DNA from: Naegleria gruberi
Lineage: Eukaryota
Assembly: GCA_000004985.1 (NCBI GenBank)
Contig: GG738890.1
DNA length: 64,000 nt
Strand: one strand, 5' to 3'
In this document: positions 1 to 64,000 of the stretch, one piece after another
Layout of the letters: every line of letters begins with the position of its first letter
Position numbering within the stretch: the stretch's first letter is position 1
The notes under the pieces: model-generated
Seen by the model: only the letters and a program-made list of their open reading frames with translations
The model's database searches: none
What the model was told of the DNA's origin: nothing
Made by a program: the position numbers and the translations under genes

Positions 1-13
1 TTTATGTTGGAGG

Positions 14-1816
14 ATGAGGGAGAGTGTTTATTGGATTGAAGTTATTGTGCCAACTAAATTGAAGATTGTGGAGAGGTTTACAATTTTGGAGAGGGATTTG
101 AATAGGTTCACTCCTTCTCTAAAGTATTTTACAAAATCTAGTGCATTGCAGAGTTTATCTGAATTGAATGGGTTGACCTTGCAAAAGAAGGAGGATGTTG
201 AGAAGTTTTGTCAGAATCAATTATTGTGTGAATCTTTGAAAAGACTAACTGTCTATTTGCCTCAATCAATTTCAATATTTGATTTTGCATTCAGAAAAAT
301 TATCAAGAATTGTAAGAACCTCATAGAGTTGAATGTTTTGATAGCCTATTGTATTGAACCTGTTCATTTGGATTTGAATTTTGATGAAGAATTAATTACC
401 CTAAGCACAGAATGTAATACTTTGAAAATTTTGAGAATTGACAGCATGTACATGCATCCTCAAAATAGATTTCTAAAAAAATTATCACCCGAGTTGAGAT
501 TTATCCCAGAAATACCAGAAAAAATCTCAAAGAATTTATTTCCCAATCTAACCGAGCTCTATATCCATACGAGAAATAACAATCAAGATCCATCACTTCA
601 TGCATACAGTGGGAAACTAGCTCTTCAATGTCTCATTCCCTCACATGAACTCAGTTGCATGGATGTTACTAACGAATTCTTCAATATTACATTTCCAAAG
701 TGTAATAATATAGCCCTAAGTGGAGATTTTATTGGAATTGCTGACAAGATTCCAAACTATACACATGTCCAAAGTTTGAAATTGAATAATTTATTCGATA
801 GACCAGATAGATACATTTCGAGATTTCACAGATATTTGAATTTGAAATCGTTATCACTTTTCCGAGTGAACGTCAAACATGGCGAGCATTTAACCATGAG
901 TAAGATCAAATTTGCAACCTTCATTGAAGAACTGACCGTCAAGAATTCTCTCCTTCATCACAACTTTCTTCAACAATTAGTAGTGAGCACTTCATCTTTG
1001 AAATCGCTAGTGTTGGAACAAATAGATACGTACAAGGATTCTATCAGTATTGAAATAGATACTTCCAACACATCTTTTTCGAGTTTGAATACTGTTCGAG
1101 TGATTGACTGTTGTGGAACCTATGTGGAAATGTTGAAATTTATTCTCAACGATAATCCATCCTCTATCAACTATTTACAATTGAAATCGTGTGACGATTC
1201 TCTAGATTATGAATTTTTGGAAAGTCTCTTTTCCATTGCTTCCAGACCAGAGAATGTGTTTATTGAGGGAATTGAATTTAATGATGCACTGATTGAAAAG
1301 TATTTGAATTGGAGAGTATTTCCATCCACAATAGATTTTTCTTTTCAGGGAAGAAGCATTACAAGCAAATTCTTACTCAATCCAAAGAATTGTGACACAA
1401 TTCACAAAATATCAACTCTTTCGCTCCCATTTTGTCCAATTGAAAATGATGATTTTTGTGAAATTTTGGATTACTTGAATAGAGATCGAGTTGAGAAGAT
1501 TGAAATTAATCTGGGAACATCTGGTCCTACTGTGGAAACTTTTGAAGAATTGTCCAATTTCAAATCACTTCAAATATTGGACATTCGTGGAATGGTAGAA
1601 GATTTAGACTCCAACAGCCAATCTCTCCTCAATGATTCCATTCGAGAATTAATTATTGAAATGCCCAATCTCAGAGAGTGTAATTTGGATTGTTGGAATA
1701 TGACTCCACAAGAAATAGAGGCAGTCAAATTAACAATAAGATCTAAGGGGAGATCAGCACCCAAGTTGAATAATAATATTAACCTACCAAAACCTAATCA
1801 ATGCTTGATTTCCTAA
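14..1816 (+). CDS. Leucine-rich-repeat (FBXL-like) hypothetical protein, possibly 5'-partial
   Basis: 600-aa uninterrupted ORF. Repeated L-x-x-L-x-L-x-x-C/N leucine-rich units run throughout. The ATG at 14 lacks the A-rich context of other genes and the frame is open back to the window edge, so the true start may lie upstream. Confidence 0.45.
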   Translation: MRESVYWIEVIVPTKLKIVERFTILERDLNRFTPSLKYFTKSSALQSLSELNGLTLQKKEDVEKFCQNQLLCESLKRLTVYLPQSISIFDFAFRKIIKNCKNLIELNVLIAYCIEPVHLDLNFDEELITLSTECNTLKILRIDSMYMHPQNRFLKKLSPELRFIPEIPEKISKNLFPNLTELYIHTRNNNQDPSLHAYSGKLALQCLIPSHELSCMDVTNEFFNITFPKCNNIALSGDFIGIADKIPNYTHVQSLKLNNLFDRPDRYISRFHRYLNLKSLSLFRVNVKHGEHLTMSKIKFATFIEELTVKNSLLHHNFLQQLVVSTSSLKSLVLEQIDTYKDSISIEIDTSNTSFSSLNTVRVIDCCGTYVEMLKFILNDNPSSINYLQLKSCDDSLDYEFLESLFSIASRPENVFIEGIEFNDALIEKYLNWRVFPSTIDFSFQGRSITSKFLLNPKNCDTIHKISTLSLPFCPIENDDFCEILDYLNRDRVEKIEINLGTSGPTVETFEELSNFKSLQILDIRGMVEDLDSNSQSLLNDSIRELIIEMPNLRECNLDCWNMTPQEIEAVKLTIRSKGRSAPKLNNNINLPKPNQCLIS

Positions 1817-1895
1817 ATAAACAATTCTAATTTGACAAGAAACATTGTAACGCATTCCAGAACTGAACTATTAGTACAAAAGTCAACTCAAAAAA

Positions 1896-2636
1896 ATGTT
1901 AAATCATGACACGCTAGGAATCATTGCAAGGTTTATCTCTCTTGCTGATTTACCAGCATTTTGTCTCGTCAATAGTGAATGGAATTTAACTATTGAACTA
2001 CATGAAGATTATTCAGTTTTCTGGGTGGAAAAACAAATTAATTTTCTTGAATCTAAAATCTCCCTGTACGAAACTTCCATTGAATACAGCAAGGACCAAG
2101 CTCCCACCATTACAAACGAATGTCCAAGCAATGGTTTATTTTTCTTTGGAATTCAAACCTATACGTATAAGTATGGACACACATGGGCACCCCAAGGAAT
2201 GAAACATCCCAAATTCTTTCATCACAGATTGCAAAAGAGAATTCACACACTCGAAAGCAAAATCTATTCCCTGAAGAAATATAAAACCTATGGATATGAA
2301 GGTTTCTCGCGGGAACATTTGATGAATATTGTCTATTATGAATACTATTGGCTTGCTAGTAATTTAAATTCCTATCTGGCCAAATCCACTGCTCTGCCAC
2401 ATTACATTGGTGCATTGTGTGAGGATTTGGAGCGTCTCGAGTTGGAACGATGTCTTCTCAATAATACGGAAGACTCTGTTCAATTGGCACTCGTCTATCT
2501 TATCAAACTTTTTAAAACACCACCACCTCCCATCTATTTCAAGGATGATGTTTATAGGAAATACATTAACACAATTTTAGAAACAAAACCAATAGGAAGA
2601 ATCATTATATCCACTTTCAATGTATTATTATTGTAG
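1896..2636 (+). CDS. F-box-like hypothetical protein
   Basis: 246-aa ORF with aaaaaaATG context. N-terminus 'LGIIARFISLADLPAFCLVNSEWN' resembles an F-box (LPxE..L..VSK.W) motif. Confidence 0.4.
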   Translation: MLNHDTLGIIARFISLADLPAFCLVNSEWNLTIELHEDYSVFWVEKQINFLESKISLYETSIEYSKDQAPTITNECPSNGLFFFGIQTYTYKYGHTWAPQGMKHPKFFHHRLQKRIHTLESKIYSLKKYKTYGYEGFSREHLMNIVYYEYYWLASNLNSYLAKSTALPHYIGALCEDLERLELERCLLNNTEDSVQLALVYLIKLFKTPPPPIYFKDDVYRKYINTILETKPIGRIIISTFNVLLL

Positions 2637-2727
2637 TGTTATGATTGTCATCCCATAGAATTCTCTCATCAGGACTTCATTAAAATATTTTTTCAATTTA
2701 TTTTTTCCATTTGCAAAATATTAAAAA

Positions 2728-4938
2728 ATGTTTGGAAGTTCTGGTTTTAATGCCGGTGGTGGCAATCCTCAAGGAAATGCTCCTGGAGCCTTTTCATTTG
2801 GTAATAATAACTCTGCTCCAACACAACCAGCTACTGGTGGTGGTGGTGGATTTTCTTTTGGATCATCTACAACTGGAGGTACACAACCATCAACAACTGG
2901 AGGATTCGGACAACCTTCTGCACAACCACCAACTTCTGGAGGATTTGCTTTTGGATCATCTACAACTGGAGGTACACAACCATCTACAACTGGAGGATTT
3001 GGTTTTGGTTCAACACCTTCTACCCAACCAACAACTGGAGGAACAACTGCTGGAGGAACCACAGGTGGATTTGCTTTTGGAAATAAGCCAGCTACCACTG
3101 CAACTACAACACAACCAACCACTGGAGGAATGACTTTCGGTCAACCTTCTACACAACCAACAAGTACTGGAGGAACCACAGGAGGATTTGCTTTTGGTAC
3201 TCAGCCAACAACTGGAACAACTACACAACCAACAACTGGAACCACTGGTGGATTTAACTTTGGCTCTACTACACAACCTTCCACACAACCTACTATCAGC
3301 ACAACAACCACTACACAACCATCTAGTGGAGGATTCAATTTTGGTTCCACAACTACTCAACCAACAACCACACAACCAACTACAGGAACAGCTACTGGGG
3401 GAACTACAGGTGGATTTAACTTTGGAAATACTACAACTGGAACAACTACACAACCTACTACAGGTACAACTACTGGATTCAAAATCGGAACTACTTCAAC
3501 AACTCAACCAACTACTGGAACCACTGGAGGAACCACTGGTGGATTTAACTTTGGAAATACTACAACCCAACCATCAACTGGTACTACAACTACTAGCTCA
3601 ACAACTCAACCAACTACTGGTACCACGGGAGGATCTGGTGGATTTAACTTTGGTTCTACCACAACTACTCCATCAACAGTAGCCCAACCAACTACTACAG
3701 GTACAACTGGAGGAACCACAGGAGGATTTAACTTTGGAAATCAACCAAAACCTGTCACAACACAACCATCAACAACTGGTACTACAACACAACCAACCAC
3801 TACTACTACTGGTACAACAGGAGGAGGTGGAGGATTCAATTTCGGTTCTACTGCTACTACCACTACCCCATCAACCACCAACGCTCCAACTAGTACAGGA
3901 ACAACAGGAGGTGCTGGAGGATTCAACTTTGGAAATAAGCCAACAACAACTCCAACTACTACAACCACTACAGGTACAACAGGAACTACCAATGCAGGCT
4001 TCTCATTTGATAATAAGAGACCATCCGATGAGGGAGGTCCAAATAAGAAGAGATCAGCTGGTTCTGACATTTCCACATCAGGAAATACTACAACTACAGG
4101 CACTACTGGAGGTGGATTCACATTAAACACTGGATCAACAACAACTCCATCCTCTACTCAACCAACAACAGGTACCACAGGAGCTGGAGGTTTCAACTTT
4201 ACAGCTGGATCTGATACAAGCAAAAAGCCAACATTACCATCTTTGGATACAACAAATTCTACTACCACTGCTACTACCGGAGCTACTACAACAGCTCAAC
4301 CAACCACAGCTACCACAACTCAACCAAAACCTATTACTACCACAACTCCTCAAATAGATACATCACAAACTCTTTTAGGAAATAGTACTGTCGAAGAAAT
4401 AATTAACAAATGGAATACAGATCTTTCCACTGATATCAAAGATTTCCACAAAGCAGCTAACCTTGTTTCAAAGTGGGATAAGGATATTATGGAAAATGAA
4501 TCTAAGCTTATTGGACTTAACGATCAAGTTAATAGAATTACAGCAGAACAAAGTGAATTGAAAGGACAATTAGACATGATAGACTCTCAACAAAATAATT
4601 TGGAAAATATCATCAAGGGATTAGAAGATTACATTGAAAAGAATCAATCAATATATGATTCTAGTAAGAGGTCACAATCAGACAGGGAGAGAGAAGAAAC
4701 ATACAAGACTGCCGAATCTATTAATTGCCAACTCGATGCCATGCAACAAACTTTAGATGAAATGGTCATGCAACTTAACAAGACCTTTGAACAATCTGTG
4801 GATCCACATTCTGACTTTACTCGTATTGTGCAAGTAATGAATAATCACTTGGCATGCTTACAATGGATTGAACAACAAGCATCTGGTCTTGACTCTGACA
4901 TTCAAACAAGTTCGAATACTTTGAAACGACTTCAATAA
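2728..4938 (+). CDS. nup62: FG-repeat nucleoporin, Nup62/Nsp1 family
   Basis: 736-aa ORF. The N-terminal ~530 aa are GGFNFG/GGFAFG FG repeats separated by T/Q/P-rich spacers. The C-terminal ~200 aa coiled-coil 'EEIINKWNTDLSTDIKDFHKAANLVSKWDKDIMENESKL...' matches the conserved Nsp1/Nup62 C-terminal domain (from memory). A-rich Kozak. Confidence 0.8.
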   Translation: MFGSSGFNAGGGNPQGNAPGAFSFGNNNSAPTQPATGGGGGFSFGSSTTGGTQPSTTGGFGQPSAQPPTSGGFAFGSSTTGGTQPSTTGGFGFGSTPSTQPTTGGTTAGGTTGGFAFGNKPATTATTTQPTTGGMTFGQPSTQPTSTGGTTGGFAFGTQPTTGTTTQPTTGTTGGFNFGSTTQPSTQPTISTTTTTQPSSGGFNFGSTTTQPTTTQPTTGTATGGTTGGFNFGNTTTGTTTQPTTGTTTGFKIGTTSTTQPTTGTTGGTTGGFNFGNTTTQPSTGTTTTSSTTQPTTGTTGGSGGFNFGSTTTTPSTVAQPTTTGTTGGTTGGFNFGNQPKPVTTQPSTTGTTTQPTTTTTGTTGGGGGFNFGSTATTTTPSTTNAPTSTGTTGGAGGFNFGNKPTTTPTTTTTTGTTGTTNAGFSFDNKRPSDEGGPNKKRSAGSDISTSGNTTTTGTTGGGFTLNTGSTTTPSSTQPTTGTTGAGGFNFTAGSDTSKKPTLPSLDTTNSTTTATTGATTTAQPTTATTTQPKPITTTTPQIDTSQTLLGNSTVEEIINKWNTDLSTDIKDFHKAANLVSKWDKDIMENESKLIGLNDQVNRITAEQSELKGQLDMIDSQQNNLENIIKGLEDYIEKNQSIYDSSKRSQSDREREETYKTAESINCQLDAMQQTLDEMVMQLNKTFEQSVDPHSDFTRIVQVMNNHLACLQWIEQQASGLDSDIQTSSNTLKRLQ
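2770..4330 (+). repeat. Coding tandem repeat array (FG-nucleoporin repeats, ~45-60 nt units)
   Basis: Reiterated 'actggaggaaccacaggtggatttaactttgg'-like units are visible in the DNA. They give rise to spurious antisense and alternate-frame ORFs (2711..3133, 2769..3122, 3010..3453, 3188..3682, 3734..4126, 3741..4130). Confidence 0.7.
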
Positions 4939-5201
4939 ACATATTATACGACAATATCATAATACTAGCTCAAATTTAAAGTCCACCATTTCTTCAAGTT
5001 CCTCGAATGGATGATTGTCTATCAGGAAATGAGGTCCCTCTTCCAAGGCATGACCTAATTAATCCATAGTAAAATAATTCAAAGATATTGTTGTAAATAA
5101 CAGTTCCGAAGCCACCCACAAAGTACCCACCTCTGCAATTTCCAAAATGCAATTTAAGGAGATGCACACAGAATAGATTCTGATGGGCAAACTAGAAAAA
5201 A

Positions 5202-6878
5202 ATGTCCCAACAACCACAACTCCCATCATCCTACGAGGATAATAACATTGCTACTTCAACTTCTAATGATAAAGTTACGAATTTAGAATTGACTCATGAA
5301 AAGATTATCATTATTGATTTCGGATCACAATATACACAACTCATTGGTCGTAAAGTTCGTGAATTGAATGTTTATTGTGAGATTTATCCATACGATAAAT
5401 TCAATGAAAATACATTGAAGGTGAGTAGTGGTGGTGAGAATGCAGAACAAGATGGATGGTCATTTGTGAGAGGTGTTATTCTATCTGGATCTCATCATTC
5501 AGTTCATGATGAACATTCACCACGTGTCAATGAACAAGTTTGGAATGAAATTCATAAGAGACAAATTCCAATTCTTGGTATTTGTTTTGGTGCTCAAATG
5601 TTAGCTCACTTGTATGGAGAACAAGTTGTTTCAAGTGTTATTAGAGAATATGGACGTGCTCATATTCAATTGACCTCAAATAATGAAGATACAATTCTTA
5701 GTCAATTGAGTGGTGATTCACAAGTTTGGATGTCGCATGGTGATTCAATTCTTATTAAGGAAGAAGGTTCTCAATTGGAAATTATTGCAAAATCTGATAG
5801 TATTCCAGTTGCTGCTTTCAAAGTTAAGGGAAAGAAGATTTTTGGTGTTCAATTCCATCCAGAGGTTCATCACTCACATTGTGGAAAGTTGATTCTCTCC
5901 AATTTCTTGAAACTTGCTGGATGCTCTTGTACTTGGACTCCTTCTCATTTCATTGACGAAACTGTAAAGAATTTGAAACAAACTATTGGAGAAAGTGATC
6001 ACGTTGTTATGGCATTGAGTGGAGGTGTTGACAGTAGTGTTGCTGCCGTTCTCTTACAAAAGGCTATTGGAGACAGATTACATTGTATTTTTGTAGATAA
6101 TGGATTATTGAGATTGAATGAATTTGAACAAGTATTGGAAACTTATAGAGATAGTTTACATTTGAATGTTAAGGGAGTTGAAGTATCTACACTCTTCTAT
6201 GATGCATTGAAGGGAGAATCTGATCCAGAAAAGAAACGTAAAATTATTGGAGCCAAATTTATTGAAGTATTCGAAAAGGAAGCTCAACAAATTTCCAATG
6301 TCAAACACTTGGGTCAAGGAACTATTTATCCAGATGTTGTCGAGTCAATTGGTGGAGCAACTATCAAGAGTCACCACAATGTTGGTGGTCTTCCAGAAAA
6401 GATGCACATGAAAGTGGTTGAGCCATTGAGATTACTTTTCAAGGATGAAGTCAGAAGAGTTGGTAAGGAATTAGGAATTCCAGATAACATCTTACTTCGT
6501 CATCCATTCCCTGGTCCTGGACTTGGTATTAGAATTTTAGGCGATATCACTGCAGAGAAGGTTGAATTATTACAAAAGGTTGATGCCATCTATGTTAATT
6601 CATTGAAGGAAGAAGGATTGTATAATCAAATCTGGCAAGCTGGTGCTATCTTGTTGCCAATTCATTCGGTTGGTGTTCAAGGGGATGGCAGAACTTATGA
6701 GAAGGTTGTTGCTTTGAGAGCTGTTACTTCTGTTGATGGTATGACTGCAGATATTTTCCATTTCCCTTGGGAATTCCTTGGAAAGGTTTCGAATAAGATC
6801 ATTAATCAAGTTAAGGGTGTGAATAGAGTTGTCTATGATATTAGTACTAAACCACCTTCAACTATTGAATGGGAATAA
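5202..6878 (+). CDS. guaA: GMP synthase (glutamine-hydrolysing)
   Basis: 558 aa. Class-I glutamine amidotransferase motifs ('[13 protein letters not shown]', '[11 protein letters not shown]') are followed by the PP-loop '[15 protein letters not shown]' and a GMP-synthase C-terminal domain. ~35-aa N-terminal extension. aaaaaaATGtcc start. Confidence 0.9.
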
Positions 6879-6937
6879 ATCTATTATCGATTCTAAACTT
6901 TTAAAACAAAGAACTCATTCATTTTGACAAGAAAAGT

Positions 6938-8351
6938 TTATGCCTTAACCTTAAAGTTATAAACGTCACCATCTTGAGTAATATATTCTTTTCCTTCCTG
7001 TCTAATCAGATTCTTTCTCTTGGCCTTGGCATCGTCACAATCGCAATCCAAATAATCCTTCCAATTAATGGTTTCTGCCTTGATGAATCCCTTTTCAAAA
7101 TCACTGTGAATTACACCTGCTGATTCTTGAGCAGTACTTCCTTTAGTAACAGTCCAAGCTCTTGTTTCTTGCACACCAACAGTGTAATAAGTAATGAGAT
7201 CCAACAATTCATAAGATGATGTGATAATTCTCTCGAGACCAGTTTGTTTCAACCCATATTCATTCAAAAGTTCAGCTCTTGATTCTGGTTCACATTGAGC
7301 AACTTCAGATTCCAATTGAGCACAGACAATAACTGGTTCAACAGTATTTCCTCTCTTCTTAATATGTTCTATAAGTGCTTGTGTATGTGTGTTTCCTCCA
7401 TCAATAATTGTCTGTTCATCCACATTACAAATATATAAAATTTTCTTGGTTGTTAAAAAGTTAAATTGTTTCAAAATGGCTATTTCAGCAGCTGTCCATT
7501 TAACTGTATAAAGTGAATTTTCCTCAATCAATGTTTCATGACACTTTTTCAATAAATCCATCTTATCCTTTGATGCTTGAATTTCCTTTCTCTTCATATT
7601 TCTTTCAACAACATCCAAATCACTGAGCATTAATTCTGATTCAATAATTTGAACATCTCTCACTGGATCAACACTATTTTCGACGTGTGTAATATTCACA
7701 TCTTCGAAACATCTCACCATTTGTGCAATACAGTTCACTCCTCTAATGTGACTCAAAAATTTGTTACCCAATCCCTTTCCTTCAGCTGCTCCTTTAATTA
7801 AACCTGCAATATCAATCACTTCAATGTAAGTTGGAACAATTTTCTTGGTTTTTGCCCTTTCAGCAAGTAATTCCAATCTTTCATCTGGAACTGTACAGAC
7901 ACCAACGTTTGGTTCAATAGTACAGAATGGGAAATTGGCTGCTTCTGCCTTTGTTGATTCAGTCAGTGCTGTTATTTAATTCGTATATAAAAAGTTTCAA
8001 ATAAATTTCATCAATTTCAATTATTTCACACAAGAATTTCAACAATTTTTATCATAATTGTTAGAGAAATTCAGAAGATTAAAACAACATACCATTAAAA
8101 AGTGTAGATTTACCAACATTTGGCATTCCGACAATTCCAACACTTCTCTTTGCACTACTTCTAGTCGAATGTGATTGAACGGAAGAATTCAACATGACGA
8201 ATTGTTGATTAAATTTAGAAGCAAATGTTGAATTGGCAAAAATTGATGCCGGTGTTGATGAACATTGTGTATTTCGGGTAATGACGGAATGAACACCCAA
8301 TAAACGTTGTTGGAAAACGTTGGTGGTGGAAAAGCGAGAAAGTTTTTGCAT
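6938..8351 (-). CDS. ola1: Obg-like ATPase 1 (YchF/Ola1), 2 exons
   Basis: Exon 1 is 8351..8093. It ends '...GIVGMPNVGKSTLFN' plus one nt (P-loop), then donor GTATGT. The intron is 7969..8092 (124 nt, GTATGT...AACAG). Exon 2 is 7968..6938 and continues 'ALTESTKAEAANFPFCTIEPNVG...IDIAGLIKGAAEGKGLGNKFLSHIR...' with a TGS-like C-terminus. Joined length 1290 nt = 430 codons, in frame. The two ORF-track pieces (8079..8351, 6938..7876) are these exons. taaaaaaaaATG start. Confidence 0.8.
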
Positions 8352-8530
8352 TTTTTTTTAAATTTTTTGATTGAATTGCAAAATTTGAAAATATTTTGAA
8401 AATTTAATTATTAATATTTAATAATATGCATGTTGGCCATATATCAAATGACAGTGGCAGTTCCAATAAATAAGATACATGGATCTATAATTCAGACGAT
8501 GTCAATAAATTAAATTCAAAACTATTTCAG

Positions 8531-9325
8531 CTATTCTACATGTTGTACAATGTCAATCAAGTGACGTAAATCATGACAAATGAAATCTGGCTCATATTTC
8601 TCAACACATTCAGTATGCTTATCATCCCAATCAGTTTCTTGAGTATAGAGACAACTGAGAGCTCCTGCCTTCTTAGCACAAACAATATCATGAAATGAAT
8701 CACCAATCATTATCATATTCTCAATGGGAACATTCAATTCTTCTGCAATTCGAGTAAGACATTGAGGATTTGGCTTGTAAGGTAAATATTCTCTTCCATG
8801 TAATATTGTGTAAAAATCCGAATAATTACTTCCCAATTTTTCAATAAATAATTGCAAGGTACTTTGTGAATTTCTTGTAACAATTGCAAAATGTTTCAGT
8901 GGTGATTTTTCATCCAATTGTAACTTTTTCAATTCATCCAAAGTTTCAAATAGGTATGGTTGAAATTCCAATTTGTCATTGGCCTCCGATTCTACCCTAT
9001 GAATAATATCAAATAATCTCTTCTTTTCCTCTTCATCATTCAAACTATGAATATGATCCAACACATCGATAGGAGCACTGATACCAGTCAAGAGTCTCAT
9101 CTTGGCAAAATCAATAACAGGTACAGTTAAAGTGCCATCCATATCAAAAGTAGCCACTCGGATCAATGGCTTTTTAATCGATTGTTCATGAACAAAATAG
9201 TAGGGTTTTTCATCTGTTGAGTGAGAGGTTGAATTAACAAAAATCTTCTTGTAGAGTTGATTAAAGTGATTGTGGTGATGTTTTCTGAGAACGGAGAGGT
9301 GGGAAGGACATGTCTTGTGAATCAT
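8531..9325 (-). CDS. HAD-superfamily hydrolase/phosphatase
   Basis: HAD motif I 'VATFDMDGTLT' and motif IV 'IMIGDSFHDIVCAKKAGA'. The ORF-track start at 9370 is a TTG. The ATG at 9325 has caaaaaaATG context. Confidence 0.6.
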   Translation of the reverse strand: MIHKTCPSHLSVLRKHHHNHFNQLYKKIFVNSTSHSTDEKPYYFVHEQSIKKPLIRVATFDMDGTLTVPVIDFAKMRLLTGISAPIDVLDHIHSLNDEEEKKRLFDIIHRVESEANDKLEFQPYLFETLDELKKLQLDEKSPLKHFAIVTRNSQSTLQLFIEKLGSNYSDFYTILHGREYLPYKPNPQCLTRIAEELNVPIENMIMIGDSFHDIVCAKKAGALSCLYTQETDWDDKHTECVEKYEPDFICHDLRHLIDIVQHVE

Positions 9326-9461
9326 TTTTTTGATTATTTTCAATCTATTTTCAATGATTCTTTTACACAACCATGTTGAGATGATTGTTAATTGGCACCA
9401 AGTTTACAATAATTGTTTGGCAGGAGAAATAATAAATTTATTGTTGTACAAAATCTAGAGC

Positions 9462-10268
9462 TTAATTTTCATTAGCCATGACATAGGCAATAATGTCTCG
9501 GAGAGAAATAACTTTAACTGGATGGAGTTGCTTGTCACAAACATACATTCTGTGAATTCTGTTGGCAGCCAATCTTCCAATAACAAATCCTAGTTCAGTT
9601 TCTTCAGAGCATGAAATGGCTGGATGACTTTCATTATATGATTGTTCTCGAATATGTTGGACAAAGGTGTGAACTCCTTGATGGAGAGAATGATAAAGAT
9701 TAGATGGATTAATAGCCTTAATGTCTCTTGCTGATAAGTTTCCAATCAAAATTCCTGTAGCATCAACAACAGCCAAACCACTGACCTTCATTTGTTGCAT
9801 CTTTTTGAAACAATCAATAGTTCTATTGTGTTTTTCAAGAGTAATAACTGGAGAGACACCTAAATCAGCAGCACCAACTTTTTGATGAGCAATGTCACCC
9901 ATTTGTTTTTGATGAAGAGCAAGGAAATTGACAATTTGTGCTTGAGTCAAAATACTGACCATCTTTCCGTGGCTATCAATAACTGGACAACGGTGTGACT
10001 TTTCCTTGACCAACAAGGTACAAGCATCATAGAGTGATTTATCATCTCTAATTGGAGTGAATGGATTGTGAGCAAAGTCAGTAATACCTCCTATTTGTTG
10101 ATCTTGGAATTTAGAAGCAGTCTTCAATCTAGAGAAAATGTCATTACCTTGTCTTGTTTCAGCTTCTCCAAAAAGTTCAACCAAATAAGCCAAAATATCG
10201 AGAATATCAACCAAACCGATACATTCCTTTCCCTTCATGACTGGAGCAGAAACAATACCAGAAGACAT
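9462..10268 (-). CDS. CBS-domain pair protein
   Basis: 268 aa. Repeated CBS-like units ('GLVDILDILAYL', 'GLAVVDATGILIGNLSARDI', 'ISLRDIIAYV'). Real ATG at 10268. Confidence 0.55.
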   Translation of the reverse strand: MSSGIVSAPVMKGKECIGLVDILDILAYLVELFGEAETRQGNDIFSRLKTASKFQDQQIGGITDFAHNPFTPIRDDKSLYDACTLLVKEKSHRCPVIDSHGKMVSILTQAQIVNFLALHQKQMGDIAHQKVGAADLGVSPVITLEKHNRTIDCFKKMQQMKVSGLAVVDATGILIGNLSARDIKAINPSNLYHSLHQGVHTFVQHIREQSYNESHPAISCSEETELGFVIGRLAANRIHRMYVCDKQLHPVKVISLRDIIAYVMANEN

Positions 10269-11439
10269 TAATTTCTAATTTTTCAAAGAGTTTGAATATT
10301 ATCCGTTTTTTTGATATTAATTAAACAAATGATGAAGAGAGTGATAATAGAGCGTTGAAGATGTGCAATATTAATTCGAACAATTGTTGTTGCCAATATT
10401 AACGTTAAGATTAATTATTGTATTGTGTTGTTAATAATAAAAATCAATGTTTTTCCATCATCGTAGAAAATAAAATTCAAGTCATCACGGATCTTCCTAT
10501 AATACCTACCTCCAAAACATCATGTAATTTATCTTCGTATTGGAAAGTAATCAATTCTGTTGGCTTGGCGACTTCCTTGACCAATGTTTTTCTGAGCAAG
10601 CTAAATAATTCCTTCATTTTTTTTTAAAATCTTTAAAATATCGGTTAATAGGTAGATGCGACCCTTAAATGGACTATTTAAAAATATAAAAATGATATTA
10701 TTTAAATTCACAACGTTGACTTTTTGAGTTTTGTGTTGAAAGGATGGTGCATGAATATAATATATTCATATTTTTCATTACACAGCCAATCTGATTGTGA
10801 AATACACGAAAGAGTTGTTTCTGTTTTGTGAGTAGACAAGAAACATGTTCCAGTTTTTAAAGATTTGATTCAATAGAAGAAATATCTTTCAGAGAGATCC
10901 TTTGTACAATAGAGACTTTTTTATTGAAAACTACTAAACAATTTCTAATCTGATATTATTATACAATTGTGGTTTTGTGTTCTTGATATTAGGAGTGCTG
11001 TGGATTTACAATTCTGCAAATGCTATAAAGTGAGGGGAATAATTATCAGCCCTCTTGTGACTCTACTATTCTCAATAATAATTGAAATGAAAAAGTGCAA
11101 GAGGGCTCTCTGAGTCTATAATCATAATAGCTGAAGTATTCATTGCAGTAGGTTTCTTTTTTTTAATTGAACAAGAGACAATCATCACATTCAAGCCAGC
11201 TCTCTTTCTATTTATATTTTAGGAAATGCCTCTTTCAAATTTTGAAACAAACTCTTGTCTATTTGTATTTTTGGTAAATGTAACTTTCATATTTTGAAGC
11301 TGCTATCTAAATTTTTAATTTTCATGATCATGAGAGTTATATAATCAATAAATATTTATTGATCTTAATTGATTCGAGGATGAATCTGTACTGTTGCTTT
11401 TTACTGGCCCTAGTTCAGAAATCAGATGCAACAAGGGTT

Positions 11440-11475
11440 GAAGTGATTGATATTTCACAATTTAAGATAGTGAAT
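11440..11475 (+). promoter_or_regulatory. Conserved 36-nt block immediately upstream of 5S rRNA (copy 1)
   Basis: GAAGTGATTGATATTTCACAATTTAAGATAGTGAAT recurs with 4 mismatches at 24691..24726 directly upstream of the second 5S copy. It contains a TATA-like ATATTT about 25 nt upstream of the 5S start. Confidence 0.35.
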
Positions 11476-11593
11476 GGCTACGGCCATATCACGATGAATG
11501 CACCTCATCCCGTCCGATTTGAGAAGTTAAGCATCGTCGAGCCACATCAGTACTGAGGTTGGAGACAACTTGGGAACCTGTGGTGCTGTAGTC
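11476..11593 (+). rRNA. rrn5: 5S ribosomal RNA
   Basis: 118 nt beginning GGCTACGGCCATATCAC. Conserved 5S elements are present: the loop A/box A region, 'CCCGTCCGATTTGAGAAGTTAAGC', and '...GGGAACCTGTGGTGCTGTAGTC'. The 5' and 3' ends form the 9-bp helix I. A T5 run follows as a Pol III terminator. Identical second copy at 24727..24844. Confidence 0.85.
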
Positions 11594-11823
11594 TTTTTCA
11601 TTTTACCTTATGGATTATTTAATTATTTAGATATTGATCTGTATTAGGTTATAAATTCTACATTTGAAAAAAAGCAACATTCAATCCATGAAATCGTCCT
11701 TATAAACAGCCTTATGAAAGCCTTAGTGACAATTTCACTCTTGAGCTTTCGGTTTGTTTCAAGGTGGTTCTTATGTGAAATAACTTTTTCAAAATCCAAC
11801 ATAATGTTTCTATTATTTAACAG

Positions 11824-11998
11824 AGCGAGAAATCATACCAGATGAATCCTCACAGGAAAAAATTGAGAAGGAGGGCAACAACCACTTTGATTATTGACCA
11901 AATTCCATTGGCTAATCATCCTCTGAGTGCAAGGAGGAGAGTTTCCAGATTCACATTTCAGTCTGCATGATCTCTGAAATGTCCTTCAAGGTAAGTAT
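11824..11998 (-). ncRNA. U1: U1 spliceosomal snRNA
   Basis: The minus strand reads ATACTTACCTtgaagg..., the canonical U1 5' end complementary to 5' splice sites. A stem-loop II 'CCTTGCACTCAGAGGATG' (U1A-loop-like UUGCAC) follows. An Sm site AATTTTTTCC precedes a 3' stem-loop (GAGGATTCAT/ATGATTTCTC). The 3' end is approximate. Confidence 0.75.
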
Positions 11999-12284
11999 GA
12001 AGAAAGCAAAGAGTGTAAATTGGAACAAATCTTTTAAACCTTTCAATATGTTTGGTTTTTGAAAACTGAATTATGGTCGTTGTTTGTTGTTTTATGATTT
12101 GAGTTCTTTGATATTGTTGAACATGAAGCAAACACAGAATTGACATAATTACATTGAAAATTAAGTATGATGAGAATTTAACTAGAAGATAATAAAGAAT
12201 GGGTCAAAAAATTATTGAATATTTACATTTTCAGTTTATTTACAATGATTGCCTAGGTTTACAAAATTTTGAGTTTTATGGAGA

Positions 12285-12500
12285 CTACCACTTTTTGAAT
12301 TGTTTGTTTCTCATTTCTAAGGTGTTATGTGATTGAGATTTGAAAGTTTTGCTTGTTTCACTTCCAATAGAATTCAATGTTTTGTAATCAATTAAATTTC
12401 TTCTTCTTGTTCCACCAACAATATTATCCAGAGAAATTTCGGAATTAAATTGTGAAGTATTATTGGAGGAATTATACATATTTCTTCTTGTTGAGACCAT
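12285..12500 (-). CDS. Small basic S/N-rich hypothetical protein (paralog A)
   Basis: 71-aa ORF with A-rich ATG context. It shares the motif NIVGGTRRRNLIDY with the divergently oriented ORF 12728..13027. Confidence 0.3.
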   Translation of the reverse strand: MVSTRRNMYNSSNNTSQFNSEISLDNIVGGTRRRNLIDYKTLNSIGSETSKTFKSQSHNTLEMRNKQFKKW

Positions 12501-12727
12501 TTTCTAATTGTTATTTTGTTATTTTCTTTTGTTGTTGATTTTCATTAAATTTCCTTTCATCAAAATATTAATAGAAAAATTCAAATTCTTGTGATGAGTG
12601 GAAAATCCACCAAAAATTGGAATCACAAAATTAGTGGAAATCATCATGGAAATAAATAGATAATTGATCGGATGATGAAATTTCCACAACAAAACAAAAT
12701 AACAAAATAACAAAAACTAAGAGCAAA

Positions 12728-13027
12728 ATGCCAGCTAGAAATACCTCATCAAATACTTCTTCATCTTCCGAAGGTAGAATTCCAACAAAAACAGAATGGA
12801 CAAGATCTAAACCAATTGATTTATCTAAAAGATTACCATTATTTGATATTGATACTTCAAATATTATAAGTGGAACAAGACATCGTAATAATATTGATTA
12901 TCATCATGCAAATTTAAATGGTAAACAAATTTCAGTGAAAAGATCTTCGAAAAATTCAATTGAAAAGAGAGCTAAACAACAATCGAACACCACTAATAAG
13001 AAGATTACCAAATCGAAAAAGATGTAA
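12728..13027 (+). CDS. Small basic S/N/K-rich hypothetical protein (paralog B)
   Basis: 99-aa ORF with caaaATG context. It contains NIISGTRHRNNIDY, 11 of 13 identical to the motif in ORF 12285..12500. Confidence 0.3.
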   Translation: MPARNTSSNTSSSSEGRIPTKTEWTRSKPIDLSKRLPLFDIDTSNIISGTRHRNNIDYHHANLNGKQISVKRSSKNSIEKRAKQQSNTTNKKITKSKKM

Positions 13028-13379
13028 ATTACAACTTGTAATAAATTCAGTAAATTGTAAATAAAATGTTTGAAATATAGATGAAGTTTCAATTTAGAAT
13101 TGATCAGAATATGAGAAACCAAAATTTGCATCAAGCAATTTAACATGACAAATGTTCAATAAGTATGAGGTTGATCAACCTTTACACTTTCTCCAACAAA
13201 CCTGAACAAACAAGATTCGTCCAAGAACTCTTGAATTCGCTGTTCATGCAGTCAAAGACTGTAGCGGGATTGTCGCCATATTCCTGGCAGGCTTCCCGTC
13301 CATTGCAACCAATAGAATATCATGTTTTTCCCATCTCTCAATATTTACAAATTCTTCAATGCTTGAACATACTGGACAA

Positions 13380-13870
13380 CTAGAAACCGACCTATTGCCC
13401 ACTCACCCAAGAAAATCGTGATTTGAAAGGTTCCTTCATTTTTATTTAATAAGTGAAATGGCCTAATTGACTAAACTTGAAATTAATCAGAATTTTCTTT
13501 GTGATCATGGTGAACTGAATTGAAACAACTGACTCATCTCTGCATTTCTAATAATAATATTAGCGAAACTGGTGCAAAATATGTTGCTGAATTGAAATAA
13601 GTAATTCATTCTTGTTGAACTGAACAAGTTGACCAATCTCAGTATTTGCAACAATAACATTAGTTCCAAGGGAGGTAAATTTATTAATGAGATGAGTCAA
13701 TTATTTTGATATTAGTAGAAATGGTGTTGAATTTCTCAATTTTAATGAACTAGAACAATTGGAGCACCTTAACATTTCTTGGAATTATATTGGTGATGAA
13801 GGCATTTGCTATAAGCAAAATGAAACATTTACTTTTTCTCGGTGTAAGGGTACCTCTATTCTCTTTCGAA
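13380..13870 (+). pseudogene. Decayed RNI-type leucine-rich-repeat gene fragment
   Basis: Translating the plus strand gives LRR units interrupted by stops and frameshifts: 'LTHLCISNNNISETGAKYVAELK*', 'NKLTNLSICNNNISSKGGKFINEMSQLF*', 'EHLNISWNYIGDEGICY'. These match the repeat consensus of the intact LRR gene at 49795..51012 (LTNLDISNNYIGETGVEYVSEM). Confidence 0.45.
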
Positions 13871-13941
13871 TGGAATGTATTATTATAGTAAAATTCCAAA
13901 CAACCTTGAAAATCTAGTAAATTTGGTAAATGTAAAATGGA

Positions 13942-14015
13942 TACAGCGAGCGGGGCTTGAACCCGCGACCTTAAGCGTGTTAGGCTTACGATCTAACCAA
14001 CTGATCTATCGCTGC
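13942..14015 (-). tRNA. tRNA-Val (anticodon AAC)
   Basis: Minus strand GCAGCGA-TA-GATC-AGTTGGTTA-GATC-G-TAAGC-CTAACAC-GCTTA-AGGTC-GCGGG-TTCAAGC-CCCGC-TCGCTGT-A folds as a cloverleaf. The acceptor has a G1-U72 wobble. T-loop TTCAAGC. T-run downstream. Confidence 0.85.
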
Positions 14016-14193
14016 TTACACTCAGTACAATAATTACCTTAATGAAATACGAGTTACAAATGTGGCAAGAAACAAGCTTAGTTGTAAATGTTGTTAGTAG
14101 CCTCTCCAGTTTTACAATCAAATACTAAACAGAGGATGATTCAACACGAAAATCTCAAAATATATTTATTAGTACTTGAAGCAAACCGTTTTT

Positions 14194-15453
14194 TTAACAG
14201 ATCAATAAATTAAGCAAGACGAGCAAAGCAAGTAAAGCAACAGAAACTACATATCTATCAGATTCACTTCTTACATTATATGAAGTATCAGTTGCAATAT
14301 CACTATTGTCATATCTCAATATCATTTCATTATATCTTGATTTTCCAAGGTTAAGTTTGAGTGTACATTGAACACTACTTGATCCCAAAGCGAGAATTGG
14401 TTGTTCACACAACACAGTTCCACTACTGCTGTAGAATGACAACTTTTTAATATCAATACCAGGTGTCACTTCATATTGTCCATTGAAAAGTGTGAATGAA
14501 ATCTTGAACGGAGTATTCTCTGAGATATCTTTTTGTACGGTGATAGTGCCTCTCTCAATAGTAAATGTGGAAAGTGAAAAACTTGGGAGTGGAATATTAG
14601 GAACGTCTTGATCAGCACTCGTTAATGCTGAGAATTTAATAGAATATGGTTTACCAGAACTCATTGTTGGAGTGAATTTGAGAATGGTAGATCCTCCAAC
14701 AATATCATGATAAGTTTGGTAATCTCCAAAAGTGCCACCTTCAAAACTGATTTCACCCTTTTGCAAAGTGTCCAATTCGTTGAACTGATCTAACAATCTG
14801 ACTTCAAAACTAATCTCCTGACCATAGAAGAAATATGGTACGTGCTTCATGGCTAGATTAGTTGGAAAGGCACCAATTGCAAATTTGGTAAATTTTGGCC
14901 TCACACAAGACATTTGAATGTTGAATCTCAATGAAGTACTGGCACGTGTTTGAGCAATCAAATATGCCTTGCCTGGAACTTTTGATGGAAATCGAACACC
15001 TTCGGTAGGATTCGATGTACAGGTAAGAAAATTTGAATTGTAGGACTTCAAGCCATTGAAAGAAAATCCTTGGTTGGCCATGGCCTTATTCTTGTTTTCT
15101 TCATCAACGAGATAGTAGACGAATCCAGTTGTTTGTGAGGTGGATTGAATATTGACTAAACTAATGGAAGGTACTTGATTGGAAATGGAGCAACTTTCCA
15201 TTGACGAAAGGACAACCCAACCATCGGCAGCCTTTGGACAAGCTTGTCCATTGCAGCCACAAGCAGGGCATGTACACTGTTGAACATCTCTTTCTTGAGA
15301 AATTGTTGGTGAGAAAAAAGTTTCATTAGAAACCTGATGAAAGGAAGTTTTTTCAAGTAAATTTGTTGGTACTTGGAAGGAAATTTCAAACTCGTTTGCA
15401 GCAATAATTTGTGCAACTAGCAGCAAAAGAAACGCAAATGTCAACAACTTCAT
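14194..15453 (-). CDS. Secreted/GPI-anchored cysteine-motif hypothetical protein
   Basis: N-terminal signal peptide MKLLTFAFLLLLVAQIIAANE. Cys cluster CTCPACGCNGQACPK. C-terminal hydrophobic tail VVSVALLALLVLLNLLIC. The ORF-track start at 15465 is a TTG. The ATG at 15453 has aaaaaaaATG context. Confidence 0.5.
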   Translation of the reverse strand: MKLLTFAFLLLLVAQIIAANEFEISFQVPTNLLEKTSFHQVSNETFFSPTISQERDVQQCTCPACGCNGQACPKAADGWVVLSSMESCSISNQVPSISLVNIQSTSQTTGFVYYLVDEENKNKAMANQGFSFNGLKSYNSNFLTCTSNPTEGVRFPSKVPGKAYLIAQTRASTSLRFNIQMSCVRPKFTKFAIGAFPTNLAMKHVPYFFYGQEISFEVRLLDQFNELDTLQKGEISFEGGTFGDYQTYHDIVGGSTILKFTPTMSSGKPYSIKFSALTSADQDVPNIPLPSFSLSTFTIERGTITVQKDISENTPFKISFTLFNGQYEVTPGIDIKKLSFYSSSGTVLCEQPILALGSSSVQCTLKLNLGKSRYNEMILRYDNSDIATDTSYNVRSESDRYVVSVALLALLVLLNLLIC

Positions 15454-16111
15454 TTTTTTTAACAAGCACCAATCGTCTAGTTTTTACAAAGGGCAATGAA
15501 TCTCATCAATCTGTCAATTGTTAGGAAAGACGTCAATTACTATTACTGGGACAAATAAAGCTTAATAGAAATACCTTACTATTTTTGTTTTTTTGAAAAG
15601 CACCGAACAGGCAAGTACGTGACTGCTTTGATGTAAAAAAACAAATGGCAAGTAAGTTGAATAACAAATTTAGTGCAACTATTTGATGGCCATCAGTTGT
15701 TTAATTGGTGAGCAACTGACAGGTTGAATTGGTCCTCCAAAAAGTCAAATTATCGATGAAATGTGAATCTCATAAGTTGTTAAACAACCAAAAAAAATTA
15801 AACAACTTGCCATAATGTTCTTGCACTAGCTAATAATATACAAGAGAGAGGCAACTCCTTCAACTTTGATGGTAGTTAACGTAATTCGATGATAAACAAT
15901 GCATGTGCTTCTAGAAATATTTAGTCCACATGCTACAATGGTTATTTTGTCATTGAAATTACTTGTATCAGTCTTGAAGTTCAACAGTTCTCCTTATTCC
16001 TTTTTTTTAAATATATTGATATGCAAAGATTTTGGAACTTGGAATTTAAAGTTAACATTTGCACTAATTAAATTAAATTTAACAAAGAAAAAACAAAACT
16101 AAACTTAAACA

Positions 16112-16675
16112 ATGGGAAACACTAATCGTTGGAAAATGGAAGAACCACAGCACCTGGCACCTGTTGTCACAAATGTTCAACGAAAAAGGGAATTAGGTGG
16201 AGTGATCAACTTGTCAGAATTCAAGGAATTGCCAATGGAAATTCAGCTACATACACTTACCTTTCTTCCAATGCAAAGTTTGACTGATTTATTACTGGTA
16301 TCCAAATTTATGAATGAACAATTATTGAAATATGATGAAATTTATCGAGTTTTTTATTCTGATTTCAGAAAACGTGCGGTGCAAGAAAAACTTGATTGGA
16401 ATACAAGGAGTTATTATCCTTTTAATCACAATTACATACATTATTATCCTCCTATTATACCTGTTTCTCTGCCAACAACAATTATACCAACAACTAGTGT
16501 GATTGAAGAACAATTTGACAGAGATCTACCTCTAAAACTGGAAACTCTTGTAGAGAGTCATCTTTTAGAGAGTGCCTATCAACAATTGAGTTATGTTGCC
16601 AACACACATATTCAAAACAGGATGAATCAAAAAGTGATGATAGAAGAAATGAGTAATATGACCCAATCTGCATAA
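16112..16675 (+). CDS. F-box-like hypothetical protein
   Basis: 187 aa. 'LPMEIQLHTLTFLPMQSLTDLLLVSKFMNEQL' is F-box-like. acaATG start. Confidence 0.4.
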   Translation: MGNTNRWKMEEPQHLAPVVTNVQRKRELGGVINLSEFKELPMEIQLHTLTFLPMQSLTDLLLVSKFMNEQLLKYDEIYRVFYSDFRKRAVQEKLDWNTRSYYPFNHNYIHYYPPIIPVSLPTTIIPTTSVIEEQFDRDLPLKLETLVESHLLESAYQQLSYVANTHIQNRMNQKVMIEEMSNMTQSA

Positions 16676-16730
16676 TAAATAGTCATTCTATCTTATTATT
16701 TAAAAATTTAAAAGAACAGAGTAATGAAAA

Positions 16731-17759
16731 TTACCAATATCTACTTCTTGTCTCCTGTGTGGGCAATACCTTCCTCAACACAAATAATGAATATAGGAAA
16801 GGGAATTCCAATTTTTCAATAGAATCAAACTTGCTACTGAGCTCGAAATATTGAACTCTGCAATCAATCAAATCTATTCCTCCGTACAAGTAGAATTCTG
16901 GTATTATTTCTTCCAAATATTGAGTTATCATACTGTTGGTCACCTTTTTTTCCTTGTCACTCTTCATACCTACCAATCCAAGAAATCGATTCTTATCCAA
17001 TAGATATTCGTATAAATTCTTTTCTGCTTTCACCTTTTCAAAATAACTTATCATTTGTTTACAAATGTTAAATGATTCAATTGAGGAAACATCAAAACAA
17101 TAGAACAAAATGTTACACTGTTGCATTTGTCCTACGTTATATGGCACAAATCGATTTATGCCAGGAATCTTAATTAATTCAAGGTTATAATGTTCCGAGT
17201 AATCAAATCTAGTGGTCAGATAGTTAATTTGATTACTGAATCTTTTTATCCAAGTTGACTTTCCACAAGATCCGTATCCAGCAATTCCAATTTTAGGTTG
17301 TTTTTGTTCTCCCACTACCAACTGTCCACTTTTAATGGCTCCTCTGATTCTAGGAACAAGATTGTCATGAAAATGAACTAGGGCACTATGTACATTCAAT
17401 CTCATTGGTTTCAGTAGGCAATTTGGTTGTTTCCCTCTATTTTCTAACTGATCCTTCCACAAGAGTGGTTGAAATATCCAGTATTTAGCAAAATTCTTAC
17501 TCACTCTCATCAATTTGATAATATCTGAATTTGGCAAATATCTCATCACATTAATGACCAATTCATACGGTAGCATTCTCTCCATCAATGATTGATTATT
17601 TTCATTAAATACATTAGGATCATTTCTATCTAAATATTCACTCTCTTGATCCATTAATTCCAACTCTTCATAATCAATTTCGATCGGAATGATCTTCTCC
17701 AAATTTAAATCATCAAGAATGATTCTATTACTGGAAAGAGTTGTGTGTTGTTGACCCAT
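16731..17759 (-). CDS. F-box domain fused to divergent Ras-superfamily GTPase domain
   Basis: 342 aa. F-box 'LPYELVINVMRYLPNSDIIKLMRVSKNFAKYW'. P-loop 'GIAGYGSCGKST'. The G3 motif reads DVSS instead of DxxGQ and G4 reads MKSD instead of NKxD, so the domain may be catalytically impaired. aaaaaaATG start at 17759. Confidence 0.55.
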   Translation of the reverse strand: MGQQHTTLSSNRIILDDLNLEKIIPIEIDYEELELMDQESEYLDRNDPNVFNENNQSLMERMLPYELVINVMRYLPNSDIIKLMRVSKNFAKYWIFQPLLWKDQLENRGKQPNCLLKPMRLNVHSALVHFHDNLVPRIRGAIKSGQLVVGEQKQPKIGIAGYGSCGKSTWIKRFSNQINYLTTRFDYSEHYNLELIKIPGINRFVPYNVGQMQQCNILFYCFDVSSIESFNICKQMISYFEKVKAEKNLYEYLLDKNRFLGLVGMKSDKEKKVTNSMITQYLEEIIPEFYLYGGIDLIDCRVQYFELSSKFDSIEKLEFPFLYSLFVLRKVLPTQETRSRYW

Positions 17760-18034
17760 TTTTTTAGTGTTGGTTGAGAGATTTGTTATTATTAGAAGAA
17801 GAATTTATATTCTTCTGTTGTGTGGATTAAAATGGTGAGAAGGTTAATTTGAGAGATTCTAATCTTGTTCCATTTTTTTTAATATTTAATTTTATTAAAT
17901 ATTATTTATAAGATTAAAAATGGAAGGATAAACCAAAATGTCTTCATAAGTCTCTTAAAAATACAAGATTCAAGAGGTTTTAGTGGGATTAATGTATTTT
18001 ATGAATTTTAAAGTGGAAGATAGATTAATGTGTC

Positions 18035-18160
18035 GGGGTCTTGGCGCAGTCGGTATTATTAATAGATTTTAGGGTAGGTAACGCTCTCAATCTACCTCAA
18101 CGTCGGTAGCGCGTAGGTCTCATAATCCTAAGGTCGTGAGTTCGATCCTCACAGACCCCA
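18035..18160 (+). tRNA. tRNA-Met(CAU) copy interrupted by a 53-nt insertion in the D-loop
   Basis: Identical to the intact 73-nt tRNA-Met at 36917..36989 and 25622..25694 (minus), except for an insertion at 18055..18107. The insertion is ATTATTAATAGATTTTAGGGTAGGTAACGCTCTCAATCTACCTCAAC plus GTCGGT, which duplicates the 6 nt preceding it. CTTTTG follows the 3' end. Confidence 0.6.
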
Positions 18161-18320
18161 ACTTTTGCCCTTTCTTTTGCTTATTTTGCATCCTATCGAA
18201 CGATCATCACCATAGTTTGATCACCAATATCTTTACAAGCAAAGGGAGCAATTTCTAGCTGGTTTGTTTTGCTTGTGGTTAACGTTGATATTACAGTTGA
18301 GTAACAAACATAAAATAAAA

Positions 18321-20378
18321 ATGCTCAACAATGTTCATCATGTCGATCATCAAATATTGAACGAAATGGATGACTACTTTTCAAGAAGGAACAAACTCTT
18401 TGATCAATTCAAAGAAAAACGAAGAAGAGAATTGGGAAATAAAATCGGGAAGGAAATTACCATCACAATAGATAAAGATGTAGTGAAGGGGAAAGCCTTT
18501 GAAACGAGCCCATACAAAATAGCATCCGATCTTTCCAATGATCAATCTATGGATCATCTTATTGCCAAGATTAATGGTAAATTATGGGACATGAATAGAG
18601 AGTTGGAAGGAGATGGTCGATTGGAATTTTGTTCTGATTGGAATGATTTGGAGGTGAGGAGAGTTTTCAAGCGTAGTTCTGCATTTGTGTTGGGAGCAGC
18701 TGTGGAACAAGTATTCAAATGTTTGGTCAGTGGTGGAGCTGTACTTGAGGATGATTATGGCAAGGGAGGTTTCTTTTATGAGAATTTTATGGATGAAGTA
18801 GTTAGAAATAGCTCTATAAATGATCATTCGAAAATCAAGAAAGAAATAGAGAAGATCATTGAAGAAAAACACCCATTCGAAAGATTAATTGTGAGGAAAT
18901 ATGAAGCTCTTGAATTATTTGCAGGAAACAAATTCAAAATTGAGCTCTTGAATGAAAAGTTTAAAGATGACGATTTCCTTTGCGTTTATCGTTGTGGATG
19001 CTTCATAGATACCTCTGTCGGCCCACATTTGTTGCACACTGGACAAATAGCATCTTTTGAAATTATATCAAATACTCGATTTCTATCTGATACAAAGAGG
19101 GAAATTTTACGGTTTTATGGAATTTCGTTTCCAACTGTTCAATTAAAGGAAGAATGGAAAATAATGACCCAAAAACTCAAACTTTGTGACCACAAAAAGG
19201 TTGGAAAGGATCAAGAGCTGTGGTTCTTTCATCCACATGCCCCTGGAATGGTTTCACTCCTTCCTCACGGCAAGAGAATATGCAATTCTGTTCAATCTCA
19301 ATTACGAGAAGCTTATTGGAGGTATGGATTTGCAGAGGTTCAAAGCCCCATTGTTTTGAATAAGGATCTGTGGTATTATCAATCAGGTAGTAGGAATCAG
19401 TGGTGGCAACAATACAATTTCGCTCTGGAAATTGATAAGGAGTACTATATACTCAAACCATACAACAAACCTATTCACTGTATTATGTATCGGAACAAAT
19501 CCAGATCTTATAGAGATCTACCAATTAGATATGTAGAATTTGGCTCAGTATTTCCGGATAACATCAAACCTTTTAGGCTGAATGGCAGGTTGAGAAGTTT
19601 CCAAAAAGATGAGTCAACCATTTTTTGCCAGTCAGACCAAACCAAAAAGGAAGTATTGAATTGTCTTCAAATGATGGGAAGTGTATATAACAAATTTGGA
19701 TTTGAATTCAAGATTGTATTTTCCACAAAACCTGTTAGTTTTTATGGTGACAATCTGGAATGGATCAAGTTGGAAGGTATATTGGAAACTGCCCTAAAAT
19801 CATTGGGTCATGAATGGGAAAGAGACGAAGGAGGGGCTCCTTCTCTCGGTCCAAGAATTGAGTTTTATGTTTCAGATAATTTGAAGAGGTTTATTTACCT
19901 TTGTGGAATAATTCAAATGGACTTAATGACACCACGTTTTTTCAATTTGACTTATACCAGTTCAGACAATTCTGCAGAATCAAAACCCATCTGCATCAGC
20001 AGTACCATCTTGAATAACACTGAAACTTTCATGGCTTTATCTGCTGAACGTTATGGTGGAAAGTGGCCTTTTTGGCTTTCTCCTAGACAAGCTATCATCA
20101 TTCCAATTTGTGAAAAGTGTAGTGAATATGCTAACAATGTTAAAGATAGAATTCATCAGGCTGGATACTATGTGGACGTGGATATGAGCTTTCATACGAT
20201 AGAAAAAAAGATTAGGAATGCTCATTTAGCTCAGTATAATTATATTTTAATAATTGGCGTCAGTGAGATGGAAACTGATTGCGTGAATGTAAGAATAAGA
20301 GATGGCGAACAAGAAGGAGTTAAATCTATTCAAGAATTATTGGAAGAATTCGAAGTTAAAATTAGGGAATTTAAATAA
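18321..20378 (+). CDS. Threonyl-tRNA synthetase-like protein with degenerate catalytic and editing sites
   Basis: TGS domain ('ITITIDKDVVKGKAFETSPYKIASDLS...IAKINGKLWDMNRELE'), class-II core ('YRDLPIRYVEFGSVFPDN...LNGRLRSFQKDESTIFCQ') and ThrRS anticodon-binding domain ('PFWLSPRQAIIIPI...'). Zinc/active-site residues are substituted: MNCPGH becomes YNKPIH, FGSCHRNE becomes FGSVFPDN, HRAILGS becomes MALSAER. The editing motif HSxAH becomes RSSAF. The ORF-track start at 18264 is a TTG. The ATG at 18321 has aaaataaaaATG context. Confidence 0.7.
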   Translation: MLNNVHHVDHQILNEMDDYFSRRNKLFDQFKEKRRRELGNKIGKEITITIDKDVVKGKAFETSPYKIASDLSNDQSMDHLIAKINGKLWDMNRELEGDGRLEFCSDWNDLEVRRVFKRSSAFVLGAAVEQVFKCLVSGGAVLEDDYGKGGFFYENFMDEVVRNSSINDHSKIKKEIEKIIEEKHPFERLIVRKYEALELFAGNKFKIELLNEKFKDDDFLCVYRCGCFIDTSVGPHLLHTGQIASFEIISNTRFLSDTKREILRFYGISFPTVQLKEEWKIMTQKLKLCDHKKVGKDQELWFFHPHAPGMVSLLPHGKRICNSVQSQLREAYWRYGFAEVQSPIVLNKDLWYYQSGSRNQWWQQYNFALEIDKEYYILKPYNKPIHCIMYRNKSRSYRDLPIRYVEFGSVFPDNIKPFRLNGRLRSFQKDESTIFCQSDQTKKEVLNCLQMMGSVYNKFGFEFKIVFSTKPVSFYGDNLEWIKLEGILETALKSLGHEWERDEGGAPSLGPRIEFYVSDNLKRFIYLCGIIQMDLMTPRFFNLTYTSSDNSAESKPICISSTILNNTETFMALSAERYGGKWPFWLSPRQAIIIPICEKCSEYANNVKDRIHQAGYYVDVDMSFHTIEKKIRNAHLAQYNYILIIGVSEMETDCVNVRIRDGEQEGVKSIQELLEEFEVKIREFK

Positions 20379-20398
20379 CTCTCACAGAAAGCTATTAC

Positions 20399-21649
20399 TT
20401 ATTGAAAAGAATGAAAATCTTGATAACATGCACTAGATTCAAGAATTTCTACTTGGTTAATCACTTGATCAATTGCTCCCTTGAGTGGTTGTGACTTTTC
20501 CACGAAAAGGGCAAAGTTTTTAACTGACTGATTACTGTCATTCCTATAATATTCAATCCATGCCCTTAATTTACCATTCAAAATTCCCAAATGATCAAAA
20601 GACGTAAATGGTCTTCCCCAGAATTGACAAACAATTTCATCAACGTTGAATGGTATCAAGTACTCTTCTGGAAGTTTCTTTGATTTTCTTAAATACTCAA
20701 CCAAAAAGTCATTCAAAAGTTTGATGATAATTTTGTAACAAGTTGCCATATTACCATCAACAATCTTCCACCAATTTTCTGACTGATCTAATATGGAATC
20801 ACTTGGTCGAATGGCCATTTCCAATGCTTGTTTCAACTCCTTACTCGATTCGAGCTCACTAAAAGCACTTCCAAACCATTTCGAATAAGGATAATATTTT
20901 CTTTCCAATAAGAAACACAAACACATCATTTCCCTAACTATTTTCCCAACCAGAACAAAACATCCAAGTCTATCTCCCACAACTCCACATCTTCCAACAA
21001 ATGGAGCTTCCTGTGAAATTTTGGAAAGTTGTATCATTATTTGATAAATCCAAACAATATCTGGATAGTAATTTCCAATTAACTCTCTAATAGGTTTCAG
21101 AATTCCACAATCATGATAGATTCTTCCAGCTTGTCCAATCGCCAATAATTTTTGCTGAGGAATTGACAACCAATACGTGTAATCCCCATTCAAAATTTCT
21201 ATCAACCATTTCGAATAACTAGTTCCATCATTATTCGTTCGTTTGAGAAGATAATTTGAAAAGTAATCTTCAATAGTTGTAATCTGAATCAGTAAATCTC
21301 CCAAATTATCATCAGATGAAGTTCTTGAATTGGGATCTTCTTGATATCTCATCCGACATGGAATTCCTTCAAAAATTGAAGGAACCTTCTCATCTAATTC
21401 CATCTTGATTTTATCTGAAAATTCTTCATACTCATCGGTAAGGAATAAAATAACTCTCGGAGCAAAATCATGATCTCTGCTCATCTCTGTATCAAATCCC
21501 AACACTTCACTACCATAACCAATTAAGGCAGCTGAATGATTTTCATTGAAATTGCCAAAATCACTCTTGTAGAGAATATTAGTAACGATTTGATGATAAA
21601 ATCTCTCGCATAAATCCAAACCTTTCATGGAGCGAACGTTTTCAGACAT
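20399..21649 (-). CDS. Hypothetical protein with Pol-beta-superfamily nucleotidyltransferase-like motif
   Basis: 'GYGSEVLGFDTEMSRDHDF' fits hG[GS]x9-13DhD. Two in-frame ATGs (21664, 21649). The second has aaaaaaATGtct context and is preferred. Confidence 0.4.
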   Translation of the reverse strand: MSENVRSMKGLDLCERFYHQIVTNILYKSDFGNFNENHSAALIGYGSEVLGFDTEMSRDHDFAPRVILFLTDEYEEFSDKIKMELDEKVPSIFEGIPCRMRYQEDPNSRTSSDDNLGDLLIQITTIEDYFSNYLLKRTNNDGTSYSKWLIEILNGDYTYWLSIPQQKLLAIGQAGRIYHDCGILKPIRELIGNYYPDIVWIYQIMIQLSKISQEAPFVGRCGVVGDRLGCFVLVGKIVREMMCLCFLLERKYYPYSKWFGSAFSELESSKELKQALEMAIRPSDSILDQSENWWKIVDGNMATCYKIIIKLLNDFLVEYLRKSKKLPEEYLIPFNVDEIVCQFWGRPFTSFDHLGILNGKLRAWIEYYRNDSNQSVKNFALFVEKSQPLKGAIDQVINQVEILESSACYQDFHSFQ

Positions 21650-21909
21650 TTTTTTAAATTGCATTTTACAATGAAACAGTTTTCAATTCTAGATTTTAAC
21701 TTGATATCACATTGTGATGAGACAAATTTCAAAGATCAAATTCAATATTAAATAACCCATGCATAAGATCGAAACCTGGCTTTGCTAGACATTTTTTTAG
21801 AAATGGTACAAAATGCATGTGTTTATTTCAATTCCAACTTAATGTTGTTAGAATAACTGTTTATGAAGATCGATAGATCTGTCAAATGTTTGGAGTTTTG
21901 AACTGTTCT

Positions 21910-23173
21910 TTAATAAACAGCTTCTCCAGCATAAACTTGATTCTCAATTCCACCCTCTCCTTGAGCAATTTTGAAATATCCAGACATTCCCCAATTTGGA
22001 CCCCATGAATTGGCAGCTAACCAATAATTAGAACCTCCCTCAACTCCAAATCCAATTAAGGCAACAGCATGTCCACCAAGAACTGTGTTTTCAATGTGTT
22101 TATAGACACCAGACTTGTAACTATAGAAAAACAAAATTAGAATATTTGAAAAACTATAATTCAACTCACCCTGTAAGATCCCTGTAGACTGTGAAACCAG
22201 CTTGTACGCTGCCATATGTCATGATTGCAGTCTTGATATTATTGATACCTGAAATATAAACAGTATTTTTGGCCTTATACTTGCTCATGGACATGGAAGC
22301 AATCTTGCATTGAGTTGGACAAGTTCCAGAGGAGAAGGTTCCTCTTCCACTAGCATATGGAATACAACTGTCAAGTGGTGTTCCAGTATTTTCCAAAAAT
22401 GTCCAAGAATATTTCAAATAACCTCCTTGACAGGCCTTATTCATTGTATCGCATTGAACTTGATATTCTGGTGAGAGGACAACATTGGTTTGACCATTGG
22501 TGGCAATGCACAATCTATGAGCCAATACATAATTTGCAGCTATTAGTTTTAAAAATTACCAAAAAGGAAATTTAAAATGTTGAAATTATAAAAAGTAGAG
22601 AAATTAATAAATGAAATTGTAAAACTTAAAAAACTTACAGAAAGCCCAACAAGCACCACATGTTTGTTGATCTCTAATTGCTGGAACGCATCCTTTCCAT
22701 TGAGTTCTTGCATCGAAATTCATTGGAATATCAATTCTTGTTTCAATATTTGCCATTCTTGGAGTGTCTTCATCAGAGCTCATCAATGAAAGACCAAATA
22801 GATTATCTCTAAGTTGTGAAATGGTCATATTATCAAATCTAGAGTATTCAGTTGCCTTCCATCCATGAGTATGATTGGAATTAATTCTATCAATCAAAGA
22901 TTTGTCATTGACAGGAGTGTTGGCATGAGTGTGATTAGCAATTGGATGAGTTGGATGAACAGGATGAGTGCTATTGTGCTTTGGTGGCATTGGTTTCTTA
23001 TTGTTTCCTTTGGAAAGTTCAATTGGAGTGACCATTGTCAACATGAAGGTGAATAATACGAAACAGACAATGCAACTGAGAACAAGGAATGTATTAGAAG
23101 ACTTTCTTCTAGTAGTAGCAAATGATTTGTTTGAATTGTTATTCATTTTGTTTTTTGTTATTGATTCAAACAT
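21910..23173 (-). CDS. Cathepsin B-like papain-family cysteine protease, 3 exons
   Basis: Exon 1 is 23173..22639 and carries '[10 protein letters not shown]' (catalytic Cys). Intron 22540..22638 (99 nt, GTAAGT...CTAATAG). Exon 2 is 22539..22170 and carries '...[13 protein letters not shown]...'. Intron 22121..22169 (49 nt, GTGAGT...TCTATAG). Exon 3 is 22120..21910 and carries '[11 protein letters not shown]...[15 protein letters not shown]' (catalytic His/Asn). Joined 1116 nt = 372 codons. The N-terminus has a hydrophobic stretch [20 protein letters not shown] (signal anchor). An alternative start ATG at 23146 has acaaaATG context. Confidence 0.8.
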
Positions 23174-23802
23174 TCACACTTTGCATTCCACTATTTATTC
23201 GAAACCTAAAAGACCGCAAGAGATAATGAAAATAATAATGAAAATACCCCTCATTACCCAAGAGCAGGTATTATTGTTCCTAATGGGAATGGTTTTCTCT
23301 TAAACTTGTTGTTGGAAACTCTTCAAGTTGCGAAGAGATAATGTTTCGTCCCAAATTGTTCATCAGATAACATTCCAATAAAGAAAACCATTTTCCAAAT
23401 GACAAGATTCAGATAACAAATCATTACAAATCAACAATATTCAATATAATGTTGTTAAAAAACAACTTACAATGCATCTGTGTTATCCACATTTTTTGAA
23501 AATGCAAAAAATCGAATACCAAAAAGCTTCATTTCTAGAAGAGGAAAGTGACAAATTTGTATTGTGGATTTGTTGTCCAATAGCATCCAATTTTTTTTTT
23601 ATTAATTGAGAATAGCCGATTGAGTATCTTATCTAATGAAATTGTAAGGGAAAATCAATGAAGGAGAATATGCACCAACTTGATTCAATCTCTTTAATTT
23701 AATCTTGATTTTATCTAAATTGCAAACTCTCAATGATATTTTCAAATTGTTCCAAGGTTCAGTAATTAATATAGGATTTATTAGAATGAATTCCATTACT
23801 AT

Positions 23803-24441
23803 TTATTGTTGTCCTGAAACAGCTTTCCATGCAGGTCTTGTTGAAATCTTTTCCCACCAAGCTTTAACAAGTGGACGATCCAACAATAAATTACCCAATC
23901 CAATAGCGAACAACAAGTTTCCATATGGTAAGTGATACAAATCGGCTAAGGTGAATTGATTTCCACCAATGAATTCTTGTTTAGCCAACACTCTTTCATA
24001 GGCATCCAAATTGAGTGCTAACTTTTCACTCAATTGTTTGACACGAGTTTCATCTGCAGCTCCATATCCCATCATGCCCTTAAATAACTTTTCGAAAACT
24101 AAACCAGAGGCATTTGAATCAAAGTAAGCAGTCTCAATGGAAGCACCTTGTTCGAATAGACCCAAAGCTTTGAGCTCGGTTGGAATGAGTTCAGTTCCTT
24201 GGCTCTTATGTTTGGCTTCCAAGTAACGACAGATGGCACGAGATTCATAGATCAAGAAACCATCATCTTCCAAGACTGGAATGACACCAAATGGATGTTT
24301 TTCCAAGTAGGATGGTGACTTGTGTTCGCCCTTCATTAAATCAACAGGAACAAGCTCATATTCCAAACCTTTCTCCTTAATTGTGGTCAAAACACGTTGA
24401 ACACAAGTAGATTGAGCAGCACCATAAATTTTGTAGACCAT
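23803..24441 (-). CDS. Glutathione S-transferase
   Basis: 212 aa. The N-terminal thioredoxin-like GST domain ('KIYGAAQSTCVQRVLTTIKEKGLEYELVPVDLMKGEHKSPSYLEKHPFGVIPVLEDDGFLIYESRAICRYL') is followed by an alpha-helical C-terminal domain. aacaaaATG start. Confidence 0.8.
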   Translation of the reverse strand: MVYKIYGAAQSTCVQRVLTTIKEKGLEYELVPVDLMKGEHKSPSYLEKHPFGVIPVLEDDGFLIYESRAICRYLEAKHKSQGTELIPTELKALGLFEQGASIETAYFDSNASGLVFEKLFKGMMGYGAADETRVKQLSEKLALNLDAYERVLAKQEFIGGNQFTLADLYHLPYGNLLFAIGLGNLLLDRPLVKAWWEKISTRPAWKAVSGQQ

Positions 24442-24690
24442 TTTGTTATTTGTTAATAGTATATAATACAGTTAAGTTGTTTTTTTGTGATTGAAAATGC
24501 ATAATCGTTAGTGTGCCATTTATGGTGGATTCTGTACCGAAACCAAAGCGCTGCCGTGAGCACTAATTATTGATCTGTGGAATTTGCGCAAGAAATGGTT
24601 GCCATTTCATCCTCTTGGAAACTTCACAATCTGTCATTAAGAGAATGATTTTATGTATTTCAAAGCATTGCAATTTCAGAAATTTCAGGT

Positions 24691-24726
24691 GAAGTGATTA
24701 ATATTTCACAATTTAAGAAAGAGAAT
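24691..24726 (+). promoter_or_regulatory. Conserved 36-nt block immediately upstream of 5S rRNA (copy 2)
   Basis: GAAGTGATTAATATTTCACAATTTAAGAAAGAGAAT. See copy 1 at 11440..11475. Confidence 0.35.
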
Positions 24727-24844
24727 GGCTACGGCCATATCACGATGAATGCACCTCATCCCGTCCGATTTGAGAAGTTAAGCATCGTCGAGCCACATCA
24801 GTACTGAGGTTGGAGACAACTTGGGAACCTGTGGTGCTGTAGTC
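24727..24844 (+). rRNA. rrn5: 5S ribosomal RNA (second copy)
   Basis: 118 nt identical to 11476..11593. Followed by TTTT. Confidence 0.85.
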
Positions 24845-25087
24845 TTTTACTTATCAATATTGCTTATTGGTCAATCGTCCAGTTGCTTCTCTCATTCTTT
24901 CCATTATTCCAAACAAAGTGTTAACCACTGATAAAACTGCTCCATCATCAATAATGATCAATTAAGATTTGCTACATGTTCAAAATAAATGACATTATTA
25001 TTTATTAAAATACCACAAACATTTTGCCATTCTTCACTCTAGAACAAACAGAATAAAAACAATGTTCCTTATGCAATTCTGAAAACC

Positions 25088-25275
25088 ATCTTTCTCGGCC
25101 AATTGGCTTTGATCGAGTGTAGTATCTGTTCTTTTCAGTTTAATAGCTGAAAGCAGCCCACGGGTTGCATTACTATTAACTCAATTTTTTGTAGGGATCA
25201 GGGTTTGAGCTTGATTGCTCACTTTGATTGGTTTCAATCAGACATTGCACAAACCGTCAGATTAGGAGCCACCCA
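25088..25275 (+). ncRNA. U2: U2 spliceosomal snRNA
   Basis: ATCTTTCTCGGCCAATTGGCTTTGATCGAGTGTAGTATCTGTTCTTTTCAGTTTAATAGCTGA... matches the conserved U2 5' region, including the branch-point-interacting GUAGUA. Sm site AATTTTTTG. 3' stem-loops end ...GGAGCCACCC. Length ~187 nt. Confidence 0.85.
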
Positions 25276-25621
25276 ACTCTTTTAATTAATTGAAAAATCA
25301 TTGAACAAAGACAATCTCAATCAGAGTAAAATTGAGCTTTTTACAAATTCCGAGCATGTATGATGACGAAGATATAGTAAGCATGCTGAGGGACTCAAAA
25401 CAGTCATTGATTGGTGTTGATATTGAACAATTTCTTGTCGACATTTGAATGCAGTTGGCAAGTGCGAAAAGGAAAATGAGAAGTGGAACGATTTCAAGAA
25501 TGAATTATTTGATTAATTGAAAGTAGAAACAATTAGGAAATTGATGTTGTTTTTTGTTCTCCTTCATAACATAACTATTGGGATTAGCAACACTTAAAAG
25601 CTATTGAGAGGATGCAAAAGT

Positions 25622-25694
25622 TGGGGTCTGTGAGGATCGAACTCACGACCTTAGGATTATGAGACCTACGCGCTACCGACTGCGCCAAGACCCC
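25622..25694 (-). tRNA. tRNA-Met (CAU), elongator-type
   Basis: GGGGTCT-TG-GCGC-AGTCGGTA-GCGC-G-TAGGT-CTCATAA-TCCTA-AGGTC-GTGAG-TTCGATC-CTCAC-AGACCCC-A. Anticodon CAT. T-loop TTCGATC. No initiator-specific A1-U72, A54 or A60. Confidence 0.85.
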
Positions 25695-25797
25695 GACACA
25701 TTATAAACCTTTTACAGTTTCTTCATTAACCTTAACTGAGTTCCTAGGTTTACCTAATAGGAACAGTTTTCTTTTGTTCATATTCAATTCGAAAAAA

Positions 25798-26943
25798 ATG
25801 TTACAACAAACAGAAGAAACAATTGATGAAAAATTAAGATCAAATACAACAACAAATTGGAAAGACATTCCACTGGAAGTGTGGACTCATCACATTTGGT
25901 CGTTTCTTCACCTTCCAGAACTTTTTTCCATTCGTCTAGTTTCTCACGAATGGAACGATTTTTTATTGCATCACGCAAGAGATTATTTGCTTCACGTTAA
26001 ATTAAATCGGATTCATATGCCTTCTTTTTTAATTTGTTGCAAACATTTGTATTTTAATAATATTGGAAAATTGGATATGAAATTTATAGAGTACGCTCTT
26101 GAGCCGAAACATCAAAAACCACTTGACGAAACTGAAAGAAAGGAAATTGCAGAAAGTTTTAATCCCTTAGAATATTTTCCAAATCTTTCCAGTTTGAAAC
26201 TAACTCTTACTGATGTGAAATCATTGGAAACTGTTTCTCCCCAAATTGCAAATATGAAATATCTCAATGATTTGGATATTAGATCAAATTTAATGACAAA
26301 CAAGTGTTTGAATACAATTCTAACACAACCTGTAACTTTAATGAGTTTAACTAGATTGGATGTTTCTGTGAATGTGTTGGGAACATCTTGTGTCGAATTT
26401 ATCAATTCAAATCCTCATCTCTCCAATCTGAAATATCTTAATATGAGTAATAATCAGTTGCTTTTATTCCATACTAAGGTTGAGAGTGTATTCAAAGACA
26501 CTTTGGAAGAGCTCTATGTCTCTGATTGCTCCCTCAATATAGAATCTATGAAGAATATTTTGGTGAGCTATCCAAAGTTGACTACATTGGATTTTAGTTT
26601 CAACAAGCTTGAAAAAATCAAAAATTTATATCAATCTATTCAATTAGAAAACGATACAGAAAAATACTGCAAACTTATTCGATTAAACATGTCAGGATCC
26701 AAATTAAGAAATGATCAATTGGAATATATTGCCAAGATTCCAATCTTTTCAGAATTGAGAATTCTAGATTTGAGTAGAAACAGAATCAACAAATTAGGAA
26801 CTGAAAAACTAGCTGACGAATCAATTAGTGTCTTGTCCAAAGTTGAATATCTGGATTTGAGTCGTTGTGGAATTGGAAAAGAAGGTGCACAAAATATTCG
26901 ACAAAGTTCAATATTTTCCTCTCTAAAATTATTAATTGAATAA
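25798..26943 (+). CDS. F-box/LRR protein (RNI-type leucine-rich repeats)
   Basis: F-box 'IPLEVWTHHIWSFLHLPELFSIRLVSHEWNDFL' followed by LRRs ('LTRLDVSVNVLGTSCVEFI', 'LRILDLSRNRINKLGTEKL', 'LDLSRCGIGKEGAQNI'). The ORF-track start at 25774 is a TTG. The ATG at 25798 has aaaaaaATG context. Confidence 0.6.
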   Translation: MLQQTEETIDEKLRSNTTTNWKDIPLEVWTHHIWSFLHLPELFSIRLVSHEWNDFLLHHARDYLLHVKLNRIHMPSFLICCKHLYFNNIGKLDMKFIEYALEPKHQKPLDETERKEIAESFNPLEYFPNLSSLKLTLTDVKSLETVSPQIANMKYLNDLDIRSNLMTNKCLNTILTQPVTLMSLTRLDVSVNVLGTSCVEFINSNPHLSNLKYLNMSNNQLLLFHTKVESVFKDTLEELYVSDCSLNIESMKNILVSYPKLTTLDFSFNKLEKIKNLYQSIQLENDTEKYCKLIRLNMSGSKLRNDQLEYIAKIPIFSELRILDLSRNRINKLGTEKLADESISVLSKVEYLDLSRCGIGKEGAQNIRQSSIFSSLKLLIE

Positions 26944-27043
26944 ACACTCATTATTCTAATACTTTGAAAAAGATGAATTTGATCAAGTGGGAGTTGTTAA
27001 CTTTTTGTAAACTGTCAATAACAAACAAGCAACGTTTAAAAAA

Positions 27044-28246
27044 ATGCAACAACAAGATGATATGGAACCCTTCGCTTCCGAACGTAAAGAAAAACTCCTC
27101 TCTGAATCACTCTACGATGTCGAACAATGGGCAAATGAATTAATTGATCCGAATACTCAAAAACGATTGACTCCGAGAACTTTCTTCTTGGATCTTTCCA
27201 TAGAGGAAGGTACTGCAATTTATCATACATTTCAGCAGTTTGTTCTTCATCATCGGAATAAATTTACTTCCACTGATGAGAAGGCTATGAAAAATTTGGA
27301 AGGAAGAATTGCTGATTTTCTGAAGGAACATTTTGATGGAAAGAGAGTGTTTTGTAGATTGTCAACGAGAAGTCCGAAAGATGCTAGTTTGTTCGAAGGT
27401 TCTCATTCGTATGAGGTAACTAAGGAAATTATGAGAAAGCAATGGATTAGGAATTTTTATTTGAATAGAAGGAAAACAATGAAAGAGGATCAATCCTTTG
27501 TTTATACGAATGAGGTTGAAGATTTTGAAAATTATGTAAAGAATGAAATGAAATACTATGAGGAGTATTTGATTTTTATGAAAGCATCTCAACAATCTCT
27601 ATCAGTTTCGAATGAAAAGGAAGTTTTGGATGTATTAACTCATTCTGAGAGAGTACTCAGAGATTTGGTGAGAGCATTGGATTTTCCATCAGTGTACAAT
27701 ATGAAGTTAATTTTTAGAGAGTGGTGTCCAGAGCTGTCTTACGAATATGAATTTAGAGGATTTATTCACGATTTTGAATTGATGGGTTTAACACAATACG
27801 ATAATTCATTCAAAATTGATGATTTGATTAATAATAAGGATGAAATTGCTCAATCAATATTGAATTACTACAATACCACTGTTAAGCCATTATTAATATC
27901 CAAATCCAATGACCCCAATTCTGCAATTTCAAAGTGGAATGGAAGAGTGATTATGGATTTTGCCATTCTACAACCAAGTAAGGAAGTTATCATTGTTGAA
28001 TGTAATCCATTCAATGATGGAACAGGCGCATCACTATTCGAGGTTGACAGATCCTTAATTGTTGAAAATTACTCAAAAACTAATCAATTAGATTTTAGAG
28101 TTGTAACAAATGAGTTGTACAATGAAATTCTCTCTCATGGCACTCATGTTTGGGAGAGTATCTTCTCCTCAACAAGAGAGCAAATATTGAAAGAAACCAA
28201 ACAACAAGCTCAACAACCATCCTCCTTCTTATGTAACATTTTATAA
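27044..28246 (+). CDS. cdc123: CDC123 (D123) family protein
   Basis: 400 aa. The 'KRVFCRLSTRSPKDA' motif and C-terminal '...VECNPFNDGTGASLFEVD' match the CDC123/D123 ATP-grasp-like family. aaaaaaATG start. Confidence 0.55.
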   Translation: MQQQDDMEPFASERKEKLLSESLYDVEQWANELIDPNTQKRLTPRTFFLDLSIEEGTAIYHTFQQFVLHHRNKFTSTDEKAMKNLEGRIADFLKEHFDGKRVFCRLSTRSPKDASLFEGSHSYEVTKEIMRKQWIRNFYLNRRKTMKEDQSFVYTNEVEDFENYVKNEMKYYEEYLIFMKASQQSLSVSNEKEVLDVLTHSERVLRDLVRALDFPSVYNMKLIFREWCPELSYEYEFRGFIHDFELMGLTQYDNSFKIDDLINNKDEIAQSILNYYNTTVKPLLISKSNDPNSAISKWNGRVIMDFAILQPSKEVIIVECNPFNDGTGASLFEVDRSLIVENYSKTNQLDFRVVTNELYNEILSHGTHVWESIFSSTREQILKETKQQAQQPSSFLCNIL

Positions 28247-28438
28247 ATTAGACTAAACGATTGTTACATTGACAGTTAAATAGTTTATTTTTCATTCTAA
28301 TTGGCTTTATCGAATAATAATTCATTTCTAACTGAATTACAAAACTGTTCAAAACAACCACTCAATCAATAAGTACTATTTTAGATCAATTTCGTTCAAT
28401 TTTAATTGACAGGAGGTTACATCAACTCAACCAAAAAA

Positions 28439-29819
28439 ATGGGTAACCAACAAACAGCACAACTCAAGTCAAGAGCATTGTCTTCCAATAAGATTCTCCT
28501 TGTTGCAAAGGGAATTTATGCGATTGATGTACCAGAAATTACAAACAAGCAAATGTTGCTTGCCTTGAAGGAAGGTGCACCAAAATTAATCAAGTTACAA
28601 ATTCACTTGAGGGATCAAGGTATGTGTTTTTGTTCCCTAAACCTATCTAAATATGTATTTTGATGTTATTATTGTCGTTGTCGTTGTTTATTGGTGTGGT
28701 GTTCAATTGATGAATTAATTATTCTTGTGTTGTGGAAATTTACTGTAAAAAATTGTGATGATGTGATGATGATTTTAATGTGATTATATTGTTGTGTATT
28801 TGTGAATGTTGATGATAATGTTGGTAATTTATGCTTGATGATGATGATACGGAATGTGTTTAATAATATTAATATTTTGTATAAATACATAATAATAATA
28901 ATAATATTTAGATAATGAAATTATTCCTAGCAATCCACCAACAGTTCAACATCCACAATTTACCTTCCCATTGTCTAATGATTTATCATTCTCTTTCAAT
29001 GATTATCACTTATTCTTGCCAAACTTGGAAAATTTGGCTTCATTGAGTATTGTTGCTACTCTCGAAGTTCCTCTCTCACAAGAAGAACAACAATCCTCTC
29101 TCACTAGTGTCTTGAGTATTATTGGAGCTGCATCGGATGTGAATCAAGTTCATTTGGGAGAGTGCATTCTCGATTTGAGAACTATTAGAAAACGTGATGT
29201 TTACAATAGTGTCACACTTTCATTGATTAGAAATAACAAGGTTGCTGGTAAAATTGATGTACAAATTGTTAAACCAGGTTTGAAAATTGATATTTTGGAA
29301 TTACAAAATTCAATTGTTTCCTATGAACACATGAATGGAGTTACAATTAATGAAACTAATTTATTCTTCAAGGCATTTGATAGATTTGTTGAACAAACTT
29401 CAGATGTTCAAGAATGTAGAAAAGCCAAAATGAAAGTTGAATTATCTGCCCAACAATGGATCAATTTTCATAGTGAAGAACGTATCTCAGTTGTTTCTAT
29501 TGACACATGTCACACCAAGAGCAGTTCTGGATATGAAATGTACTCATGCAATGTTTGGTACAAGTACAGATATGAATTCCTTCAAGAAACTCATCAATTA
29601 GAACAAGAAAAGGAAGCAAGACTCTTAAAGGAAGCTGAAGAAGCCAAAAAGAAATTGAAGCCAGAAGAAGTTGAAGATGATTTAACTGATTCAGAGGCAT
29701 CTGTTGATGATTCACCAACCAAGACCACAACTGAGACAACAACAACAACTAATACCACTGAACAAGCTGATACTGCCACAACCAGTACTACAGAAACACA
29801 AGAAGAAAAGAAGGAATAA
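28439..29819 (+). CDS. Hypothetical protein, 2 exons (acidic T-rich C-terminus)
   Basis: Exon 1 is 28439..28619 (MGNQQTAQL...IHLRDQ, aaaaaaaATGG start, ends on donor G|GTATGT). A putative 292-nt T/G-rich intron runs 28620..28911 (…TATTTAG). Exon 2 is 28912..29819. It has no in-frame ATG near its 5' end, which supports splicing. The ORF 28669..28890 lies inside the intron. Confidence 0.4.
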
Positions 29820-30654
29820 AGTATTGATCTTTAAGGTGCAATATTCTCCCTCATATTTGAATCAATTTATTAAGGAAGAGAACTTGTATATCGGACTTTG
29901 AAGCCCTCTCATCTATATCTCCATTACATCTTCTTAGTTACTCGGCTCTTCAATACTAGTCAGCATTCACATCCTCACACAGAGTGTTGCTTTACAAACG
30001 TGTCAGGCTATTGAGAATCCAAATCACTTCTAATTGTTACTCAAAAATGTTTCAAATTGGAACTTACCAAGAAACGAGTGTATGTATTACGGAGCAATCA
30101 CAATTAAAAAACATTGAAAAAATCATCTGTGTAGTCTTCTGTATTATTATCCACCAGACCATCATCAGATAATTATCATCTACGAAAGAAAAAAACGTGA
30201 GGTAGTGGTGAAATATCAAGAGTTTGTTACTAACAATTTTTAGCAAGAACAACAACAACGGAAAGACGTTAGATTGGAATCAGAAGACAAAAATTTAAAA
30301 AAAGATTTTTAAAGTTGTGTTGCTCTCACTCTCCCTAACTCTCTCAAATATTGTTGGTCTGATTATTTTCTGATAACAGCAAGATAATAACAGGCAACAA
30401 AACATCTAACAATATATATTATCTACGTGAGGAATTTTGTGGCTGGATTTATTTTGATGCAAACATATTCTGATCAAATTAGAATACTACAACAATAAGA
30501 GCAATTATTCCCTCTGTCTCTTTGATCATCATTATTATCCAGTGTGATTGATTAATGGATTTTTTAGATTATATAGGCTTTTCAACAAAAGACAATCAAA
30601 TACCGAATGTGTTAGTATCATAATTATTTCAATTATTTTGACCTTTGCAGAGCA

Positions 30655-32286
30655 ATGAAAGGAATAGATTTTTCTGAAACAACAACTCCAGTATGGCTTT
30701 TAGGCTTGGAGTATCAACCTTTTCTTGTTTGCTCTGATGAGCAAAATGGAGCCATGTTACAAAGTAGTTTTATGGCTACAACAACAACAAATTCATCATT
30801 AACATTTTCTACGGACAATCCTAACCCTGTAAATCATCAAGCCTTCTCCTCAAATACATCATCTTCAGCCAATGATGAAAGTTCTCCTAAAACACCCTCC
30901 AAAATCGGATCATTCTTCAAATCAAAGAAATCAAAGAAAAATTACACTGATAGCGAATTGGTGAAAATCTACCAGAACAAGTTGCAATTAGAGAGTTTCA
31001 TGTTAGATTTTGAATCGAGGTTTTGGTTTTCCTACAGAAAGGAATTTGAACCAATTTCTAACAATCCTCTTGTGATTGAGCCATTACCAGGTGGACCTTC
31101 TGATACATTCTCCTACTTGGGAAGTAATAGTAGTAATGGAGGTGGTAATGGTGGACTTTTGAGTAGTCAAGGATCACTTTTGAGTTCTGGAACAAGTAAC
31201 AATGAGGATATTCCTTTTTACAATGGCTCTCCATCACAATACTATAATAATGGTACCAACAGCAACAATAATAGTTTTTCCAAATCGAATTCAGCCTCTT
31301 CCTTGAGTAAGCTGTATAGATATGTAATTAATTATGCTTCTCTGACATCAGATACTGGTTGGGGTTGTATGATGAGATCAGGTCAAATGCTATTGGGTCA
31401 GGCTTTTTTAACACACTATTTAGGGAGAGACTTTAGACTGCCTATCAATGACAAGACAAGAAATATGTATGAAATCATTAGATCATGGTTCTTTGATACA
31501 GAATCTGCCTATTATTCAATTCATAGAATTGCTCGTGCAGGAACATTTTTCGGAAAGAAAGTTGGTGAATGGTTTGGTCCATCCACAATATCATATGTCT
31601 TAAAGTTACTTGTTGAGCAACATTTGAAGGGAGAATTCATTTTGCACGTATCGGAACAAGGAGGAATTTACAAGGATGAAATACTTGCTAAATGTGAATA
31701 TGATTTTGAGGAATTTTCGATAGATGTCAATAATATCCAAAAGGAGAATACTACCTCTTCCTATCCACAAATCGAATGCATTGGACCAAGGATAAAGACA
31801 ACTAAAAAATGGAAACCTCTCATCATGGTCATTCCATTAAGACTCGGACTTGAAACATTTAACACTGATTACATTCCATCCATTCAGAAAGTTTTTGAAA
31901 TGCCACAGACACTCGGTATCATGGGAGGAAAACCAAAGTCTTCCCTCTATTTCATTGGATATCAAGACAATGAGGTTATTTACTTGGATCCACACACGAC
32001 ACAAAAGTCTTCCAGCAAACAAGAGACCTACCACTGTAAAACTCCACTCAAATTACCAATCTCAAAGATTGATCCATCTATGGCTCTTGGATTTTTATGT
32101 AGTACCAAACAAGATTTTGAAGATTTTTGTACTCTTGCAGAAACTCATTTAGCTTCACGATCACATCCTTTAATTTGTATTAGAGACCAAAAACCTCAAG
32201 AACGAGACTTGGACGTCATTTCATTTGATGATTTGTCAGAGAATGGTGTTAAAGACGACCTCGATGACGACATTGTCATTTTGTAA
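30655..32286 (+). CDS. atg4: Autophagy cysteine protease Atg4 (peptidase C54)
   Basis: 543 aa. 'DTGWGCMMRSGQMLLGQA' is the catalytic Cys region. 'GKKVGEWFGPSTISYVLKLL' and 'DPHTTQ' (His region) match the Atg4 family. The ATG at 30655 is preceded by an acceptor-like TTTGCAG, so additional 5' exons are possible. Confidence 0.8.
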   Translation: MKGIDFSETTTPVWLLGLEYQPFLVCSDEQNGAMLQSSFMATTTTNSSLTFSTDNPNPVNHQAFSSNTSSSANDESSPKTPSKIGSFFKSKKSKKNYTDSELVKIYQNKLQLESFMLDFESRFWFSYRKEFEPISNNPLVIEPLPGGPSDTFSYLGSNSSNGGGNGGLLSSQGSLLSSGTSNNEDIPFYNGSPSQYYNNGTNSNNNSFSKSNSASSLSKLYRYVINYASLTSDTGWGCMMRSGQMLLGQAFLTHYLGRDFRLPINDKTRNMYEIIRSWFFDTESAYYSIHRIARAGTFFGKKVGEWFGPSTISYVLKLLVEQHLKGEFILHVSEQGGIYKDEILAKCEYDFEEFSIDVNNIQKENTTSSYPQIECIGPRIKTTKKWKPLIMVIPLRLGLETFNTDYIPSIQKVFEMPQTLGIMGGKPKSSLYFIGYQDNEVIYLDPHTTQKSSSKQETYHCKTPLKLPISKIDPSMALGFLCSTKQDFEDFCTLAETHLASRSHPLICIRDQKPQERDLDVISFDDLSENGVKDDLDDDIVIL

Positions 32287-33623
32287 ATATAAAATATAGA
32301 AAGTTCAATGATTATTGTAAGAAAGCAACACACTCATTTACAGTTTTCTGTTGCAACCTCTGTAACTGTAGTCTCATTGGGAACTGTAGACTATCCAATA
32401 CTCTAATTGAATTTGTGTTGGTTGTTCAAAATTATCACTAATTCTCCTCTCGGTCAATCCAAATTTCACAATCCAATCTTTGTCATCATCACTTCCAATA
32501 ATTAAACACTTTACAACTAGTCCACTTTAAGAAACAATTCAATTTAAAATGTAACAATGAAATATTGACTGAACAAAATTGTTGAACGAATCTTACAGCA
32601 TGAAGTATGATAGATTCTTAAAACATTTGAAATGTTTGAATCAAAAAGTCAACACTGTCCATTTAGTTCAATATCATATTTCTTTTCCTTTTATGGATGA
32701 TAACAAGCCTCACAAGGATGTGTTCAAAGTGTTTTTTAAAACTTACGTACTGTCCCAAAGCAATAACATGTCTATAACTCTCAATTCTTCATATTATATT
32801 AGCTTAACATTTCATCCTTCATTTCCTCTACATTCTTCCACTTTTCATGATGCACTCAATCAACGGGAGACGATCCTTCATTCACTTCACTTACACTTTA
32901 CAAAACTTCAACAGAGTTGACTATAGAACAACAAAGTGTTTTAATTCACAGTACTATCAATACATGTTAGAGTATTAATTACAAAAATGACAAAGATGAA
33001 ACTTTAAAGGAGAGACATTTGTCATTTAATTCATTGGATAATTGCAACACCACCATCCAATCTAGTTTATCAGCCAAAATTATACAAATTTAAAAGTGTA
33101 TTTTTGCGCAAAGAATTTCTAGTCAACCACAAACTAACCAAAAAATAGCCTTTTATGGAGAGGACACAACAAAAGAAGATTGTCAATGAAAACAAGAAGA
33201 AATAAAAAATTAGGAAGGGCACTAGAAGTGTCATGCTTTGATGAGTATTGTCTAAACATTCTATTTGTCTTTAAATAAATCAAAAAAAAGCAACGAGAAA
33301 GGTTTCGGATCATCACCTAAAACGAAACTAAACTAATTCTTCTTCTGTTCTGACGATTGTCTCGAGTTAGCAATAATCTGTATCCATTCCAAGATTTGCA
33401 AATAGACATTGTCACTAGATCCATCCAAACAAAGACCCAAAGATTCTCAACATCTTTTTTATTCGAATCCGGCAGAAACATTTAAACATTTTAAATTCTG
33501 CACTATTTAGAAACGAGAAAGTAACCAAGGACTGCGTATTCTTGTTGAATTGAAAAAAAACAGTTCTTTTTAATAATAAGACGAAACTAAACTATTTGTA
33601 AATAATAACTAGAAGACTTTAAA

Positions 33624-34133
33624 ATGCAATCGGTGTGTGTTGAACGATGGAATGAAAAGCAAGTACACTATTGGCTGAGTCATTTAGACGAATGTCAAGT
33701 GTGCACCGATAACTTGAAGTTTTTATTAGAAACTTGTCAAATAGACGAAACTAAAGAGTCTCATAATGAACAATTCAATGAACTGCCCACCAACACCACC
33801 CACTCTCCATCCACATTATCATCCTTCAAAGAAATGATACCCTTCTTCAAATATCATGCTCTGCTTGGAATTGATTTATTAGAATTAACACTCGACGAAT
33901 TATTTTCAATATTTTTCAATGAAGAAAACCAAGAAGAGAACGAGGATGAAATTATAGATATTCCATCGAACTGTAATATAGAGGATGAATCAACGAAATT
34001 ATTGATTCACAAATTGTACTACCATTTATGTATTTTAAAATTTAACAATCAAAATTCTGTAAATAATATTAGACAAACATTTAATTATTGCACTGAGTGC
34101 ATAGATAGCCGAGTTAATTCGAGGATTCATTAA
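33624..34133 (+). CDS. Hypothetical protein (SAM-domain-like N-terminus)
   Basis: 169 aa. aaaATG start. 'WNEKQVHYWLSHL...LLGIDLLELTLDELFSIF' is loosely SAM-like. Confidence 0.3.
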   Translation: MQSVCVERWNEKQVHYWLSHLDECQVCTDNLKFLLETCQIDETKESHNEQFNELPTNTTHSPSTLSSFKEMIPFFKYHALLGIDLLELTLDELFSIFFNEENQEENEDEIIDIPSNCNIEDESTKLLIHKLYYHLCILKFNNQNSVNNIRQTFNYCTECIDSRVNSRIH

Positions 34134-34216
34134 AATAAACTGCCATAATAGTTTGCTTACCTAATTAAATTAAATTATTCATTGCGAAATGTTGACAGTT
34201 GTCACTTTAAAAAAAA

Positions 34217-36226
34217 ATGAAACAATTTCTCACTAGTGTTCTGGCACTGCTGCTAACTGTTGTTTTACTGCTTGTGATGGTAGTGAGTTGTCATGATGCT
34301 GCCGACTCGATCATGAATGGGAAGTTTATTTCAATTTCTTCCAGTTTCGAATATTATCAAGATACTCCGTACAATGTAACTTCAACAATTTATGATTTTA
34401 CCAACATTTCCGAAGTTAATAACACATTCCTCTATACTTATGGATCAGAAATTGGTTTTTTAAATTATGGAATTGCCTTCCAAGTGATTAGTTTAATTTT
34501 CGAATTTATTTTAATTGCCATGTCAGCCACACCATTGATTTCTAAAAAAGGAAGAACTTGGCAGAAGAAAGTACTATTGGCATGTTGTTTGAGTGCTTCT
34601 GTTATGGAGTTTGCTGCTCAACCTTTTGATGTGTTGAAAGTGTTTCATCCAGTTCAGGATAAATCTATTGGAAACGTTGGTGGTAAGTAGTTTAATTGAA
34701 TATTGAATCTTTGATCAAATATTTCAGTTCTAATTCTTCCAGTCTTTCTTGCAAAACTTCAATTCCATTCCATTTTTGGTATTTTCGTCTATTTATTCTT
34801 CCACATTAATCGAATTATTTTAACAATTGCCGAAAGAATTAACACTAAAAAGAAGAGAGAAGAAATGAAGGAACATTACAAGAAGGCCATTCTTCAAGCT
34901 ATTGCCTCTAAAAAACCATCTCTTCCAGTTTCCAATAATTTACACGAAAGAGAAAGACCAAGATCCGCCAGCATGGATAGCGTTCATTCAGGCACTCATT
35001 TAATCAATGGAACAACTAGTTCAGTACCAGGATCAGTCAACACAACAGGAACTCCTGGAAATAAGACACCACCCAACATGTTTGCCACAATTAGTTCACC
35101 AACAAGTTTGACACCTTCAATTAATTCAGTTTCGTCTCCAGCGAATGATGAATTATGGTATATGAGAAAGCAAACTGTTTCTCCAACCTCTAATCAAACA
35201 TTGATTGTACCAAATGTTCAATTGAGATCTAGTTTGGATATTGCCACATCAAATGCTCATCCAAGTGTTTCAACATTGGCAGTGAGTAGTAGTGTTTCGA
35301 ATAGTGGAGAATTGAAACCATTAACAAAGAATGCACTCCTTCTACCAAATAATCTTCCTGGAAGTAGAAGAGGAAGTACAGCTTCAAATATTTCCAATTT
35401 TTCAGATACATCAGTGAGTGGATTACTAGTTCCAAATGCAAAGAAATATCTATTCGATCCAAATATTTCACGTGAAAGAAAGAACAGCAATACGTCCACT
35501 AATAGTCAATTGAGTGAATTGGAAAAGACACTCGCATTGGCTGTACCTACTAATTCATTCTATGAAAAATATCCAAGTTCTAAACTTGTGAAAATGATCA
35601 AATTTATCAAGTTTTCAATGATTGCAGTTTTAGTTTTGGATATTATTATTGGATTCCTTGATATTGTAGTGTTGGGTATTTTCTACTTGTGGGATTTGGT
35701 TGGACCAGCTGATACTGCATTCTTTGCAACTCTTGACATTTATCCATTGGTAGCTCTTATTCTGGCAGTTATACTTTCTTTCATGATGATTCTGTTTGCA
35801 TTTGTCAATTTGGCACAAGTTATTGGACTCACTGTAGCTCTCTATCTTCATCCAGATCATGATGATGCAATTAAGAGTGCTATTTTGGGCCATCCATTAC
35901 CTTCCAATGCTGGATCAACTGGTCCACTTAAAGTAGCTCTGGAATCAATTGAGGAAAATCGTGTAAGATTAGTCATTTCATCAGCAGTGATTATTTCTCA
36001 ATTATTTGTGGCTGTTTTCGTTGCCATGTATCCTATCCTCTATCACAGCATGATGATTCAGGGAATGAGTTTCCTCTTCCAAATTATTTATTATTTTGGA
36101 AGAAGAATTGGAACTTTTGGAGCTATTTTAACAATTTACATGTTATATTCTCCATTCTTTCACATGTATCATAGTATTACAAAAATAGCAACTACCAAAA
36201 ATAAGAGAATTCTATTCTTTAGATAA
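34217..36226 (+). CDS. Multi-pass membrane hypothetical protein, 2 exons
   Basis: Exon 1 is 34217..34682 (signal/TM 'LALLLTVVLLLVMVV', then 2 TMs) and ends on donor G|GTAAGT. Intron 34683..34727 (45 nt, GTAAGT...TTTCAG). Exon 2 is 34728..36226. Both ORF-track pieces (34217..34690, 34865..36226) share a frame, which is open from 34715. Joined 1965 nt = 655 codons. C-terminal TM cluster. Confidence 0.5.
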
Positions 36227-36331
36227 ATAAATTATTATTAACTGGATATTATTTATCGATTGCTTATTTACAGTATTTGGAAAGATATTGAGATCGCAAT
36301 GATTCATTGGATATGTACAGATCAAATTCAA

Positions 36332-36634
36332 TTAAACAAAGCTTAAACTATGTGCAACTTTTTGTAAAAATGTTTTTGGTACTTGCTCTTCCAAAAGATC
36401 TGGAAGGATTGGTCGTCCTACTCCGTTCTTTTTTCCAACAATGACGAAACCTTTAGGTTCTGATGGATTTTCTTCTGCTTTTGGAATTGTTGGTTTCTTT
36501 TCCTTTACAATTGTTTCGGTTTTAAGTTTGGATGAATAGTTTCGAACTGAGTTTCTGCTAGGTGAAAGTAATTTGTTTGACCAAGAGATGGTGACTCGGC
36601 AAAGTTTTGATGATAATCTTGTAATAAACGACAT
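36332..36634 (-). CDS. Small hypothetical protein (R/S-rich N-terminus)
   Basis: 100 aa. aaaaagagaATGtcg context. The overlapping upstream ORF 36505..36792 in another frame is probably spurious. Confidence 0.3.
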   Translation of the reverse strand: MSFITRLSSKLCRVTISWSNKLLSPSRNSVRNYSSKLKTETIVKEKKPTIPKAEENPSEPKGFVIVGKKNGVGRPILPDLLEEQVPKTFLQKVAHSLSFV

Positions 36635-36916
36635 TCTCTTTTTGTTGGAATTGAATTTGATTGTTTTCTTTTGTTGTCATAAATATTTTTTACCAAGTTA
36701 CATGGACAAAGAAGGGTAACATATCTTTTAATATTTTGATTGGATTGATTTAACAAAAATACATTGCCAAAAGTGACAAGATGTTTCATCATGTGTTATT
36801 AAAAAAATAGGATGTTCTCCTTAAAGATTAATGATTTAATGAAATCTTGGTTGATATAATTAAGGTGGGATTAATGTATTTTATGAATTTTAAAGTGGAA
36901 GATTGATTAATGTGTC

Positions 36917-36989
36917 GGGGTCTTGGCGCAGTCGGTAGCGCGTAGGTCTCATAATCCTAAGGTCGTGAGTTCGATCCTCACAGACCCCA
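36917..36989 (+). tRNA. tRNA-Met (CAU), elongator-type
   Basis: Sequence identical to 25622..25694. Shares a 52-nt upstream block with the interrupted copy at 18035. CTTTTG terminator. Confidence 0.85.
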
Positions 36990-37247
36990 ACTTTTGTTGT
37001 TTGTTAATTTTTATTATTATTTCTACTATTGAAATACTCTTATTATAACTTGAATTCGCATAAGAACGAAGAAGCAGAGTTGATTCATCGATTTAACTTG
37101 TCTGCTATTTTTAATTTTTGAATTTCAAAAATAAATATCCAAAGTTATCCCGTTTATCCTACTTCTTGATTTGGAAAAAACGAAACCAGCAGTGTCCAAA
37201 TCCATCCTAATTTTACGAGCACAACCTTATTAAAAACACTAAAAAAA

Positions 37248-38367
37248 ATGTCTAAACACCTCAGCTGTGTCTTGTTATTACTGTTACTTGTCGCCATTGT
37301 GCATGCTCAAGTTTTCGAATCTACTTCCAACTTTCGTCCAGGATTATACGAAATTAGTTTCAACTCTTCATTGCCAGTTTCTTTTGGCAGCTCCCCAAAT
37401 CCACTCCCACCACACGATCCATTGGATCAAAACCATCATTGATTACTCATCCAGAGAAGTCAATCGTCAATTCAAACTTTCTTCCATGGAATATTTAATT
37501 TTCAAATCCTCCGCAAACTTTACAATTTCTCATGAAATCAAAGAAGCTTTTGGAGTATTATCTAGCAAGAATACTCACATTTTGAGAATTCCATCACATG
37601 GCATTGAAAGATTATTCTCCAATTCCATTATTTTGACCCATTCGAATAAGAATGTTCTTTATTTGAAAAGAAGTTTCGGCTACAATCATTACGGACCTTT
37701 CACAATTAATTTAGGATTTAAATTTAGAGAATCTGATGATCCAGAATATACCATGTACTCATTTCCATCTTCAAACATTTTGGAAATTTCAATTCCTATC
37801 GAAGTTCCAACTTCCAAAAAATCATCAAACTTTAACACACCTTTCTATTTGTATATTCAATGCAATTCACTATCTGAGGAGTGTCCATTAGAATTGAGAG
37901 TAGCCAACACAGAACATACTGATATTTTGACCATTGTAACCATTTGTATTATTGGCGCCATTTTACTTTTTATTGCAGCAATTTCACTTCCAAGTTTGTA
38001 CATTGCCTGTAAAGGAAAAAAGAAAAATTCTGAAAAGGTAATTAGAGAAGACTCGAGAACACAAGATGGAGAAACACATCACGTCAATAATGAGGAAATG
38101 TCTGGTCAAATTTGTAGAGTTAGCTTTGAAATGCCACGTCCATCCATTAGCTCTGATATTCCAGATGATTTGTTGATGAGATATAGATTACAAAACTCTG
38201 CTAGAAATCAACAACCTGTTGAGTTGTACACTGTTAGCAATGAACAAGAATGTGTTGAGTTGGAGGGAAATCCCAGTCCCTGCCCAAATCAAACAGAAGA
38301 TTCTGATGATTCAGCGGCAGTTCCATATCAACAAAAATCAGTTTACAATAAGGAAAGTTTCAAGTAA
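37248..38367 (+). CDS. Type-I membrane hypothetical protein with apparent +1 frameshift (possible pseudogene or sequence error)
   Basis: The signal peptide [21 protein letters not shown] (aaaaaaaATG) reads in frame 0 and stops at 37440. The 330-aa body reads in frame +1 (open from 37267) and has a TM '[20 protein letters not shown]' and a cytoplasmic tail. Both frames are open across 37342..37399. Confidence 0.45.
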
Positions 38368-38504
38368 ATTGATGAGAAGGAAACGCTTTCCAATAAAAGA
38401 AATGGAATTTAGAATTTTTTTTTTCACTTCTTTTTGAAAATGCTCTTCCTATTGAGATAGCTCCATTTACTTTCCAATAATTGTTTCTTAGTTGACCATT
38501 ATTC

Positions 38505-40641
38505 TTATTTATTTGTATGACAAGCAGTGAATAATTGAGCGCTCTTATCTACTAAATTCCTCTTCACCTCTACAAGTCCCAACTTTTTCATCATTGGTCG
38601 ATAGGTTTCGTATAAATGTTCTGAACTAAACAACACATAAGCTCCTCCCCAAAACACTCCTCCCATAATATAACTCGCAATTCGATGTTTAAACATGATC
38701 GTCCACAAGGTTTCTCCCACAAATTGTTCCGTAATAAATCCCAACTCTGACACCACCTCATAAATCATATAAATCAATGCAAGTAAAATAAGAATCAAAT
38801 ATTGAGAAAATTTGAATTGGAGAAAATAAATCTTTCTCTTCTTTTTCAGCATGAAATAGATTTTCAGAGAATAGGTAAAGATAATTGACCAGGAAATGAT
38901 TAAGGCAATGAAGGCAACTGGCATTGACAGGACTCGAATGTAACCAGAGATGATTTTTGCTGTGAAGGCAGTGACGATACAGGCAATAATGAGAATCATG
39001 AGGAGAATGGAAGCACAGAATAGGATTATTCTATTGGAAAGGTTTAAATTACTTTCGAATATAAAAGTATATTACTTACAAGCCATGAATGGAAACTTTC
39101 TTGTTTTTTCCGTCCAATTTCAATAAAACTTCCACAAATGATCCAGCAAGTGGAATATTATAAACACAAATGAAAGCTAATGAAGCTATTAGAAAGGTAG
39201 TAGTAGGATAAACTGCTGTTCCATTAATACCGTAAGAAGCAGCATGCAATAATGCATTCATGAATAAACAAAAAACACCCATCAGCAAACTGACAACTGT
39301 CAACAATTTCATGTCACATAAAATTCTCAATAATTCATGTTGCAAATGCTCCTTCATTGAATTTCTAACTTGTTCTGATCCTGCATTCTTATCCTTGTTT
39401 GGTAATTCTTCTTTCGTTTCGGCTACAGGAGTAGAAACTCCTTCAAATGAAATCACAACTTGATCTGATTGAGAACTGACAACTTGAATAGGAGTTGAAC
39501 AATTTTCTGAAGTAGTTTCTTCATTAAGAATTGGTACTATACTAGCATTGGATGGGCTTGGTGAGCAAATTTCCTTCAATGGCATTATTTTTGCTGTAGA
39601 CGAAACCATTGGAGAAACTTGAAGTTTCTTTTGAGATTTCTCAATCACTGTCATATTTTGTCTGGCAATCATGTGATCCTTCCACTTTTTCACATTCCTC
39701 ACCAGAATTGGAATGAAACAAATTATTGTAATGACAATCATTTGTAAAGTGTGAAATAGAATTTCAATTATTTTCAGAGAAGGATGCGAACTCAGTGGAA
39801 CCCAAAATTTCACATAAACACTTGAACATTCAAAGAAGGATAATGTTTCAAAGGTGATTTCACTTGAATTGGAGCTTGTTGATGTGCAGTGGCATAGCAG
39901 TGTTCGGTTGAAGAAGGGAATTGTTGACATTCCACAAGTTTCTTCCATGTTTCGTCCAAATATTACGTCCAATGTTTGAACTTTAGGGTAAGCACTCTGC
40001 TGGACAATAGCTGGTAAAGTTTCTGTATGAAATTGTTTGAAATATGGATTATTTTCTTTACAAAACATGAAATAATTGAAGGCGTTCACCAATTCGAATA
40101 GATTTGCTTTCGTATTTCCGTTTTGTAGAACTATATCAAAACCATTAATGAAATAAATTCTTTCAATCGTAAAATTCTTCTCGATTAATAAACTATCCAG
40201 ATACGGCACGAAGTATTGAGTCATTAAAGTGATATTGTTGAACATTTCGAATAATTCTAAAGTTTGATTTCTCATGACAGCATTCGAATTCAAACTAGCA
40301 CAGTAAGGAGCAATATCAGACTCCAACATTACCAAATTATACTGATAATCCACCAAAGAGGCTCCATTAATAACAAAATTCTCTCGGAATAATGCATTCG
40401 GCAGAGAATCACAATTATACGAATCCCAATTCTGCACCATATCATTGGTGTAATTAAAATAATAACCAGCCACCACACTGAGTTCTTCTCCAATATTTTG
40501 CAATCTCCAATAGAGTGGACATGTAGAGGGTGATGATGATGAACTTGTTTCAGTCAATTGTGCACCAAACACTGAGGACATCATAATGAGGAGAATGAAT
40601 GTGAGATGAGATGAAGTTGTCATCATGTTGTGTTGTTGCAT
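38505..40641 (-). CDS. Seven-transmembrane receptor-like protein with large N-terminal ectodomain, 2 exons
   Basis: Exon 1 is 40641..39080 (signal peptide, ~280-aa Cys/N-glyc-rich ectodomain, TM1, ~100-aa S/T-rich loop, TM2-3). Intron 39031..39079 (49 nt, GTAAGT...CCAATAG). Exon 2 is 39030..38505 (TM4-7). Joined 2088 nt = 696 codons. aaaaaaaagATG start. Confidence 0.6.
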
Positions 40642-40874
40642 CTTTTTTTACTGTGTTATGAAGGTGGGCAACACTGAAAACTATTTGGGCTCAATAATCG
40701 TTGATGAGGCAAAATAGAGATAGATATTGTTTTGGGGAACGGAGAAACTAATCAGTTTCCATATTAGTATGAAAAGGAAAGGATTGCACTTTGATTTCAC
40801 TTGTCAAGACGTCGTTCACCTCAAACACTTGATGACTTGTTGCCTTAACATTGTTAACAAACACAAGGTTGTCT

Positions 40875-43670
40875 TTATTCTGAAATTATTGTTGCGACTG
40901 ATTGGCTTTTGATAATTTCCTTAAGTCTTTCAATTTCCTTTTGTTGTTCTTCAATGAGTCTGTTCTTTTCTTTGAGAAGGTCGATGGTTGCAAATTGATT
41001 ACCCGAAGATTTTCTCTCAAGGATTGGAACTGCCTTTTGTGCTACATTGGTTTTGTATTTTCTCTTTAGGTTGTTTACCTTCTCAAGAATTTCACCTGCT
41101 GTTGGTCTATTGTTAGGATCTGTATCAATACATTGCTTAACAATTGCCATTTCTTCTGGGAACTTTTTGACCATTTCAGAAGGTATTATACCATCTTTCA
41201 AATCTTTCAAAATAAATGCTCGTTCTGTACGGGTTCCAAATGGATGCAACAATTCAAACAAAATTACACCCAAACTATAAATATCAGCCTTTTCATTATA
41301 CTGTGAATTGGATAATTGTTCCAAACTTGCATAGAAATATGTGCCTACACCCACAGTGTGATCAATGTTTGTTGGACTACATGGTCTGTTCATGATTATG
41401 CACGAACTTGAATCATGAGGTCCATCACAACTTGCTCTATTGTGATTTATAGTTTCAAAGCAATATTTGGCAAGTCCAAAATCTCCAATTTTAACAGTAT
41501 TGTCTGATGAAAGGAAAATGTTAGAAGGCTTCAAATCACGATGGATAACTCCTCTTTCGTGTATATGTTTGATGCCATCACAAATTTGACCAAAGAAATG
41601 CAATGCTTCATTCATATTCAGCTTCTTATCTTGAGTTCTTTCAGTTGACCATAACCAATCATCTAGTGTATGAGGATTGCACAACTGCATTTGAATGAAA
41701 AGTACCATCTCGAATTTGTTATTTTTCTCATTGAACATGTCTTTGAGTACTCGGAAGAGATGGCTCGTAGTCTTTTTCTTTTCTACAGCAAATTCAAGAT
41801 AACTCATATCTGTAGGAGGTGAAAAAGGGAGCTCGAAAGTTGATTCCATATTTGCAACTGATCCAGAATTGAAACTAGTTTCTGGGCTCATCTCGAAAGT
41901 TAAAGTGTTAGGAAAAACTGTTTTAGGACTTCTTCTATTGACATCAACATGAGGAATAATATCATTCTCTTCCTCATCATCTGAATCAGTAGCATATCCC
42001 ATACTGGAGAAACGTTCCAAATTAGAAGTGCTCATTGATGATTTGAAATCTGATCGGTCGTGATTAGTGTGAGATCCTCCAGTTTCATCTTCTTCTGGTG
42101 GAAGTTCATCGTCATGCATACCATTGGTGTTTGGCTCAAACCAAGCTTGGTTATATCTTACAATATTTGGATGGTCCAAAGCTGCCAAAGCTCTCACTTC
42201 TCTAATTACTTGCTTGTAGACATCTTTTAATTCTTGACTATCTTTGAATGAGAATTTAATCTTCTTGATAGCATAGTAGTGACCATCAATCTTGTGTTTA
42301 CAAACGAACACAACACCAAAAGCACCTCTACCAATTCTTTGTTTGTGATAAAAATCTGATTTGTATCTACTAGGACTGAAAAAGAGTGAATCAAACAAAG
42401 GCAAGGATGTCAGTAAAGTTGAAGATTTGTTTGGTGCATATTCATTACTGTTAGCTGAGAGGAAGGAGTGATAACTTTCCGATCTTGGCAAGCTGCCAAC
42501 CTTTGGTGCTTTGCTTTTTCCTGTTCCACTCACATCATCAGGTTGTACCTTTGAATGTTTAGTGTTGATGTTATCAGTGTCTTCCAGACTGATTGGCCAA
42601 TGCTCTATCACATCCTTCACAAAATCCTTACATCTCTTTTTCAGAACACGAGGATCCAACAAGCTAGTATCATTCAGAAATCCACCAGCGTGCAACTTTT
42701 TACACAATGAAAGGAAAAAGTTAGGATCTGGATTATATTGCCTTGCCACATGTTGTAATAAGAACAATACAAGGGTATCCTTCTTGTCTGGTTCCACTCC
42801 GATTTGTTGTTTAACAGAAGAGAATGAATCTTTTTGCTTTGCTGCTTCCAAACTCAGTGAAGAAATAGAAATGTCAGCATCACTGTCTTCATATTCCTCG
42901 TTTTCATTATCGCTTTCACTATCAGAGTTTGCTTCCGAATCTTCTCCAGAATCTTCAGCCAAGTTAGATTTAAACCAAGTTTTTCTACTCTCTTTCATCT
43001 TGCCAAATTCCGTCTTTGGTTGGTAGGATTTGCTCATGGATTTGTCTTCATCAGACTGTTCTCCATCAGATTCATCCGAAGAAGATGTAGACTCTTCTTC
43101 AGATTCTTCACTATCGGAGCTTGTGTAATACTTTTTCTTTGGGAAAAAGTTTGGTTTTGCAGAGGATGACAAGTATCCTCCTGATGGGAGTGTAGAGCTC
43201 AAAACACCAGCCACATCATCCTCTTCGTCCTCTTCAAAATCTCTTCTTCTATGTTGTGATTTGTTTTGCAAAAATTCATACATTTCATTTACAAGTACCT
43301 CATCATGAGGACTCAGCTTTTTTGGTGTCTTTTCCTTCCTTTTAATTTCATGAAAATCATTACTACTTCTAACAGAAGGAACAGAAGAACGACTCGTACT
43401 TTCATCTTCCAAATCATAGTGTAGCGATGAATCATAGGATCCAAATATTTTAGAATCTGGAAGATAATTTTCGTGGTTCATGATGATAGGTGTGGACTTG
43501 GTAGGTGTTTGTCTTGCTTTAGATGATGGAAATGAGGGTATTGGCTTGGTAGTAGTGTTGTTGTTGTTATTACTAAAGTAAGATCCAGTAGGTAGATGAT
43601 TAGAGGGTGTTGTTGGAGATGCACTCATCCCTTTGTGTTGTGGTGGTTGTGGTTTTACTTTTTGGAACAT
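40875..43670 (-). CDS. eIF2-alpha kinase family Ser/Thr protein kinase
   Basis: 931 aa. Kinase subdomains 'RIGRGAFGVVFVCKHKIDGHYYAIKKI' and 'HRDLKPSNIFL' / 'KIGDFGLA'. The eIF2AK-signature 'LFIQMQLC' follows a long kinase insert. The ~430-aa N-terminus is low-complexity S/D/E-rich. Confidence 0.75.
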   Translation of the reverse strand: MFQKVKPQPPQHKGMSASPTTPSNHLPTGSYFSNNNNNTTTKPIPSFPSSKARQTPTKSTPIIMNHENYLPDSKIFGSYDSSLHYDLEDESTSRSSVPSVRSSNDFHEIKRKEKTPKKLSPHDEVLVNEMYEFLQNKSQHRRRDFEEDEEDDVAGVLSSTLPSGGYLSSSAKPNFFPKKKYYTSSDSEESEEESTSSSDESDGEQSDEDKSMSKSYQPKTEFGKMKESRKTWFKSNLAEDSGEDSEANSDSESDNENEEYEDSDADISISSLSLEAAKQKDSFSSVKQQIGVEPDKKDTLVLFLLQHVARQYNPDPNFFLSLCKKLHAGGFLNDTSLLDPRVLKKRCKDFVKDVIEHWPISLEDTDNINTKHSKVQPDDVSGTGKSKAPKVGSLPRSESYHSFLSANSNEYAPNKSSTLLTSLPLFDSLFFSPSRYKSDFYHKQRIGRGAFGVVFVCKHKIDGHYYAIKKIKFSFKDSQELKDVYKQVIREVRALAALDHPNIVRYNQAWFEPNTNGMHDDELPPEEDETGGSHTNHDRSDFKSSMSTSNLERFSSMGYATDSDDEEENDIIPHVDVNRRSPKTVFPNTLTFEMSPETSFNSGSVANMESTFELPFSPPTDMSYLEFAVEKKKTTSHLFRVLKDMFNEKNNKFEMVLFIQMQLCNPHTLDDWLWSTERTQDKKLNMNEALHFFGQICDGIKHIHERGVIHRDLKPSNIFLSSDNTVKIGDFGLAKYCFETINHNRASCDGPHDSSSCIIMNRPCSPTNIDHTVGVGTYFYASLEQLSNSQYNEKADIYSLGVILFELLHPFGTRTERAFILKDLKDGIIPSEMVKKFPEEMAIVKQCIDTDPNNRPTAGEILEKVNNLKRKYKTNVAQKAVPILERKSSGNQFATIDLLKEKNRLIEEQQKEIERLKEIIKSQSVATIISE

Positions 43671-44797
43671 GTTGTTGCTGTTATCGTGGAATAGTGGATT
43701 ATATTAATTTACAAGTCTATAGTTGTTGTTTTGTTGTATGTTTTACAGGATTATATATTCATTCGTTTTGTCTCGGGTATAGGTTTTCAAAATCCACACA
43801 GATGATACCAAAATCCGATTCTAAATTCAAGTATTTACAAAATGTTGTTATTGTTGTTACTATTATTGTTGTTGTTGTAGTAGCAAAATATTCTTCAACT
43901 TGCTATCCAAAGTCAGTGATTGGTGAATGTCGTCGCAGTAGCAATATCAGAGAGATGAGAGAAGAAGGACGGTTGCTTGTCCTTGATAGCCAGAGAGCGG
44001 GACAGTATTGAAATTTTTTTAAAAGAAAAACTTCAGCTTCAGATTCTCTCTACGTGGTGGAAGGCAGTTGTAGTACTACAAGAAAGAGAACAAGATATTC
44101 TGAACACAATTGAGAAAATGATGGTATTTTGCTGATTTGCGGATGGGTTTATTTTCCAGAGTCACTCAATCAAGGATTTTGATCAAAAAGATTGGTTTTC
44201 TTTCTTGTATCAATATTCCGAGAATGATTGGATTTTTTTTTGATTGAAGTTAGCGCCCAAATATTCTTCTCCTCTGAAGCTTTAAAAATTTGAATCGGGA
44301 AAGTTTGAAGTTCGGAAGAGATTACCTTATCTACCTCATGAATGGTTCATGGAAATGGAGAATGGACTATTCAATGATCAAATTTGATTGTATTGAGAGA
44401 TTGCTTCGAGAATTTTGTTGGTTGCATGTGAAGAAAATCTGTTGTGTTTTATTACAACGGTTTTTATTTGAAGTTTGCTCAGAGTTTACAATGACAAGTC
44501 ATCATGCAAATTTGTACAATCAAAACATTGAACACGTTTTCAAAGAAATTTATTGTTACTAACTGAATGACGGTGATTCATCATTTCCTGAAACGTTGAT
44601 TTAGAACTTGAGATCTTTTTCAATGTTCTCACCATTAGAAACTAAAAGGAGTACTAGAGCATTGAATGTGTGGCCACACTACAGTTACTCTTTACCATAT
44701 TTAAATGTGTTCAATTTCCAAACCAACGTAGCTAATTGCAACTTGCATGTAACTGTTATTTGTTCCGTTGTAATCAAGTTCATTTCCATTGAAAAAA

Positions 44798-47509
44798 ATG
44801 TCTGATTTGCTCCAGCAGATTGTTGGTGATGAGGACGAATACTATGATGACGATGACGACGATTATGATTACGATGAAGAATACAATGATGAAGAAGAAG
44901 AAGGAGGAGAAGAGGAAGAAATAATAGAAGAGAATGATGCGGAAGAAATTATTGAACAAACTAAAGCTAATCTAACATTTAAAAATCACTCCGAACGAAA
45001 GCAAGAATTAAAACAGAACAAACATACAAAATCTAAACTAGTTGCTTCCAGTAATGATAATCATCATCACTCAGAACAAGTATTAGAAATTTCGGAAGAG
45101 GAAATGGAATACTATAAACAATTGAAACTCTATGGAATTAATGGTCCACCAAAGAAGGAAGATGGTGAATTGAATGAGGAAATTAATTTCAAATTGGATG
45201 TTTTACAATCCTCTAAAATGTTTTTCGAAAGTGTACAGCCGACATTGGTTACTATTTATTCTGGATCTAAATTATATGATGATCAGTACAGACACCTTCG
45301 TCAAAATTCATATAGATTAATTAGAGAGAAGGGTTATCAAACAGATCAAGAAATGATGGCAGCAGAGTTGACTCATCCAAGATTATTAGTGGATATTATG
45401 CCTCTTTCAAAATCTATTGACTATGTGCAACAGATTATGAACAGAACTGAACATTTGAGCTGTTTATCATCCGATATGAAATATTTATATATTTATGGAG
45501 GAAAGTATAGAAATTCACTTCGAGATGATTTTATTCAATACGAGATACTAACAGGTAAAATGAATATTTACAATAATTTGAGTTTAGCATCCCATATTGA
45601 TAATTATCAGGGAACTTGTATTGTAATACCTCCATTATTTGGTGGGGGAATGTTTGAGCATGATGGTAAAGTCTATATTATTGGAAAGGGAGAAAAATCT
45701 CCAAGTACTCATATTTACACAATTGAAAATCTTAGAGAACCAATGAAGGTTAAAAACGGAATCAGTGCAGGTTATCCTTGGTCATATCAGCATGTAAATA
45801 CTATATTTAATAGTAGAACTTTTTTTACTATCCATCATTCATATGAATCAAATGTTTTGGAAGTTTTCTTATTTGGAGGAAAATGTGCAGAAAAAGCTAT
45901 GGATGAGATGATTAATATTCACATTCCAATACAAAATTCATATGTACAACCTATTACCTATACTGTATTGACAAAACCTAAAGTTGGAGAGTGGCCATCA
46001 GCAAGATATGGCCACTCTTCTTGTAACATAGCAAATCTTATATTTATTTATGGTGGTATAAATACCAAGAATCAATTATTGAATGATCTATACATGTTCG
46101 ATACAACCACTCAAGTTTGGACTGAAGTCAGTGTCGAATCAATGCTTCCACCACCTCTCTTTAAGCACCAATCATTCTCAATTAATAACCAATCTTTTTA
46201 TATATTTGGTGGTCAAACTCAACACGACGCTTCCAACTCACTATTTAGATTTGATATAACAGACAAGAAGTGGTACTTGATCGAGGTTATTTCAGATGAA
46301 AGAAATGCAAAATTGTCAGGTCATCAATGCTTGGCAACCAGTAACAAGTTATTCATTATTGGTGGAGTTTCTGATCAGGAAAATACCAAATCAATGAGAA
46401 ATTTCAGTGTTCTCTTGAATGTGAGTGATCCAGGAAAACCTATCCCAATCTGTAATTATTTATCTACCAAGAGAAGAGAAGGATATTTGTGTGACATTAT
46501 TTTTAGAGTTAAGGATATGGGAACCGATACTACAAGTCACATTTTGGCACATCGGTGCATTCTAAAAGCAAGATGTTCCTACCTAACTGAAAAATTTTCA
46601 AACTGTGTAGAAACTATGAATACTCATAATTTTGAAGGAACATTTCTAGATGAGGAAATTGGAGTGGTGGATATATCTGAATGTCAAACACACATTTTTG
46701 AAAAATATTTGGAATTCTTGTATAGTGGATCTCTTTATTTGGAGAATTTAGAGGTGGTTAGTCAATTTTTGGAATTTGTAAAGAATATTTCTACAGAAAG
46801 ACACTACCCTTCCCTTCAAAAGATTTGTACATTGGATAGTAGAAAGGATTTGAGTTTGACCAAACAAATTTTGGCCGATATGCACAAGGATTTTGCCACT
46901 CTGATTGACGACAATACCTATAGCGATGTAGTGGTAGTTTTGGATCAGGAAAATATGTTTGAAAAGGATTCTGTTCCTATGGAAGATGGGGAATTCAACG
47001 AAGAGCTTCTTTCTCCTCTCACTTCAGCCACTATTTCTTCTTCTGGAATTTCTGTACATAGGCTCATCATGTCCAGATCACCATTCTTCTCTAGAATGTT
47101 TGTAACATCTGGCATGATGGAAACCAAAGAGAAAGTTGTACACTTGTCAGACTATTCCAAAGAAGTAATGATTGATCTCTTAAAGTATTTATACACAGAT
47201 ATTATTCAACTCTCTCCAAGCAATTGTTTGGGTGTGCTAGTATATTCCCTCATGTTTGACTTGACAGATTTGGCAAGTTGTTGCAGAAGAATGGTAATTT
47301 CACTACTGGACAACAGCACTGTGTGGGTGGTTCATGAAATTGCCATTCTCTACAATGAAAAATCCTTAGAGAGCGAATGTGAGCACTTTATTGCTAACAA
47401 CTTTGTGACTCTGAATTCGAGTTCTGCATTTTTAGACCTGCCAGATATGACTAGAATTAGAATTAAACAACTCTACGAAAGAAAGTATCATAAGAATAAG
47501 ACTAAATGA
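44798..47509 (+). CDS. Kelch-repeat protein with two BTB/POZ domains (LZTR1-like)
   Basis: ~903 aa. Acidic N-terminus, then Kelch beta-propeller blades ('LYIYGGKYRN', 'LIFIYGGINTKNQLLNDLYMFD', 'FYIFGGQTQ', 'LFIIGGVSD'), then two BTB domains ('YLCDIIFRVKDMGTDTTSHILAHRCILKARCSYL', 'YSDVVVVLDQ...VHRLIMSRSPFFSRMF'). The ORF-track start at 44789 is a TTG. The ATG at 44798 has gaaaaaaaATGtct context. Confidence 0.7.
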   Translation: MSDLLQQIVGDEDEYYDDDDDDYDYDEEYNDEEEEGGEEEEIIEENDAEEIIEQTKANLTFKNHSERKQELKQNKHTKSKLVASSNDNHHHSEQVLEISEEEMEYYKQLKLYGINGPPKKEDGELNEEINFKLDVLQSSKMFFESVQPTLVTIYSGSKLYDDQYRHLRQNSYRLIREKGYQTDQEMMAAELTHPRLLVDIMPLSKSIDYVQQIMNRTEHLSCLSSDMKYLYIYGGKYRNSLRDDFIQYEILTGKMNIYNNLSLASHIDNYQGTCIVIPPLFGGGMFEHDGKVYIIGKGEKSPSTHIYTIENLREPMKVKNGISAGYPWSYQHVNTIFNSRTFFTIHHSYESNVLEVFLFGGKCAEKAMDEMINIHIPIQNSYVQPITYTVLTKPKVGEWPSARYGHSSCNIANLIFIYGGINTKNQLLNDLYMFDTTTQVWTEVSVESMLPPPLFKHQSFSINNQSFYIFGGQTQHDASNSLFRFDITDKKWYLIEVISDERNAKLSGHQCLATSNKLFIIGGVSDQENTKSMRNFSVLLNVSDPGKPIPICNYLSTKRREGYLCDIIFRVKDMGTDTTSHILAHRCILKARCSYLTEKFSNCVETMNTHNFEGTFLDEEIGVVDISECQTHIFEKYLEFLYSGSLYLENLEVVSQFLEFVKNISTERHYPSLQKICTLDSRKDLSLTKQILADMHKDFATLIDDNTYSDVVVVLDQENMFEKDSVPMEDGEFNEELLSPLTSATISSSGISVHRLIMSRSPFFSRMFVTSGMMETKEKVVHLSDYSKEVMIDLLKYLYTDIIQLSPSNCLGVLVYSLMFDLTDLASCCRRMVISLLDNSTVWVVHEIAILYNEKSLESECEHFIANNFVTLNSSSAFLDLPDMTRIRIKQLYERKYHKNKTK

Positions 47510-47530
47510 ACTCTAGATGGTGGAAAGGTT

Positions 47531-48592
47531 TCAAAGCAGCTTGATTCTCCAAAATAGAATTCTATTGTCATAGCTTGCAGTGGAGAAGCTAATTTGATGA
47601 GATTCCTTTTTGAATAGTTGTAAACTGTGAATGTGTTTTGAATGGTAGATTCCTCTTTCATTTTCCAACTTTCCAACAAATTTCCATTCATTGCCATTTT
47701 GCAATTCGAATAGAAATGGTGCATTATCATAACCAGCAGCTATAAAATGCTGTGTTGAAACAAAAATTCCACAAGTAAACGCCAATCCACTGTGTAATAT
47801 TTCCTGTTTCGGATAATCTTTAAAGCTTGGATCCAACTTATCATTCGTATATCTATAAAACAAAATTGATGAATTTGAACAAAGAACTGCCAACCATAAC
47901 CCATCTGGAGAGAATTCCAAATAATTTGCCTTATTTTCCAATAGCCTTCTCATATAAACAGTACCATACCTATCTTTTGTTCTTTCTTCATTCCACTTAC
48001 TTGCACAATAGATCAGTAAACTATTCGAAACATCCACACAAGCAATAGTTCGACAATTGGGATGCCAAGCACAAGCAATTGCTGCAGAATTTAATTTCTT
48101 TAATTTTGCAAATCCAAAAGCAGTTTCTTCTTCATAATGACAAACAGAAAGAGTTTGATGAGATCCAACAGCAAATCTAGAGCCATCTTTCGCCCATTTG
48201 CAGAAGAAACATGGAGAACGGCTTCTTGTTAGGATTTTGATACAGTTTTTTAAAGTGTGTTCATGATTTTCGTCTAGTTTCCACAATTTACACATCTTTC
48301 CAATAGAATAGGTTGAACAGGTTACAATCGTGTTGGTTTCTTGATTCCAATCAAATTTAATTTCAGTATCTATGGTTTCCGAATCTTCATCATTCAAAGT
48401 AGAATCAATAATATATTTACAATCACTTTTCGAATAATCCATTCCGAATTCATTATCTGAATCCATACGAAACGGATTAAAATCTTGAGGAATTTGATAA
48501 ATAAATATGAGAGAAGTATTTTTCTTGCTGATTGCTAATAAATTTCCATTCCAAACGTGATGTGATAGAAATTGTTCACCAGTGTTTGCCAT
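47531..48592 (-). CDS. arpc1: Arp2/3 complex subunit ARPC1 (p41-Arc), WD40
   Basis: 353 aa. Blocks align with ARPC1: 'FDWNQETNTIVTCS', 'CFFCKWAKDGSRFAVGSHQTLSVCHYEEE', 'ACAWHPNCRTIACVDVSNSLLIY', 'IAAGYDNAPFLFELQNGNEWKFVGKL'. aaaaaaaATG start. Converges within 21 nt of the previous gene. Confidence 0.65.
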   Translation of the reverse strand: MANTGEQFLSHHVWNGNLLAISKKNTSLIFIYQIPQDFNPFRMDSDNEFGMDYSKSDCKYIIDSTLNDEDSETIDTEIKFDWNQETNTIVTCSTYSIGKMCKLWKLDENHEHTLKNCIKILTRSRSPCFFCKWAKDGSRFAVGSHQTLSVCHYEEETAFGFAKLKKLNSAAIACAWHPNCRTIACVDVSNSLLIYCASKWNEERTKDRYGTVYMRRLLENKANYLEFSPDGLWLAVLCSNSSILFYRYTNDKLDPSFKDYPKQEILHSGLAFTCGIFVSTQHFIAAGYDNAPFLFELQNGNEWKFVGKLENERGIYHSKHIHSLQLFKKESHQISFSTASYDNRILFWRIKLL

Positions 48593-48982
48593 TTTTTTTA
48601 AATGAAATTTTTGTAAACTTCCCTTTCATTGAATTCACAGAATTATTACAATTTTTTCATTAAGCACCAAATCTATCGAAAAACCTTTTTAAGGTTCAGA
48701 TGAAATCTATTCTCACAAATAGGAAGTATACAAAATAAATGTCCTATACCTCCGATTTTTTGATGGAACATGTCGGAATTATTTGTTTATCTCCTTCAAC
48801 AGCAAATCTCTAGCTCGACAGAAAACCTTAGAATAAAATTCAAAGCTAAAACACTGAAAAAAACGCGCCATTTGTTGCGAGCTGCTTGAAGAGTTTCATT
48901 TCTATTGTCGTTTTTCTTTATTTGCTTGATAATTTTGATATATTTTGTTGTAATATTAATAATTCTGTATTAAAAAACAATA

Positions 48983-49408
48983 ATGGAGGATCATAATAAT
49001 TCAATGTTAGTTTCACGTTCGGAATCATCCCTTTCGTTAGTTTCCAATCAAACCAATGAACCACTTCATAAGAGAATGTCGAGTGGAGTTAGTTTGGATG
49101 ATTCCATTGAAATTCTGGAGGAAGGAGCAAATTCTCATCATGGTGATTCCAATGATGTAGATGATAATCATACAAAAATACAAACAACAACAATTAATGG
49201 ACAACGAAGAATTGTGGGCAAACAGCAGCAAGAAAAGAAACATCTTCCTCATGAGCCTGGAATGTTCTCTACATTTGTTGATTCGTTTTTGGAATATGTT
49301 GAAGATGTGTTTGGATTGGGAGGTGATGCAAATAATAATAATGGAGAACATCAAACTCATGATCCTACTGTGGATGCAAAGGCTAATTTTAGTAGTTTTA
49401 TCAATTAA
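48983..49408 (+). CDS. Hypothetical acidic protein
   Basis: 141 aa. aaaaaacaataATG context. Its stop is immediately followed by the 175-bp repeat element. Confidence 0.35.
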   Translation: MEDHNNSMLVSRSESSLSLVSNQTNEPLHKRMSSGVSLDDSIEILEEGANSHHGDSNDVDDNHTKIQTTTINGQRRIVGKQQQEKKHLPHEPGMFSTFVDSFLEYVEDVFGLGGDANNNNGEHQTHDPTVDAKANFSSFIN

Positions 49409-49446
49409 TGAATATCATTTGATGAAGAGTATATTATGAATATCAT

Positions 49447-49622
49447 ATGATGAAGAATAATTTAGGATTTAATTGTAAATATTGTAATTATCAATGAATT
49501 TGGATTATGAATAAACACGTCTCTATTGAGAATAGAGCTACGTGAGCTTGACTTTTCTCTACTTTTAAACTTTCAGCAATTAATTGATAGCATTGACTCT
49601 TTTTCCAATTGTTCTTTTTCAT
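49447..49622 (+). repeat. 175-bp direct repeat element, copy 1 (AATAAA + hairpin module)
   Basis: ~97% identical to 53886..54059. Contains AATAAACACGTCTCTATTGAGAATAGAG (AATAAA followed by a perfect 7-bp inverted repeat CTCTATT/AATAGAG). Confidence 0.7.
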
Positions 49623-49794
49623 CACTAGTGAAAGTTGAATTAAATTTGAAGATGTTCATTTCCATATCTAATGATTTCAATTGTTTTGCCTTACTAATAA
49701 CCTCCAATGTTTTATCATTTGTACTTGAAAAACCATATTGACATCCCAAACAAGTAGAGCTGCATGTTGCTATCTATTCTAACAACACAATAAT

Positions 49795-51422
49795 TCATAA
49801 TAACACACAATTTGGTTCTGATTTTGCTTTGTAATTTGTCACCTCAACTTTTGTCTTATCAATTAAAAGAGTTTTCAATTGATCTATTTTAGATTCATTT
49901 CTAATATTATTTGCTTGAATAGCAAGATGTTTCAATTGTTTCATTTCATTAATGTATTCAGCTCCAATATTTCCAATTCTATTATAACTAACATCAAGTT
50001 CGGTCAATTGTGTCAGTTGGCTTAGAAATTTACATCCTTCATCAGAAATATTATTAAGAGCCATGCTAAGATCAGTCAATTGGGTCAGTTCACTAATATT
50101 TTTACATCCATTATCGGAAATATTATTTCCATTTAGATATAGAATAGTTAGAGATTTCAGATTGGTGATGGATTTGATTGAATCATCGCCTATTGAACTT
50201 GAGCAAATGCGTAAGTCAGTTAATTGTGTCAATGTAGATAAATATTCGAAACTTTCTGCGTTAATCTTATTGTAACTGAATCTGAGACAAGTTAATTGTT
50301 TAAATTGACTGATATGTTTAGCTCCTTCACTTCCTATCTCATTATGACTAATATCAAGTTCAGTTAAATTACCAAGTTGACTAATATATTCCGTTCCTTC
50401 ATTACGAATACTATTATTATTAATTTCCAAAAACATCAACTGTTCCATTTCACTAATGAATTTAGCCCCTTCAGCGCCAATTTTGTTATCATAAATGGAA
50501 AGTCTTGTCAATTGTTTGAGTTTTCTAATTTTCTTACATCCTTCAGCTCGTAGATTATTCTCTATTATGGTAAGAGTAGTTAAGTTTCCCATCTCACTAA
50601 CATATTCGACACCTGTTTCACCAATATAATTGTTACTGATATCAAGATTGGTCAATTGTTTCATTTCACTTATGGATTTAGCACCTTCTTCACCAATTCT
50701 ATTACAATTAATTCCAAGATTGGTCAATTGATTGAGAGCTACAAGATATTTAGCACCTTCTGCACAAATGTCATTCACACCAATATTAAGAATTTTCAAT
50801 TGGCTTAATTGACCTATAAATTTAGCACCTTCTGCTCCCAACTCATTTGTTCTAATATCTAGATTAGTCAACTTTAATTTGGTCAAATAACTAGCTCCTT
50901 CAGCACTTATATTATTCCCATAAAGATTAGCACTTGTCAATTCTTTACATTCGCTCAAATATTTCACACCTTCATTTCCTATTCTATTGTAACCTATTTC
51001 AATACTTGTCAATCTTTTAAAATAATTTAATTATTATTAAATCCAATTGATATTGTCGATTTGTCTTCCACTTTTAGAAAAGTTACATTTTGTAAAAATT
51101 GTGATTTTTGCATTCGTGAATTCTTGTTGTAAAGTTTCAATGAAAGTTTCAATTTTTTTACAATATTTAACCACTGTTTGGAAACAAGTGCGCAATTTAG
51201 AATTAGAAATTTAAAATTTCGAGAATGACACAAGAAGGAAAGAGTCTCTAATAGTGTATCGTCTGAGAATTGTTTCGAATAATTGTTTGTTTCTTCCGAA
51301 TTATTAAACATTAATTTTTTACACTCTATTCCGATACGTGGCGATGATGATTCTTGTTCGGAATGAGAGGATTTAAAATTCGAAACTGGGACTGAAAAAT
51401 TCTTATTGTTCAATTCACTCAT
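49795..51422 (-). pseudogene. F-box/RNI-type LRR gene disrupted by a frameshift (or sequence error)
   Basis: The upstream ORF 51422..51027 encodes the F-box-like N-terminus ('DTLLETLSFLCHSRNFKFLILNCALVSKQWLNIV', atagaaaaaaATG). It stops at 51027-51029. The LRR frame is open only from 51030 downward and the ORF-track start at 51012 is a TTG. There is no plausible GT...AG intron. The break lies in an A/T run aataataattaaatta. Confidence 0.5.
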
Positions 51423-51556
51423 TTTTTTCTATTAACTTTCATACTGTAAAATATATTTTACAATTTTGTAAGTGTCTTAGCAAAAAATGATGAATAAATT
51501 CTGTTTAAAAACCTTAATTTAAATGGTTTTCAAAAAATGCAAAAAACCTTAAAAAA

Positions 51557-53854
51557 ATGGCAAGACGAGCGAAAAAACGTTTTTCAAAAACTAACCACAA
51601 GAGATCTGCTGCAGCAGAAGAGGACAAAACCACAAATGTTTCCAGCAGACTAGTCTCGGGATGCCTTAATGATACAAATAATACAACAATAAAACAAGAA
51701 GAACCATCACAACAATTAAAGAAATGTAAAATAGAAGTTGTAGAAAAATCTATAGCAGATGTAGATTTAAGGCTACGAAATATATATCATGATGAAGAAG
51801 CTTCACATCGACAACAAGAAATATTAGGGAATTCATTCGTAAGATACCTTCCACCTGTTTTTGGAAAAACAACACACGAAAGCCTTAAAAATCTCACTGT
51901 ACGAAAGGAGAAGATATTTAGGTATGAATTATTCCCTGAATGTATTTATCCACCAGAGAAACAAGATCTTGGTGAATTGATTGCAAATTTGATAAAAGTT
52001 AGTGTGAAAAGTCTTTTGGAAGGTAAATTATCTGAAAAGGAGCAAAAATTAAGAATTACTTTAACTGGAAGATCAGGTGATGGAAAAACTTTCTTACTAT
52101 ATTATTTAGCCAATAAGTGTAATGATTCCTGTATTTTTATTCCAATTCATCTTTCAATTAATGAGTTTTTTTATAGAGCTAGAATTCCTGATGAAGATGC
52201 TCTGTTGATTGACTGTGGAGTGTTAATTTGCTCCTATTTGACCTATGTTCAAGAGTTTTTGGAGAGTGGCATTACCAATCCTTACAAAATTATGGAACTG
52301 TTCAACAATACATATTCAAGAAAGGTAATGGAGAGAGCAATAACATTTGCAAGCACCAACAGTAATATGTTAGTACGAGTAGAATGTCAAAAATTGAGTA
52401 ACAAATTTGGTAAATATCCAGTGTTTGTTATTGATGAAGCACATATCATGGCCTCATCTCTTGCCAACAAAATTTCAAATGATGATGGAAAAAGAAATGA
52501 ATCTGCATTGACTGCAATAACGAGAGTGGCAGGATCAATCCCTGTAATTTGTTGCTCCACCAAGATATCCGGAGTTAATCTAGGAATAGATGTTTCTGGT
52601 TCTGAGCATTTGTACAAGTTTAATTTAACAACAGATATTATTGATATACCAAAGAGAGACATTTCCCCAAGCGATTTCATTTCCTTCTTTATTAACCCTT
52701 TTGAGAATGAAGATGTAAAACTCTTTACAAATATGCTTCTCTCTGAATGCCCAGTCCGTATTCATACAATGATTATAGATGAGTACTGGTTAGTTATGGA
52801 CAAAAACTTCCAAACAGATTCAAACTCCAAAACATGGAATCTGAAGAAAGCTATTAAGGGAGTGCTCACAAATCAAATGCCTTCTTTAGGAAAAAAAATG
52901 AAAGAGGAGTTTGATAATATTACTAATGAACGGCTAAAAAAGCTATTATTCTTTGTTTGGACAGGTTTAAATCCTAACATTGAAAACAATTCAGATTTTG
53001 ACTCGAGTTCACTAAAGAGCGTGGTACAAGAATTCAACCTCCATTCACATGATTTGTCTCAAGAGTATGAATTGTTCTCTCAACAAATGCTGCATCTGGG
53101 ATGTGGTAAACCAAAGGACGGAACTTATAGATTTTCTGATGCTTTTTTTAGGTTTGGATATTTTGAATCCATGAGAGATGATAATTGGTACACATATGTT
53201 GAAAACTTGGGGAGCTGTATGAAACACGTAGTACAATCTCATGTTGGGAAGAAGGGATTTCTTTTTGAAAGAGTTATTGGATTATTGTTAATGAGCATTT
53301 CAAAATCATTAAAGGGGAAACCACTTACAAGTTGCGTTTTGTTTGCAGGGGCAAAAGGCACTTGGTTGGATAATTACACAATCACCATTAGATCAGTAGA
53401 AATGACCCCAAAATATTATGAGCCATTGATTTTGTTTGAAATAACGGACATTATTGCCTGTTCAATTGACGAAAATTCAAGTTGCGATTTATTTCTTTCC
53501 TTAGTTCCTATCAGCAAAGATGAAAAGTTTGTTCCTTGTTTAACTTCTATCAAATTTCTAAAGACATTGCTTGGTGAAGAGGAAATTTTCAAGTCAACTT
53601 TGATTGAAAATCAACAAACAAATGTTTTATCATTTAATGAGTTGATGATAAGAAGTAATCACCACGCCAAAAGAAGATTAAGACTTGGATTTGCTGCCAA
53701 TTCTGTAATTGGACATGATGTTAAAATATCAAATGATGATGACATTCAAATATTGTTTTCCCTTAATCACAGATTATTATTTGATTATTTGAAAGAAAAT
53801 TTGGATTTTCTTCATGAAGCATTGATGAATCTCAATACCATTATTCATCGATAG
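51557..53854 (+). CDS. P-loop NTPase (AAA+/STAND-like) hypothetical protein
   Basis: 765 aa. Basic N-terminus (MARRAKKRFSKTNHKRS). Walker A 'LTGRSGDGKTFLLY'. Walker B-like 'PVFVIDEAHIM' ~110 aa later. Long C-terminal domain without recognised motifs. aaaaaaATG start. Confidence 0.5.
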   Translation: MARRAKKRFSKTNHKRSAAAEEDKTTNVSSRLVSGCLNDTNNTTIKQEEPSQQLKKCKIEVVEKSIADVDLRLRNIYHDEEASHRQQEILGNSFVRYLPPVFGKTTHESLKNLTVRKEKIFRYELFPECIYPPEKQDLGELIANLIKVSVKSLLEGKLSEKEQKLRITLTGRSGDGKTFLLYYLANKCNDSCIFIPIHLSINEFFYRARIPDEDALLIDCGVLICSYLTYVQEFLESGITNPYKIMELFNNTYSRKVMERAITFASTNSNMLVRVECQKLSNKFGKYPVFVIDEAHIMASSLANKISNDDGKRNESALTAITRVAGSIPVICCSTKISGVNLGIDVSGSEHLYKFNLTTDIIDIPKRDISPSDFISFFINPFENEDVKLFTNMLLSECPVRIHTMIIDEYWLVMDKNFQTDSNSKTWNLKKAIKGVLTNQMPSLGKKMKEEFDNITNERLKKLLFFVWTGLNPNIENNSDFDSSSLKSVVQEFNLHSHDLSQEYELFSQQMLHLGCGKPKDGTYRFSDAFFRFGYFESMRDDNWYTYVENLGSCMKHVVQSHVGKKGFLFERVIGLLLMSISKSLKGKPLTSCVLFAGAKGTWLDNYTITIRSVEMTPKYYEPLILFEITDIIACSIDENSSCDLFLSLVPISKDEKFVPCLTSIKFLKTLLGEEEIFKSTLIENQQTNVLSFNELMIRSNHHAKRRLRLGFAANSVIGHDVKISNDDDIQILFSLNHRLLFDYLKENLDFLHEALMNLNTIIHR

Positions 53855-53885
53855 CCATTTATGATTGTGAATCCACATCCTTATT

Positions 53886-54059
53886 TGATGAATAATTTAG
53901 GATTTAATTGTAAATATTGTAATTATCAATGAATTTGGAGATTACGAATAAACACGTCTCTATTGAGAATAGAGCTACGTGAGCTTGACTTTTCTCTACT
54001 TTTAACCATTCAGCAATTAATTGATAGCATTGACTCTTTTTCCAATTGTTCTTTTTCAT
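53886..54059 (+). repeat. 175-bp direct repeat element, copy 2
   Basis: See 49447..49622. Begins 31 nt after the stop of 51557..53854. Confidence 0.7.
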
Positions 54060-55835
54060 TAGGATGGACATGATTTCATGAATTTGGAGTCGATAAATTT
54101 TACACAATTCACTTGATGGGATGCCTAGTGGTTGACCTTTGTAATATTGGATTTTCTCATCTGAAAACATTTCATCTCTTTGGTGAGCTTCATGATTAAG
54201 TAAGCATTTAGGATAGGAAGTGCATTGATACAGGAGTGTACCAACTTTGTACGTATGAATATCAAAACATTTACCACAATGACACTTTCTATATTGCACT
54301 AAATCTCTTTTCAGTCTTTTCAAAACCATAGCCTTCCCACAATAGCATTGTACCTTGTATTGGTTAGTTTTCTTGTCTAGAAATGGTTTCGTTTTGGCTA
54401 GACCATTGTTTGGCTCTGTAACTTTCAACTTCTTGGCTGGTTGGCAATAATTTTCAGAGTGCTTGCTTGCTCTACTACTAAGCACTGCACTCTCGAATGC
54501 CTCTTGTTGACTCTGACCAGAGAATAATTGAGCTACAATGTAAGTTGAATTATTCTTCAATAGTTGAGATAGTGTTGGTTTTTCAGAACAAGTGCTGTTT
54601 TTGAGGACCTTAATTAAATCAAATAATCTTGATCGATTTTTCACAGAGGGATCGTTTTGAAATGTTTCAAATTCTTGTTCGTTCATTTTAGAACAGGTAC
54701 TCCACAAACTTTCTAATTGTACAATTTCCTTTTGGAGAATATTCTTACAGTATTGATATCTAACTTCGAGTTCTTTCATTTCATATTCACATTCGTAGTA
54801 CTTGCTCAAAACTGAAATGATAAATGGCTTATCGGAATTACTCGATTTCTTATAGTCTTCAAAGTGAACAACGAACGGAATGAGGAATTTTGGAGTGGCT
54901 TGAATCCATCCTCTATATTTCATTTTATGAATGAGGAGATAGAATGGATTTTTCAATTTCAATCGCTGATTGTTGGTGTCTCTCATGATGAATCCTTCAA
55001 TTCTCAATCTTGCTTCTACATTCTCATGAGTAGAGATGAATGTATCCAAATGTTTGAGAGCTTGTTCCAGACTTGAAAAATTCTCAAAACGTTTTGGTCT
55101 CTTCCAATTCTTCAACTCGGCTCTCTTTCTCAATTTCAAGCAAATTTTATCAACTTGATCCCTGGAGAGTTCCTTTCCACTTTGTGTCTCTACAATTGTC
55201 AGTAAGTAAATGACAGGATTCTGATAGATTTGAACAATTTCATTTTGTGAGGAACACATTTCCAAACAATAGGTCAGTGATGGATCCAAATCCTTTCCAA
55301 TCTCATTCAATTCTACTCCGCCACAAATTTCCACAAATAGCTCTCTATATGTTTTCTGTGTTTCACTTCCAATTGCCAAATAATCCTCACAAAAGTTGTG
55401 TCTCGTTGCAATCATCCACTCTCCCTCATAGCAAAACATTAAAAGAAACGTTCCATCTTCCTTTGTCTCCAAACTGAAATTAGAATAATCAAACAATTTG
55501 GATTTCTCCAATGATGGCGACTGATCCTGTTCCAAAAACACCAATTCTCTATCATCATTTAGTCCTCTAATATTCGGAGAGGACGAATACGAATGGTGCT
55601 GATTAAAAAACCTGGTCATTCCTCTCGCCACAATTTTCCACGAATTTAATTCCAACACCAAGCCTCTGCATTCATTGACAATTTGTTCATCACGTGGCGA
55701 TTGAATATTGTCATAATTTAATACAATTAATGGGAAGGAAGTTTGATCGGGATGTGTTGATGAGCGAATTTTGTATTTTTCATGGAGAGTCGTGATGGAT
55801 TGACCCTTCTGTTGGAGGAATTGTTGTGTTTGCAT
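53904..55835 (-). CDS. ATP-dependent RNA/DNA ligase-like nucleotidyltransferase with C-terminal Cys-rich (zinc-ribbon-like) region
   Basis: Covalent nucleotidyltransferase motifs are present: motif I 'KEDGTF' (KxDG), motif IV 'EGFIMRD', motif V 'LKLKN'. C-terminus 'CYCGKAMVLKRLKRDLVQYRKCHCGKC...CTSYPKC'. The ORF-track start at 55922 is a GTG. The ATG at 55835 has aaaaaaaATG context (643 aa). Confidence 0.5.
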   Translation of the reverse strand: MQTQQFLQQKGQSITTLHEKYKIRSSTHPDQTSFPLIVLNYDNIQSPRDEQIVNECRGLVLELNSWKIVARGMTRFFNQHHSYSSSPNIRGLNDDRELVFLEQDQSPSLEKSKLFDYSNFSLETKEDGTFLLMFCYEGEWMIATRHNFCEDYLAIGSETQKTYRELFVEICGGVELNEIGKDLDPSLTYCLEMCSSQNEIVQIYQNPVIYLLTIVETQSGKELSRDQVDKICLKLRKRAELKNWKRPKRFENFSSLEQALKHLDTFISTHENVEARLRIEGFIMRDTNNQRLKLKNPFYLLIHKMKYRGWIQATPKFLIPFVVHFEDYKKSSNSDKPFIISVLSKYYECEYEMKELEVRYQYCKNILQKEIVQLESLWSTCSKMNEQEFETFQNDPSVKNRSRLFDLIKVLKNSTCSEKPTLSQLLKNNSTYIVAQLFSGQSQQEAFESAVLSSRASKHSENYCQPAKKLKVTEPNNGLAKTKPFLDKKTNQYKVQCYCGKAMVLKRLKRDLVQYRKCHCGKCFDIHTYKVGTLLYQCTSYPKCLLNHEAHQRDEMFSDEKIQYYKGQPLGIPSSELCKIYRLQIHEIMSILMKKNNWKKSQCYQLIAEWLKVEKSQAHVALFSIETCLFVISKFIDNYNIYN

Positions 55836-56096
55836 TTTTTTTGGCTTGATTTTACAATTTCGATTTTGAACTTGTGAGATACTTAAAAGAATATTATTGT
55901 GTATTGAAAGAATAAATATCACAACATTTGCTTTAAATGATTTGTAAGTTTAACATCTCTGACAGCTTTGATGTCAATGTTCTGGTGTGAAAATCTTGAA
56001 AAAGGTCTTGCTATCAAACGAAGCAATCCTCGGCAACTTGAGAACTCATTATTTCAAAACGTTGTTGCTTGAGTCTTGTTATGGAGTTGTACGAAA

Positions 56097-57548
56097 CTAA
56101 TTATTGGTATCACTAATGTTATTAGATTCTTGTGCATTTTGTTGAGAAAGATAAACTCGAGTTGAATGTAAATGATCAAATAGGGAGGTATGAGTGAATT
56201 CCTCTGAAATCCATTCAGGAATTGCAGTTTCAAAAGTCCACTTGTCTGATAATTCGTAACGCCATGAATGTAGATGGATACTCAGTGGTACAGTGTCATC
56301 TTCCTCAATGTTTTTAGAGGTATATTCTGCATTACAGGAAATGCAAACAGTTTCAAATGGCTGTAAGAAGGTTTCCTCTTCAGGTCGAATGTTTGTATGT
56401 GAACGTTTGAAAGGACCTGGTTTTGGCTTTTTTGATTTGGGAGCATTCTTTTCAGAGGTCTCCTTTCTCTTGTGAGGATTTTCTTCTGTTGGTATGGAGG
56501 TATCTGTTGATGATTCACTATTTTCCAAGGAAATATCAGATGTTGATTCGAGTTGGTGATTGGAAAAGTCGACTCTCCAACTTTCTTCCAAAGTCTTTTT
56601 TTGCACTTCCAATTCCTTAATGAATTGTTCGTTATAGAAAAAATCATTAATGATAGGATTTCCAATAGATTCCAAATGAATTCTAATCTGATGTGTTCTT
56701 CCAGTGATTGGTTTACACATTATGAGTGAAATATCCTTTTCCTTATTGTAGACAATACCAGAAAAGAGAGTAATTGCCTCAAACGTTCCCAATTCATCAT
56801 CTGCTGACCAAGTTCCATTCTTGTGATTTTTGCAATATACCTTCTTTTCACATTTCACAAAACTGTTATTTAAATCCTTCACCAATCCACTCACTTCATA
56901 TTCTCCTTTCCACTTTCCTTTCACAACAGCCAAATAATATTTTCCAATTGCCTTTTCTCTTGTCTTGATCATTTCCACAATTTCTCCCGAAACCTTCTTA
57001 TTCTTTGCCAAAACAAGAACTCCCGATGTACTATGATCCAATCGATGAACAACATGAAGTGTTCCATATCCATTCTCCTCCAAAATATAAGTCAATGAAT
57101 TCTTTCGATATCTTCCACAGGGATGAATAGGAAAACTAGCTGGTTTATCGACAACTAATAAATCTGACTCATCATATAAAATTGGAATATTCCTATCAAA
57201 TATTGGTTTCTCATGAAAATGTACTCGATGAGCAATTGTCTTGCTTTTATCCCACTTTTCCTCTAAATTATTTAAATTTTCGTTATTAATTTTAAATCGA
57301 CCTAATTCGAAGGCTTTCATCAGATATTGTTCGGAAAAGTAGGGAAATTCCGCTCTATAGACATCAAGTACCTTCTTATCAACCCATCTATCTCGACATC
57401 CTGTTTGAAAGTCGAGAAAATAGGGAATTGCATGACGAAGTCCATTCCGAACAAGATATTGTTTGCCTCTTGCTAATTCAATGGTTTTCTTGACGAGGAG
57501 ATTTGAAGATGATGACACTGTTGGAATTGTTAGAGGCATCTCACTCAT
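56097..57548 (-). CDS. RluA-family pseudouridine synthase
   Basis: 483 aa. 'LLVVDKPASFPIHP', catalytic 'VHRLDHSTSGVLVLAKN' and 'GRTHQIRIHL' motifs. Acidic/S-rich C-terminal extension. aaaaaaaATG start. Confidence 0.8.
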   Translation of the reverse strand: MSEMPLTIPTVSSSSNLLVKKTIELARGKQYLVRNGLRHAIPYFLDFQTGCRDRWVDKKVLDVYRAEFPYFSEQYLMKAFELGRFKINNENLNNLEEKWDKSKTIAHRVHFHEKPIFDRNIPILYDESDLLVVDKPASFPIHPCGRYRKNSLTYILEENGYGTLHVVHRLDHSTSGVLVLAKNKKVSGEIVEMIKTREKAIGKYYLAVVKGKWKGEYEVSGLVKDLNNSFVKCEKKVYCKNHKNGTWSADDELGTFEAITLFSGIVYNKEKDISLIMCKPITGRTHQIRIHLESIGNPIINDFFYNEQFIKELEVQKKTLEESWRVDFSNHQLESTSDISLENSESSTDTSIPTEENPHKRKETSEKNAPKSKKPKPGPFKRSHTNIRPEEETFLQPFETVCISCNAEYTSKNIEEDDTVPLSIHLHSWRYELSDKWTFETAIPEWISEEFTHTSLFDHLHSTRVYLSQQNAQESNNISDTNN

Positions 57549-57611
57549 TTTTTTTATTAATTATATATTTATTAAATTATATATTTATAAAATATTTATT
57601 TAATTATTAAA

Positions 57612-60600
57612 TTAGAAATATTTATCGCCATTACAACTTGATTGATGGTTGTAAATTGGACCACTTGAAGTTGCACTATATCCACAAAGCCAACAAAAAT
57701 GATTTGGGCAAGCTCTACAGGTCATATGGTTACATCCCTCATTCTTTTCAATAGGTGTGTGGCATTGTGGACAACTCTTGGTATGTCTCCTCTTGTATTC
57801 TTCAAAAAGTTTCTCACAATCAACACAAGGTCCTTGGTGTGCATTTTTGTGACATTTCAAACAATAGTCCTTATCACAAACGATGCAATAGTATGATTGA
57901 ACTCCTGTTACTCTCGATAGATTTTGACAAGTATTACAGTATGTCCATTTAGTCTTATTAGATGTAATGTACTTCTCAAGGAGAATGTTACATGGTTGAG
58001 TGAGTTTCTTGGCATCATTATCAAAGGAGCATACGATATCCATAAAAGGTAATGGTTGTTGGCAGTAATTACAGCAAAGAAGACCTGATTCAATGTTGAA
58101 ACCATCTACTTGGAGAGCTAGACATGCTTGACAACATGTGTGTCCACAAAATGTAAGGTTGTTTGGGTTAATATCATTACAACAAATATCGCATTCATTT
58201 GTTGAAGAAGCGCCACTATGGGTTGATTCAATTTCTTCAACTTTCTTCTTTACAGTTTCAAAATCAGCCTCTGAAGAATCAACCTCTAATGTTCTTTTCT
58301 TAAGGTTCAAATGTATACTCCCCTTAATACACTTTTTAATGTCATCATAAGAAGATCCTCCATTTCCTACAATTGCTTTCATGTTTCTTAATTTGATTTC
58401 TCTAATTTTACTGGCTTGAATAGTGCCAGATATTTCCTTTGCAACAAAATCCCTTTGAGGTCCAAATACTTTGATAGATGATGATCGAGAATCAAAAGCA
58501 AGTAAAATCTCAGGATACCTTTTTGTTGTATCCTCCTTGATTTTGGGGAATCTTCTTTGAACGTTAGCTTTCAAGGAGAATGCTATTTTGATTATTGTGT
58601 GTGAGATTATCTCATTAACTTTCTTTTTGGCCTTTTCAAACTCTGACAAATTTGAAACTGCTTCAAACTTGATTTTTCCACTGTTACCAGTTTCAGTCAT
58701 TTTCTTATTGGGTTCTTGAATGATCTCATTGAAAGACACTTTGATTTGGTGCTCATAGTATATGCTTTCAAAAACAGCACTCAACACATTTTTCTTGTTA
58801 AGACTTTCAAAAACATTTTTTGGAATAGTAATTGAATCGGTCTTATAATATAATTGTAAACTTCCATTTCCAAAAGTAGTCCCTTGTAATGTTGCAATGG
58901 CTGTGTCAGCACTCCTCTTGTTATTATACTTAACTAGAGCTTTGATGAATTTCTTACTTTCCTTTTCAGCTAATGGCAACAATTCCATAACTTCTAATCC
59001 TGGAAATTGTGTAAATAAAGAGTGCAGTTGTGTAGTAATCATTTCTAAGTCAATCAGATTGTTACACTCATCTCGGTGGAAAAAAATTTGTGTGTAAGGA
59101 AGTTTGTTTTTAAAAAGAACACCTGCTAAATGTGACTCTGTGAAATCGGTAGAAAGTTGATCAAAAGCGAGTTTGTTTTGTTTGATTTGAACTTTCCCAA
59201 GTGAACCATTCAAAACTTGATTTGCCTCTATAGCAGATTGGTTGTTAGGAAATTCAACCACTGCTTTTCCTTTGCAAGGAGTAAGGTAATATTTAAGTTG
59301 AATAAAGGGAACATTTTCATCTATTTGCAGCTGTGTATTTTCACTGAGACTAGATGGGAAAAGTTGAATAAAAGTTTCATTCTTCAACTCGGAATAAACT
59401 CTTTCTGCAACTATGCTGTCTTCAAAGGTAACATAGCCCTCCAATTTCTGTGCGCTTGTATTGTTTGGATATGTCACAAACTCCCATACTGGTCCATATT
59501 TCACAAATAGTTGCTCAATATCACAGGCACTCTTCTGCTCAATAGCTATTTTAAAGTTAATTCTTACAAACTCCTTGGAGGTTAGGATTTTTACAACATT
59601 TAGACCAGAACCAACCAAGACTCTGATATTCTTTTGATCATTAGGAACATATTCGTATAATTGTTTGGAAATTCTTTCCTCAATCTGTTTGCAGAATTTT
59701 TCAATTTTTGGTTTGTTTTCTTGCTCTTCATTTTCAGATAATTCCATTCTCAACTCATTCATTTCTTCATCGACTTCGACCAACACGCCAAGTTCTTTCT
59801 CTAATTGTTCTAAAAGCTCTCCACCTCTTGCTTTCAAAAGAGGAAGAGCAGATTTAGGAATTTTCTTGTTATAAGGTTTTTTGACAAATTGTTTGATACG
59901 ACTATAGTTAAAAGATTGGTTATACTTTTGTATAATATTAATATCTACAGGGGTGACGTTTTTCATGTAGAGCTTTTCAGTTCTCATAAGTTCATAGAAG
60001 AGAACATATGAAGGAGGTTTTTCTTCTGAAAATAATACAGATGATGGATGGAGACAAGCTTCTAAATTCAATTCCAATAACTTATAGATGAAATTTCCAT
60101 TACTACTCTTTCCTATATAGTACGCAAAGTTAGAGAATAAACCACAAATAATAGAATCCAAAATTACTTTCTTTTTGAGTTCCTCAGAAGTGTTCTTATC
60201 ATTGATACTTTCAGAGTTAAGGGATTTAATACTCTTCTCAAGATCTTTCAAGGTTGCGAAGGCCATATTGAATGCAGAATAATTCAAATGATTGTCCTTA
60301 CAAAATTGTGATCTTTCTTTAGATTTTTTCTTCAAAAATTGTTCAAATAGCAAATAGAGAGAATATAAATCTCCTTCCTGTTGAGAGGAAGAAAGCTTGC
60401 TAATCGAAATATCATCCTTGTCTTTTCCATCCTTAGATCTTTGGAAAACAATGTTAGATACAGTTGTAATAGCAGCAACTTTTAAAATATCAGATGAAAT
60501 TCCATTTTCAATTCCTTCAATAATCATCTTGGAAACAGATGGTTCCATATAGAGTTGAGATGCAATTTGACCTGATTTGGTAATACGCAAAAGGTTAGCA

Positions 60601-62852
60601 CCAGTAATCTCTACAAACCCAAGACTTATCAGTTTAGCTAATTGAAACGTCAAATCTTTAGGAGACGGTTTTTCAATCAGGTCATAGGCTTTCAATGAAT
60701 CAATAGAAATAGGTTTAGAGGAATCCTGATGGAGAATTATTTGAAGCAAAACAGAGCCGAGATGAGATCTAAATATTTCTGCAGGTTGTGAGATACTGAA
60801 TTGCTCAAAGTCTGATAATGAATAAAGGTTATAACATTCACCAGGTTGGGTTCTACCAGCTCTACCCCTTCTTTGCTTTGATGAAGATTGACTAATGTAG
60901 TTTACCTTAAGAAGGGAAATGTTTCTGTTTTGGTCAAAAGTTCTTTCTTTTACACGTCCGCTATCAATTATTGTGGTAATACCATTAATTGTAACTGATG
61001 TTTCAGCAATGTTGCTAGAGAAAATAACCTTTGTCTTGCCTTTGATTGGATTCAAAGCTCTTTGTTGGCTTTCAACAGGAAGCTTTCCGTGGAGTGGAAG
61101 AATTTCAATTTGTTCTTTGAATGACGTCTTGTTTTTAAGCATTGATTTTAATTTGTGACAAGCAGAATCAATTTCTTCAGGATTAGTCAAGAATACCAAT
61201 ATATCACCGGACAACTTATTTCCTGCTTTGGATCTAGATGAGAGAACAGAAACAACCTTTTTTACGCTTTGTTCAACATATTTGTCTTCTGATTTCTCCC
61301 AATGAACCTCAACTGGATACAATTGGCCAGGCACTCTAATAATTGGACAATCATTAAAATATTTGGAGAATAAATTTTCATCAATAGTGGCAGAGGTAAT
61401 AATAATTTTCAATGGGTCTCCAGTTCCTTTTCTTTCCTTGTACAGTTTCTTTAGTTCACAAAGAAGAATGTCTGTAAAAACAGTTCTTTCATGTGCCTCG
61501 TCAATTATTACACAACTATAATTTTTCATCTTCTTTTTCAATAATTCATGAAGGAGAGCTCTGTCAGTCATGAACATGAGTTTGTTTTTTCTCCAATCTT
61601 CAGGTGTCAACCTCTTGTCAACAGATCTAATTAGTGGACTATCAGTGCATAACATTTCCTCACTAATTCTTTTAGCTAATGATTGAGCCGCAATCTTTCT
61701 TGGTTGGGTACAAACAATTTTCTTTTTGAATATACCAGATTCTAATAAATACTGAGGTATTTGTGTAGACTTTCCGCTTCCTGTATGACCAACGATCAAA
61801 ACAACATCGTTACTTGAAATTTCATCAATAATCTTTTGTCTAAATGCATAAAAAGGAAATAGATTTGTTGCTCTTTTCAATTCCCTTTCAATGGCCTTAA
61901 TTTTGATTTCTAACTTTACCTTTGATTCCAAAATTCTCTTAGTTTGGATTTCAAAGGTGGCCTGTTGCTCTAACAGTAGGGTTTCTTCAGATTTTATGGC
62001 AAGTTTGTTTTCTATGTACTTTTCATAGTCAGATTCTAACAGCTTGACATTTTCCCTGTTCTTACGTTGAATATCTTTAAGTCGTATTCCAAACTGGCTC
62101 TTCATCTTGGAAGTTTCAAAGTACGCTTCATCCACCTCTTTGATTTTGGATTTGTTAGAAGAGTAGGTATCCAAAATAAATGAACCAAATGGATCAGGGA
62201 GAAGCTGCTCTTCGAATGAATAATCATTGTCTAAGAATTCTAAACCGTTTGATACAACACTACTAGAATCACTGATGACTGACATTGTTTCATCAGTAGA
62301 GCTGTCATCATCACTGTCAGATTCAACCAAAGTTTTCCTTTCTTTCATCTTGCTTTGTTGTCTCTTATTGAAAGTGCTAGCATTCGACAATGATGAGTGA
62401 TCAAAAGTACAGCAAATTTTGAAGCATTCTGCTCCATGCTGGCACTTTTTTCTGTTATTGTGTTCGTACAAGCATTCACGGTTAGCACATTCATCTCCCT
62501 TTTCACAAGTAATTGGTACAAGTTTAGGTAATCTTTCATCTCCCTTTGACTTGTTAACAGTGGAAGGAGGATTAGCTCCAAGACCATTCTTGTGGTTTTT
62601 GTTCTTGTTGTCTCCTTGTTTTTGGCTCTTTGCTACTCCACTTGCTACATTATTCTTGATGGAAACAGCCGAGCTGAGAGTGTTGCCTGCTGGAGGGGTG
62701 ATTGTAGAATTGTTAGCTGTGTGATCTAATGTACATTTAATATTCTTACAGCTAGAACCAAATCTACATTTCATTCTAGAGTTATGACGAAAAGTACACT
62801 CAATGTTTTTACACTTGTCATCAAATTTGCAAAGGGGAATGTGTGGTAACAT
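57612..62852 (-). CDS. CCCH zinc-finger / DEAH-box helicase / RBR (RING-IBR-RING) E3-ligase fusion protein
   Basis: 1746 aa. N-terminal tandem CCCH-like fingers ([34 protein letters not shown]). DEAH helicase core (GHTGSGKST ... IIDEAHERT ... SATID ... QRRGRAGR) with HA2/OB-like regions. C-terminal RBR (CDICCNDI...[40 protein letters not shown]). Same domain order as plant DEAH11/12-type proteins (from memory). Confidence 0.8.
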   Translation of the reverse strand: [1746 protein letters not shown]

Positions 62853-63094
62853 TTCTTCAACCGTTTTTTTAGTTTTGAATTACCATCAACTTCATGTCAT
62901 GCCAACCGAGTCACATTCATGAATTCCCAAGGTCGTACAAGTCAAAATGGCTAAGAAATCTGGCATCACCCCAAAATTAATAATTATTATTTTAGTTTGG
63001 TACCAAATTACAACATTATACAAATGACAACTCTCATTGACAGTTAGGAAATGACTCTCTTAACAAGTTAGCCAAAGTCAAGGCATCTTCGAAC

Positions 63095-64000
63095 CTATTG
63101 TAAAGAACAATTCTTTTTTTTTGAGGCAAAAGTGTGAAATCTGAAAGCCATGGCAGATCTGTACATTTCATCAAAGACTGATTTGAGCCCCTGTTGTGTT
63201 AAGCTTGAACAGTAACCTATTTGTACGAGATGTGGAAAGTTATGAAATTTTCTTTCCAGAGTAAGTTGTCCTGCTAGTGAGTAGGCATCCAAATCCTTTC
63301 CTGTTATTATAATGTGAATTGGAATAAGGGGAAAATTCATGACAAGTTTTCTCAAATTCTGAAGAATATGTTTCTCAAATAATTGTTCATCATCCACAAG
63401 ATTATTCAGTTCTGTACATTTACAAGTAAAAGCCACAACATCAAAAGGCTGTTTGATAACTTCTTGAACAATCTTCTCATTTGACAAGGACATAGACTGC
63501 ATTGTGCACATTATCACACATCCATCAATCATAATATTTGCTTCAAACAATGACGCCTTTTCTATCATACCATCTTCTGGGAAGTAATTAGTACAATAAG
63601 AACAGAGTAAACTGGATTTTCCACTTTTAGGAAGCCCTATAATTCCAATATTCAGCCGTAAAGGGGTTGATGTTAAACTACTTGCTCGTTCCATGACAAC
63701 AGAAGGTGATTTACCAACATCATATTTTGGTAGAGAACTTTCTAATAATTCTCTTTCAAAATTAATCATTTCTCTAAAGATGTGAAATAATGTCTTGACA
63801 GATTTTAATCTCAACCCTAACAATTCTAATTGGTAAATAATAAAAGTCTTATTCTCTTTCAAACTGTTCTCTTTCAATTCTTCAAATTTTGGTAAATTCC
63901 TATATAATTGCAATAACTTTCTATATTGATTTACATCTACAATCCAATTAGATTTTGATCCTTCTTCTACAATCATTCCTTCAATACAATTTACTACTCT
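63095..64000 (-). CDS. Divergent small-GTPase-like protein, 5'-partial (runs off window)
   Basis: P-loop 'IGIIGLPKSGKSS' and 'ITGKDLD' (NKxD-like). The frame is open upstream of the ATG at 63976 to the window end, and that ATG has non-A-rich context. Loosely similar to the GTPase domain of 16731..17759. Confidence 0.4.
   Translation of the reverse strand, partial: RVVNCIEGMIVEEGSKSNWIVDVNQYRKLLQLYRNLPKFEELKENSLKENKTFIIYQLELLGLRLKSVKTLFHIFREMINFERELLESSLPKYDVGKSPSVVMERASSLTSTPLRLNIGIIGLPKSGKSSLLCSYCTNYFPEDGMIEKASLFEANIMIDGCVIMCTMQSMSLSNEKIVQEVIKQPFDVVAFTCKCTELNNLVDDEQLFEKHILQNLRKLVMNFPLIPIHIIITGKDLDAYSLAGQLTLERKFHNFPHLVQIGYCSSLTQQGLKSVFDEMYRSAMAFRFHTFASKKKNCSLQ

Follow-up and report, generated by a model that had tools for sequence, protein, structure and literature searches.

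The window, the whole 64-kb stretch of Naegleria gruberi nuclear DNA analysed here, is gene-dense and has a GC content of about 33%. Our analysis located a U1 snRNA coding region of about 174 nt on its minus strand, at 11825-11998, with the Rfam family RF00003 and with a second covariance model, R1. We set the 5' end of the RNA at the A of AUACUUACCU and the 3' end at the last base pair of stem-loop 4. One U1 copy is present within the 64-kb window. On the plus strand, and convergent with U1, lies a 5S rRNA gene (11476-11594; RF00001, 105.4 bits), with about 230 nt between its T-run terminator and the 3' end of U1, while a tRNA-Val(AAC) gene on the minus strand (13942-14015; ARAGORN and Rfam) forms the far end of the cluster. 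About 13 kb from U1, a U2 snRNA gene occupies 25086-25276 on the plus strand (Rfam, 120 bits). It has a second 5S copy about 240 nt upstream (24727-24845, plus strand) and a tRNA-Met gene, on the minus strand, about 350 nt beyond it. The 5S, tRNA-Val(AAC) and U2 genes were confirmed where an initial annotation of this DNA had put them, and the 5S-U1-tRNA-Val small-RNA cluster that it had proposed holds.

That annotation had also described the surroundings as a gene-poor stretch of about 3.5 kb containing an LRR pseudogene. The pseudogene is confirmed: between 13514 and 13812 on the plus strand, each of three RNI-type LRR units sits in a frame of its own, and their stitched translation matches Pfam LRR_6 with 34.7 bits against a cutoff of 23.4. 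Gene-poor was only partly right. The spacer from U1 to the LRR remnant holds two head-to-head, paralogous ORFs (12285-12500 on the minus strand, 71 aa, and 12728-13027 on the plus strand, 99 aa), which both contain the CHZ histone-chaperone motif and share 45% identity, and exon 1 of a CBS-domain gene reaches to about 10617. The main ORF of the latter (9462-10268, minus strand) is 100% identical to an N. gruberi protein; alignment of the 309-aa N. fowleri orthologue to the window revealed the upstream exon, to about 10617, and a 235-nt intron (10509-10275) that lies about 1.5 kb from U1. A GMP synthase ORF (5202-6878, plus strand) is 100% identical over 558 aa to its N. gruberi protein.

U1, encoded by a housekeeping gene, is a universal component of the spliceosome and recognises the starts of introns. 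Its presence in an intron-containing eukaryote is expected, and the value of this locus lies in annotation and evolution. Note that this U1 has diverged so far that default Rfam annotation misses it: a default scan of the window at gathering thresholds did not report the gene, whose score falls 24 bits short. RF00003 aligns with 11826-11998 of the minus strand over model positions 1-166 of 166, with a score of 45.5 bits. The E-value is 2.3e-10 on a 451-nt stretch and 3.3e-8 when the whole window, both strands and all 4227 families are counted, and U1 is the only sub-threshold Rfam match in the window with E <= 0.05. The N. gruberi genome has about 41 Mb, and an E-value near 2e-5 would remain after scaling to the whole genome. 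The initial annotation had counted an Infernal score below threshold against a U1 gene. Literally, the score is below threshold (45.5 against a gathering score of 69.5 bits), yet we consider this indecisive, since a gathering score is set by curation for annotation and does not measure a biological property, and the E-value is 3e-8.

In support of the Rfam result, model R1 gave the same answer. It was made from four complete canonical U1s of animal and plant type (L004, L006, L013 and L014), which we had gathered from public contigs by loop-anchored pattern scans, and it contains no Naegleria sequence. R1 matches only 11826-11998 of the minus strand in the window, over positions 1-164 of 164, with 34.8 bits and an E-value of about 9e-9 by a rough calibration. 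Thus, two covariance models identify the same interval over its full length. Other Rfam families gave just short, chance-level snoRNA or lncRNA matches at this interval, none with E below about 0.8.

The motifs of U1 are present in this interval. In 5' to 3' order, ATACTTACCT on the minus strand is followed by GATCATGCAG and CTTGCACTCA, each in the loop of a hairpin of its own, then by AATTTTTTCC and lastly by a terminal hairpin that ends at 11825. It had been claimed that GTAAGT on the plus strand (11991-11996) is the complement of the U1 5' end; GTAAGT is there, opposite ATACTTACCT at 11998-11989 of the minus strand. The U1A-type loop CTTGCACTC, the Sm site AATTTTTTCC at 11864-11855 and the terminal hairpin at 11853-11825 also lie at the places claimed for them.

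The 5' end of the RNA, AUACUUACCU (11989-11998, minus strand), which serves in 5' splice-site recognition, is identical to positions 1-10 of the consensus. It is single-stranded, with a mean unpaired probability of 0.93, and contains ACUUACCU, complementary to the 5' splice site. The 10-mer ATACTTACCT occurs once in the 64 kb, at this place, and 10 of 100 shuffled windows contained it. The nearby CBS gene provides a donor, GAG/GUAGGU at 10509-10504, with which U1 positions 3-10 can form 8 of 8 pairs, one of them G-U. The donors of Willaertia introns read AAG/GUAAGU and CAG/GUAAGU.

The two protein-binding loops are equally recognisable. Stem-loop 1 (11953-11982, minus strand) has a 9-bp stem, in which RNA positions 17-25 pair with 38-46. 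Its 10-nt loop, GAUCAUGCAG (11972-11963), is of the GAUCAnGnAG type expected for a U1-70K site; the same loop variant occurs in the canonical U1s L003-L006 and L013, among them U1s from four unrelated contigs. A published phylogeny of U1-70K (PMC8211703) contains an N. gruberi member, so this protein partner of U1 exists. Stem-loop 2 (11900-11952, minus strand) presents the 10-nt loop CUUGCACUCA (11933-11924), of the (A/C)UUGCAC type that marks a U1A site, closed by an apical stem UCCUC/GAGGA. Its CUUGCAC is also found in the algal-type U1s L003 and L005. The base of stem-loop 2 is irregular and pairs poorly.

The predicted Sm-binding site, AAUUUUUUCC (11855-11864, minus strand), is single-stranded, lies between helix H and stem-loop 4 and is aligned to the Sm sites of the models. 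It follows the pattern RAU3-6GR then stem-loop 4, but without the usual G after the U run. The same oddity occurs elsewhere in the window: the 11-nt Sm context CUCAAUUUUUU is identical in U1 and in U2, whose Sm site is at 25180. Since this context is common to a U2 gene of 120 bits in the same window, the absence of the G points to a lineage trait rather than to decay.

The RNA is compatible with the four-stem-loop structure of U1, which the initial annotation had named among its tests. In the R1 alignment, whose structure comes from other species, 36 of 43 pairs (83.7%) are standard in Naegleria, compared to 16-20 of 43 (37-47%) when the 3' partners were slid by 1-3 columns as a control; because the alignment was fitted to the model, these numbers lean towards the structure. 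By helix, the counts are 4/4 in H, 9/10 in stem-loop 1, 8/12 in stem-loop 2, 8/9 in stem-loop 3 and 7/8 in stem-loop 4. Fourteen of the Naegleria pairs are standard though both of their sides differ from all four reference U1s, and are thus compensatory. Over the whole R1 alignment, 94.8% of the cells pair and 30 pairs are changed on both sides. The covariance-model alignment was used for these counts; MAFFT with RNAalifold mis-registered the Naegleria row.

Helix H, whose 5' strand GAAGG (11983-11987, minus strand) pairs with CCUUC (11871-11867), closes the predicted four-way junction and is present in both the minimum free energy structure and the constrained fold. It encloses stem-loops 1, 2 and 3, as the U1 junction does; the Rfam alignment omits stem-loop 3, and the ensemble is split. 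Stem-loop 3 (11872-11899, minus strand) is the most divergent part of this U1, skipped by the Rfam alignment as a 21-nt insertion. Model R1 places on it an A/U-rich hairpin (RNA positions 100-127) in which 5 of the 8 formed pairs are changed on both sides. This hairpin has 9 bp (positions 103-111 with 115-123), is extended by G100/G101 with C125/C126 and is the most stable local helix of the RNA, with a probability of 0.85. Finally, stem-loop 4, the 3'-terminal hairpin (11825-11853, minus strand), has 7 + 4 bp, and 4 of its 7 formed model pairs are compensatory.

The canonical junction and stem-loop 4 form when the fold is constrained. If the Sm site, the two loops and the 5' end are kept free of pairing, the canonical fold has -44.2 kcal/mol, 0.8 above the unconstrained minimum of -45.0. 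Compared with shuffles, the folding energy reaches a z-score of just -1.04. In the ensemble, the probability of most helices is 0.2-0.35, and the centroid does not show the canonical structure. Energy calculations by themselves do not pick out the canonical U1 fold and are not persuasive.

The flanks of the gene resemble those of U2. The initial annotation had suggested, as a speculation, that the two genes share an snRNA promoter, on the basis of the proximal elements ACCAAACATATTGAAA (-58 to -43) and TGTTCC (-29 to -24) upstream of U1 (12022-12056, minus strand), matched by AACAAACAGAATAAAA and TGTTCC upstream of U2. These elements are present, but alone they are not significant: in 20 of 100 shuffled sequences, 2 or more matches also turn up. 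The idea as such is strengthened by two other results. First, a distal 16-mer, TTTGCTTCATGTTCAA (12117-12132, minus strand; -134 to -119 of U1), is identical at 15 of 16 positions to TTTGCTACATGTTCAA upstream of U2 (24968-24983; -120 to -105). The shared form is TTTGCT(T/A)CATGTTCAA, starting at -134 in U1 and at -120 in U2, and its part TTTGCTNCATGTTCAA has exactly two exact matches in the window, one upstream of each gene. A match of 15/16 was reached by 6 of 1492 random segment pairs (empirical p of about 0.004). Second, a gap-tolerant alignment of the 180-nt regions upstream of U1 and U2 is collinear, with a score of 39.8 against a null of 23.9 +/- 4.6, which was reached by 3 of 1964 random pairs (p of about 0.002). 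The proximal motifs ACCAAACATATTGAAA and TGTTCC belong to this collinear alignment. The distal and proximal elements are 76 nt apart upstream of U1 and 75 nt apart upstream of U2. Note that, relative to +1, the U1 proximal box lies 13 nt more distally than its U2 counterpart, and this offset weakens a role for it in setting the start site.

Similarity is also found on the other side of the genes. The box CTCTGTTAAATAATAGAAAC in the 3' flank of U1 (11806-11825, minus strand), a candidate 3'-end signal, is identical at 16 of 20 positions, in register, to CTCTTTTAATTAATTGAAAA after U2 (25277-25296), giving the consensus CTCT(G/T)TTAA(A/T)TAAT(A/T)GAAA(C/A). Both boxes begin 1 nt past the end of the Rfam alignment. 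A match this good was reached by 2 of 19,925 random segment pairs, with a slop of +/-3 nt and in a test picked post hoc. The evidence for the promoter and for the 3' box comes from two genes, and the tests were in part chosen after the match had been seen. We therefore treat the elements common to U1 and U2 as candidates for the promoter and the 3'-end signals of snRNA genes in this lineage, with TTTGCTNCATGTTCAA, an A/C-rich box and CTCTNTTAANTAATNG as a candidate set of pol II snRNA control motifs. The layout may consist of the distal TTTGCTNCATGTTCAA, the A/C-rich box 75-76 nt further on, TGTTCC near -25 and CTCTNTTAANTAATNGAAA abutting the 3' end.

Among the alternatives to a functional U1 gene, the one that survives best, and which we nevertheless regard as unlikely, would make the locus a pseudogene derived from U1, or else a silent or variant copy, with the working N. 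gruberi U1 elsewhere in the genome. Such a copy might well score 45.5 bits, below the Rfam gathering threshold, and have an Sm site without its 3' G and irregular stem-loops 2 and 3. Our search covered this 64-kb window of the genome, so that other U1 copies may exist, and because an LRR pseudogene lies nearby, the region tolerates decay. However, every functionally constrained single-stranded motif is intact, and the helices have been kept through compensatory changes and are not decayed. The upstream and 3' flanks resemble those of a high-scoring U2 gene, as those of retro-copies would not, and the locus has no A-tail and no target duplication. The odd Sm context, which U2 has too, would represent a trait of the lineage and not damage. 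Moreover, a whole-genome Infernal search of 2008 apparently yielded no better N. gruberi U1 candidate (PMC2396436).

Far less probable is that the locus encodes another Sm-class RNA, such as the U11 of the minor spliceosome or an RNA of the spliced-leader type. Naegleria belongs to Discoba, and among the Euglenozoa of that group there are SL RNAs and highly reduced U1s (PMC2784804); together with the sub-threshold U1 score in Rfam, this is what could speak for such an RNA. Against it, the interval has no match to another Rfam family with E below about 0.8 and aligns in full length to both U1 models. In addition, the 5' end is the exact U1 sequence, and not of U11 or SL type, and loops I and II carry the protein-binding sequences specific to U1. 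Finally, a chance resemblance in AT-rich intergenic DNA, without any RNA gene, would fit the folding energy, no better than that of shuffles, and the 10-mer that recurs in a tenth of the window shuffles, but it has a negligible probability, being effectively refuted by the statistics of two covariance models and contradicted by five separate motifs in the correct order and spacing and by the pairing of 83.7% of the pairs of an independent model against about 40% in the slid controls.

Taken together, the minus strand at 11825-11998 is homologous to U1, carries all of its motifs and is compatible with its canonical fold. We conclude, with a probability of about 90%, that it is a functional U1 snRNA gene of N. 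gruberi. The RNA is a genuine but sequence-divergent, and probably functional, member of a known RNA family. As a working U1, its single-stranded AUACUUACCU would base-pair with GU(A/R)GU 5' splice sites, and stem-loops 1 and 2 would present the loops that in other eukaryotes bind U1-70K and U1A-type proteins. The four-way junction of helix H with stem-loops 1-3 would organise the body of the RNA, and the U-rich Sm site with stem-loop 4 would nucleate the Sm ring.

Transcription of the gene probably depends on RNA polymerase II and is driven by the gene's own upstream region. A T6 run lies inside the coding region, at the Sm site; we favour pol II over pol III because this internal T6 would terminate pol III and no tRNA-type promoter is adjacent. 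In snRNA genes of the trypanosomatid type, a divergent tRNA gene about 100 nt upstream provides the A and B boxes, and the coding region has no internal pol III terminator. The Naegleria U1 gene does not have these features, its tRNA-Val being 1.9 kb upstream on the same strand. The 5S and tRNA genes were also considered as trypanosomatid-style upstream promoters for U1, and their position and orientation rule this out.

The 5S-U1-tRNA-Val island is paralleled by the 5S-U2-tRNA-Met island 13 kb away, and both 5S copies of the window, which are 13.25 kb apart, adjoin an snRNA gene. According to published data, N. gruberi has about 279 5S genes (PMC3369914). That both of the two 5S genes in the window should lie within 250 nt of an snRNA gene would be unlikely under random placement. 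The two 5S copies share 159 nt at 98% identity, corresponding to the gene and 37 nt upstream, and nothing beyond. We considered and rejected a segmental duplication as the origin of the two islands, which have only the 5S gene and these 37 nt in common. In agreement with this, a comparison of the LRR remnant with the intact LRR gene on the U2 side, at 25774-26943, gave no significant similarity. With two 5S copies and a single U1 in the window, the genes do not form a tandem 5S-snRNA repeat unit.

We searched for relatives of the gene in several ways. Gene order is not conserved in the 20-kb neighbourhoods of the GMP synthase orthologues of Willaertia magna, N. fowleri and N. lovaniensis. The same holds for the 20 kb around the orthologous CBS-domain gene of Acrasis kona, N. 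fowleri and W. magna. When about 128 kb of such orthologue neighbourhoods was scanned permissively with Rfam, one tRNA was the only match, and no heterolobosean U1 appeared. Likewise, no heterolobosean U1 came from the loop-anchored pattern scans, which covered contigs of metagenomes, prokaryote genomes and viruses; they returned canonical animal, plant and algal U1s and two likely chance matches (L015 and L016). Exact look-ups of the spurious ORFs that overlap U1, for copies in other assemblies, retrieved no record. In the searchable literature, we found no described Naegleria U1 and no sequence of one. For U1, N. gruberi is in the list of genomes that Davila Lopez et al. (2008) screened with unfiltered Infernal, and the only RNAs that they name as recovered in this way are those of G. 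sulphuraria and A. locustae (PMC2396436). The N. gruberi U1 was apparently missed by that screen. The sequence presented here can now serve as a seed for U1 searches in N. fowleri and other Heterolobosea.

Compared to the canonical U1s of animals, plants and green algae, the Naegleria RNA starts with an identical AUACUUACCU and arranges helix H, stem-loops 1, 2 and 3, Sm site and stem-loop 4 as they do. Its loop I, GAUCAUGCAG, is that of L004, L006 and L013, and the CUUGCAC of its loop II that of L003 and L005. Its length is about 174 nt, compared to about 164 nt. It differs from the canonical U1s in its helices, which are A/U-rich (40% GC against 50-60%) and unrelated in sequence. Its stem-loop 3 region is about 10 nt longer and cannot be aligned by the Rfam model, the base of its stem-loop 2 is irregular and its Sm site AAUUUUUUCC lacks the G.

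Within the Discoba supergroup, to which Euglena, the trypanosomatids and Naegleria all belong, the Euglena U1 keeps a complete multi-stem architecture, and the trypanosomatid U1 keeps little more than stem-loop 1. Compared by description and not by sequence, the Naegleria U1 shares the complete multi-stem architecture with that of Euglena and, unlike the strongly reduced trypanosomatid U1, is not reduced. Thus, a free-living heterolobosean keeps a complete four-stem U1, unlike its kinetoplastid relatives with their reduced U1. The full-size U1 of Euglena gracilis was described by Breckenridge et al. (1999), as cited in a later paper (PMC2784804), and variation of U1 in Trypanosoma is noted in another (PMC2396436).

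As for the putative control elements, the layout in Naegleria U1 and U2 (a distal element, a proximal element and a 3' box) is analogous to that of the pol II snRNA genes of vertebrates, with their DSE, PSE and 3' box, and of plants, with their USE and TATA. In sequence, the Naegleria elements bear no relation to the PSE, to the USE or to the consensus of the metazoan 3' box. Moreover, the Naegleria 3' box abuts the coding region, whereas the metazoan 3' box is located 9-19 nt downstream. Plant-type USE and TATA elements are visible upstream of one of our reference U1s, L006.

Linkages of 5S with U1 and of 5S with U2 occur in crustaceans and fishes. Mixed clusters of 5S, tRNA and snRNA genes are known in the related Euglenozoa, including a 2.7-kb region of Leishmania tarentolae with U3, 10 tRNAs, U1 and 5S, and Euglena has SL RNA-5S repeats (PMC2784804). 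As occurs in the mixed clusters, the Naegleria window has, twice, a 5S gene within about 240 nt of an snRNA gene and a tRNA gene nearby. Unlike the 5S-snRNA and SL RNA repeats, the Naegleria loci are not a tandem unit, and their orientations differ: U1 and its 5S gene converge, whereas U2 and its 5S gene point the same way. They also differ from the pol III-dependent snRNA genes of trypanosomatids, which have a divergent tRNA about 100 nt upstream, while the tRNA nearest to the Naegleria U1 is 1.9 kb away on the same strand. The shared flank elements and the repeated adjacency of 5S genes give starting points for studying the transcription and genomic arrangement of small-RNA genes in Discoba. 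We put forward only tentatively, and with more doubt than confidence, that this lineage has its own snRNA control layout and a systematic coupling of 5S and snRNA genes at about 230-240 nt, in obligate pol III/pol II islands; if true, a free-living discoban would have in this arrangement an equivalent of the snRNA genes that trypanosomatids couple to tRNA genes.

The 5S rRNA genes of the window both lie close to snRNA genes, one (11476-11594, +) beside the divergent U1 gene (11825-11998, -) and the other (24727-24845) beside the U2 gene (25086-25276, +), and in both cases the distance from the 5S gene to the snRNA gene is about 230-240 nt. Comparison of the two loci revealed 98% identity over 159 nt (11439-11597 and 24690-24848), comprising the 5S gene and 37 nt upstream, with nothing else in common. 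Since the loci are alike only in this segment, yet both are found near an snRNA gene, our results suggest that the 5S-snRNA association is non-random, rather than the product of a duplicated block. Note that about 279 5S genes have been reported in N. gruberi (PMC3369914).

The two snRNA genes share an identical Sm-site context, CUCAAUUUUUU, present at 25180-25190 (+) in U2 and at 11867-11857 (-) in U1. This context is followed by GU in U2 and by CC in U1, so that the canonical G is missing from the Sm site of the Naegleria U1.

The pattern scans of public contigs also located animal-type U1 snRNA genes on contigs labelled as bacterial MAGs: matches L013 and L017 are on CBDHDT010000127.1, filed as 'MAG: Ekhidna sp.', and L014 is on a contig filed as 'MAG: Gammaproteobacteria bacterium'. 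On one such contig, at least 7 copies are arranged in tandem, repeating every ~2.14 kb. These U1-bearing contigs are eukaryotic contamination in prokaryotic genome bins.

Between U1 and the LRR pseudogene (13514-13812, +) is a pair of small ORFs of 71 aa (12285-12500, -) and 99 aa (12728-13027, +), which are head-to-head paralogues (45% identity, E 7e-9) with an inverted repeat at 12508-12538 / 12683-12713. Both carry the CHZ histone-chaperone motif (Pfam PF09649), which scored 21.1 and 28.5 bits in them, respectively, versus a cutoff of 23.3.

Neither ARAGORN nor Rfam called the third tRNA-Met(CAT) copy (18033-18161, +), whose D-loop is split by a 46-nt insert with the direct repeat TCGGTA on both sides. 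The two exon parts of this copy match those that are intact (25622-25694, -, and 36917-36989, +) at 100% identity. The insert could be a recent insertion with a target-site duplication, or it could be an intron in a non-canonical position.

As regards the protein-coding genes, ORF 9462-10268 (-) is identical to the 268-aa CBS-domain protein annotated in N. gruberi. Alignment with the N. fowleri orthologue (309 aa) adds an exon beginning MKELFSLL... at about 10617-10510 (-), separated from the ORF by a 235-nt GT-AG intron (10509-10275). Thus, the annotated protein appears, from this alignment, to be missing its 5' exon. For the GMP synthase (5202-6878, +), the best matches outside Heterolobosea are from Bacteroidota and align over 94% of the length at ~60-62% identity. 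This hints at a bacterial-type enzyme, its gene possibly acquired laterally.

Follow-up and report, generated by a model that had tools for sequence, protein, structure and literature searches.

Two described proteins in which a Ras-superfamily domain is joined to an adaptor motif of a cullin-RING ubiquitin ligase are Rab40, which combines a Rab with a SOCS box (CRL5), and RhoBTB, which combines an atypical Rho with a BTB (CRL3). Fusions of this kind are a rare wiring of membrane identity or signalling to ubiquitination. A further described system is TbFRP, a FYVE–F-box–Ras-like GTPase that is restricted to Euglenozoa and for which no N. gruberi orthologue was found (Adung'a and Field 2013, PMC3593210). 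For Naegleria, Herman et al. 2021 (BMC Biol 19:142, PMC8296547) re-annotated the Ras superfamily of N. gruberi and N. fowleri and described the F-box–Rab-like genes as Naegleria-specific expansions (Supplementary Material 4, Table S8), with some two dozen such genes in N. gruberi alone and a birth-and-death evolution that has left pseudogenes in these clades. GTPase-dependent ubiquitination was proposed for the families in the same work (supplementary files 4 and 10). Functional studies of F-box–Rab-like proteins were sought in the literature, and only this paper and the one on TbFRP were found.

The window analysed here is a stretch of 64,000 nucleotides from N. gruberi (assembly GCA_000004985.1, contig GG738890.1). 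Its GC content is about 33%, and its ORFs are dense and mostly unbroken. One of them, gene 1, encodes a protein 100% identical to N. gruberi NEG-M XP_002673544.1 / EFC40800.1, which is recorded on a 350,200-bp scaffold under the name 'F-box-containing protein'. Because the annotated protein matches the ORF exactly, gene 1 consists of a single exon. For an open frame of 342 codons to arise by chance in DNA of the local composition (33% GC), the probability is about 2e-12. Gene 1 was also looked up by its exact sequence in the contig index, which returned no entry. The N. gruberi sheet of Table S8 (PMC8296547) lists XP_002673544.1 as a 'Rab' with the additional domain 'F-box', and the architecture of gene 1 is therefore already known. 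What we add is a corrected motif map of gene 1, a candidate myristoylation signal, the recognition of a second gene in the window (gene 2) as a predicted Rho-like pseudoGTPase, and a flag on a probably chimeric NCBI gene model. In the accessible part of the supplementary text of PMC8296547, neither the term myristoylation nor a motif analysis occurs. The features of gene 1 are as follows.

16731..17759, minus strand: gene 1, F-box–Rab-like protein, complete single-exon ORF of 342 aa
17739..17759, minus strand: N-terminus MGQQHTT, candidate N-myristoylation signal (Gly2, Thr6) by sequence
17457..17573, minus strand: F-box, aa 63-101, LPYELVINVMRYLPNSDIIKLMRVSKNFAKYWIFQPLLW (Pfam PF00646, PF12937)
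17256..17279, minus strand: G1 or P-loop GYGSCGKS, aa 161-168, intact
17199..17222, minus strand: switch I remnant YLTTRFDY, aa 180-187, with T183 aligned to the G2 Thr
17154..17174, minus strand: true G3 position IKIPGIN, aa 196-202 (Rab1A counterpart WDTAGQE)
17082..17105, minus strand: strand beta4 FYCFDVSS, aa 219-226 (Rab1A equivalent VVYDVTD)
16956..16970, minus strand: G4 GMKSD, aa 264-268, Lys and Asp kept, Asn of NKxD replaced by Met
16830..16844, minus strand: G5 ELSSK, aa 306-310, SSK kept
16791..16805, minus strand: family motif FPFLY, after G5

Both domains of gene 1 were detected by Pfam. The F-box (PF00646) was found at aa 63-94 with 27.5 bits against a cut-off of 20.5 (E 2.6e-6), and the related profile PF12937 scored 24.2 bits, just under its cut-off of 24.3 (E 2.9e-5). 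The Ras domain (PF00071) was found at aa 161-277 with 23.0 bits against a cut-off of 21.6 (E 6.3e-5), which is marginal for a single sequence. A PDB sequence search gave a weak match to the F-box of FBXW8. With a profile built from five family sequences, the structures of Rab1A, Rab1B, Sec4, Ypt1 and Ypt6 were matched, the best being Rab1A at E 2.9e-23. An AF2 model of gene 1, for which the alignment held only five sequences, was poor (mean pLDDT 45.6) and was rejected as a structural basis. In a Foldseek search of the PDB with this low-confidence model, the best matches were almost all small GTPases (E about 1e-4), Cdc42, Sec4, Rab5/6/9 and Ras among them. The Pfam, profile and Foldseek results therefore confirm that gene 1 combines an F-box with a Ras-superfamily domain, as the original prediction had held. 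Its view that the combination is unusual also stands, although the architecture was known from Table S8 of Herman et al. 2021.

The protein encoded by gene 1 is almost certainly a member of the Naegleria F-box–Rab-like family. Four relatives at 32-33% identity were recovered, namely XP_002672750.1 of N. gruberi (annotated 'rab family small GTPase'), one protein of N. fowleri and two of N. lovaniensis. Two of the four were scanned with Pfam and gave F-box matches as well as Ras matches with E values between 1e-23 and 2e-23, and the other two carry F-box and Ras as precomputed domains. The fusion recurs elsewhere in the N. gruberi genome, where a search for it had been suggested; XP_002672750.1 is one case, and Table S8 lists roughly two dozen F-box Rab-like genes. 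No close orthologue of gene 1 was found, in N. fowleri and N. lovaniensis or otherwise, the best matches staying at 32-33% identity. A third homologue search with the family alignment added only one new member at E<=1e-5, a cut-off too stringent when 5.8 billion sequences are searched. In a scan of JGI metagenomes for the family, none of the 217 pattern hits was confirmed by tblastn. Like the clades described by Herman et al., gene 1 has an N-terminal F-box followed by a Rab-like domain and carries the motifs FYCFD, G[LM]KxD, RVQYFELSSK and FPFxY. It shows no categorical difference from them; it is more degenerate than most, with KIPGIN at G3, no RabF1 motif and a short interswitch. Gene 1 is one lineage-specific paralogue of this family.

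The state of each motif was determined from an alignment of gene 1 with nine paralogues, five of them in the corrected form given in Table S8, and human Rab1A. The F-box residues L63, P64, E66, L67, V68, L75, V86, S87, K88, N89, F90, W94 and W101 are invariant in five family members, and the F-box signature (L-P, E-[IL]-[IVL], a hydrophobic helix 1 and [VI]-[SC]-K-x-[FW]) is found in gene 1. No FYVE domain was matched by Pfam in gene 1, and residues 1-62 contain no Cys. The G domain lies downstream of the F-box and spans about aa 154-325. In its switch I region the RabF1 motif 'IGVDF' is missing in the alignment with Rab1A. T183 lies 17 residues from the Gly of G3, compared with 26 for the equivalent Thr of Rab1A, which makes the interswitch hairpin about 9 residues shorter. 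The original prediction had read G3 as DVSS. That assignment is wrong, as these residues (aa 223-226, 17082..17093) align with 'YDVTD' of Rab1A in strand beta4, and the G3 position reads KIPGIN. Of the key residues only the Gly remains there; Lys has taken the place of the Asp and Ile that of the catalytic Gln. The loss of the Gln was thus correctly predicted, from a stretch that does not contain the motif. Among the ten aligned members, a single one retains the catalytic Gln (WDTSGQE); the others in which the motif is present carry D, N, K or E. G4 reads G[LM]KxD in eight of the nine aligned paralogues, the ninth being one that also has no P-loop, and the Asn of NKxD is therefore hydrophobic in nearly the whole clade. 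At the position of the Rab motif YYRGA, gene 1 has 'QMQQCN'. Its C-terminus (...TQETRSRYW) contains no Cys, and a C-terminal Cys for prenylation is likewise absent from the other nine aligned tails. Judged by these motifs, gene 1 is Rab-like and no bona fide Rab, the Rab features IGVDF, YYRGA and the C-terminal Cys all being missing.

The opposite end of the protein offers another possible means of membrane attachment. N-myristoyltransferase follows a G2/[ST]6 rule, which the start MGQQHT of gene 1 fits, and the protein may be myristoylated. An MG(N/Q) start is shared by nine of the ten aligned family members; in the tenth, MGN occurs internally, at the start of the alignment.

How might such a protein work? 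We tentatively favor, with a rough probability of 0.45, a myristoyl-anchored receptor of SCF, or of a cullin-free Skp1 complex, in which a nucleotide-compromised Rab-like fold serves as the binding module. The N-myristoylated protein would be associated with membranes, and its F-box would dock on Skp1, either within an SCF (CRL1) ubiquitin ligase or in a Skp1 complex without cullin. Docking on Skp1 is the default expectation, since all core residues of the F-box consensus are present. The Rab-like fold would have given up its role as a GTP-hydrolysing timer and would serve as a module that is static, or binds nucleotide weakly, and brings in proteins resembling Rab effectors or regulators for ubiquitination at the membrane. 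A static or nucleotide-compromised module fits better because of the lost Asp and Gln of G3, the hydrophobic residue at the Asn of NKxD and the short interswitch. In small GTPases the Asp of G3 positions Mg2+ and the Gln is catalytic. The classical N-to-I mutants Ras N116I and Rab5 N133I have a very low nucleotide affinity and are nucleotide-free and dominant-negative, and the hydrophobic residue of gene 1 at the Asn of NKxD corresponds to the change in these mutants. Rab40 and RhoBTB are the parallels that we propose for gene 1, in which the adaptor is instead an F-box (Skp1/Cul1) and stands at the N-terminus. There is no orthology between these families. The G domain of RhoBTB is atypical as well, whereas Rab40 has remained a competent GTPase. 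Weighing against the receptor reading, the AF2 model of gene 1 is poor, the Pfam Ras score of gene 1 on its own is only just above the threshold (23.0 against 21.6), the best homologues reach no more than 32-33% identity, and gene 1 might be decaying, being highly degenerate and belonging to clades that contain pseudogenes (Herman et al.).

The F-box could instead act in cis, tying the GTPase-like protein of which it is part to SCF or Skp1, with rapid turnover or regulation as the result, or placing it in a cullin-free Skp1 complex of the Rcy1 type. This alternative is possible but unlikely. F-box proteins are commonly auto-ubiquitinated, which counts in its favor, and yeast Rcy1 works in endosomal recycling as part of a cullin-free Skp1 complex. 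Against it, the substrate-binding module of most F-box proteins that have been characterised is the domain C-terminal to the F-box, the place that the Rab-like fold takes in gene 1. The cis reading draws further on TbFRP, the F-box of which has been linked to the protein's own rapid proteolysis (Adung'a and Field, PMC3593210), and on the alignment between the Naegleria family and FRP, which is collinear from the F-box as far as G4 (E 2.3e-16, hhalign probability 98.7%). FRP resembles gene 1 in having the F-box directly upstream of a Rab-related G domain without the catalytic Gln, and both lineages belong to Discoba. Gene 1 differs from it in having no FYVE domain and in its short acidic N-terminus with an MG start. 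We carried out a crude affinity test with six FRP sequences transcribed from the OCR text of the supplementary alignment of PMC3593210. With a canonical Rab HMM the FRP G domains reached 31-63 bits, compared with 12-31 bits for the HMM of the Naegleria family, and the corresponding hhalign E values were 1.9e-23 and 3e-13. Since canonical Rabs are the better match for the FRP G domains, no specific orthology between FRP and the Naegleria family is shown, and the lack of a specific affinity tells against the support that the cis reading takes from TbFRP. With a collinear alignment and no specific affinity, orthology with euglenozoan FRP was rejected as unsupported, not as disproved. In the FRP of Euglena gracilis, G4 reads 'GLKGD' and G3 'DASGD', and the Naegleria family has 'GLKSD' and 'WDSAGD' at these places. 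The change of Asn to Leu in NKxD is thus common to Euglena FRP and the Naegleria family, and the profile tests gave no specific relationship between them.

Could gene 1 still be a working molecular switch? The original prediction had suggested a GTP-regulated SCF adaptor; in such a protein the nucleotide state would gate the binding of substrates or membranes. The idea is reasonable and was also raised by Herman et al. 2021, but the motif pattern speaks against a working switch, which we consider improbable. The GKS of the P-loop, the Gly of G3, the Lys and Asp of G4 and the SSK of G5 are all retained, T183 stands at the position of the G2 Thr, and the less degenerate paralogues keep WDxxG and TIGVEF. 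Set against these are the change of the G3 Asp to Lys and of the Gln to Ile, the Gln being present in one of the ten aligned members, together with the Met in place of the NKxD Asn, the missing RabF1 and an interswitch about 9 residues shorter than that of Rab1A. By analogy with Ras and Rab mutants, each of these changes alone would be expected to impair Mg2+ or nucleotide binding or hydrolysis.

That gene 1 is a functionless paralogue in decay, a recent product of birth and death in which the frame happens to be still open, is improbable to much the same degree. Barring one paralogue without a P-loop, its G domain is the most degenerate of the ten aligned members, N. fowleri and N. lovaniensis have no close orthologue (at most 33% identity), and pseudogenisation occurs in these clades (Herman et al., PMC8296547). 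Yet the frame of 342 codons is intact at the chance probability given above, the F-box consensus, FYCFD, RVQYFELSSK, FPFxY and the MG start are fully preserved, and Table S8 carries no pseudogene flag for the gene.

The window contains a second gene with a GTPase fold, gene 2, which is cut by the window edge.

63095..>64000, minus strand: gene 2, cut by the window edge, first 73 codons outside
63614..63637, minus strand: P-loop GLPKSGKS, kept
63488..63508, minus strand: G3 position CTMQSMS, against LWDTAGQ, with Asp, Gly and Gln all lost
63098..63109, minus strand: C-terminal CaaX box CSLQ

From 63095 the frame of gene 2 is open up to the window edge. The full protein (P0005), known from metagenome contig L001 and the database, has 366 aa, is 99% identical and carries about 175 aa of helical extension at its N-terminus. 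Its profile and fold are closest to Rho/Rac, the segment 'CSSLTQQGLKSVFDE' is Rho-typical and a CaaX box is present. The switch I Thr position is occupied by Glu and G4 reads TGKD. Gene 2 departs from the Rho/Rac family in its helical N-terminal extension, in the complete loss of G3, in the replaced switch I Thr and in its G4. The spacing from G4 to G5 is about 11 residues below that of Rac1, which suggests that the Rho insert is missing. The CaaX Cys (C363) is present in at least 90% of the rows in the alignment of relatives. Taken together, these motifs make gene 2 a separate, predicted farnesylatable Rho-like pseudoGTPase outside the Rab-like family of gene 1. The original prediction was therefore right in seeing a divergent GTPase fold in the gene at 63095..64000, and its suggestion that this gene may belong to the family of gene 1 does not hold, gene 2 being of the Rho/Rac type with a CaaX box.

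Relatives of gene 2 are few. An exhaustive HMMER search against 1.8 billion representatives returned only 10. One is a paralogue in N. gruberi, XP_002669366.1 (P0006), at 88% protein identity, which is either a recent paralogue or a divergent haplotype of gene 2; it lies on another N. gruberi scaffold (160,583 bp) and is annotated only as 'predicted protein'. Homologues at 27-34% identity (E 1e-24 to 5e-26) come from N. lovaniensis, N. fowleri and one metagenome contig. The other relatives include proteins of the Rho/Rac type, and the motifs of two of these are canonical. Two more distant environmental proteins, P0013 and P0014, have Pfam matches to F-box and Ras, a related Rho-like domain and a CaaX box. 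P0014, encoded on a JGI metagenome contig of 2,940 bp, carries long Asn/Gln-rich low-complexity inserts in its F-box, Rho-like and CaaX architecture. The composition of P0014 suggests an origin outside Naegleria, possibly in an AT-rich amoeba, and hence that the architecture also exists there. Neither gene 2 nor XP_002669366.1 was found in the published GTPase inventory; the accessions and motifs of gene 2 are absent from the accessible part of the Table S8 text.

Extension of gene 2 beyond the window had been proposed as a way to see whether it, too, has an F-box. None was detectable. Pfam gave no F-box match at E<=1 in the N-terminus of gene 2 and its relatives (P0005, P0007, P0010, P0011 and P0012), and an F-box profile aligned to the gene 2 N-terminus with an hhalign probability of 0.2%. 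A greedy full-length hhalign alignment placed 'CFNEIIKFL..SVS' of gene 2 opposite the F-box of P0013 and P0014 with zero confidence. These results bear on a wider reading, in which the Naegleria F-box–GTPases would be membrane-anchored SCF receptors with a nucleotide-dead GTPase fold as the substrate-recognition domain, among them the myristoylated Rab-like type of gene 1 and, if its N-terminus were a cryptic F-box, the farnesylated Rho-like type of gene 2, and in which the fusion would be ancestral to Heterolobosea and Euglenozoa and shared with FRP; an ancestral fusion is hinted at by the G4 'GLKxD' of Euglena FRP and the Naegleria family, and we find the reading as a whole very doubtful. 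Should the F-box Rab-like genes of Table S8 encode SCF receptors on dead GTPase folds, they would represent a novel kind of substrate-recognition module and an extensive regulatory system specific to the lineage.

NCBI XP_002673554.1, a protein of 1666 aa named 'helicase domain-containing protein / RBR-type E3', joins gene 2 to the following ORF.

57612..62852, minus strand: DEAH-helicase/RBR ORF of 1746 aa, downstream of gene 2

The joined model omits the conserved CaaX tail of gene 2, its stop codon and part of the helicase core, and on metagenome contig L001 gene 2 and the helicase/RBR are two separate ORFs. We regard the XP_002673554.1 gene model as probably chimeric. By eye, the ORF at 57612..62852 begins with CCCH-like Cys/His repeats, followed by a DEAH-type helicase core (GHTGSGKST ... 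DEAH). Its C-terminus, as read from the translation, is Cys-rich and RING/IBR-like, and its UniProt name is 'RBR-type E3 ubiquitin transferase'.

A Pfam scan of 20 other large ORFs at positions 14..38367 revealed no cluster of GTPase or F-box genes in this range. The scanned neighbours are housekeeping genes, with GMP synthase, a YchF-type GTPase, ThrRS, an Atg4-like peptidase, a GST and an Nsp1-like nucleoporin. Next to gene 1, on the plus strand at 16112..16675, lies an ORF of 187 aa whose exact protein is absent from a collection of 15 billion sequences. It is convergent with gene 1, the two stop codons being 55 bp apart, and it gave sub-threshold F-box-like matches (PF12937, E 0.01) at aa 38-69, 'LPMEIQLHTLTFLPMQSLTDLLLVSKFMNEQL'.

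What the first reader, a model, noticed from the sequence alone, without database searches (positions are those of the whole stretch)
18035..18160. One of three identical tRNA-Met genes carries a 53-nt D-loop insertion with a 6-bp flanking duplication
Copies at 36917..36989 and 25622..25694 are intact. The copy at 18035 has 47 nt of unique AT-rich sequence (with an internal GGTAG/CTACC mini-hairpin) inserted in the D-loop and flanked by duplicated GTCGGT. That looks like a target-site duplication. It could be a very small transposable element or insertion scar inactivating a tRNA gene. Alternatively it could be a non-canonical D-loop tRNA intron. Either is unusual for a eukaryote.
Basis: seen in the sequence. 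Interest (0 to 1): 0.6.

Follow-up and report, generated by a model that had tools for sequence, protein, structure and literature searches.

The report
Insertion-broken spare tRNA-Met gene copy
One of three identical methionine tRNA genes in this stretch of Naegleria gruberi DNA was recently broken by a 46-base insertion flanked by a 7-base duplication, which most likely makes it an ordinary dead spare copy rather than a gene with an unusual intron.

Summary
The copy at 18035-18160 equals the intact 73-nt elongator tRNA-Met(CAT) gene plus 53 nt in the D-loop. The flanking repeat is 7 bp (GTCGGTA), not 6, so the unique insert is 46 nt.

The window is Naegleria gruberi nuclear DNA, a genome reported to carry about 924 tRNA genes.

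The intron reading is poorly supported:
- No bulge-helix-bulge motif forms in any of the 8 possible excision registers. The only 4-bp helix is the repeat pairing with itself.
- The insert holds a TTTT run, the same signal that follows all six Pol III genes in the window.
- Two identical copies nearby lack the insert.

The 7-bp duplication points to DNA integrated at a staggered cut. The insert has no terminal inverted repeats, no second copy in the window, no local template, and no match in metagenome, viral or prokaryote collections. It resembles Dada transposons (6-7 bp duplication, inside small-RNA genes, no terminal repeats, sub-terminal inverted repeats). However, it sits at a different site and I found no Dada transposase.

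The N. gruberi genome could not be searched, so the source of the 46 bp stays open. My verdict is a young insertional pseudogene of modest interest.

The parts
18035..18055 (+). 5' part of tRNA-Met(CAT), nucleotides 1-21: acceptor 5' strand, D-stem 5' strand and D-loop. It includes an intact A-box-like TGGCGCAGTCGG.
   Evidence: Identical to positions 1-21 of the intact copies.
18049..18055 (+). Left copy of the 7-bp direct repeat GTCGGTA (tRNA nucleotides 15-21), the target-site duplication.
18056..18101 (+). The 46-nt unique insert TTATTAATAGATTTTAGGGTAGGTAACGCTCTCAATCTACCTCAAC. It has no terminal inverted repeats and occurs once in the window.
18067..18070 (+). TTTT run inside the insert, a likely premature RNA polymerase III termination signal.
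   Evidence: Each of the six Pol III genes in the window has a run of T4 or T5 within the first 10 nt downstream (counting the gene's own final T for the two 5S genes) and no internal run of 4 or more T. That T4 acts as a terminator is an inference.
18063..18068 (+). Left arm (TAGATT) of a sub-terminal inverted repeat, 7 nt from the left end of the insert.
   Evidence: A symmetric 6-bp inverted repeat arises in 0.5% of shuffles (post hoc test).
18089..18094 (+). Right arm (AATCTA) of the sub-terminal inverted repeat, 7 nt from the right end of the insert.
18102..18108 (+). Right copy of the 7-bp direct repeat GTCGGTA.
18109..18160 (+). 3' part of tRNA-Met, nucleotides 22-73: D-stem 3' strand, anticodon arm with CAT, and T arm with the B box GTTCGATCC.
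   Evidence: Identical to the intact copies. Rfam gives a partial tRNA hit of 24.9 bits.
17983..18034 (+). A 52-nt upstream flank shared with the copy at 36917 (1 mismatch). It shows that the two loci are recent duplicates.
18161..18167 (+). ACTTTTG trailer with the T4 terminator, shared by all three tRNA-Met copies.
36917..36989 (+). Intact tRNA-Met(CAT), an empty-site reference.
25622..25694 (-). Intact tRNA-Met(CAT), an empty-site reference.

Best explanation
This is a young insertional pseudogene. One redundant elongator tRNA-Met gene of Naegleria gruberi received 46 bp of foreign DNA at a 7-bp staggered break in its D-loop (tRNA nucleotides 15-21). Fill-in of the stagger produced the GTCGGTA duplication.

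The most likely source of the 46 bp is a fragment or miniature derivative of a mobile element: either a 5'-truncated retroelement tail or an internally deleted cut-and-paste element. Captured filler DNA at a repaired break is the close second.

The duplication leaves an A-box-like sequence intact 5' of the insert, and the B box intact 53 nt further away than normal. RNA polymerase III may therefore still initiate. The transcript would either stop at the TTTT in the insert or carry a 53-nt D-loop expansion that destroys the D-arm/T-arm core, and would then be discarded.

The cell loses nothing, because identical intact copies lie 7.5 and 18.8 kb away.

Shown: the anatomy, the duplication, the lack of a BHB, the T4 run and the redundancy. 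Inferred: the staggered-cut mechanism, the termination or decay of transcripts, and the mobile-element origin.
For: - The organism is N. gruberi. The neighbouring ThrRS ORF is 100% identical to an N. gruberi protein. About 924 tDNAs are reported for this genome (PMC2888827).
- The exons are 73/73 identical to the two intact copies, and a 7-bp direct repeat flanks the 46 unique nt.
- The upstream 52 nt match copy B with 1 mismatch, so the duplication and the insertion are recent.
- tRNA detectors fail on the locus, and deleting 53 nt restores tRNA-Met.
- No BHB forms. In 7 of the 8 registers the central helix has only 0-2 of 4 pairs. The eighth (21/22) has 4 of 4 only because UCGG in one repeat copy pairs with UCGG in the other, and its flanking helices are 1 bp each. 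With the cloverleaf enforced, the junctions lie in a 2x2 and a 9x8 internal loop.
- A T4 run lies inside the insert. T4/T5 is the first downstream signal of all six Pol III genes in the window, and none of them has an internal run of 4 or more T.
- A published review states that such D- or T-arm insertions in one of many synonymous eukaryotic tRNA genes are presumed pseudogenes (PMC4090602).
- The symmetric sub-terminal inverted repeat TAGATT/AATCTA, 7 nt from each end, suggests a discrete element (P about 0.005, post hoc).
Against: - No second copy of the insert was found: none in the window, and no exact match to its 25-nt core in metagenome, viral or prokaryote collections. The mobile-element origin therefore has no positive support beyond the duplication and the internal symmetry.
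- The exons show no decay. That is equally what a functional intron-containing gene would show, although 0 changes in 73 nt is also expected about 25% of the time at the roughly 2% divergence seen in the flank.
- In C. merolae some D-loop introns with poor or absent central helices are nevertheless spliced (PMC3728597). Absence of a BHB is therefore not absolute proof against splicing.
- T4 is an inferred terminator in Naegleria, not a demonstrated one.
Confidence: 0.78

Rival explanations
1. Non-canonical D-loop tRNA intron. The 53 nt are removed from the pre-tRNA by the tRNA splicing endonuclease and ligase, as in Cyanidioschyzon merolae or nucleomorph tRNAs. Cleavage would occur at 21/22 and 74/75 of the precursor, guided by the 4-bp UCGG/UCGG helix.
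For: - Precise excision would restore a perfect tRNA.
- In register 21/22 a 4-bp helix, two pairs of which are G-U, places both cut sites 2 nt 3' of each helix strand, as the BHB rule requires.
- The exons and flanks are undecayed.
- The conserved upstream flank could be an external promoter that tolerates the wider A/B-box spacing.
- C. merolae has 14 D-loop introns of 11-69 nt.
Against: - The helix follows automatically from a direct repeat that contains a self-complementary tetramer. My estimate of the chance of this is about 0.26.
- The flanking helices are 1 bp each, whereas the definition requires more than 2 (PMC3728597). The register also competes with the D-stem.
- The insert contains T4.
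- Two of the three identical genes lack it.
- I found no report of ectopic tRNA introns in Naegleria or elsewhere in Discoba.
- A scan of metagenome contigs for any 25-55-nt insertion at this site in this tRNA found nothing.
Confidence: 0.07
2. Miniature derivative of a Dada-like, target-specific DNA transposon that homes to the D-loop/A-box of tRNA-Met genes.
For: Dada elements make 6-7 bp target-site duplications and insert inside tRNA, snRNA and 5S genes, often within the A box. They lack terminal inverted repeats but carry short sub-terminal inverted repeats, and they occur in protists such as Perkinsus (PMC3706591; PMC8869645). This locus shows:
- a 7-bp duplication;
- a site inside a multicopy tRNA gene;
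- no terminal inverted repeats;
- the symmetric sub-terminal repeat TAGATT/AATCTA.
Against: - Known Dada tRNA sites are nucleotides 8-13 or the anticodon stem, not 15-21.
- Complete Dada elements are 4.7-11 kb, and the one deletion derivative described still keeps about 1.8 kb of terminal sequence (231 + 1567 bp). This insert is 46 bp.
- The sub-terminal repeat is not mirrored in the target gene at the same distance, as it is in Dada-U6 and Dada-U1 (sequence inspection).
- No Dada transposase is in the window (tblastn).
- A profile of three Dada transposases found only Perkinsus proteins among 5.8 billion, and none from Naegleria. That search has limited sensitivity.
- The other two tRNA-Met copies are unoccupied.
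Confidence: 0.1
3. Non-transposon filler. A staggered double-strand break in the tRNA gene, a site of Pol III/replication conflict, was repaired by end joining after fill-in. The repair captured 46 nt of unrelated DNA or cDNA.
For: - The insert is single-copy in everything I could search.
- It has no terminal inverted repeats and no poly(A) tail.
- Its base composition equals the genome background.
Against: - No donor lies within 500 nt on either side. The longest shared word is 8 nt, which is no better than random 1-kb chunks. No donor lies anywhere else in the 64-kb window either.
- A clean 7-bp duplication with no junctional deletions, plus an internally symmetric insert, is more typical of enzyme-mediated integration.
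Confidence: 0.22
4. Assembly or cloning artefact in the draft genome.
For: Only a single assembly is available to me, and the reads could not be inspected.
Against: A unique 46-nt sequence bounded by an exact 7-bp duplication of the target, inside otherwise perfect sequence, is not a pattern that mis-assembly produces.
Confidence: 0.03

Closest known systems
Insertion-bearing tRNA pseudogenes among redundant eukaryotic tRNA gene families (Yoshihisa 2014, PMC4090602)
   Same: A short insertion in the D arm of one of many synonymous genes, while the other copies are intact. tRNA detectors reject it.
   Different: This copy has a clean 7-bp target-site duplication and fully undecayed exons. It is therefore very young, and the integration mechanism is still legible.
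Dada superfamily of small-RNA-gene-targeting DNA transposons (Kojima & Jurka 2013, PMC3706591; PMC8869645)
   Same: A 6-7 bp target-site duplication, insertion inside a multicopy tRNA gene within or next to the A box, no terminal inverted repeats, and short sub-terminal inverted repeats.
   Different: The site is nucleotides 15-21 instead of 8-13 or the anticodon stem. The insert is 46 bp instead of kilobases. No transposase was found, no further copies were found, and the sub-terminal repeat is not shared with the target.
Ectopic BHB-dependent tRNA introns of Cyanidioschyzon merolae and of nucleomorphs (Soma et al. 2013, PMC3728597)
   Same: It interrupts the D-loop, its length falls within 11-69 nt, and precise removal would give a canonical tRNA.
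   Different: There is no bulge-helix-bulge with flanking helices. It is present in only one of three identical genes. It contains a T4 run and is flanked by a direct repeat, which is a DNA-integration signature rather than an RNA-processing one.
5'-truncated non-LTR retrotransposon insertions (target-primed reverse transcription)
   Same: A short insert with a target-site duplication of variable length. On the minus strand the insert ends in an A/T-rich stretch (TAAAATCTATTAATAA) next to the duplication.
   Different: There is no poly(A) or simple-repeat tail, and no parent element could be identified.

Membership tests
BHB-dependent non-canonical tRNA intron | Precise excision yields a canonical cloverleaf tRNA. 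| tested here: met
   Eight equivalent 53-nt excisions restore the 73-nt tRNA-Met. This is guaranteed by the direct repeat, so it does not discriminate.
BHB-dependent non-canonical tRNA intron | A central 4-bp helix with the splice sites 2 nt into 3-nt bulges on opposite strands. | tested here: inconclusive
   Only register 21/22 gives 4 of 4 pairs (UCGG/UCGG, two of them G-U). That helix is made by the two repeat copies themselves. The other registers give 0-2 of 4. With the cloverleaf enforced, the junctions lie in 2x2 and 9x8 internal loops, not in 3-nt bulges.
BHB-dependent non-canonical tRNA intron | At least one flanking helix (h or h') of more than 2 bp next to a bulge (definition in PMC3728597). 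| tested here: not met
   The outer and inner helices are 1 bp each in the only register that has a central helix, and that register conflicts with the D-stem.
BHB-dependent non-canonical tRNA intron | The intron is a stable feature of the gene family: present in most or all copies, or conserved in relatives. | tested here: not met
   Two of the three identical genes in the window lack it. Metagenome contigs gave no hit for any 25-55-nt insertion at this site. Relatives' genomes were not available.
BHB-dependent non-canonical tRNA intron | The intervening sequence is compatible with full-length Pol III transcription (no terminator). | tested here: not met
   TTTT lies at 18067-18070. T4/T5 is the first downstream signal of all six Pol III genes here, and none has an internal run of 4 or more T. 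Terminator strength in Naegleria is inferred.
BHB-dependent non-canonical tRNA intron | Excision is observed in RNA. | not testable with these tools
   No RNA data are accessible.
Dada DNA transposon | A 6-7 bp target-site duplication. | tested here: met
   7-bp GTCGGTA at 18049-18055 and 18102-18108.
Dada DNA transposon | Insertion inside a multicopy small RNA gene at a family-specific site. | tested here: inconclusive
   It is inside tRNA-Met. However, the site (nucleotides 15-21) is not one of the described ones (8-13, anticodon stem), and only one occupied site is known.
Dada DNA transposon | [quoted passage not shown] | tested here: inconclusive
   There are no terminal inverted repeats. 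TAGATT/AATCTA lie 7 nt from each end. The tRNA has GGGTCT and GGTCTC at the corresponding distances, not this motif (sequence inspection).
Dada DNA transposon | A Dada-type DDE transposase encoded by autonomous copies in the same genome. | tested here: inconclusive
   No tblastn hit in the window. A profile search of the protein collection returned only Perkinsus. The N. gruberi genome itself could not be searched.
MITE / small non-autonomous cut-and-paste element | Terminal inverted repeats. | tested here: not met
   The ends are TTATTAAT... and ...CCTCAAC, which are not inverted copies of each other under either a 6-bp or a 7-bp duplication.
MITE / small non-autonomous cut-and-paste element | Multiple dispersed copies, each with its own target-site duplication. 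| tested here: inconclusive
   It occurs once in 64 kb with up to 3 mismatches allowed, and its 25-nt core has no exact match in the metagenome, viral or prokaryote collections. The host genome was not searchable.
tRNA pseudogene by insertion | The cloverleaf is disrupted while intact synonymous copies exist. | tested here: met
   24.9 bits against 69.2 bits. ARAGORN finds no gene at default thresholds. Two intact copies lie within 19 kb.

The most novel reading that the evidence does not exclude
The 46-bp insert is the smallest member of an undescribed target-specific element of Heterolobosea that homes to the D-loop/A-box of tRNA-Met genes (Dada-like in behaviour). Alternatively, it is the first ectopic D-loop tRNA intron outside red algae and nucleomorphs, gained through a DNA-level insertion whose duplicated target supplies the splicing helix.
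Probability: 0.12. Interest if true: 0.6.

Novelty: new member of a known kind. Interest (0 to 1): 0.25.

Why it matters
As a dead spare tRNA gene it matters little. Its value is that of a very fresh insertion whose junctions are still perfect. A single whole-genome search would show whether Naegleria has a tiny element that targets tRNA genes. If the insert proved to be spliced, it would be a live example of how an ectopic tRNA intron can arise from a DNA insertion whose target duplication forms the junction helix. For annotation, the locus should be flagged as a tRNA-Met pseudogene and not as an intron-containing gene.

Tried and rejected
- **Locally templated insertion (snap-back or template switch).** Rejected. 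The longest word shared with the 500 nt on either side is 8 nt, which is below the mean for random 1-kb chunks.
- **Significant RNA hairpin in the insert.** Rejected (z = -1.59; as DNA, z = -0.63).
- **Canonical or anticodon-loop intron.** ARAGORN in intron mode finds nothing at default thresholds. At relaxed thresholds it gives only a spurious tRNA-Pro(agg) model.
- **Spliceosomal-type excision using GT...AG within the duplication.** Rejected by inspection, because it would not restore the tRNA.
- **Reaching the host genome.** Three look-ups of window proteins and of the N. gruberi ThrRS entry returned nothing. A Willaertia magna locus could be fetched, but it has no tRNA next to its ThrRS.
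- **Collection scans.** Scans for the insert core, and for any 25-55-nt insertion at this site, found nothing.
- **Dada transposase.** No hit in the window, and only Perkinsus proteins in the large protein collection.
- **Literature.** I found no paper on Naegleria tRNA introns at ectopic positions or on Dada elements in Naegleria.
- **Transposase or reverse transcriptase nearby.** Pfam annotation of the 33 distinct long ORFs shows housekeeping genes only.

Full report
**What the window is.** The ORF just downstream of the finding (ATG at 18318, stop at 20378) is a threonyl-tRNA synthetase. It is 100% identical to an NCBI "predicted protein [Naegleria gruberi]", and the next best hit is Willaertia magna at 46%. 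The window also fits a nuclear chromosome segment of this heterolobosean amoeba:
- G+C is 30-41% in 2-kb bins, mostly 30-37%.
- The ORFs are densely packed and largely intron-free.
- 5S rRNA, U2 and tRNA genes are dispersed through it.

A survey of eukaryotic tRNA genes counts 924 tDNAs in this genome (PMC2888827).

**The observation.** The sequence at 18035-18160 reads as three parts:
- GGGGTCTTGGCGCA GTCGGTA
- TTATTAATAGATTTTAGGGTAGGTAACGCTCTCAATCTACCTCAAC
- GTCGGTA GCGCGTAGGTCTCATAATCCTAAGGTCGTGAGTTCGATCCTCACAGACCCCA

Apart from 53 extra nucleotides, it is identical at all 73 positions to the tRNA-Met(CAT) genes at 36917-36989 (+) and 25622-25694 (-). ARAGORN and Rfam call both of those (69.2 bits each). 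The T-loop TTCGA and the G1-C72 pair mark an elongator tRNA, not an initiator (sequence inspection).

Enumerating excisions shows eight equivalent registers. The flanking direct repeat is therefore 7 bp, GTCGGTA (tRNA nucleotides 15-21; 18049-18055 and 18102-18108). The unique insert is 46 nt (18056-18101).

The interrupted copy is invisible to ARAGORN. Rfam gives it only a partial 24.9-bit match, below the gathering score of 29. Deleting 53 nt in silico restores tRNA-Met. A 7-bp repeat of the target at the far end of a random insert has a chance of about 6e-5. It is therefore a real signature of how the DNA got there.

**Age and direction.**
- The 52 nt upstream of the interrupted copy match the 52 nt upstream of the copy at 36917, with one mismatch.
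- All three copies share TAATGTGTC immediately upstream and ACTTTTG immediately downstream.
- The 73-nt form is a canonical cloverleaf present twice, so the ancestral state is the uninterrupted gene and the event is an insertion.
- There are no substitutions in the exons and about 2% divergence in the flank, so the event is recent. These numbers cannot separate "too young to decay" from "under selection".

**Is it an intron?** I tested the bulge-helix-bulge (BHB) rule as defined for archaeal and Cyanidioschyzon merolae introns. That rule requires a 4-bp central helix, 3-nt bulges cut after their second nucleotide, and flanking helices of more than 2 bp (PMC3728597).
- In seven of the eight registers the central helix has 0-2 of 4 pairs.
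- In register 21/22 it has 4 of 4, but only because UCGG in the left repeat pairs with UCGG in the right repeat (two G-U pairs). The outer and inner helices are 1 bp each. Any direct repeat holding a self-complementary tetramer gives this geometry automatically. I estimate the chance at roughly one in four.
- With the acceptor, anticodon and T arms enforced, the best fold keeps the D-stem. The junctions then lie in a 2x2 and a 9x8 internal loop, not in 3-nt bulges.
- The unconstrained minimum-energy fold abandons the cloverleaf.
- The hairpin in the insert is not more stable than shuffled sequence.

Two further points count against an intron:
- The insert contains TTTT (18067-18070). Each of the six Pol III genes in the window (three tRNA-Met, tRNA-Val, two 5S) has a run of T4 or T5 within the first 10 nt downstream, counting the gene's own final T for the two 5S genes. 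None has an internal run of 4 or more T, whereas the U2 gene does. T4 is thus the likely Naegleria Pol III terminator, and it would truncate the transcript about 36 nt into the gene.
- The insert is in only one of three identical genes.

A review of tRNA introns states that short D- or T-arm insertions found in one of many synonymous eukaryotic tRNA genes are taken to be pseudogenes. It also notes that true ectopic introns are so far confined to nucleomorphs and C. merolae (PMC4090602). I found no paper reporting ectopic tRNA introns in Naegleria.

**What kind of insertion?**
- The insert has no terminal inverted repeats.
- It has no poly(A) tail. On the minus strand it ends in an A/T-rich TAAAATCTATTAATAA next to the duplication.
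- It has no second copy in the window, even with 3 mismatches or short-word BLAST.
- It has no template within 500 nt on either side.
- Its 25-nt core has no exact match in the metagenome, viral or prokaryotic genome collections.
- It does carry a 6-bp inverted repeat, TAGATT/AATCTA, placed exactly 7 nt from each end. This occurs in 0.5% of shuffles, but the test was post hoc.

The closest known behaviour is that of Dada transposons. They make 6-7 bp target-site duplications and insert inside tRNA, snRNA and 5S genes, often in the A box. They lack terminal inverted repeats, carry short sub-terminal inverted repeats, and occur in protists such as Perkinsus (PMC3706591; PMC8869645).

Membership in Dada is not established:
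- Known tRNA sites are nucleotides 8-13 or the anticodon stem, not 15-21.
- Complete Dada elements are kilobases long.
- The sub-terminal motif is not mirrored in the target.
- No Dada transposase is in the window.
- A profile of three Dada transposases retrieved only Perkinsus proteins.

None of the 33 distinct long ORFs in the window has a Pfam match to a transposase or reverse transcriptase.

**Limits.** The decisive test is a search of the whole N. gruberi genome for the insert, and I could not run it. Window proteins and the N. gruberi ThrRS entry are not retrievable from the contig index. A Willaertia locus is retrievable, but it carries no tRNA near its ThrRS. A metagenome scan for any 25-55-nt insertion after nucleotide 21 of this tRNA found nothing.

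**Conclusion.** The locus is best read as a very young insertional pseudogene of a redundant tRNA-Met gene. It was created when 46 bp were integrated at a 7-bp staggered cut in the D-loop.
- The duplication happens to keep an A-box-like sequence intact, so Pol III may still initiate. Inference: the product would then be truncated at the T4 or misfolded.
- The source of the 46 bp is unresolved. A mobile-element fragment, or an element that is Dada-like in behaviour, and captured filler DNA are the live options.
- The intron reading survives only at low probability.
- This is an ordinary kind of lesion seen at an unusually legible stage, so its interest is modest.

Noticed in passing
window 11439-11597 and 24690-24848; 11826-11998 (-); 25086-25276 (+): There are two identical 5S rRNA genes that also share 37 nt of upstream flank (98% over 159 nt). 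Each lies about 230-240 nt upstream of an snRNA gene. One is U2 (120.6 bits). The other is a divergent U1-like sequence (45.5 bits, below Rfam's gathering score of 69.5, E = 3e-8). A tRNA gene follows within 0.4-2 kb (tRNA-Met, tRNA-Val). This looks like a recurring 5S-snRNA-tRNA gene cluster.
   Followed up: partly
window 17983-18034 vs 36865-36916; 25695-25703: tRNA-Met copies A and B share a sharply bounded 52-nt upstream block (1 mismatch). All three copies share TAATGTGTC at -9 to -1 and ACTTTTG at +1 to +7. This could be an upstream Pol III promoter element, or it could mean that tRNA genes are duplicated as units of about 130 bp. The mechanism is unknown.
   Followed up: partly
window 49451-49622 and 53886-54059: A direct repeat of about 174 nt (98% identical) lies 4.4 kb apart. 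The right copy covers the last 40 or so codons of a T4 Rnl1-like RNA ligase ORF (53904-55922, -). The left copy is a detached fragment of that gene end (44-aa ORF at 49491-49625, -). It lies beside an LRR gene.
   Followed up: partly
window 53904-55922 (-), 56097-57548 (-), 18318-20378 (+): Several RNA-processing genes lie in the same 64 kb as the tRNA, 5S and snRNA genes: an RNA ligase (PF09511) with a C-terminal zinc-finger domain, a pseudouridine synthase, and a ThrRS whose nearest non-Naegleria relative is only 46% identical. This is probably coincidence.
   Followed up: no
window 2728-4938 (+): This is an Nsp1-type FG nucleoporin. It has a long array of degenerate GGFNFG/GFAFG repeats, which accounts for direct-repeat families D1, D3, D5 and D11.
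   Followed up: no
window 49795-51012 (-): This is a leucine-rich-repeat protein built from 24-residue (72-nt) units, which accounts for direct-repeat families D2 and D4.
   Followed up: no

Follow-up and report, generated by a model that had tools for sequence, protein, structure and literature searches.

Does an intact gene for a threonyl-tRNA synthetase (ThrRS) homologue, in which the catalytic residues have been replaced, still encode an enzyme? If not, for what has it been kept? The question is raised by NAEGRDRAFT_51559 (XP_002673467; UniProt D2VQZ7), which encodes a four-domain ThrRS homologue of Naegleria gruberi. The gene lies in the 64,000-nucleotide stretch of contig GG738890.1 analysed here, hereafter the window. 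The gene and its domains are listed below.

18321..20378, + strand: complete, intronless CDS of NAEGRDRAFT_51559; 685 codons plus stop.
18450..18635, + strand: N1/TGS-like domain, aa ~44–105; under the Pfam cut-off, 49% identity to the canonical N. gruberi enzyme.
18636..19136, + strand: N2 (editing-type) domain, aa ~106–272; editing residues replaced.
19188..20051, + strand: class II catalytic core, aa 290–577; active site ablated.
20052..20375, + strand: anticodon-binding domain, aa 578–685; the best-kept part.

The reading frame has no stop in 685 codons; the remaining five frames contain 25–64. The NCBI model begins at the second Met, at 18366. Pfam identified tRNA-synt_2b (2.4e-23) and HGTP_anticodon (9.1e-17), and tRNA_SAD and TGS were detected only slightly under their cut-offs. 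The TGS, N2, class II core and anticodon-binding architecture was recovered using Pfam, a PDB sequence search and an AF2 model searched with Foldseek. The model has a mean pLDDT of 88.9, and its top matches are full-length ThrRS (1qf6 and 1nyq); because it draws on an alignment of canonical enzymes, it is no proof that either fold or dimer has been kept. With an uninterrupted frame, four detectable domains and these structural matches, the description in an earlier note, of a full-length ThrRS paralogue with an intact ORF, holds.

We also considered whether this is the only ThrRS gene in the genome. It is not. The canonical N. gruberi enzyme, XP_002677200, is encoded by a separate gene and has all of the ligands. 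It scores 657.7 bits with TIGR00418, the NCBIfam thrS equivalog; NAEGRDRAFT_51559 scores 382.1 bits, marginally under the cut-off of 383.65. The canonical TARS1-type enzymes (XP_002677200 and N. fowleri FDP41_012494) share with NAEGRDRAFT_51559 the four-domain architecture, the N-terminal helix and the length. Identity is 49% and the anticodon-binding residues are common to both. Conversely, NAEGRDRAFT_51559 evolves ~20 times faster, sits at another locus and is intronless, and its zinc ligands, motif-2 and motif-3 arginines, threonine pocket and H73/H77/C182 are replaced.

In a neighbour-joining (NJ) tree NAEGRDRAFT_51559 nests within the Naegleria clade with 98% bootstrap support. Its terminal branch (1.21) is ~20 times longer than that of the canonical sibling (0.055). 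Homology and phylogenetic position show that it is a lineage-specific paralogue of cytoplasmic ThrRS, derived from gene duplication inside the Naegleria lineage. Searches of 5.8 billion proteins and of 1.84 billion representatives did not turn up an orthologue. ThrRS is a single-copy gene in N. fowleri; its apparent two copies are haplotig-like with identical neighbours. N. lovaniensis carries an independent young ThrRS duplicate, at a locus different from that of the window, with early active-site erosion (Y313F, F379L, K465T and Q479K). Relative to the gruberi/fowleri split, the node that places the duplication has 40% NJ support, and lineage-specific shared states carry no signal. Synteny was tried as a means of dating the event and rejected; apart from ThrRS, no gene is common to the window and the N. 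fowleri or N. lovaniensis loci. At the Willaertia locus with DUF4037 and cathepsin neighbours, which is rearranged, there was no trace of ThrRS.

A foreign source, be it giant-virus capture and re-insertion, a contaminant or an assembly artefact, would fit the long branch, the absent synteny with the canonical loci and the tRNA genes close by. It would also fit the intronless structure, as the gene of N. fowleri and that of N. lovaniensis each contain a single intron. However, the tree places the sequence within Naegleria, it does not differ in composition from the DNA around it, and the databases searched hold no closer viral or metagenomic relative. The flanking genes encode nucleoporin Nsp1, GMP synthase, YchF, ATG4, CDC123, kinases and Kelch-BTB proteins; viral hallmark genes are absent from the 64-kb window. 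Viral insertion was rejected because this context consists of ordinary cellular genes, and we regard a foreign or artefactual origin as extremely improbable.

One further neighbour is a tRNA gene.

18035..18160, + strand: tRNA-Met(CAT) gene, third copy, interrupted by a 53-nt D-loop insertion at 18055–18107.

The insertion is bounded by a GTCGGT direct repeat. As noted earlier, the spacing is 160 nt; the ATG of NAEGRDRAFT_51559 follows the end of the interrupted gene (18160) by exactly that distance. The adjacency does not imply a functional link.

We audited individual residues in E. coli numbering, with thrS from NC_000913 as the reference. The verified ThrRS in the comparison were E. coli thrS, human 4ttv and the canonical Naegleria enzyme. 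Roles for C334/H385/H511 (zinc), Y462, Q484, F379/R520 and Y313/R363, including the stacking of the motif-3 residue R520 on the ATP adenine, are those described for ThrRS (PMC11252418). The key replacements are as follows.

18672–18674, + strand: R118, replacing editing residue His73 (H73R).
18684–18686, + strand: F122, replacing editing residue His77 (H77F).
19014–19016, + strand: S232, replacing editing residue Cys182 (C182S).
19467..19469, + strand: Lys383, replacing zinc ligand Cys334 (MNCPxH to YNKPIH; C334K).
19554..19556, + strand: Pro412, replacing motif-2 Arg363 (HRNE to FPDN; R363P, E365N).
19617..19619, + strand: Thr433, replacing zinc ligand His385 (QDDAHIF to KDESTIF; H385T, also Q381K and D383E).
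19998..20000, + strand: Ser560, replacing zinc ligand His511 (HRAIxGSxER to SSTILNNTET; H511S).
20025..20027, + strand: Thr569, replacing motif-3 Arg520 (R520T).

The canonical ligands are truly missing in these alignments, and misalignment does not account for their absence. The earlier note had said that the zinc ligands were replaced. All three true ligands are indeed gone, but two of the three had been mapped to the wrong positions. The change of Cys to Lys in MNCPGH was correct. The Phe stands in for H362 of E. coli, the His in CHRNE, which does not bind zinc; it is H385 that provides the second ligand, and its motif DDAHIF has become DESTIF here. Similarly, the His proposed to have become Met in HRAILGS is H511, and is Ser (ISSTILNN). 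The reported change of the motif-2 Arg to Pro, and of the editing HxxxH motif to RSSAF, both reappear in the alignment.

Other active-site changes are Y462L, K465R, Q479L, T482I, R512S, G516N and S517N, and most residues of the threonine/ATP pocket are replaced. Across 226 canonical ThrRS, 146 columns are at least 97% invariant; NAEGRDRAFT_51559 is changed at 49 of them. With an active-site residue list drawn up partly from general background on the enzyme, the losses comprise 17 of 20 invariant columns in the active site and 22 of 76 in the rest of the catalytic domain (Fisher p 1.3e-5). The loss of catalytic residues is far beyond chance, and among 392 scanned ThrRS homologues NAEGRDRAFT_51559 is the only one in which all seven catalytic marker residues are missing. 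From these replacements we infer that the protein would be devoid of aminoacylation activity. The database label of D2VQZ7, "threonine--tRNA ligase", is almost certainly wrong. Editing chemistry has probably been lost too. The N2 domain retains D180, K156 and H186, and loss of the H73/H77/C182 triad by itself is also found in some otherwise catalytic ThrRS among the 392 homologues.

Could the altered pocket serve another reaction, or another small molecule, as in AsnA or the amino-acid:carrier-protein ligases? The pocket has been remodelled rather than deleted, F379, R375, Q484 and G463 are retained, and the rapid divergence would fit positive selection. However, Arg363 of motif 2 and Arg520 of motif 3 position ATP across all class II enzymes; both are gone, together with E365, and the nearby G516 and S517 are replaced. 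The motif-2 loop (residues 412–422) is 2 residues shorter and disordered in the AF2 model (pLDDT <50). Finally, a new conserved motif is not definable for a protein with no orthologue in the databases searched. An enzyme with a new activity is therefore very unlikely.

The intact frame could instead belong to a functionless relic, a once constrained or simply lucky duplicate that is now silent or useless and has not yet acquired a stop. Such a gene might well be a singleton with an extreme branch length, at a non-syntenic locus that adjoins a broken tRNA gene. Evidence of expression was likewise not found in the sources searched: look-ups of the exact product (670-, 685- and 704-aa versions) in an assembled-transcript/contig index returned no record, and the papers and three supplement sets searched do not mention the locus tag or accessions. 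Neutral decay predicts a different outcome. In 300 neutral simulations run to 49% identity, 15–41 stops accumulated (mean 26.5) and no run was stop-free (0/300; Poisson P ~3e-12). NAEGRDRAFT_51559 has neither a stop nor a frameshift. Nonsynonymous sites are far from saturation (pN 0.31). With saturation at synonymous sites (pS 0.75), the comparison yields no more than the inequality pN < pS. The more conserved a column, the more often its residue is kept (rho 0.29, p 3e-14): retention is 26% where columns are variable and 68% where they are invariant, and outside the active site substitutions avoid the conserved columns. All invariant columns of the anticodon-binding domain are kept. This indirect evidence argues that NAEGRDRAFT_51559 has been maintained by purifying selection and is not a decaying pseudogene; it bears out the earlier suggestion that an intact but highly derived ORF reflects retention. 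We consider a relic improbable, although function could have been lost recently.

The pattern of conservation points to what may have been retained. The anticodon-binding domain is 63–66% identical to that of the canonical enzyme, and keeps 14 of 14 columns conserved at 97% or more and 23 of 26 at 90% or more. Residues that read the anticodon are kept: E600 (E649 here; 20265–20267), R609 (R658 here; 20292–20294), R583 and R611. In ThrRS, these residues of the C-terminal domain read G35 and U36 (PMC4756836). The best-kept segment of the catalytic domain is the motif-1 region (E. coli 243–305), which forms the dimer interface; its retention is 62%, against 34–51% for the segments that hold motif 2, motif 3 and the zinc site. 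On this pattern, both RNA binding and dimerisation may be predicted for the protein.

Because the frame and the anticodon-binding part are kept by selection and essentially all catalytic residues are lost, NAEGRDRAFT_51559 is probably an RNA-binding or regulatory pseudoenzyme, and not a working enzyme or a dead gene. The explanation that we favour, and consider reasonably probable, is that it is a Naegleria-lineage ThrRS paralogue that has lost catalysis and has been kept by selection as a non-catalytic, dimeric binder or regulator of tRNA-Thr or of a tRNA-Thr-like RNA. Gene duplication in the Naegleria lineage produced an extra full-length copy of the cytoplasmic enzyme. The copy then lost the zinc site, the motif-2 and motif-3 arginines and the threonine/ATP pocket, and would thereby have lost aminoacylation and probably editing. 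Under selection the frame would have stayed open and the fold and the motif-1 region would have been kept; the part most fully preserved would be the anticodon-binding domain, including the residues that read G35/U36. Through this domain the dimeric protein may dock tRNA-Thr or an RNA resembling the anticodon arm of tRNA-Thr. It could thereby bind, sequester or regulate tRNA-Thr or ThrRS activity, either as a homodimer or paired with a canonical subunit. The role suggested in the earlier note, tRNA-Thr binding or regulation, agrees with what has been conserved.

The last of these arrangements can be stated more strictly, as an obligate heterodimer with XP_002677200 that forms an asymmetric active enzyme. 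Catalysis would fall to the canonical subunit, and the dead one would contribute surfaces for tRNA binding or for a new interaction. Paralogues of a homodimeric protein are, in general, initially able to heterodimerise. The retained motif-1 interface and the intact anticodon-binding domain would suit such a partnership, and ThrRS binds tRNA across subunits (PMC4756836). Such an outcome has evolved once, with SLIMP/SerRS2 (PMC10570016). However, XP_002677200 displays no complementary degeneration, being ~90% identical to the partnerless N. fowleri and N. lovaniensis enzymes. We view the obligate heterodimer as possible but doubtful.

Whether or not such a pairing occurs, the favoured reading places NAEGRDRAFT_51559 among the pseudoenzymes derived from aminoacyl-tRNA synthetases (aaRS), with clear homology to the parent enzyme and its predicted fold, ablated catalytic residues and a bona fide paralogue, XP_002677200, to cover the housekeeping function. 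SLIMP, which is likewise a full-length class II paralogue without catalysis and works via its tRNA-binding part (PMC10570016), is similar in its ablated active site, its retention by selection and its continued use of the tRNA-binding module. It differs in being derived from SerRS, mitochondrial and widespread in animals, and its heterodimer and function have been demonstrated experimentally; NAEGRDRAFT_51559 is a single-species singleton and probably cytosolic. The mitoribosomal protein mL39 (MRPL39), which matches residues 55–286 in a PDB sequence search (E ~5e-19), is likewise a non-catalytic descendant of ThrRS, from its N-terminal region. Unlike NAEGRDRAFT_51559, which has all four domains, mL39 retains no more than the TGS and N2-like region and serves as a structural component of the ribosome. 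TARSL2 (ThrRS-L), encoded by the third ThrRS gene of vertebrates, is also an additional cytoplasmic-type paralogue beside a housekeeping enzyme. Conversely, it is active, with both aminoacylation and editing (PMC5909460), whereas the catalytic residues are ablated here. None of the catalytic residues is missing from the TARS2-type sequences that we aligned. HisZ and the HisRS-like domain of GCN2 are further class IIa synthetase homologues that are catalytically dead, reused as sensors of ligands or uncharged tRNA and as regulators. Their parent enzyme is a different one, and both are of ancient origin and wide conservation. HisZ is without an anticodon-binding domain, the best-kept part of NAEGRDRAFT_51559.

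It is rare for selection to keep a full-length aaRS paralogue that is catalytically dead; SLIMP is the textbook case, and we know of no previous description of a ThrRS-derived example with all four domains. That NAEGRDRAFT_51559 is a partner or regulator of tRNA-Thr charging, and so an independent protist counterpart of SLIMP built from a different synthetase, is an idea that we advance tentatively and think rather unlikely. As NAEGRDRAFT_51559 is a singleton of one species, its biological reach may be narrow. If expressed, it would make a simple model in which to study why a synthetase scaffold persists after its chemistry has gone, with tRNA sequestration, sensing and modulation of the active enzyme as candidate roles. 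The independent young duplicate of N. lovaniensis would give access to the first stages of such a course. If the idea of a partner or regulator is true, Naegleria would display the origin of a pseudoenzyme in successive natural stages: a single gene in N. fowleri, an eroding duplicate in N. lovaniensis and, in N. gruberi, a preserved anticodon-binding domain beside a fully ablated active site.

The threonyl-tRNA synthetase (ThrRS) paralogue NAEGRDRAFT_51559, hereafter the dead copy, is encoded by an ORF that the earlier note described as intact. Indeed, its 685 codons contain no stops, whereas the remaining five frames of 18321..20378 have 25-64. The ORF protein is 100% identical to XP_002673467 and UniProt D2VQZ7, which is encoded on a 350-kb scaffold and was automatically named 'threonine--tRNA ligase'; this identifies the window as nuclear DNA of Naegleria gruberi NEG-M. 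The dead copy and its neighbours are as follows.

16731-17759, minus strand: upstream neighbour, an F-box and Ras-family GTPase-like protein (342 aa)
18035-18160, plus strand: third tRNA-Met(CAT) gene copy, interrupted by a 53-nt insertion (18055-18107) in the D-loop
18321-20378, plus strand: dead ThrRS copy, 685 unbroken codons
20399-21664, minus strand: DUF4037 protein gene, convergent to the dead copy
21910-23173, minus strand: cathepsin B-type (Peptidase_C1) gene, several ORFs

All four ThrRS domains (TGS, N2/editing, core and anticodon-binding) had been called recognisable. Consistent with this, Pfam detected the class II core (tRNA-synt_2b, 2.4e-23) and the HGTP anticodon-binding domain (9.1e-17), with tRNA_SAD and TGS just under their cut-offs. 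In a search of solved structures, human cytoplasmic ThrRS matched the C-terminal 400 residues along their entire length (E 4e-101), alignments to the enzymes of E. coli and S. aureus covered the whole protein, and the N-terminal 230 residues also matched the mitoribosomal protein mL39. An AF2 model from 60 homologues (mean pLDDT 88.9, pTM 0.78) shows compatibility with the ThrRS fold rather than proof of it, the input alignment being mostly canonical enzymes. Values of pLDDT below 50 were confined to the N-terminus and a shortened motif-2 loop (412-422). Foldseek placed full-length ThrRS structures on top (1qf6, E 9e-60; 1nyq, TM 0.83-0.88).

The active site was audited by aligning the ORF with E. 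coli thrS (from NC_000913, used for numbering) and with Naegleria, Willaertia, other heterolobosean, fungal and vertebrate enzymes. In the E. coli enzyme C334, H385 and H511 form the zinc site, Y462 and Q484 also have roles, F379 and R520 sandwich the adenine, and Y313 and R363 flank A76 (PMC11252418). All three zinc ligands are replaced in the dead copy (C334 by K383, H385 by T433, H511 by S560). Hence, the earlier note was right about the loss of the triad and the Cys to Lys change in MNCPGH, but two of its ligand assignments fell: the His of CHRNE is no ligand, and H511 has become Ser, not Met. The motif-2 Arg to Pro change was borne out (R363 to P412, with E365 to N), as was conversion of the editing HxxxH to RSSAF (H73R, H77F). 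With C182S, three editing residues of the N2 domain are gone; D180, K156 and H186 are still there. Motif 3 has R520 replaced by T569, plus G516N and S517N, and the pocket carries Q381K, D383E, Y462L, K465R, Q479L, T482I and R512S. H309 was absent in all three alignments.

Among 225 eukaryote-type ThrRS and the E. coli enzyme, 146 columns are at least 97% invariant, and the dead copy is changed at 49. Losses in the catalytic domain hit 17 of the 20 invariant columns of the active site, compared with 22 of the 76 invariant columns elsewhere in that domain (Fisher p 1.3e-5). With the curated equivalog model for thrS, the dead copy scored 382.1 bits, under the 383.65 cut-off, and the canonical N. 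gruberi enzyme 657.7 bits. Of 392 collected ThrRS homologues, none but the dead copy lacks every one of the seven catalytic markers; proteins that have lost just the editing triad are not rare in that set. The dead copy fails the tests that define the enzyme family, namely the zinc triad, the arginines of motifs 2 and 3, and the equivalog cut-off. Derived from ThrRS, the protein has lost the residues on which zinc, ATP, threonine and editing chemistry depend, and would no longer aminoacylate or edit. That these changes have created a new enzymatic activity seems very improbable. A separate bona fide N. gruberi gene was found: XP_002677200 (672 aa, 'threonyl-tRNA synthetase') clusters with the N. 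fowleri enzyme at 90% identity and carries every catalytic and editing residue. Thus, the dead copy is not the only ThrRS in the genome.

The earlier note took the intact, derived ORF as a sign of retention. We simulated neutral decay by mutating the N. fowleri CDS, with the base composition of the window, down to 49% protein identity. All 300 replicates acquired stops (range 15-41, mean 26.5; Poisson P(0) ~3e-12); the real sequence has no stops and no frameshifts. Against N. fowleri, pS was 0.75 (saturated) and pN 0.31 (unsaturated). The more conserved a column was in 220 non-Naegleria ThrRS, the more often the dead copy kept the residue of the canonical N. gruberi enzyme, from 26% at the most variable columns to 68% at invariant ones (Spearman 0.29, p 3e-14). 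The dead copy is not a decaying pseudogene; selection has kept it open and fold-compatible, as the note had supposed. Given these data, we consider it improbable that it is a recently dead relic.

Domain conservation is ranked in reverse of the usual order. Canonical enzymes are most alike in the catalytic domain (86% against Willaertia), and this domain is the least retained in the dead copy (45%). The anticodon-binding domain is best retained (63-66%), keeping all 14 columns at >=97% and 23 of the 26 at >=90%, and equivalents of E600, R609, R583 and R611 are present. Motif 1 forms the class II dimer interface. Its segment (E. coli 243-305) is 62% retained, compared with 34-51% for the motif 2, motif 3 and zinc-site segments. 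Hence, the anticodon-reading module and the motif-1 region have been preferentially preserved. ThrRS of bacteria and of yeast mitochondria read G35 and U36 alike (PMC4756836). From its sequence, the protein may still dimerise and may still bind tRNA-Thr or an anticodon-arm mimic. A heterodimer with the canonical enzyme, like that of SLIMP, a dead full-length SerRS paralogue, has a precedent (PMC10570016) but is a doubtful explanation here. We favour a non-catalytic role, RNA-binding or regulatory, which taken as one package is probable.

Sequence identity falls from 49% with Naegleria to 47% with Willaertia, 44-45% with other Heterolobosea, 41% with Acrasis, 37-38% with fungi and animals and 29% with E. 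coli, an order that parallels that of the canonical N. gruberi enzyme. A bootstrapped NJ tree placed the dead copy within the Naegleria clade with Willaertia outside (98% support); placement among the Naegleria had 40% support only. The terminal branch was 1.21, compared with 0.055 for the canonical sibling, and the nested position is conservative because long-branch attraction would drag the dead copy outward. Canonical N. fowleri and N. lovaniensis genes have one intron, after codon ~152; the dead copy is intronless and might be a retrocopy. Among 5.8 billion clustered proteins, no relative closer than 49% was found; HMMER, run exhaustively on 1.84 billion representatives, gave the same result, with a next best match of 39-40%. 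A literature search found no paper on the dead copy.

The dead copy is flanked by the F-box/Ras-like gene and the DUF4037 gene, and proteins of the 64-kb window are ordinary cellular ones (Nsp1, GMP synthase, YchF, HAD, CBS, CDC123, ATG4, kinase, Kelch-BTB, WD40, LRR). Across the window, base composition is uniform and no viral hallmarks were found. No synteny was detected with canonical ThrRS loci of other Naegleria. A foreign origin, or an artefact, is hardly credible.

As the note had placed it, the interrupted tRNA-Met copy ends 160 nt upstream of the dead copy. Its sequence and immediate flanks are identical to those of the intact copies at 25622-25694 (minus) and 36917-36989 (plus), and a GTCGGT direct repeat borders the insertion. 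ARAGORN made no call on it, and Rfam detected only the 3' half (24.9 bits, cut-off 29 bits). The insertion may be the footprint of a mobile element or an unusual intron, or may simply disrupt the gene. The Ras match of the F-box protein is barely over the Pfam cut-off, and the F-box/Ras architecture is unusual. For the DUF4037 protein, the sole eukaryotic homologue found was from Willaertia magna (45% identity); remaining matches were bacterial (Patescibacteria, Chloroflexota and others; 31-41%), with none from N. fowleri or N. lovaniensis. The gene is a candidate bacterial transfer into the Naegleria/Willaertia lineage. The cathepsin gene is presumably split into ORFs by introns. Its Willaertia orthologue lies ~5 kb from that of the DUF4037 gene, and this proximity is therefore the only conserved-neighbourhood trace around the dead copy; the Willaertia neighbourhood contains no trace of ThrRS.

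In N. lovaniensis, C9374_008036 (L008, 10001-12242, PYSW02000031.1) is a genuine second ThrRS locus when set against L009 (10001-12234), and retains the intron. The dS between the second and syntenic copies is 0.12, compared with 0.34 for the fowleri/lovaniensis split, so the duplicate is younger than that split. Pairwise dN/dS is 0.25 (0.03 between orthologues), with 40 copy-specific substitutions in the second copy and 1 in the syntenic copy. Near-invariant active-site residues are changed (Y313F, F379L, K465T, Q479K), and this copy may be at an early stage on the same pseudo-enzyme path. Thus, ThrRS duplication with strongly asymmetric evolution touching the active site has occurred at least twice in the genus. 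The N. fowleri pair (L006, VFQX01000014.1; L007, VFQX01000013.1) resemble haplotigs or a segment duplicated very recently rather than functional paralogues, because they differ by one residue and have identical neighbourhoods, with ClpB and Zn-cluster neighbours upstream in both. In one haplotype a ~6-kb reverse-transcriptase/RNase H element lies directly downstream (L007 13530-19523).

The dead copy fits with the aaRS-derived pseudoenzymes. SLIMP would be its closest likeness in working, both being full-length dead class II paralogues with the tRNA-binding part kept. The mL39 protein shares ancestry but retained only the N-terminal half, and vertebrate TARSL2, a third ThrRS gene, is active (PMC5909460), unlike the dead copy. 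Although a single-species singleton, the dead copy is, on its sequence, a clean and convincing pseudo-synthetase.

Follow-up and report, generated by a model that had tools for sequence, protein, structure and literature searches.

Why do two nearly identical stretches of DNA, in direct orientation, bracket a 4.3-kb gene-bearing segment in the genome of Naegleria gruberi? The window (the whole stretch of DNA that was analysed, 64,000 nucleotides) comes from strain NEG-M. A BLASTN alignment of the two copies, referred to below as A (172 bp) and B (174 nt), spans 174 columns, of which 4 are mismatches, and contains a single 2-bp gap (96.55% identity, E ~1e-77); this bears out the ~97% identity reported in a first-pass annotation of the sequence. 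The features of the locus are as follows.

48983..49408, plus strand: orf141 (NAEGRDRAFT_51567, XP_002673473), 141 aa, an exact match to an N. gruberi protein
49408..49463, plus strand: tandem duplication of 28 bp (86% identity), spanning the stop codon of orf141 and the first 13 nt of copy A, present in both strains examined below
49451..49622, no strand assigned: copy A, relic of a ligase tail adjoining orf141, with a 2-bp deletion at ~49504 and TGG replaced by AGT at 49569-49571
49623..53885, no strand assigned: the segment of 4263 bp, probably inserted, which carries a divergent pair of genes, F-box/LRR (minus strand) and NTPase (plus strand), and is absent from the locus in three related species
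49573..51422, minus strand: F-box/LRR gene remnant, made of an F-box ORF (51027..51422), an LRR ORF (49795..51012) and a terminal ORF (49573..49749)
51557..53854, plus strand: orphan P-loop NTPase, 765 aa, with Walker A GRSGDGKT and Walker B VFVIDEAH
53886..54059, minus strand: copy B, the functional copy, which comprises the final 51 codons of an RNA ligase gene (MKKNNWKK...NYNIYN), its stop codon (53904-53906) and 18 nt of 3' flank
53904..55835, minus strand: the RNA ligase gene, 643 aa from ATG, in an ORF that can be extended to a GTG at 55922

Copy A had been given a start at 49447, which is 4 nt too far left: the BLASTN edge is at 49451, and this edge of the repeat can be placed only to within ~6 nt, since the copies can also be aligned with a gap of 3 nt. 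Copy A lies between CATATGA on its outer side and CACTAGT on its inner side, and copy B between CCTTATT (inner) and TAGGATG (outer). Identity drops to background right outside both edges and the flanking ~1 kb are not paralogous; the self-BLAST between the two regions gives the 174-column match only, so that a simple tandem or segmental duplication is rejected. Each copy does lie, as had been described, just 3' of a plus-strand stop codon, 42 nt after that of orf141 for copy A and 31 nt after that of the NTPase gene for copy B. The self-BLAST reveals no copy of the repeat in the 64-kb window beyond A and B. The other near-identical repeats of the window are 5S rRNA, tRNA-Met and related genes, which have no relation to the 172-bp repeat.

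The repeat, which had been taken as intergenic sequence, is coding. Read on the minus strand, copy B encodes the C-terminus of the RNA ligase; both repeats derive from the final 51 codons of this gene and its stop codon. The ligase consists of a T4 Rnl1-type ligase domain (Pfam RNA_lig_T4_1, 1.1e-22, 81.5 bits versus a cutoff of 28.3) and a C-terminal DUF3268 zinc finger (2.5e-7, 31.5 bits versus a cutoff of 28.4; residues 557-662 of the ORF 53904..55922), part of which is encoded by copy B. N. lovaniensis, N. fowleri and a third, metagenomic Naegleria-like species have orthologs with the same two-domain architecture (56%, 54% and 51% identity), and in all three the counterpart of the repeat occurs once, within the ligase coding region and at the corresponding position of the gene. 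Copy B is aligned in frame with the 3' ends of the N. lovaniensis and N. fowleri ligase genes, and the alignment runs on past the right edge of the repeat, whereas that of copy A with the orthologous ligase does not continue past its right edge.

In these three species the ortholog of orf141 lies directly downstream of the ligase gene, in convergent orientation, with 249 bp (N. lovaniensis), 219 bp (N. fowleri) and 39 bp (the third species) between the two stop codons, and there is neither an NTPase nor an LRR gene between them. This direct adjacency of the outer genes in three related species, where the 4.3-kb segment is lacking, supports one option of the first-pass annotation, according to which the repeats are the boundaries of a recently inserted gene cassette. 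Judging from this gene order, the ligase is the likely ancestral tail-to-tail neighbour of orf141; the polarity derives from comparison with three other species, together with the argument that a 97%-identical repeat can hardly date back to the origin of the genus, rather than from a rooted phylogeny. Only on its outer side does each duplicate continue into ancestral sequence: orf141 is on the left of copy A, and the body of the ligase gene is on the right of copy B.

We propose, with a probability of about 80%, that the 4263-bp segment was inserted between two convergent genes in the N. gruberi lineage, and that the repeat is the resulting duplication, long and of the target-site type. In the ancestor, the minus-strand RNA ligase and the plus-strand orf141 would have been arranged tail to tail, with ~60 bp between their stop codons. 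The incoming fragment would have carried two genes, F-box/LRR and an intact one for the orphan P-loop NTPase. Two openings would have been made in the target at a distance of 172 bp, one lying 18 nt beyond the stop codon of the ligase and the other 51 codons inside its coding region, and the stretch between the two openings would thereby have come to flank the insert on either side. Of the possible routes, a staggered break that was filled in and then closed by end joining may be the most likely. A template switch during replication would give the same product, and staggered break, template switch and single-crossover integration of a circle are indistinguishable from the product. Copy B would have stayed with the body of the ligase gene, and copy A with orf141, later decaying in the ligase frame.

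The opposite polarity would be that the segment and both repeats were already present in the Naegleria ancestor, and were deleted elsewhere by recombination between the repeats. Direct repeats are able to mediate such a deletion, and the sampling beyond N. gruberi consists of one species lineage and one metagenomic species. We consider this very unlikely, since the ligase tails of different species are only ~75-80% identical at the DNA level versus 96.6% for the two N. gruberi copies, gene conversion is not evident, the decay of copy A is slight, and a distant relative of the NTPase in the sample of the third species is on a contig that carries neither the ligase nor the orf141 gene.

The differences between the copies can be polarized using the outgroups. 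Copy B and the outgroups keep a conserved tryptophan codon (TGG) and have no gap, so that the AGT and the 2-bp deletion of copy A are derived states. The deletion shifts the ligase frame, and the only ORF left in copy A is one of 44 aa on the minus strand (49491..49625). Copy A has thus lost the ligase frame, although its decay is slight in the alignment with copy B and the outgroups. It is, from these alignments, a decaying relic; copy B keeps the ligase gene intact.

The locus is also covered, in part, in a second N. gruberi strain, about 99% identical, whose sequence comes from an independent metagenome assembly. This assembly reproduces the NTPase/copy B/ligase and orf141/copy A junctions with their copy-specific bases, that is, 2 of the 4 repeat junctions; the copy A/LRR junction is seen in one assembly only, the metagenome contig ending inside copy A. 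A scan of the metagenome for the pattern of an empty-site N. gruberi allele gave 0 matches, and the insertion is already present in this strain, the only other one that was sampled. In principle, a false duplication could have arisen from a collapsed or chimeric join, considering that the sequence is a draft scaffold and that the metagenome contig breaks inside the repeat. Such an artefact is scarcely credible, since an independent assembly of another strain recovers junctions with copy-specific bases, and since 4 differing sites and an indel are not expected between the copies of an artefactual duplicate.

The copy-A-specific bases and the 2-bp deletion are common to both strains, over the part of copy A covered by the contig of the second strain. 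The duplication is therefore older than the split between the two strains. Copy B has no difference between the strains over 174 nt, and the RNA ligase gene has 8 synonymous and 5 nonsynonymous differences. Homogenization by gene conversion would make the copies more alike than orthologs, without paralog-specific differences; this pattern is not observed for copies A and B. Since the differences between the copies, including the indel, are fixed in two strains, gene conversion is not needed to explain their similarity. The high identity rather results from the youth of the duplication, the divergence between A and B being 2.3%, versus roughly 2-3% between strains.

This bears on another option, namely that the repeat is a 3' UTR or terminator module (AATAAA and hairpin) shared by orf141 and the NTPase gene, and kept alike by selection or gene conversion. 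The motifs concerned are the following.

49474..49568, plus strand: putative poly(A) module of copy A, with UGUA at 49474-77 and 49483-86, AAUAAA at 49510-15 and the U-rich stretch CTTGACTTTTCTCTACTTTT at ~49547-66
53909..54005, plus strand: putative poly(A) module of copy B, with UGUA at 53909-12 and 53918-21 and AAUAAA at 53947-52
49516..49544 and 53953-53981, no strand assigned: hairpin-forming inverted repeat CTCTATT/AATAGAG with a GAG loop, extended by CACGT/ACGTG
53903..53908, minus strand: ATTAAA overlapping the ligase stop codon, a candidate "dual-use" stop codon and poly(A) signal

In N. gruberi, poly(A) sites consist of AAUAAA with upstream UGUA and downstream U-rich elements, the median 3' UTR is 39 nt, and dual-use stop codons are known (PMC11529991). 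Both copies contain this set of motifs downstream of a stop codon, with UGUA 27 and 36 nt upstream of AAUAAA and a U-rich stretch 30-50 nt downstream, which suggests that the plus strand of copy A may provide the poly(A) site of orf141, and that of copy B the poly(A) site of the NTPase gene. AAUAAA is located 101 nt after the stop codon of orf141 in copy A and 92 nt after that of the NTPase gene in copy B; these distances exceed the 39-nt median, so that closer, non-canonical sites may serve instead. On the other strand, the copy A counterpart of ATTAAA (49468-49473) is 99 nt after a TGA that stands in the LRR frame. AATAAA is not conserved in the other species, nor is ATTAAA.

The perfect 7-bp inverted repeat that had been noticed after AATAAA is present in both copies (AATAAA at 49510-49515 and 53947-53952, followed each time by CTCTATT/AATAGAG), and gave the repeat the look of a terminator. 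This inverted repeat falls within the ligase codons for HVALFSIETC. At -10.7 kcal/mol (z = -1.24), the fold of the hairpin is equalled by 22 of 200 shuffled sequences and does not exceed chance expectation; N. lovaniensis and N. fowleri do not conserve the inner stem, and no U run directly follows. An intrinsic hairpin terminator is rejected on these grounds. To our knowledge, such terminators are not used in RNA polymerase II termination.

The position of both copies 31-42 nt after a plus-strand stop codon, and the order of UGUA, UGUA, AAUAAA and U-rich elements, which is that reported for N. gruberi poly(A) sites, are what a shared 3' UTR would predict, and this part of the earlier proposal stands. 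The part that invokes gene conversion does not, because the differences fixed in both strains imply that no conversion has occurred since they split. Moreover, the sequence is a ligase coding tail conserved in frame across species, which alone accounts for copy B, the youth of the duplication accounts for the identity, and the hairpin is at the level of shuffled sequences. All in all, a shared module as the reason for the repeat is unlikely.

The insertion that we favour does not imply a mobile element. The direct repeats could have been MITEs, solo LTRs or the LTR-like ends of a 4.6-kb transposon carrying the NTPase: genes are bracketed by direct repeats, the ends read TG...CA(T), and AAA_22-like ATPases are present in some transposons. 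The NTPase does match AAA_22, as well as nSTAND3, in Pfam, both matches being sub-threshold; but it is a single-copy orphan. Only the protein itself was retrieved among 5.8 billion proteins, a search against 1.84 billion representatives gave 9 matches with 29% identity at best, and a structure model of low confidence (pLDDT 48) matches generic AAA+ folds only.

The weak inverted similarity that had been seen between the ends of the repeat is not significant: the best end-to-end inverted alignments score 8 (copy A) and 6 (copy B), values that are matched or beaten by 5% and 32%, respectively, of random 172-bp windows of the same sequence, and there is no terminal inverted pair. We looked for target-site duplications around copy A, copy B and the whole unit (CATATGA / TAGGATG) and found none, and Pfam detects no reverse transcriptase, integrase or transposase domain within the insert. 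Considering also that there are only two copies within 64 kb, and that the repeat is C-terminal ligase coding sequence, single-copy and at the same gene position in three other species, a mobile element of any of these kinds is highly improbable. The repeat is an ordinary rearrangement scar, neither a mobile element nor a dedicated terminator.

The outcome nevertheless resembles the target-site duplications of transposons, in that the target sequence is directly duplicated on either side of the insert and each copy is joined to its ancestral flank. Transposase target-site duplications are typically 2-20 bp long. The N. gruberi duplication is unlike them in its 172 bp, and in an insert that is single-copy and has neither terminal inverted repeats nor a transposase.

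A parallel may also be found in Drosophila rearrangements, where staggered breaks produce breakpoint duplications of 46 bp to 1.9 kb (Ranz et al. 2007, PMC1885836), a range that includes 172 bp. As at the Drosophila inversion breakpoints, the duplication affects non-repetitive DNA, tens to hundreds of bp long and often part of a gene, and one copy is functional while the other decays by substitutions and small deletions. However, the duplicates of Drosophila are in inverted orientation on either side of an inversion, whereas those of N. gruberi are direct and flank an insertion; N. gruberi is a heterolobosean amoeba, and the mechanism is here deduced from its product only.

The locus also recalls the overlapping convergent 3' ends and dual-use signals of compact protist genomes (PMC11529991): the AAUAAA of orf141 would lie antisense within ligase codons, the ligase stop codon is inside ATTAAA, and the convergent stop codons would be ~60 bp apart. 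The difference is that the overlap zone is duplicated in N. gruberi, so that four gene ends abut two copies.

The second gene of the insert, F-box/LRR, has a weak Pfam match to F-box and another to LRR_6 (1e-39). It had been called a pseudogene, and is indeed frameshifted at the F-box/LRR junction (FNNN/LNY), where the alignment to a paralog is unbroken, which points to a 1-nt frameshift and not to an intron. A donor locus for the 4.3-kb fragment was searched for and not found. The terminal ORF is preceded either by two in-frame stop codons or by a 69-nt GT..AG candidate intron (49842..49774). Its last 16 codons and its TGA stop codon (49573-49575) are inside copy A, in a frame that differs from that of the ligase. 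The LRR reading frame thus probably now ends at this TGA, and the gene appears to have been cut near its 3' end.

Copy A is like other gene relics in being a 3' fragment of the ligase gene that contains a frameshift, lacks a conserved codon and is free of constraint in the ligase frame. It is unlike them in that its other strand is probably still the 3' UTR of its neighbour and that the frame of the incoming gene ends within it; because of this probable 3' UTR role, and of the incoming reading frame that terminates there, copy A may not be functionless.

The first-pass annotation had described near-identical direct repeats in this region, and they are borne out by a repeat finder and by BLASTN, which align copy A (49451..49622) with copy B (53886..54059) over 174 columns with 4 mismatches and one 2-bp gap (96.55% identity). 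Self-BLASTN finds no third copy in the 64-kb window, whose remaining near-identical repeats are 5S rRNA, tRNA and related genes. Similarity falls to the background level at both edges of the repeat, which excludes a larger segmental duplication, including the simple duplication with paralogous flanks that had been named as a refuting case. Each copy indeed begins just past a plus-strand stop codon.

Position of the repeat copies and of the motifs that they carry
Copy A start, plus strand: 42 nt past the stop of ORF 48983..49408 (orf141, 141 aa)
Copy B start, plus strand: 31 nt past the stop of ORF 51557..53854 (P-loop NTPase)
49510-15 and 53947-52, plus strand: AATAAA
After AATAAA, in both copies: inverted repeat CACGT-CTCTATT-GAG-AATAGAG-ct-ACGTG

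The AATAAA and the inverted repeat that had been noted are thus present in each copy, but the hairpin is not beyond chance (-10.7 kcal/mol, z = -1.24, with equally good folds in 22/200 shuffles). A hairpin terminator is rejected, since the fold is not significant and the stem is not conserved; a known RNA family inside the repeat is rejected as well, for lack of an Rfam match. The weak inverted similarity of the repeat ends is also at chance level, being matched by 5% (copy A) or 32% (copy B) of random 172-bp windows. A separate 28-bp tandem duplication (86% identity, 49408-49463), found in both strains of N. gruberi considered below, runs from the last base of the orf141 stop codon to the first 13 nt of copy A.

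The point overlooked in the first-pass annotation is that the repeat is coding, on the minus strand. Copy B is crossed by the minus-strand ORF 53904..55922, of which it holds the final 51 codons (MKKNNWKKSQCYQLIAEWLKVEKSQAHVALFSIETCLFVISKFIDNYNIYN) and the TAA stop, plus the next 18 nt; the right edge of the repeat is exactly the ATG of the Met codon that opens this tail. The encoded protein combines a T4 Rnl1-type RNA ligase domain (1.1e-22) with a DUF3268 zinc-finger domain at its C-terminus (2.5e-7, residues 557-662), both above the Pfam cutoffs, and the position of the tail relative to the latter implies that the repeat covers the C-terminal portion of DUF3268. Orthologs of the ligase with both domains occur in N. 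lovaniensis (56% identity), N. fowleri (54%) and a metagenomic Naegleria-like organism (51%). In copy A, a 2-bp deletion relative to copy B disrupts the ligase frame, and a 44-aa ORF remains. Repeats in Naegleria that look intergenic can be antisense coding sequence, as this locus demonstrates.

The gene order in relatives tells what the locus looked like without the insert. The product of orf141 exactly matches XP_002673473 (NAEGRDRAFT_51567), and that of the pseudouridine synthase ORF XP_002673553, which assigns the window to a 350-kb scaffold of N. gruberi strain NEG-M. In all three relatives (3/3), the ortholog of orf141 lies directly downstream of the ligase gene, in convergent orientation.

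Gene downstream of the ligase in relatives, with the distance between the two stop codons
N. lovaniensis (locus L001): 12418..12921, 249 bp
N. fowleri (locus L002): 12506..13024, 219 bp
Metagenomic Naegleria-like species (locus L008): 2041..2415, 39 bp

The orthologs of orf141 have in common the motifs RSESS.S and EPG.F...VDS..EY.ED, and the C-terminal ANF.S is also found in the metagenomic species. In N. gruberi, on the other hand, copy A, 4263 bp (49623..53885) and copy B stand between orf141 and the body of the ligase gene; subtracting the insert and one copy leaves the two stop codons about 60 bp apart, which resembles the arrangement in the metagenomic species. Among the options listed in the first-pass annotation, that of an inserted cassette is therefore the right one, since relatives devoid of the insert have the ligase gene and orf141 adjacent. 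This pair is the sole synteny retained around the locus among the Naegleria species compared. In N. lovaniensis, a 972-aa ORF with OrfB_IS605 and Cas12f1-like TNB domains (TnpB/Fanzor-like; 13331-16381 of L001, PYSW02000054.1) lies about 400 bp past the orf141 ortholog, and is absent from the matching place in N. fowleri.

The two copies have had different fates. Upstream of the ATG edge, copy B still aligns with the 3' ends of the N. lovaniensis and N. fowleri ligase genes, whereas copy A does not. At the sites where the copies differ, the outgroups side with copy B: at 49569-71, copy A has AGT and the outgroups have TGG (Trp), which amounts to two substitutions in one codon, and the 2 bp missing from copy A are present in the outgroups. 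This agreement with copy B indicates that copy A is a decaying relic and copy B the working gene end.

A second N. gruberi strain, from the metagenome assembly ENA ERZ929261, is 98.9-99.5% identical in the ligase region. One of its contigs (L003) contains the pseudouridine synthase, the ligase, copy B and the 3' part of the NTPase gene; another (L007) contains orf141 and the initial 82 nt of copy A. Copy B does not differ between the two strains, and the 82 nt of copy A have the identical 2-bp deletion and the A-specific bases, plus one private substitution. It follows that the insertion and the decay of copy A are older than the strain split, and that the copies have not been homogenised since; the gene conversion proposed earlier is wrong, the A-specific deletion and bases being kept in both strains. 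The second-strain data (copy B, and the states of copy A on L007) also speak against an assembly artefact. The divergence between copies A and B is 2.3% plus the indel, a value similar in magnitude to the neutral divergence of roughly 2-3% between strains (intergenic and synonymous). The insertion is thus young, having taken place within the N. gruberi lineage, yet it is older than the split of the two strains.

As for the nature of the event, the insert contains no transposase, reverse transcriptase or integrase, and its ends have neither inverted repeats nor short target duplications. On these grounds the MITE and LTR readings are rejected, and the mobile element considered in the first-pass annotation goes with them. 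JGI metagenomes, scanned for an exact 38-nt pattern, contained 0 matches to an empty-site allele or to further copies. On every feature that could be tested, the repeat is not a MITE, an LTR, a simple segmental duplication, a conversion-homogenised repeat or an intrinsic terminator; it has the features of an insertion-associated target duplication, and copy A those of a gene relic.

The product that is observed is a 172-bp single-copy target directly duplicated on either side of foreign DNA, the outer side of each copy being contiguous with the ancestral flank. Such a product is expected when a staggered break is filled in and then repaired by end joining. The identical final structure would also be expected from a replication template switch, or from a tandem duplication of 172 bp that received a long insertion at its junction. 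Duplications of 46 bp to 1.9 kb (median 321 bp) are known at Drosophila inversion breakpoints, and, like copy A, these also decay through substitutions and small deletions (PMC1885836). The survival of the event makes sense: one cut lies within the coding region of the ligase, whose DUF3268 tail would have been lost without the duplication. The locus adds a further case to a familiar class of rearrangement scars and does not define a novel element type. To our knowledge, such scars have hardly been described in N. gruberi. It offers a clean, datable case of the placement of new genes in a very compact protist genome with the neighbours unbroken: the duplicated overlap zone kept the ligase coding region intact, and probably the poly(A) site of the neighbour too. 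Its value is local, for N. gruberi genome evolution and 3'-end biology.

The insert is a divergent gene pair; the P-loop NTPase gene and the F-box/LRR pseudogene reported in the bracketed segment are both present.

Genes of the insert
51557..53854, plus strand: NTPase, 765-aa ORF, Walker A GRSGDGKT, Walker B VFVIDEAH
51027..51422, minus strand: F-box ORF
49795..51012, minus strand: LRR ORF

The NTPase has sub-threshold Pfam matches only (AAA_22 and nSTAND3). It is an orphan, whose sole match among 5.8 billion proteins is the 572-aa reference model of the same gene, which is spliced differently; among 1.84 billion representatives there were only nine weak relatives, all of them unnamed metagenomic proteins of at most 37% identity. 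A pattern scan of IMG/VR and of JGI metagenome contigs gave no relative, and a PDB profile search no match; AlphaFold yields a poor model (pLDDT 48), for which Foldseek returns only generic AAA+ folds (E >= 7.5e-3). A Crinkler-type effector, with an NTPase and a restriction-endonuclease fold, is an assumption that we mention as a candidate idea and do not claim. The closest relative found at the DNA level (37% identity) is at 6000-7194 of a contig, L005, from JGI sample 3300002220, which is also the source of L008. This contig has no ligase or orf141 gene, so that the NTPase family exists in other heteroloboseans too, at a different locus. Between the strains, the NTPase has 15 nonsynonymous and 9 synonymous changed codons in 1207 nt, compared to 5 and 8 in 2019 nt for the ligase, so that the NTPase is either fast-evolving or under relaxed constraint.

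Past residue 554 the reference model of the NTPase no longer follows the uninterrupted ORF, a mispredicted intron being the probable cause; in both strains the ORF stays open over all 765 aa, and residues 549-673 align with homologs. As for the ligase, the protein search did not find an exact 643-aa NCBI N. gruberi model (53904-55835), and the sole exact protein match comes from an ENA metagenome. The locus thus flags likely errors of the reference annotation, a 572-aa NTPase model with a spurious intron and a ligase model missing in the protein search.

The F-box/LRR gene is indeed damaged. Its alignment with an N. gruberi paralog (P0027) is continuous over the junction of the F-box and LRR ORFs (FNNN|LNY vs FNNNLMYY), which shows that a 1-nt frameshift, and not an intron, splits them; the intron is therefore rejected. 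The frameshift, at about 51025, falls within an AT-rich run; a sequencing error could account for it. Downstream, the LRR frame leads, beyond two stop codons or a 69-nt GT..AG candidate intron, into ORF 49573..49749, which is still LRR-like and whose last 16 codons and TGA stop lie within copy A, in a frame other than that of the ligase. The LRR gene seems to have been truncated close to its 3' end by the left boundary of the insert, whose right boundary is 31 nt past the NTPase stop. No close F-box/LRR paralog that could mark a donor locus was found, the best match having 53% identity over 31% of the query.

In N. gruberi, AAUAAA is the main poly(A) signal, with UGUA upstream and a U-rich stretch downstream, the median 3' UTR is 39 nt, and "dual-use" stop codons occur within the poly(A) signal (PMC11529991). 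On the plus strand, each copy has two UGUA, 27 and 36 nt upstream of AAUAAA, and CTTGACTTTTCTCTACTTTT downstream. The earlier idea of a shared duplicated 3' UTR is partly right: it has this motif set in its favour, and loses its gene conversion part. The first AATAAA is at +101 nt from the stop of orf141 and +92 nt from that of the NTPase, both distances exceeding the median 3' UTR. On the minus strand, the stop codon of the ligase gene sits within an ATTAAA, 18 nt before the end of the repeat; the ATTAAA of copy A is 99 nt past the TGA of the LRR frame. Neither hexamer is conserved in the other species compared: AATAAA corresponds to ligase codons TGT TTA TTC, which are TGT TTG TTC in relatives.

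The motifs on both strands make it plausible that the duplicated zone may act as the 3'-end region of all four abutting genes, and that the NTPase may have captured a copy of the orf141 poly(A) site. We give a probability of roughly 0.3 to the tentative reading that the 172 bp are a two-stranded 3'-end cassette, whose duplication would have let a foreign two-gene fragment survive in a 60-bp convergent gap. Copy A would then supply the ends of orf141 and of the LRR gene, and copy B those of the NTPase and ligase genes, each on one strand, which would make the locus a concrete example of gene establishment via a duplicated bidirectional terminator.

Regarding the rest of the window, its low GC, dense ORFs and scattered tRNAs suggested a giant-virus origin, which is ruled out: the mimivirus promoter motif AAAATTGA is not enriched, and there are exact protein matches to N. 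gruberi. Two 5S rRNA genes (11476-11594 and 24727-24845) lie 13 kb apart in 159-bp repeats that are 98% identical. The second adjoins a U2 snRNA gene (25086-25276), followed by a tRNA-Met (25622-25694), which makes a small RNA-gene cluster amid protein-coding genes. At 17983-18168 there is a third tRNA-Met(CAT) copy, called by neither ARAGORN nor Rfam, whose upstream 52 nt are as in the copy at 36917-36989 and whose D-arm is split by 46 nt between 7-bp direct duplications (GTCGGTA); candidate explanations are a short insertion with its target-site duplication, or an atypical intron. Last, a 736-aa internally repetitive ORF (2728-4938; self-BLAST about 65% identity at offsets of about 90-340 nt) occupies a stretch where GC is raised (0.41) and the skew strong.
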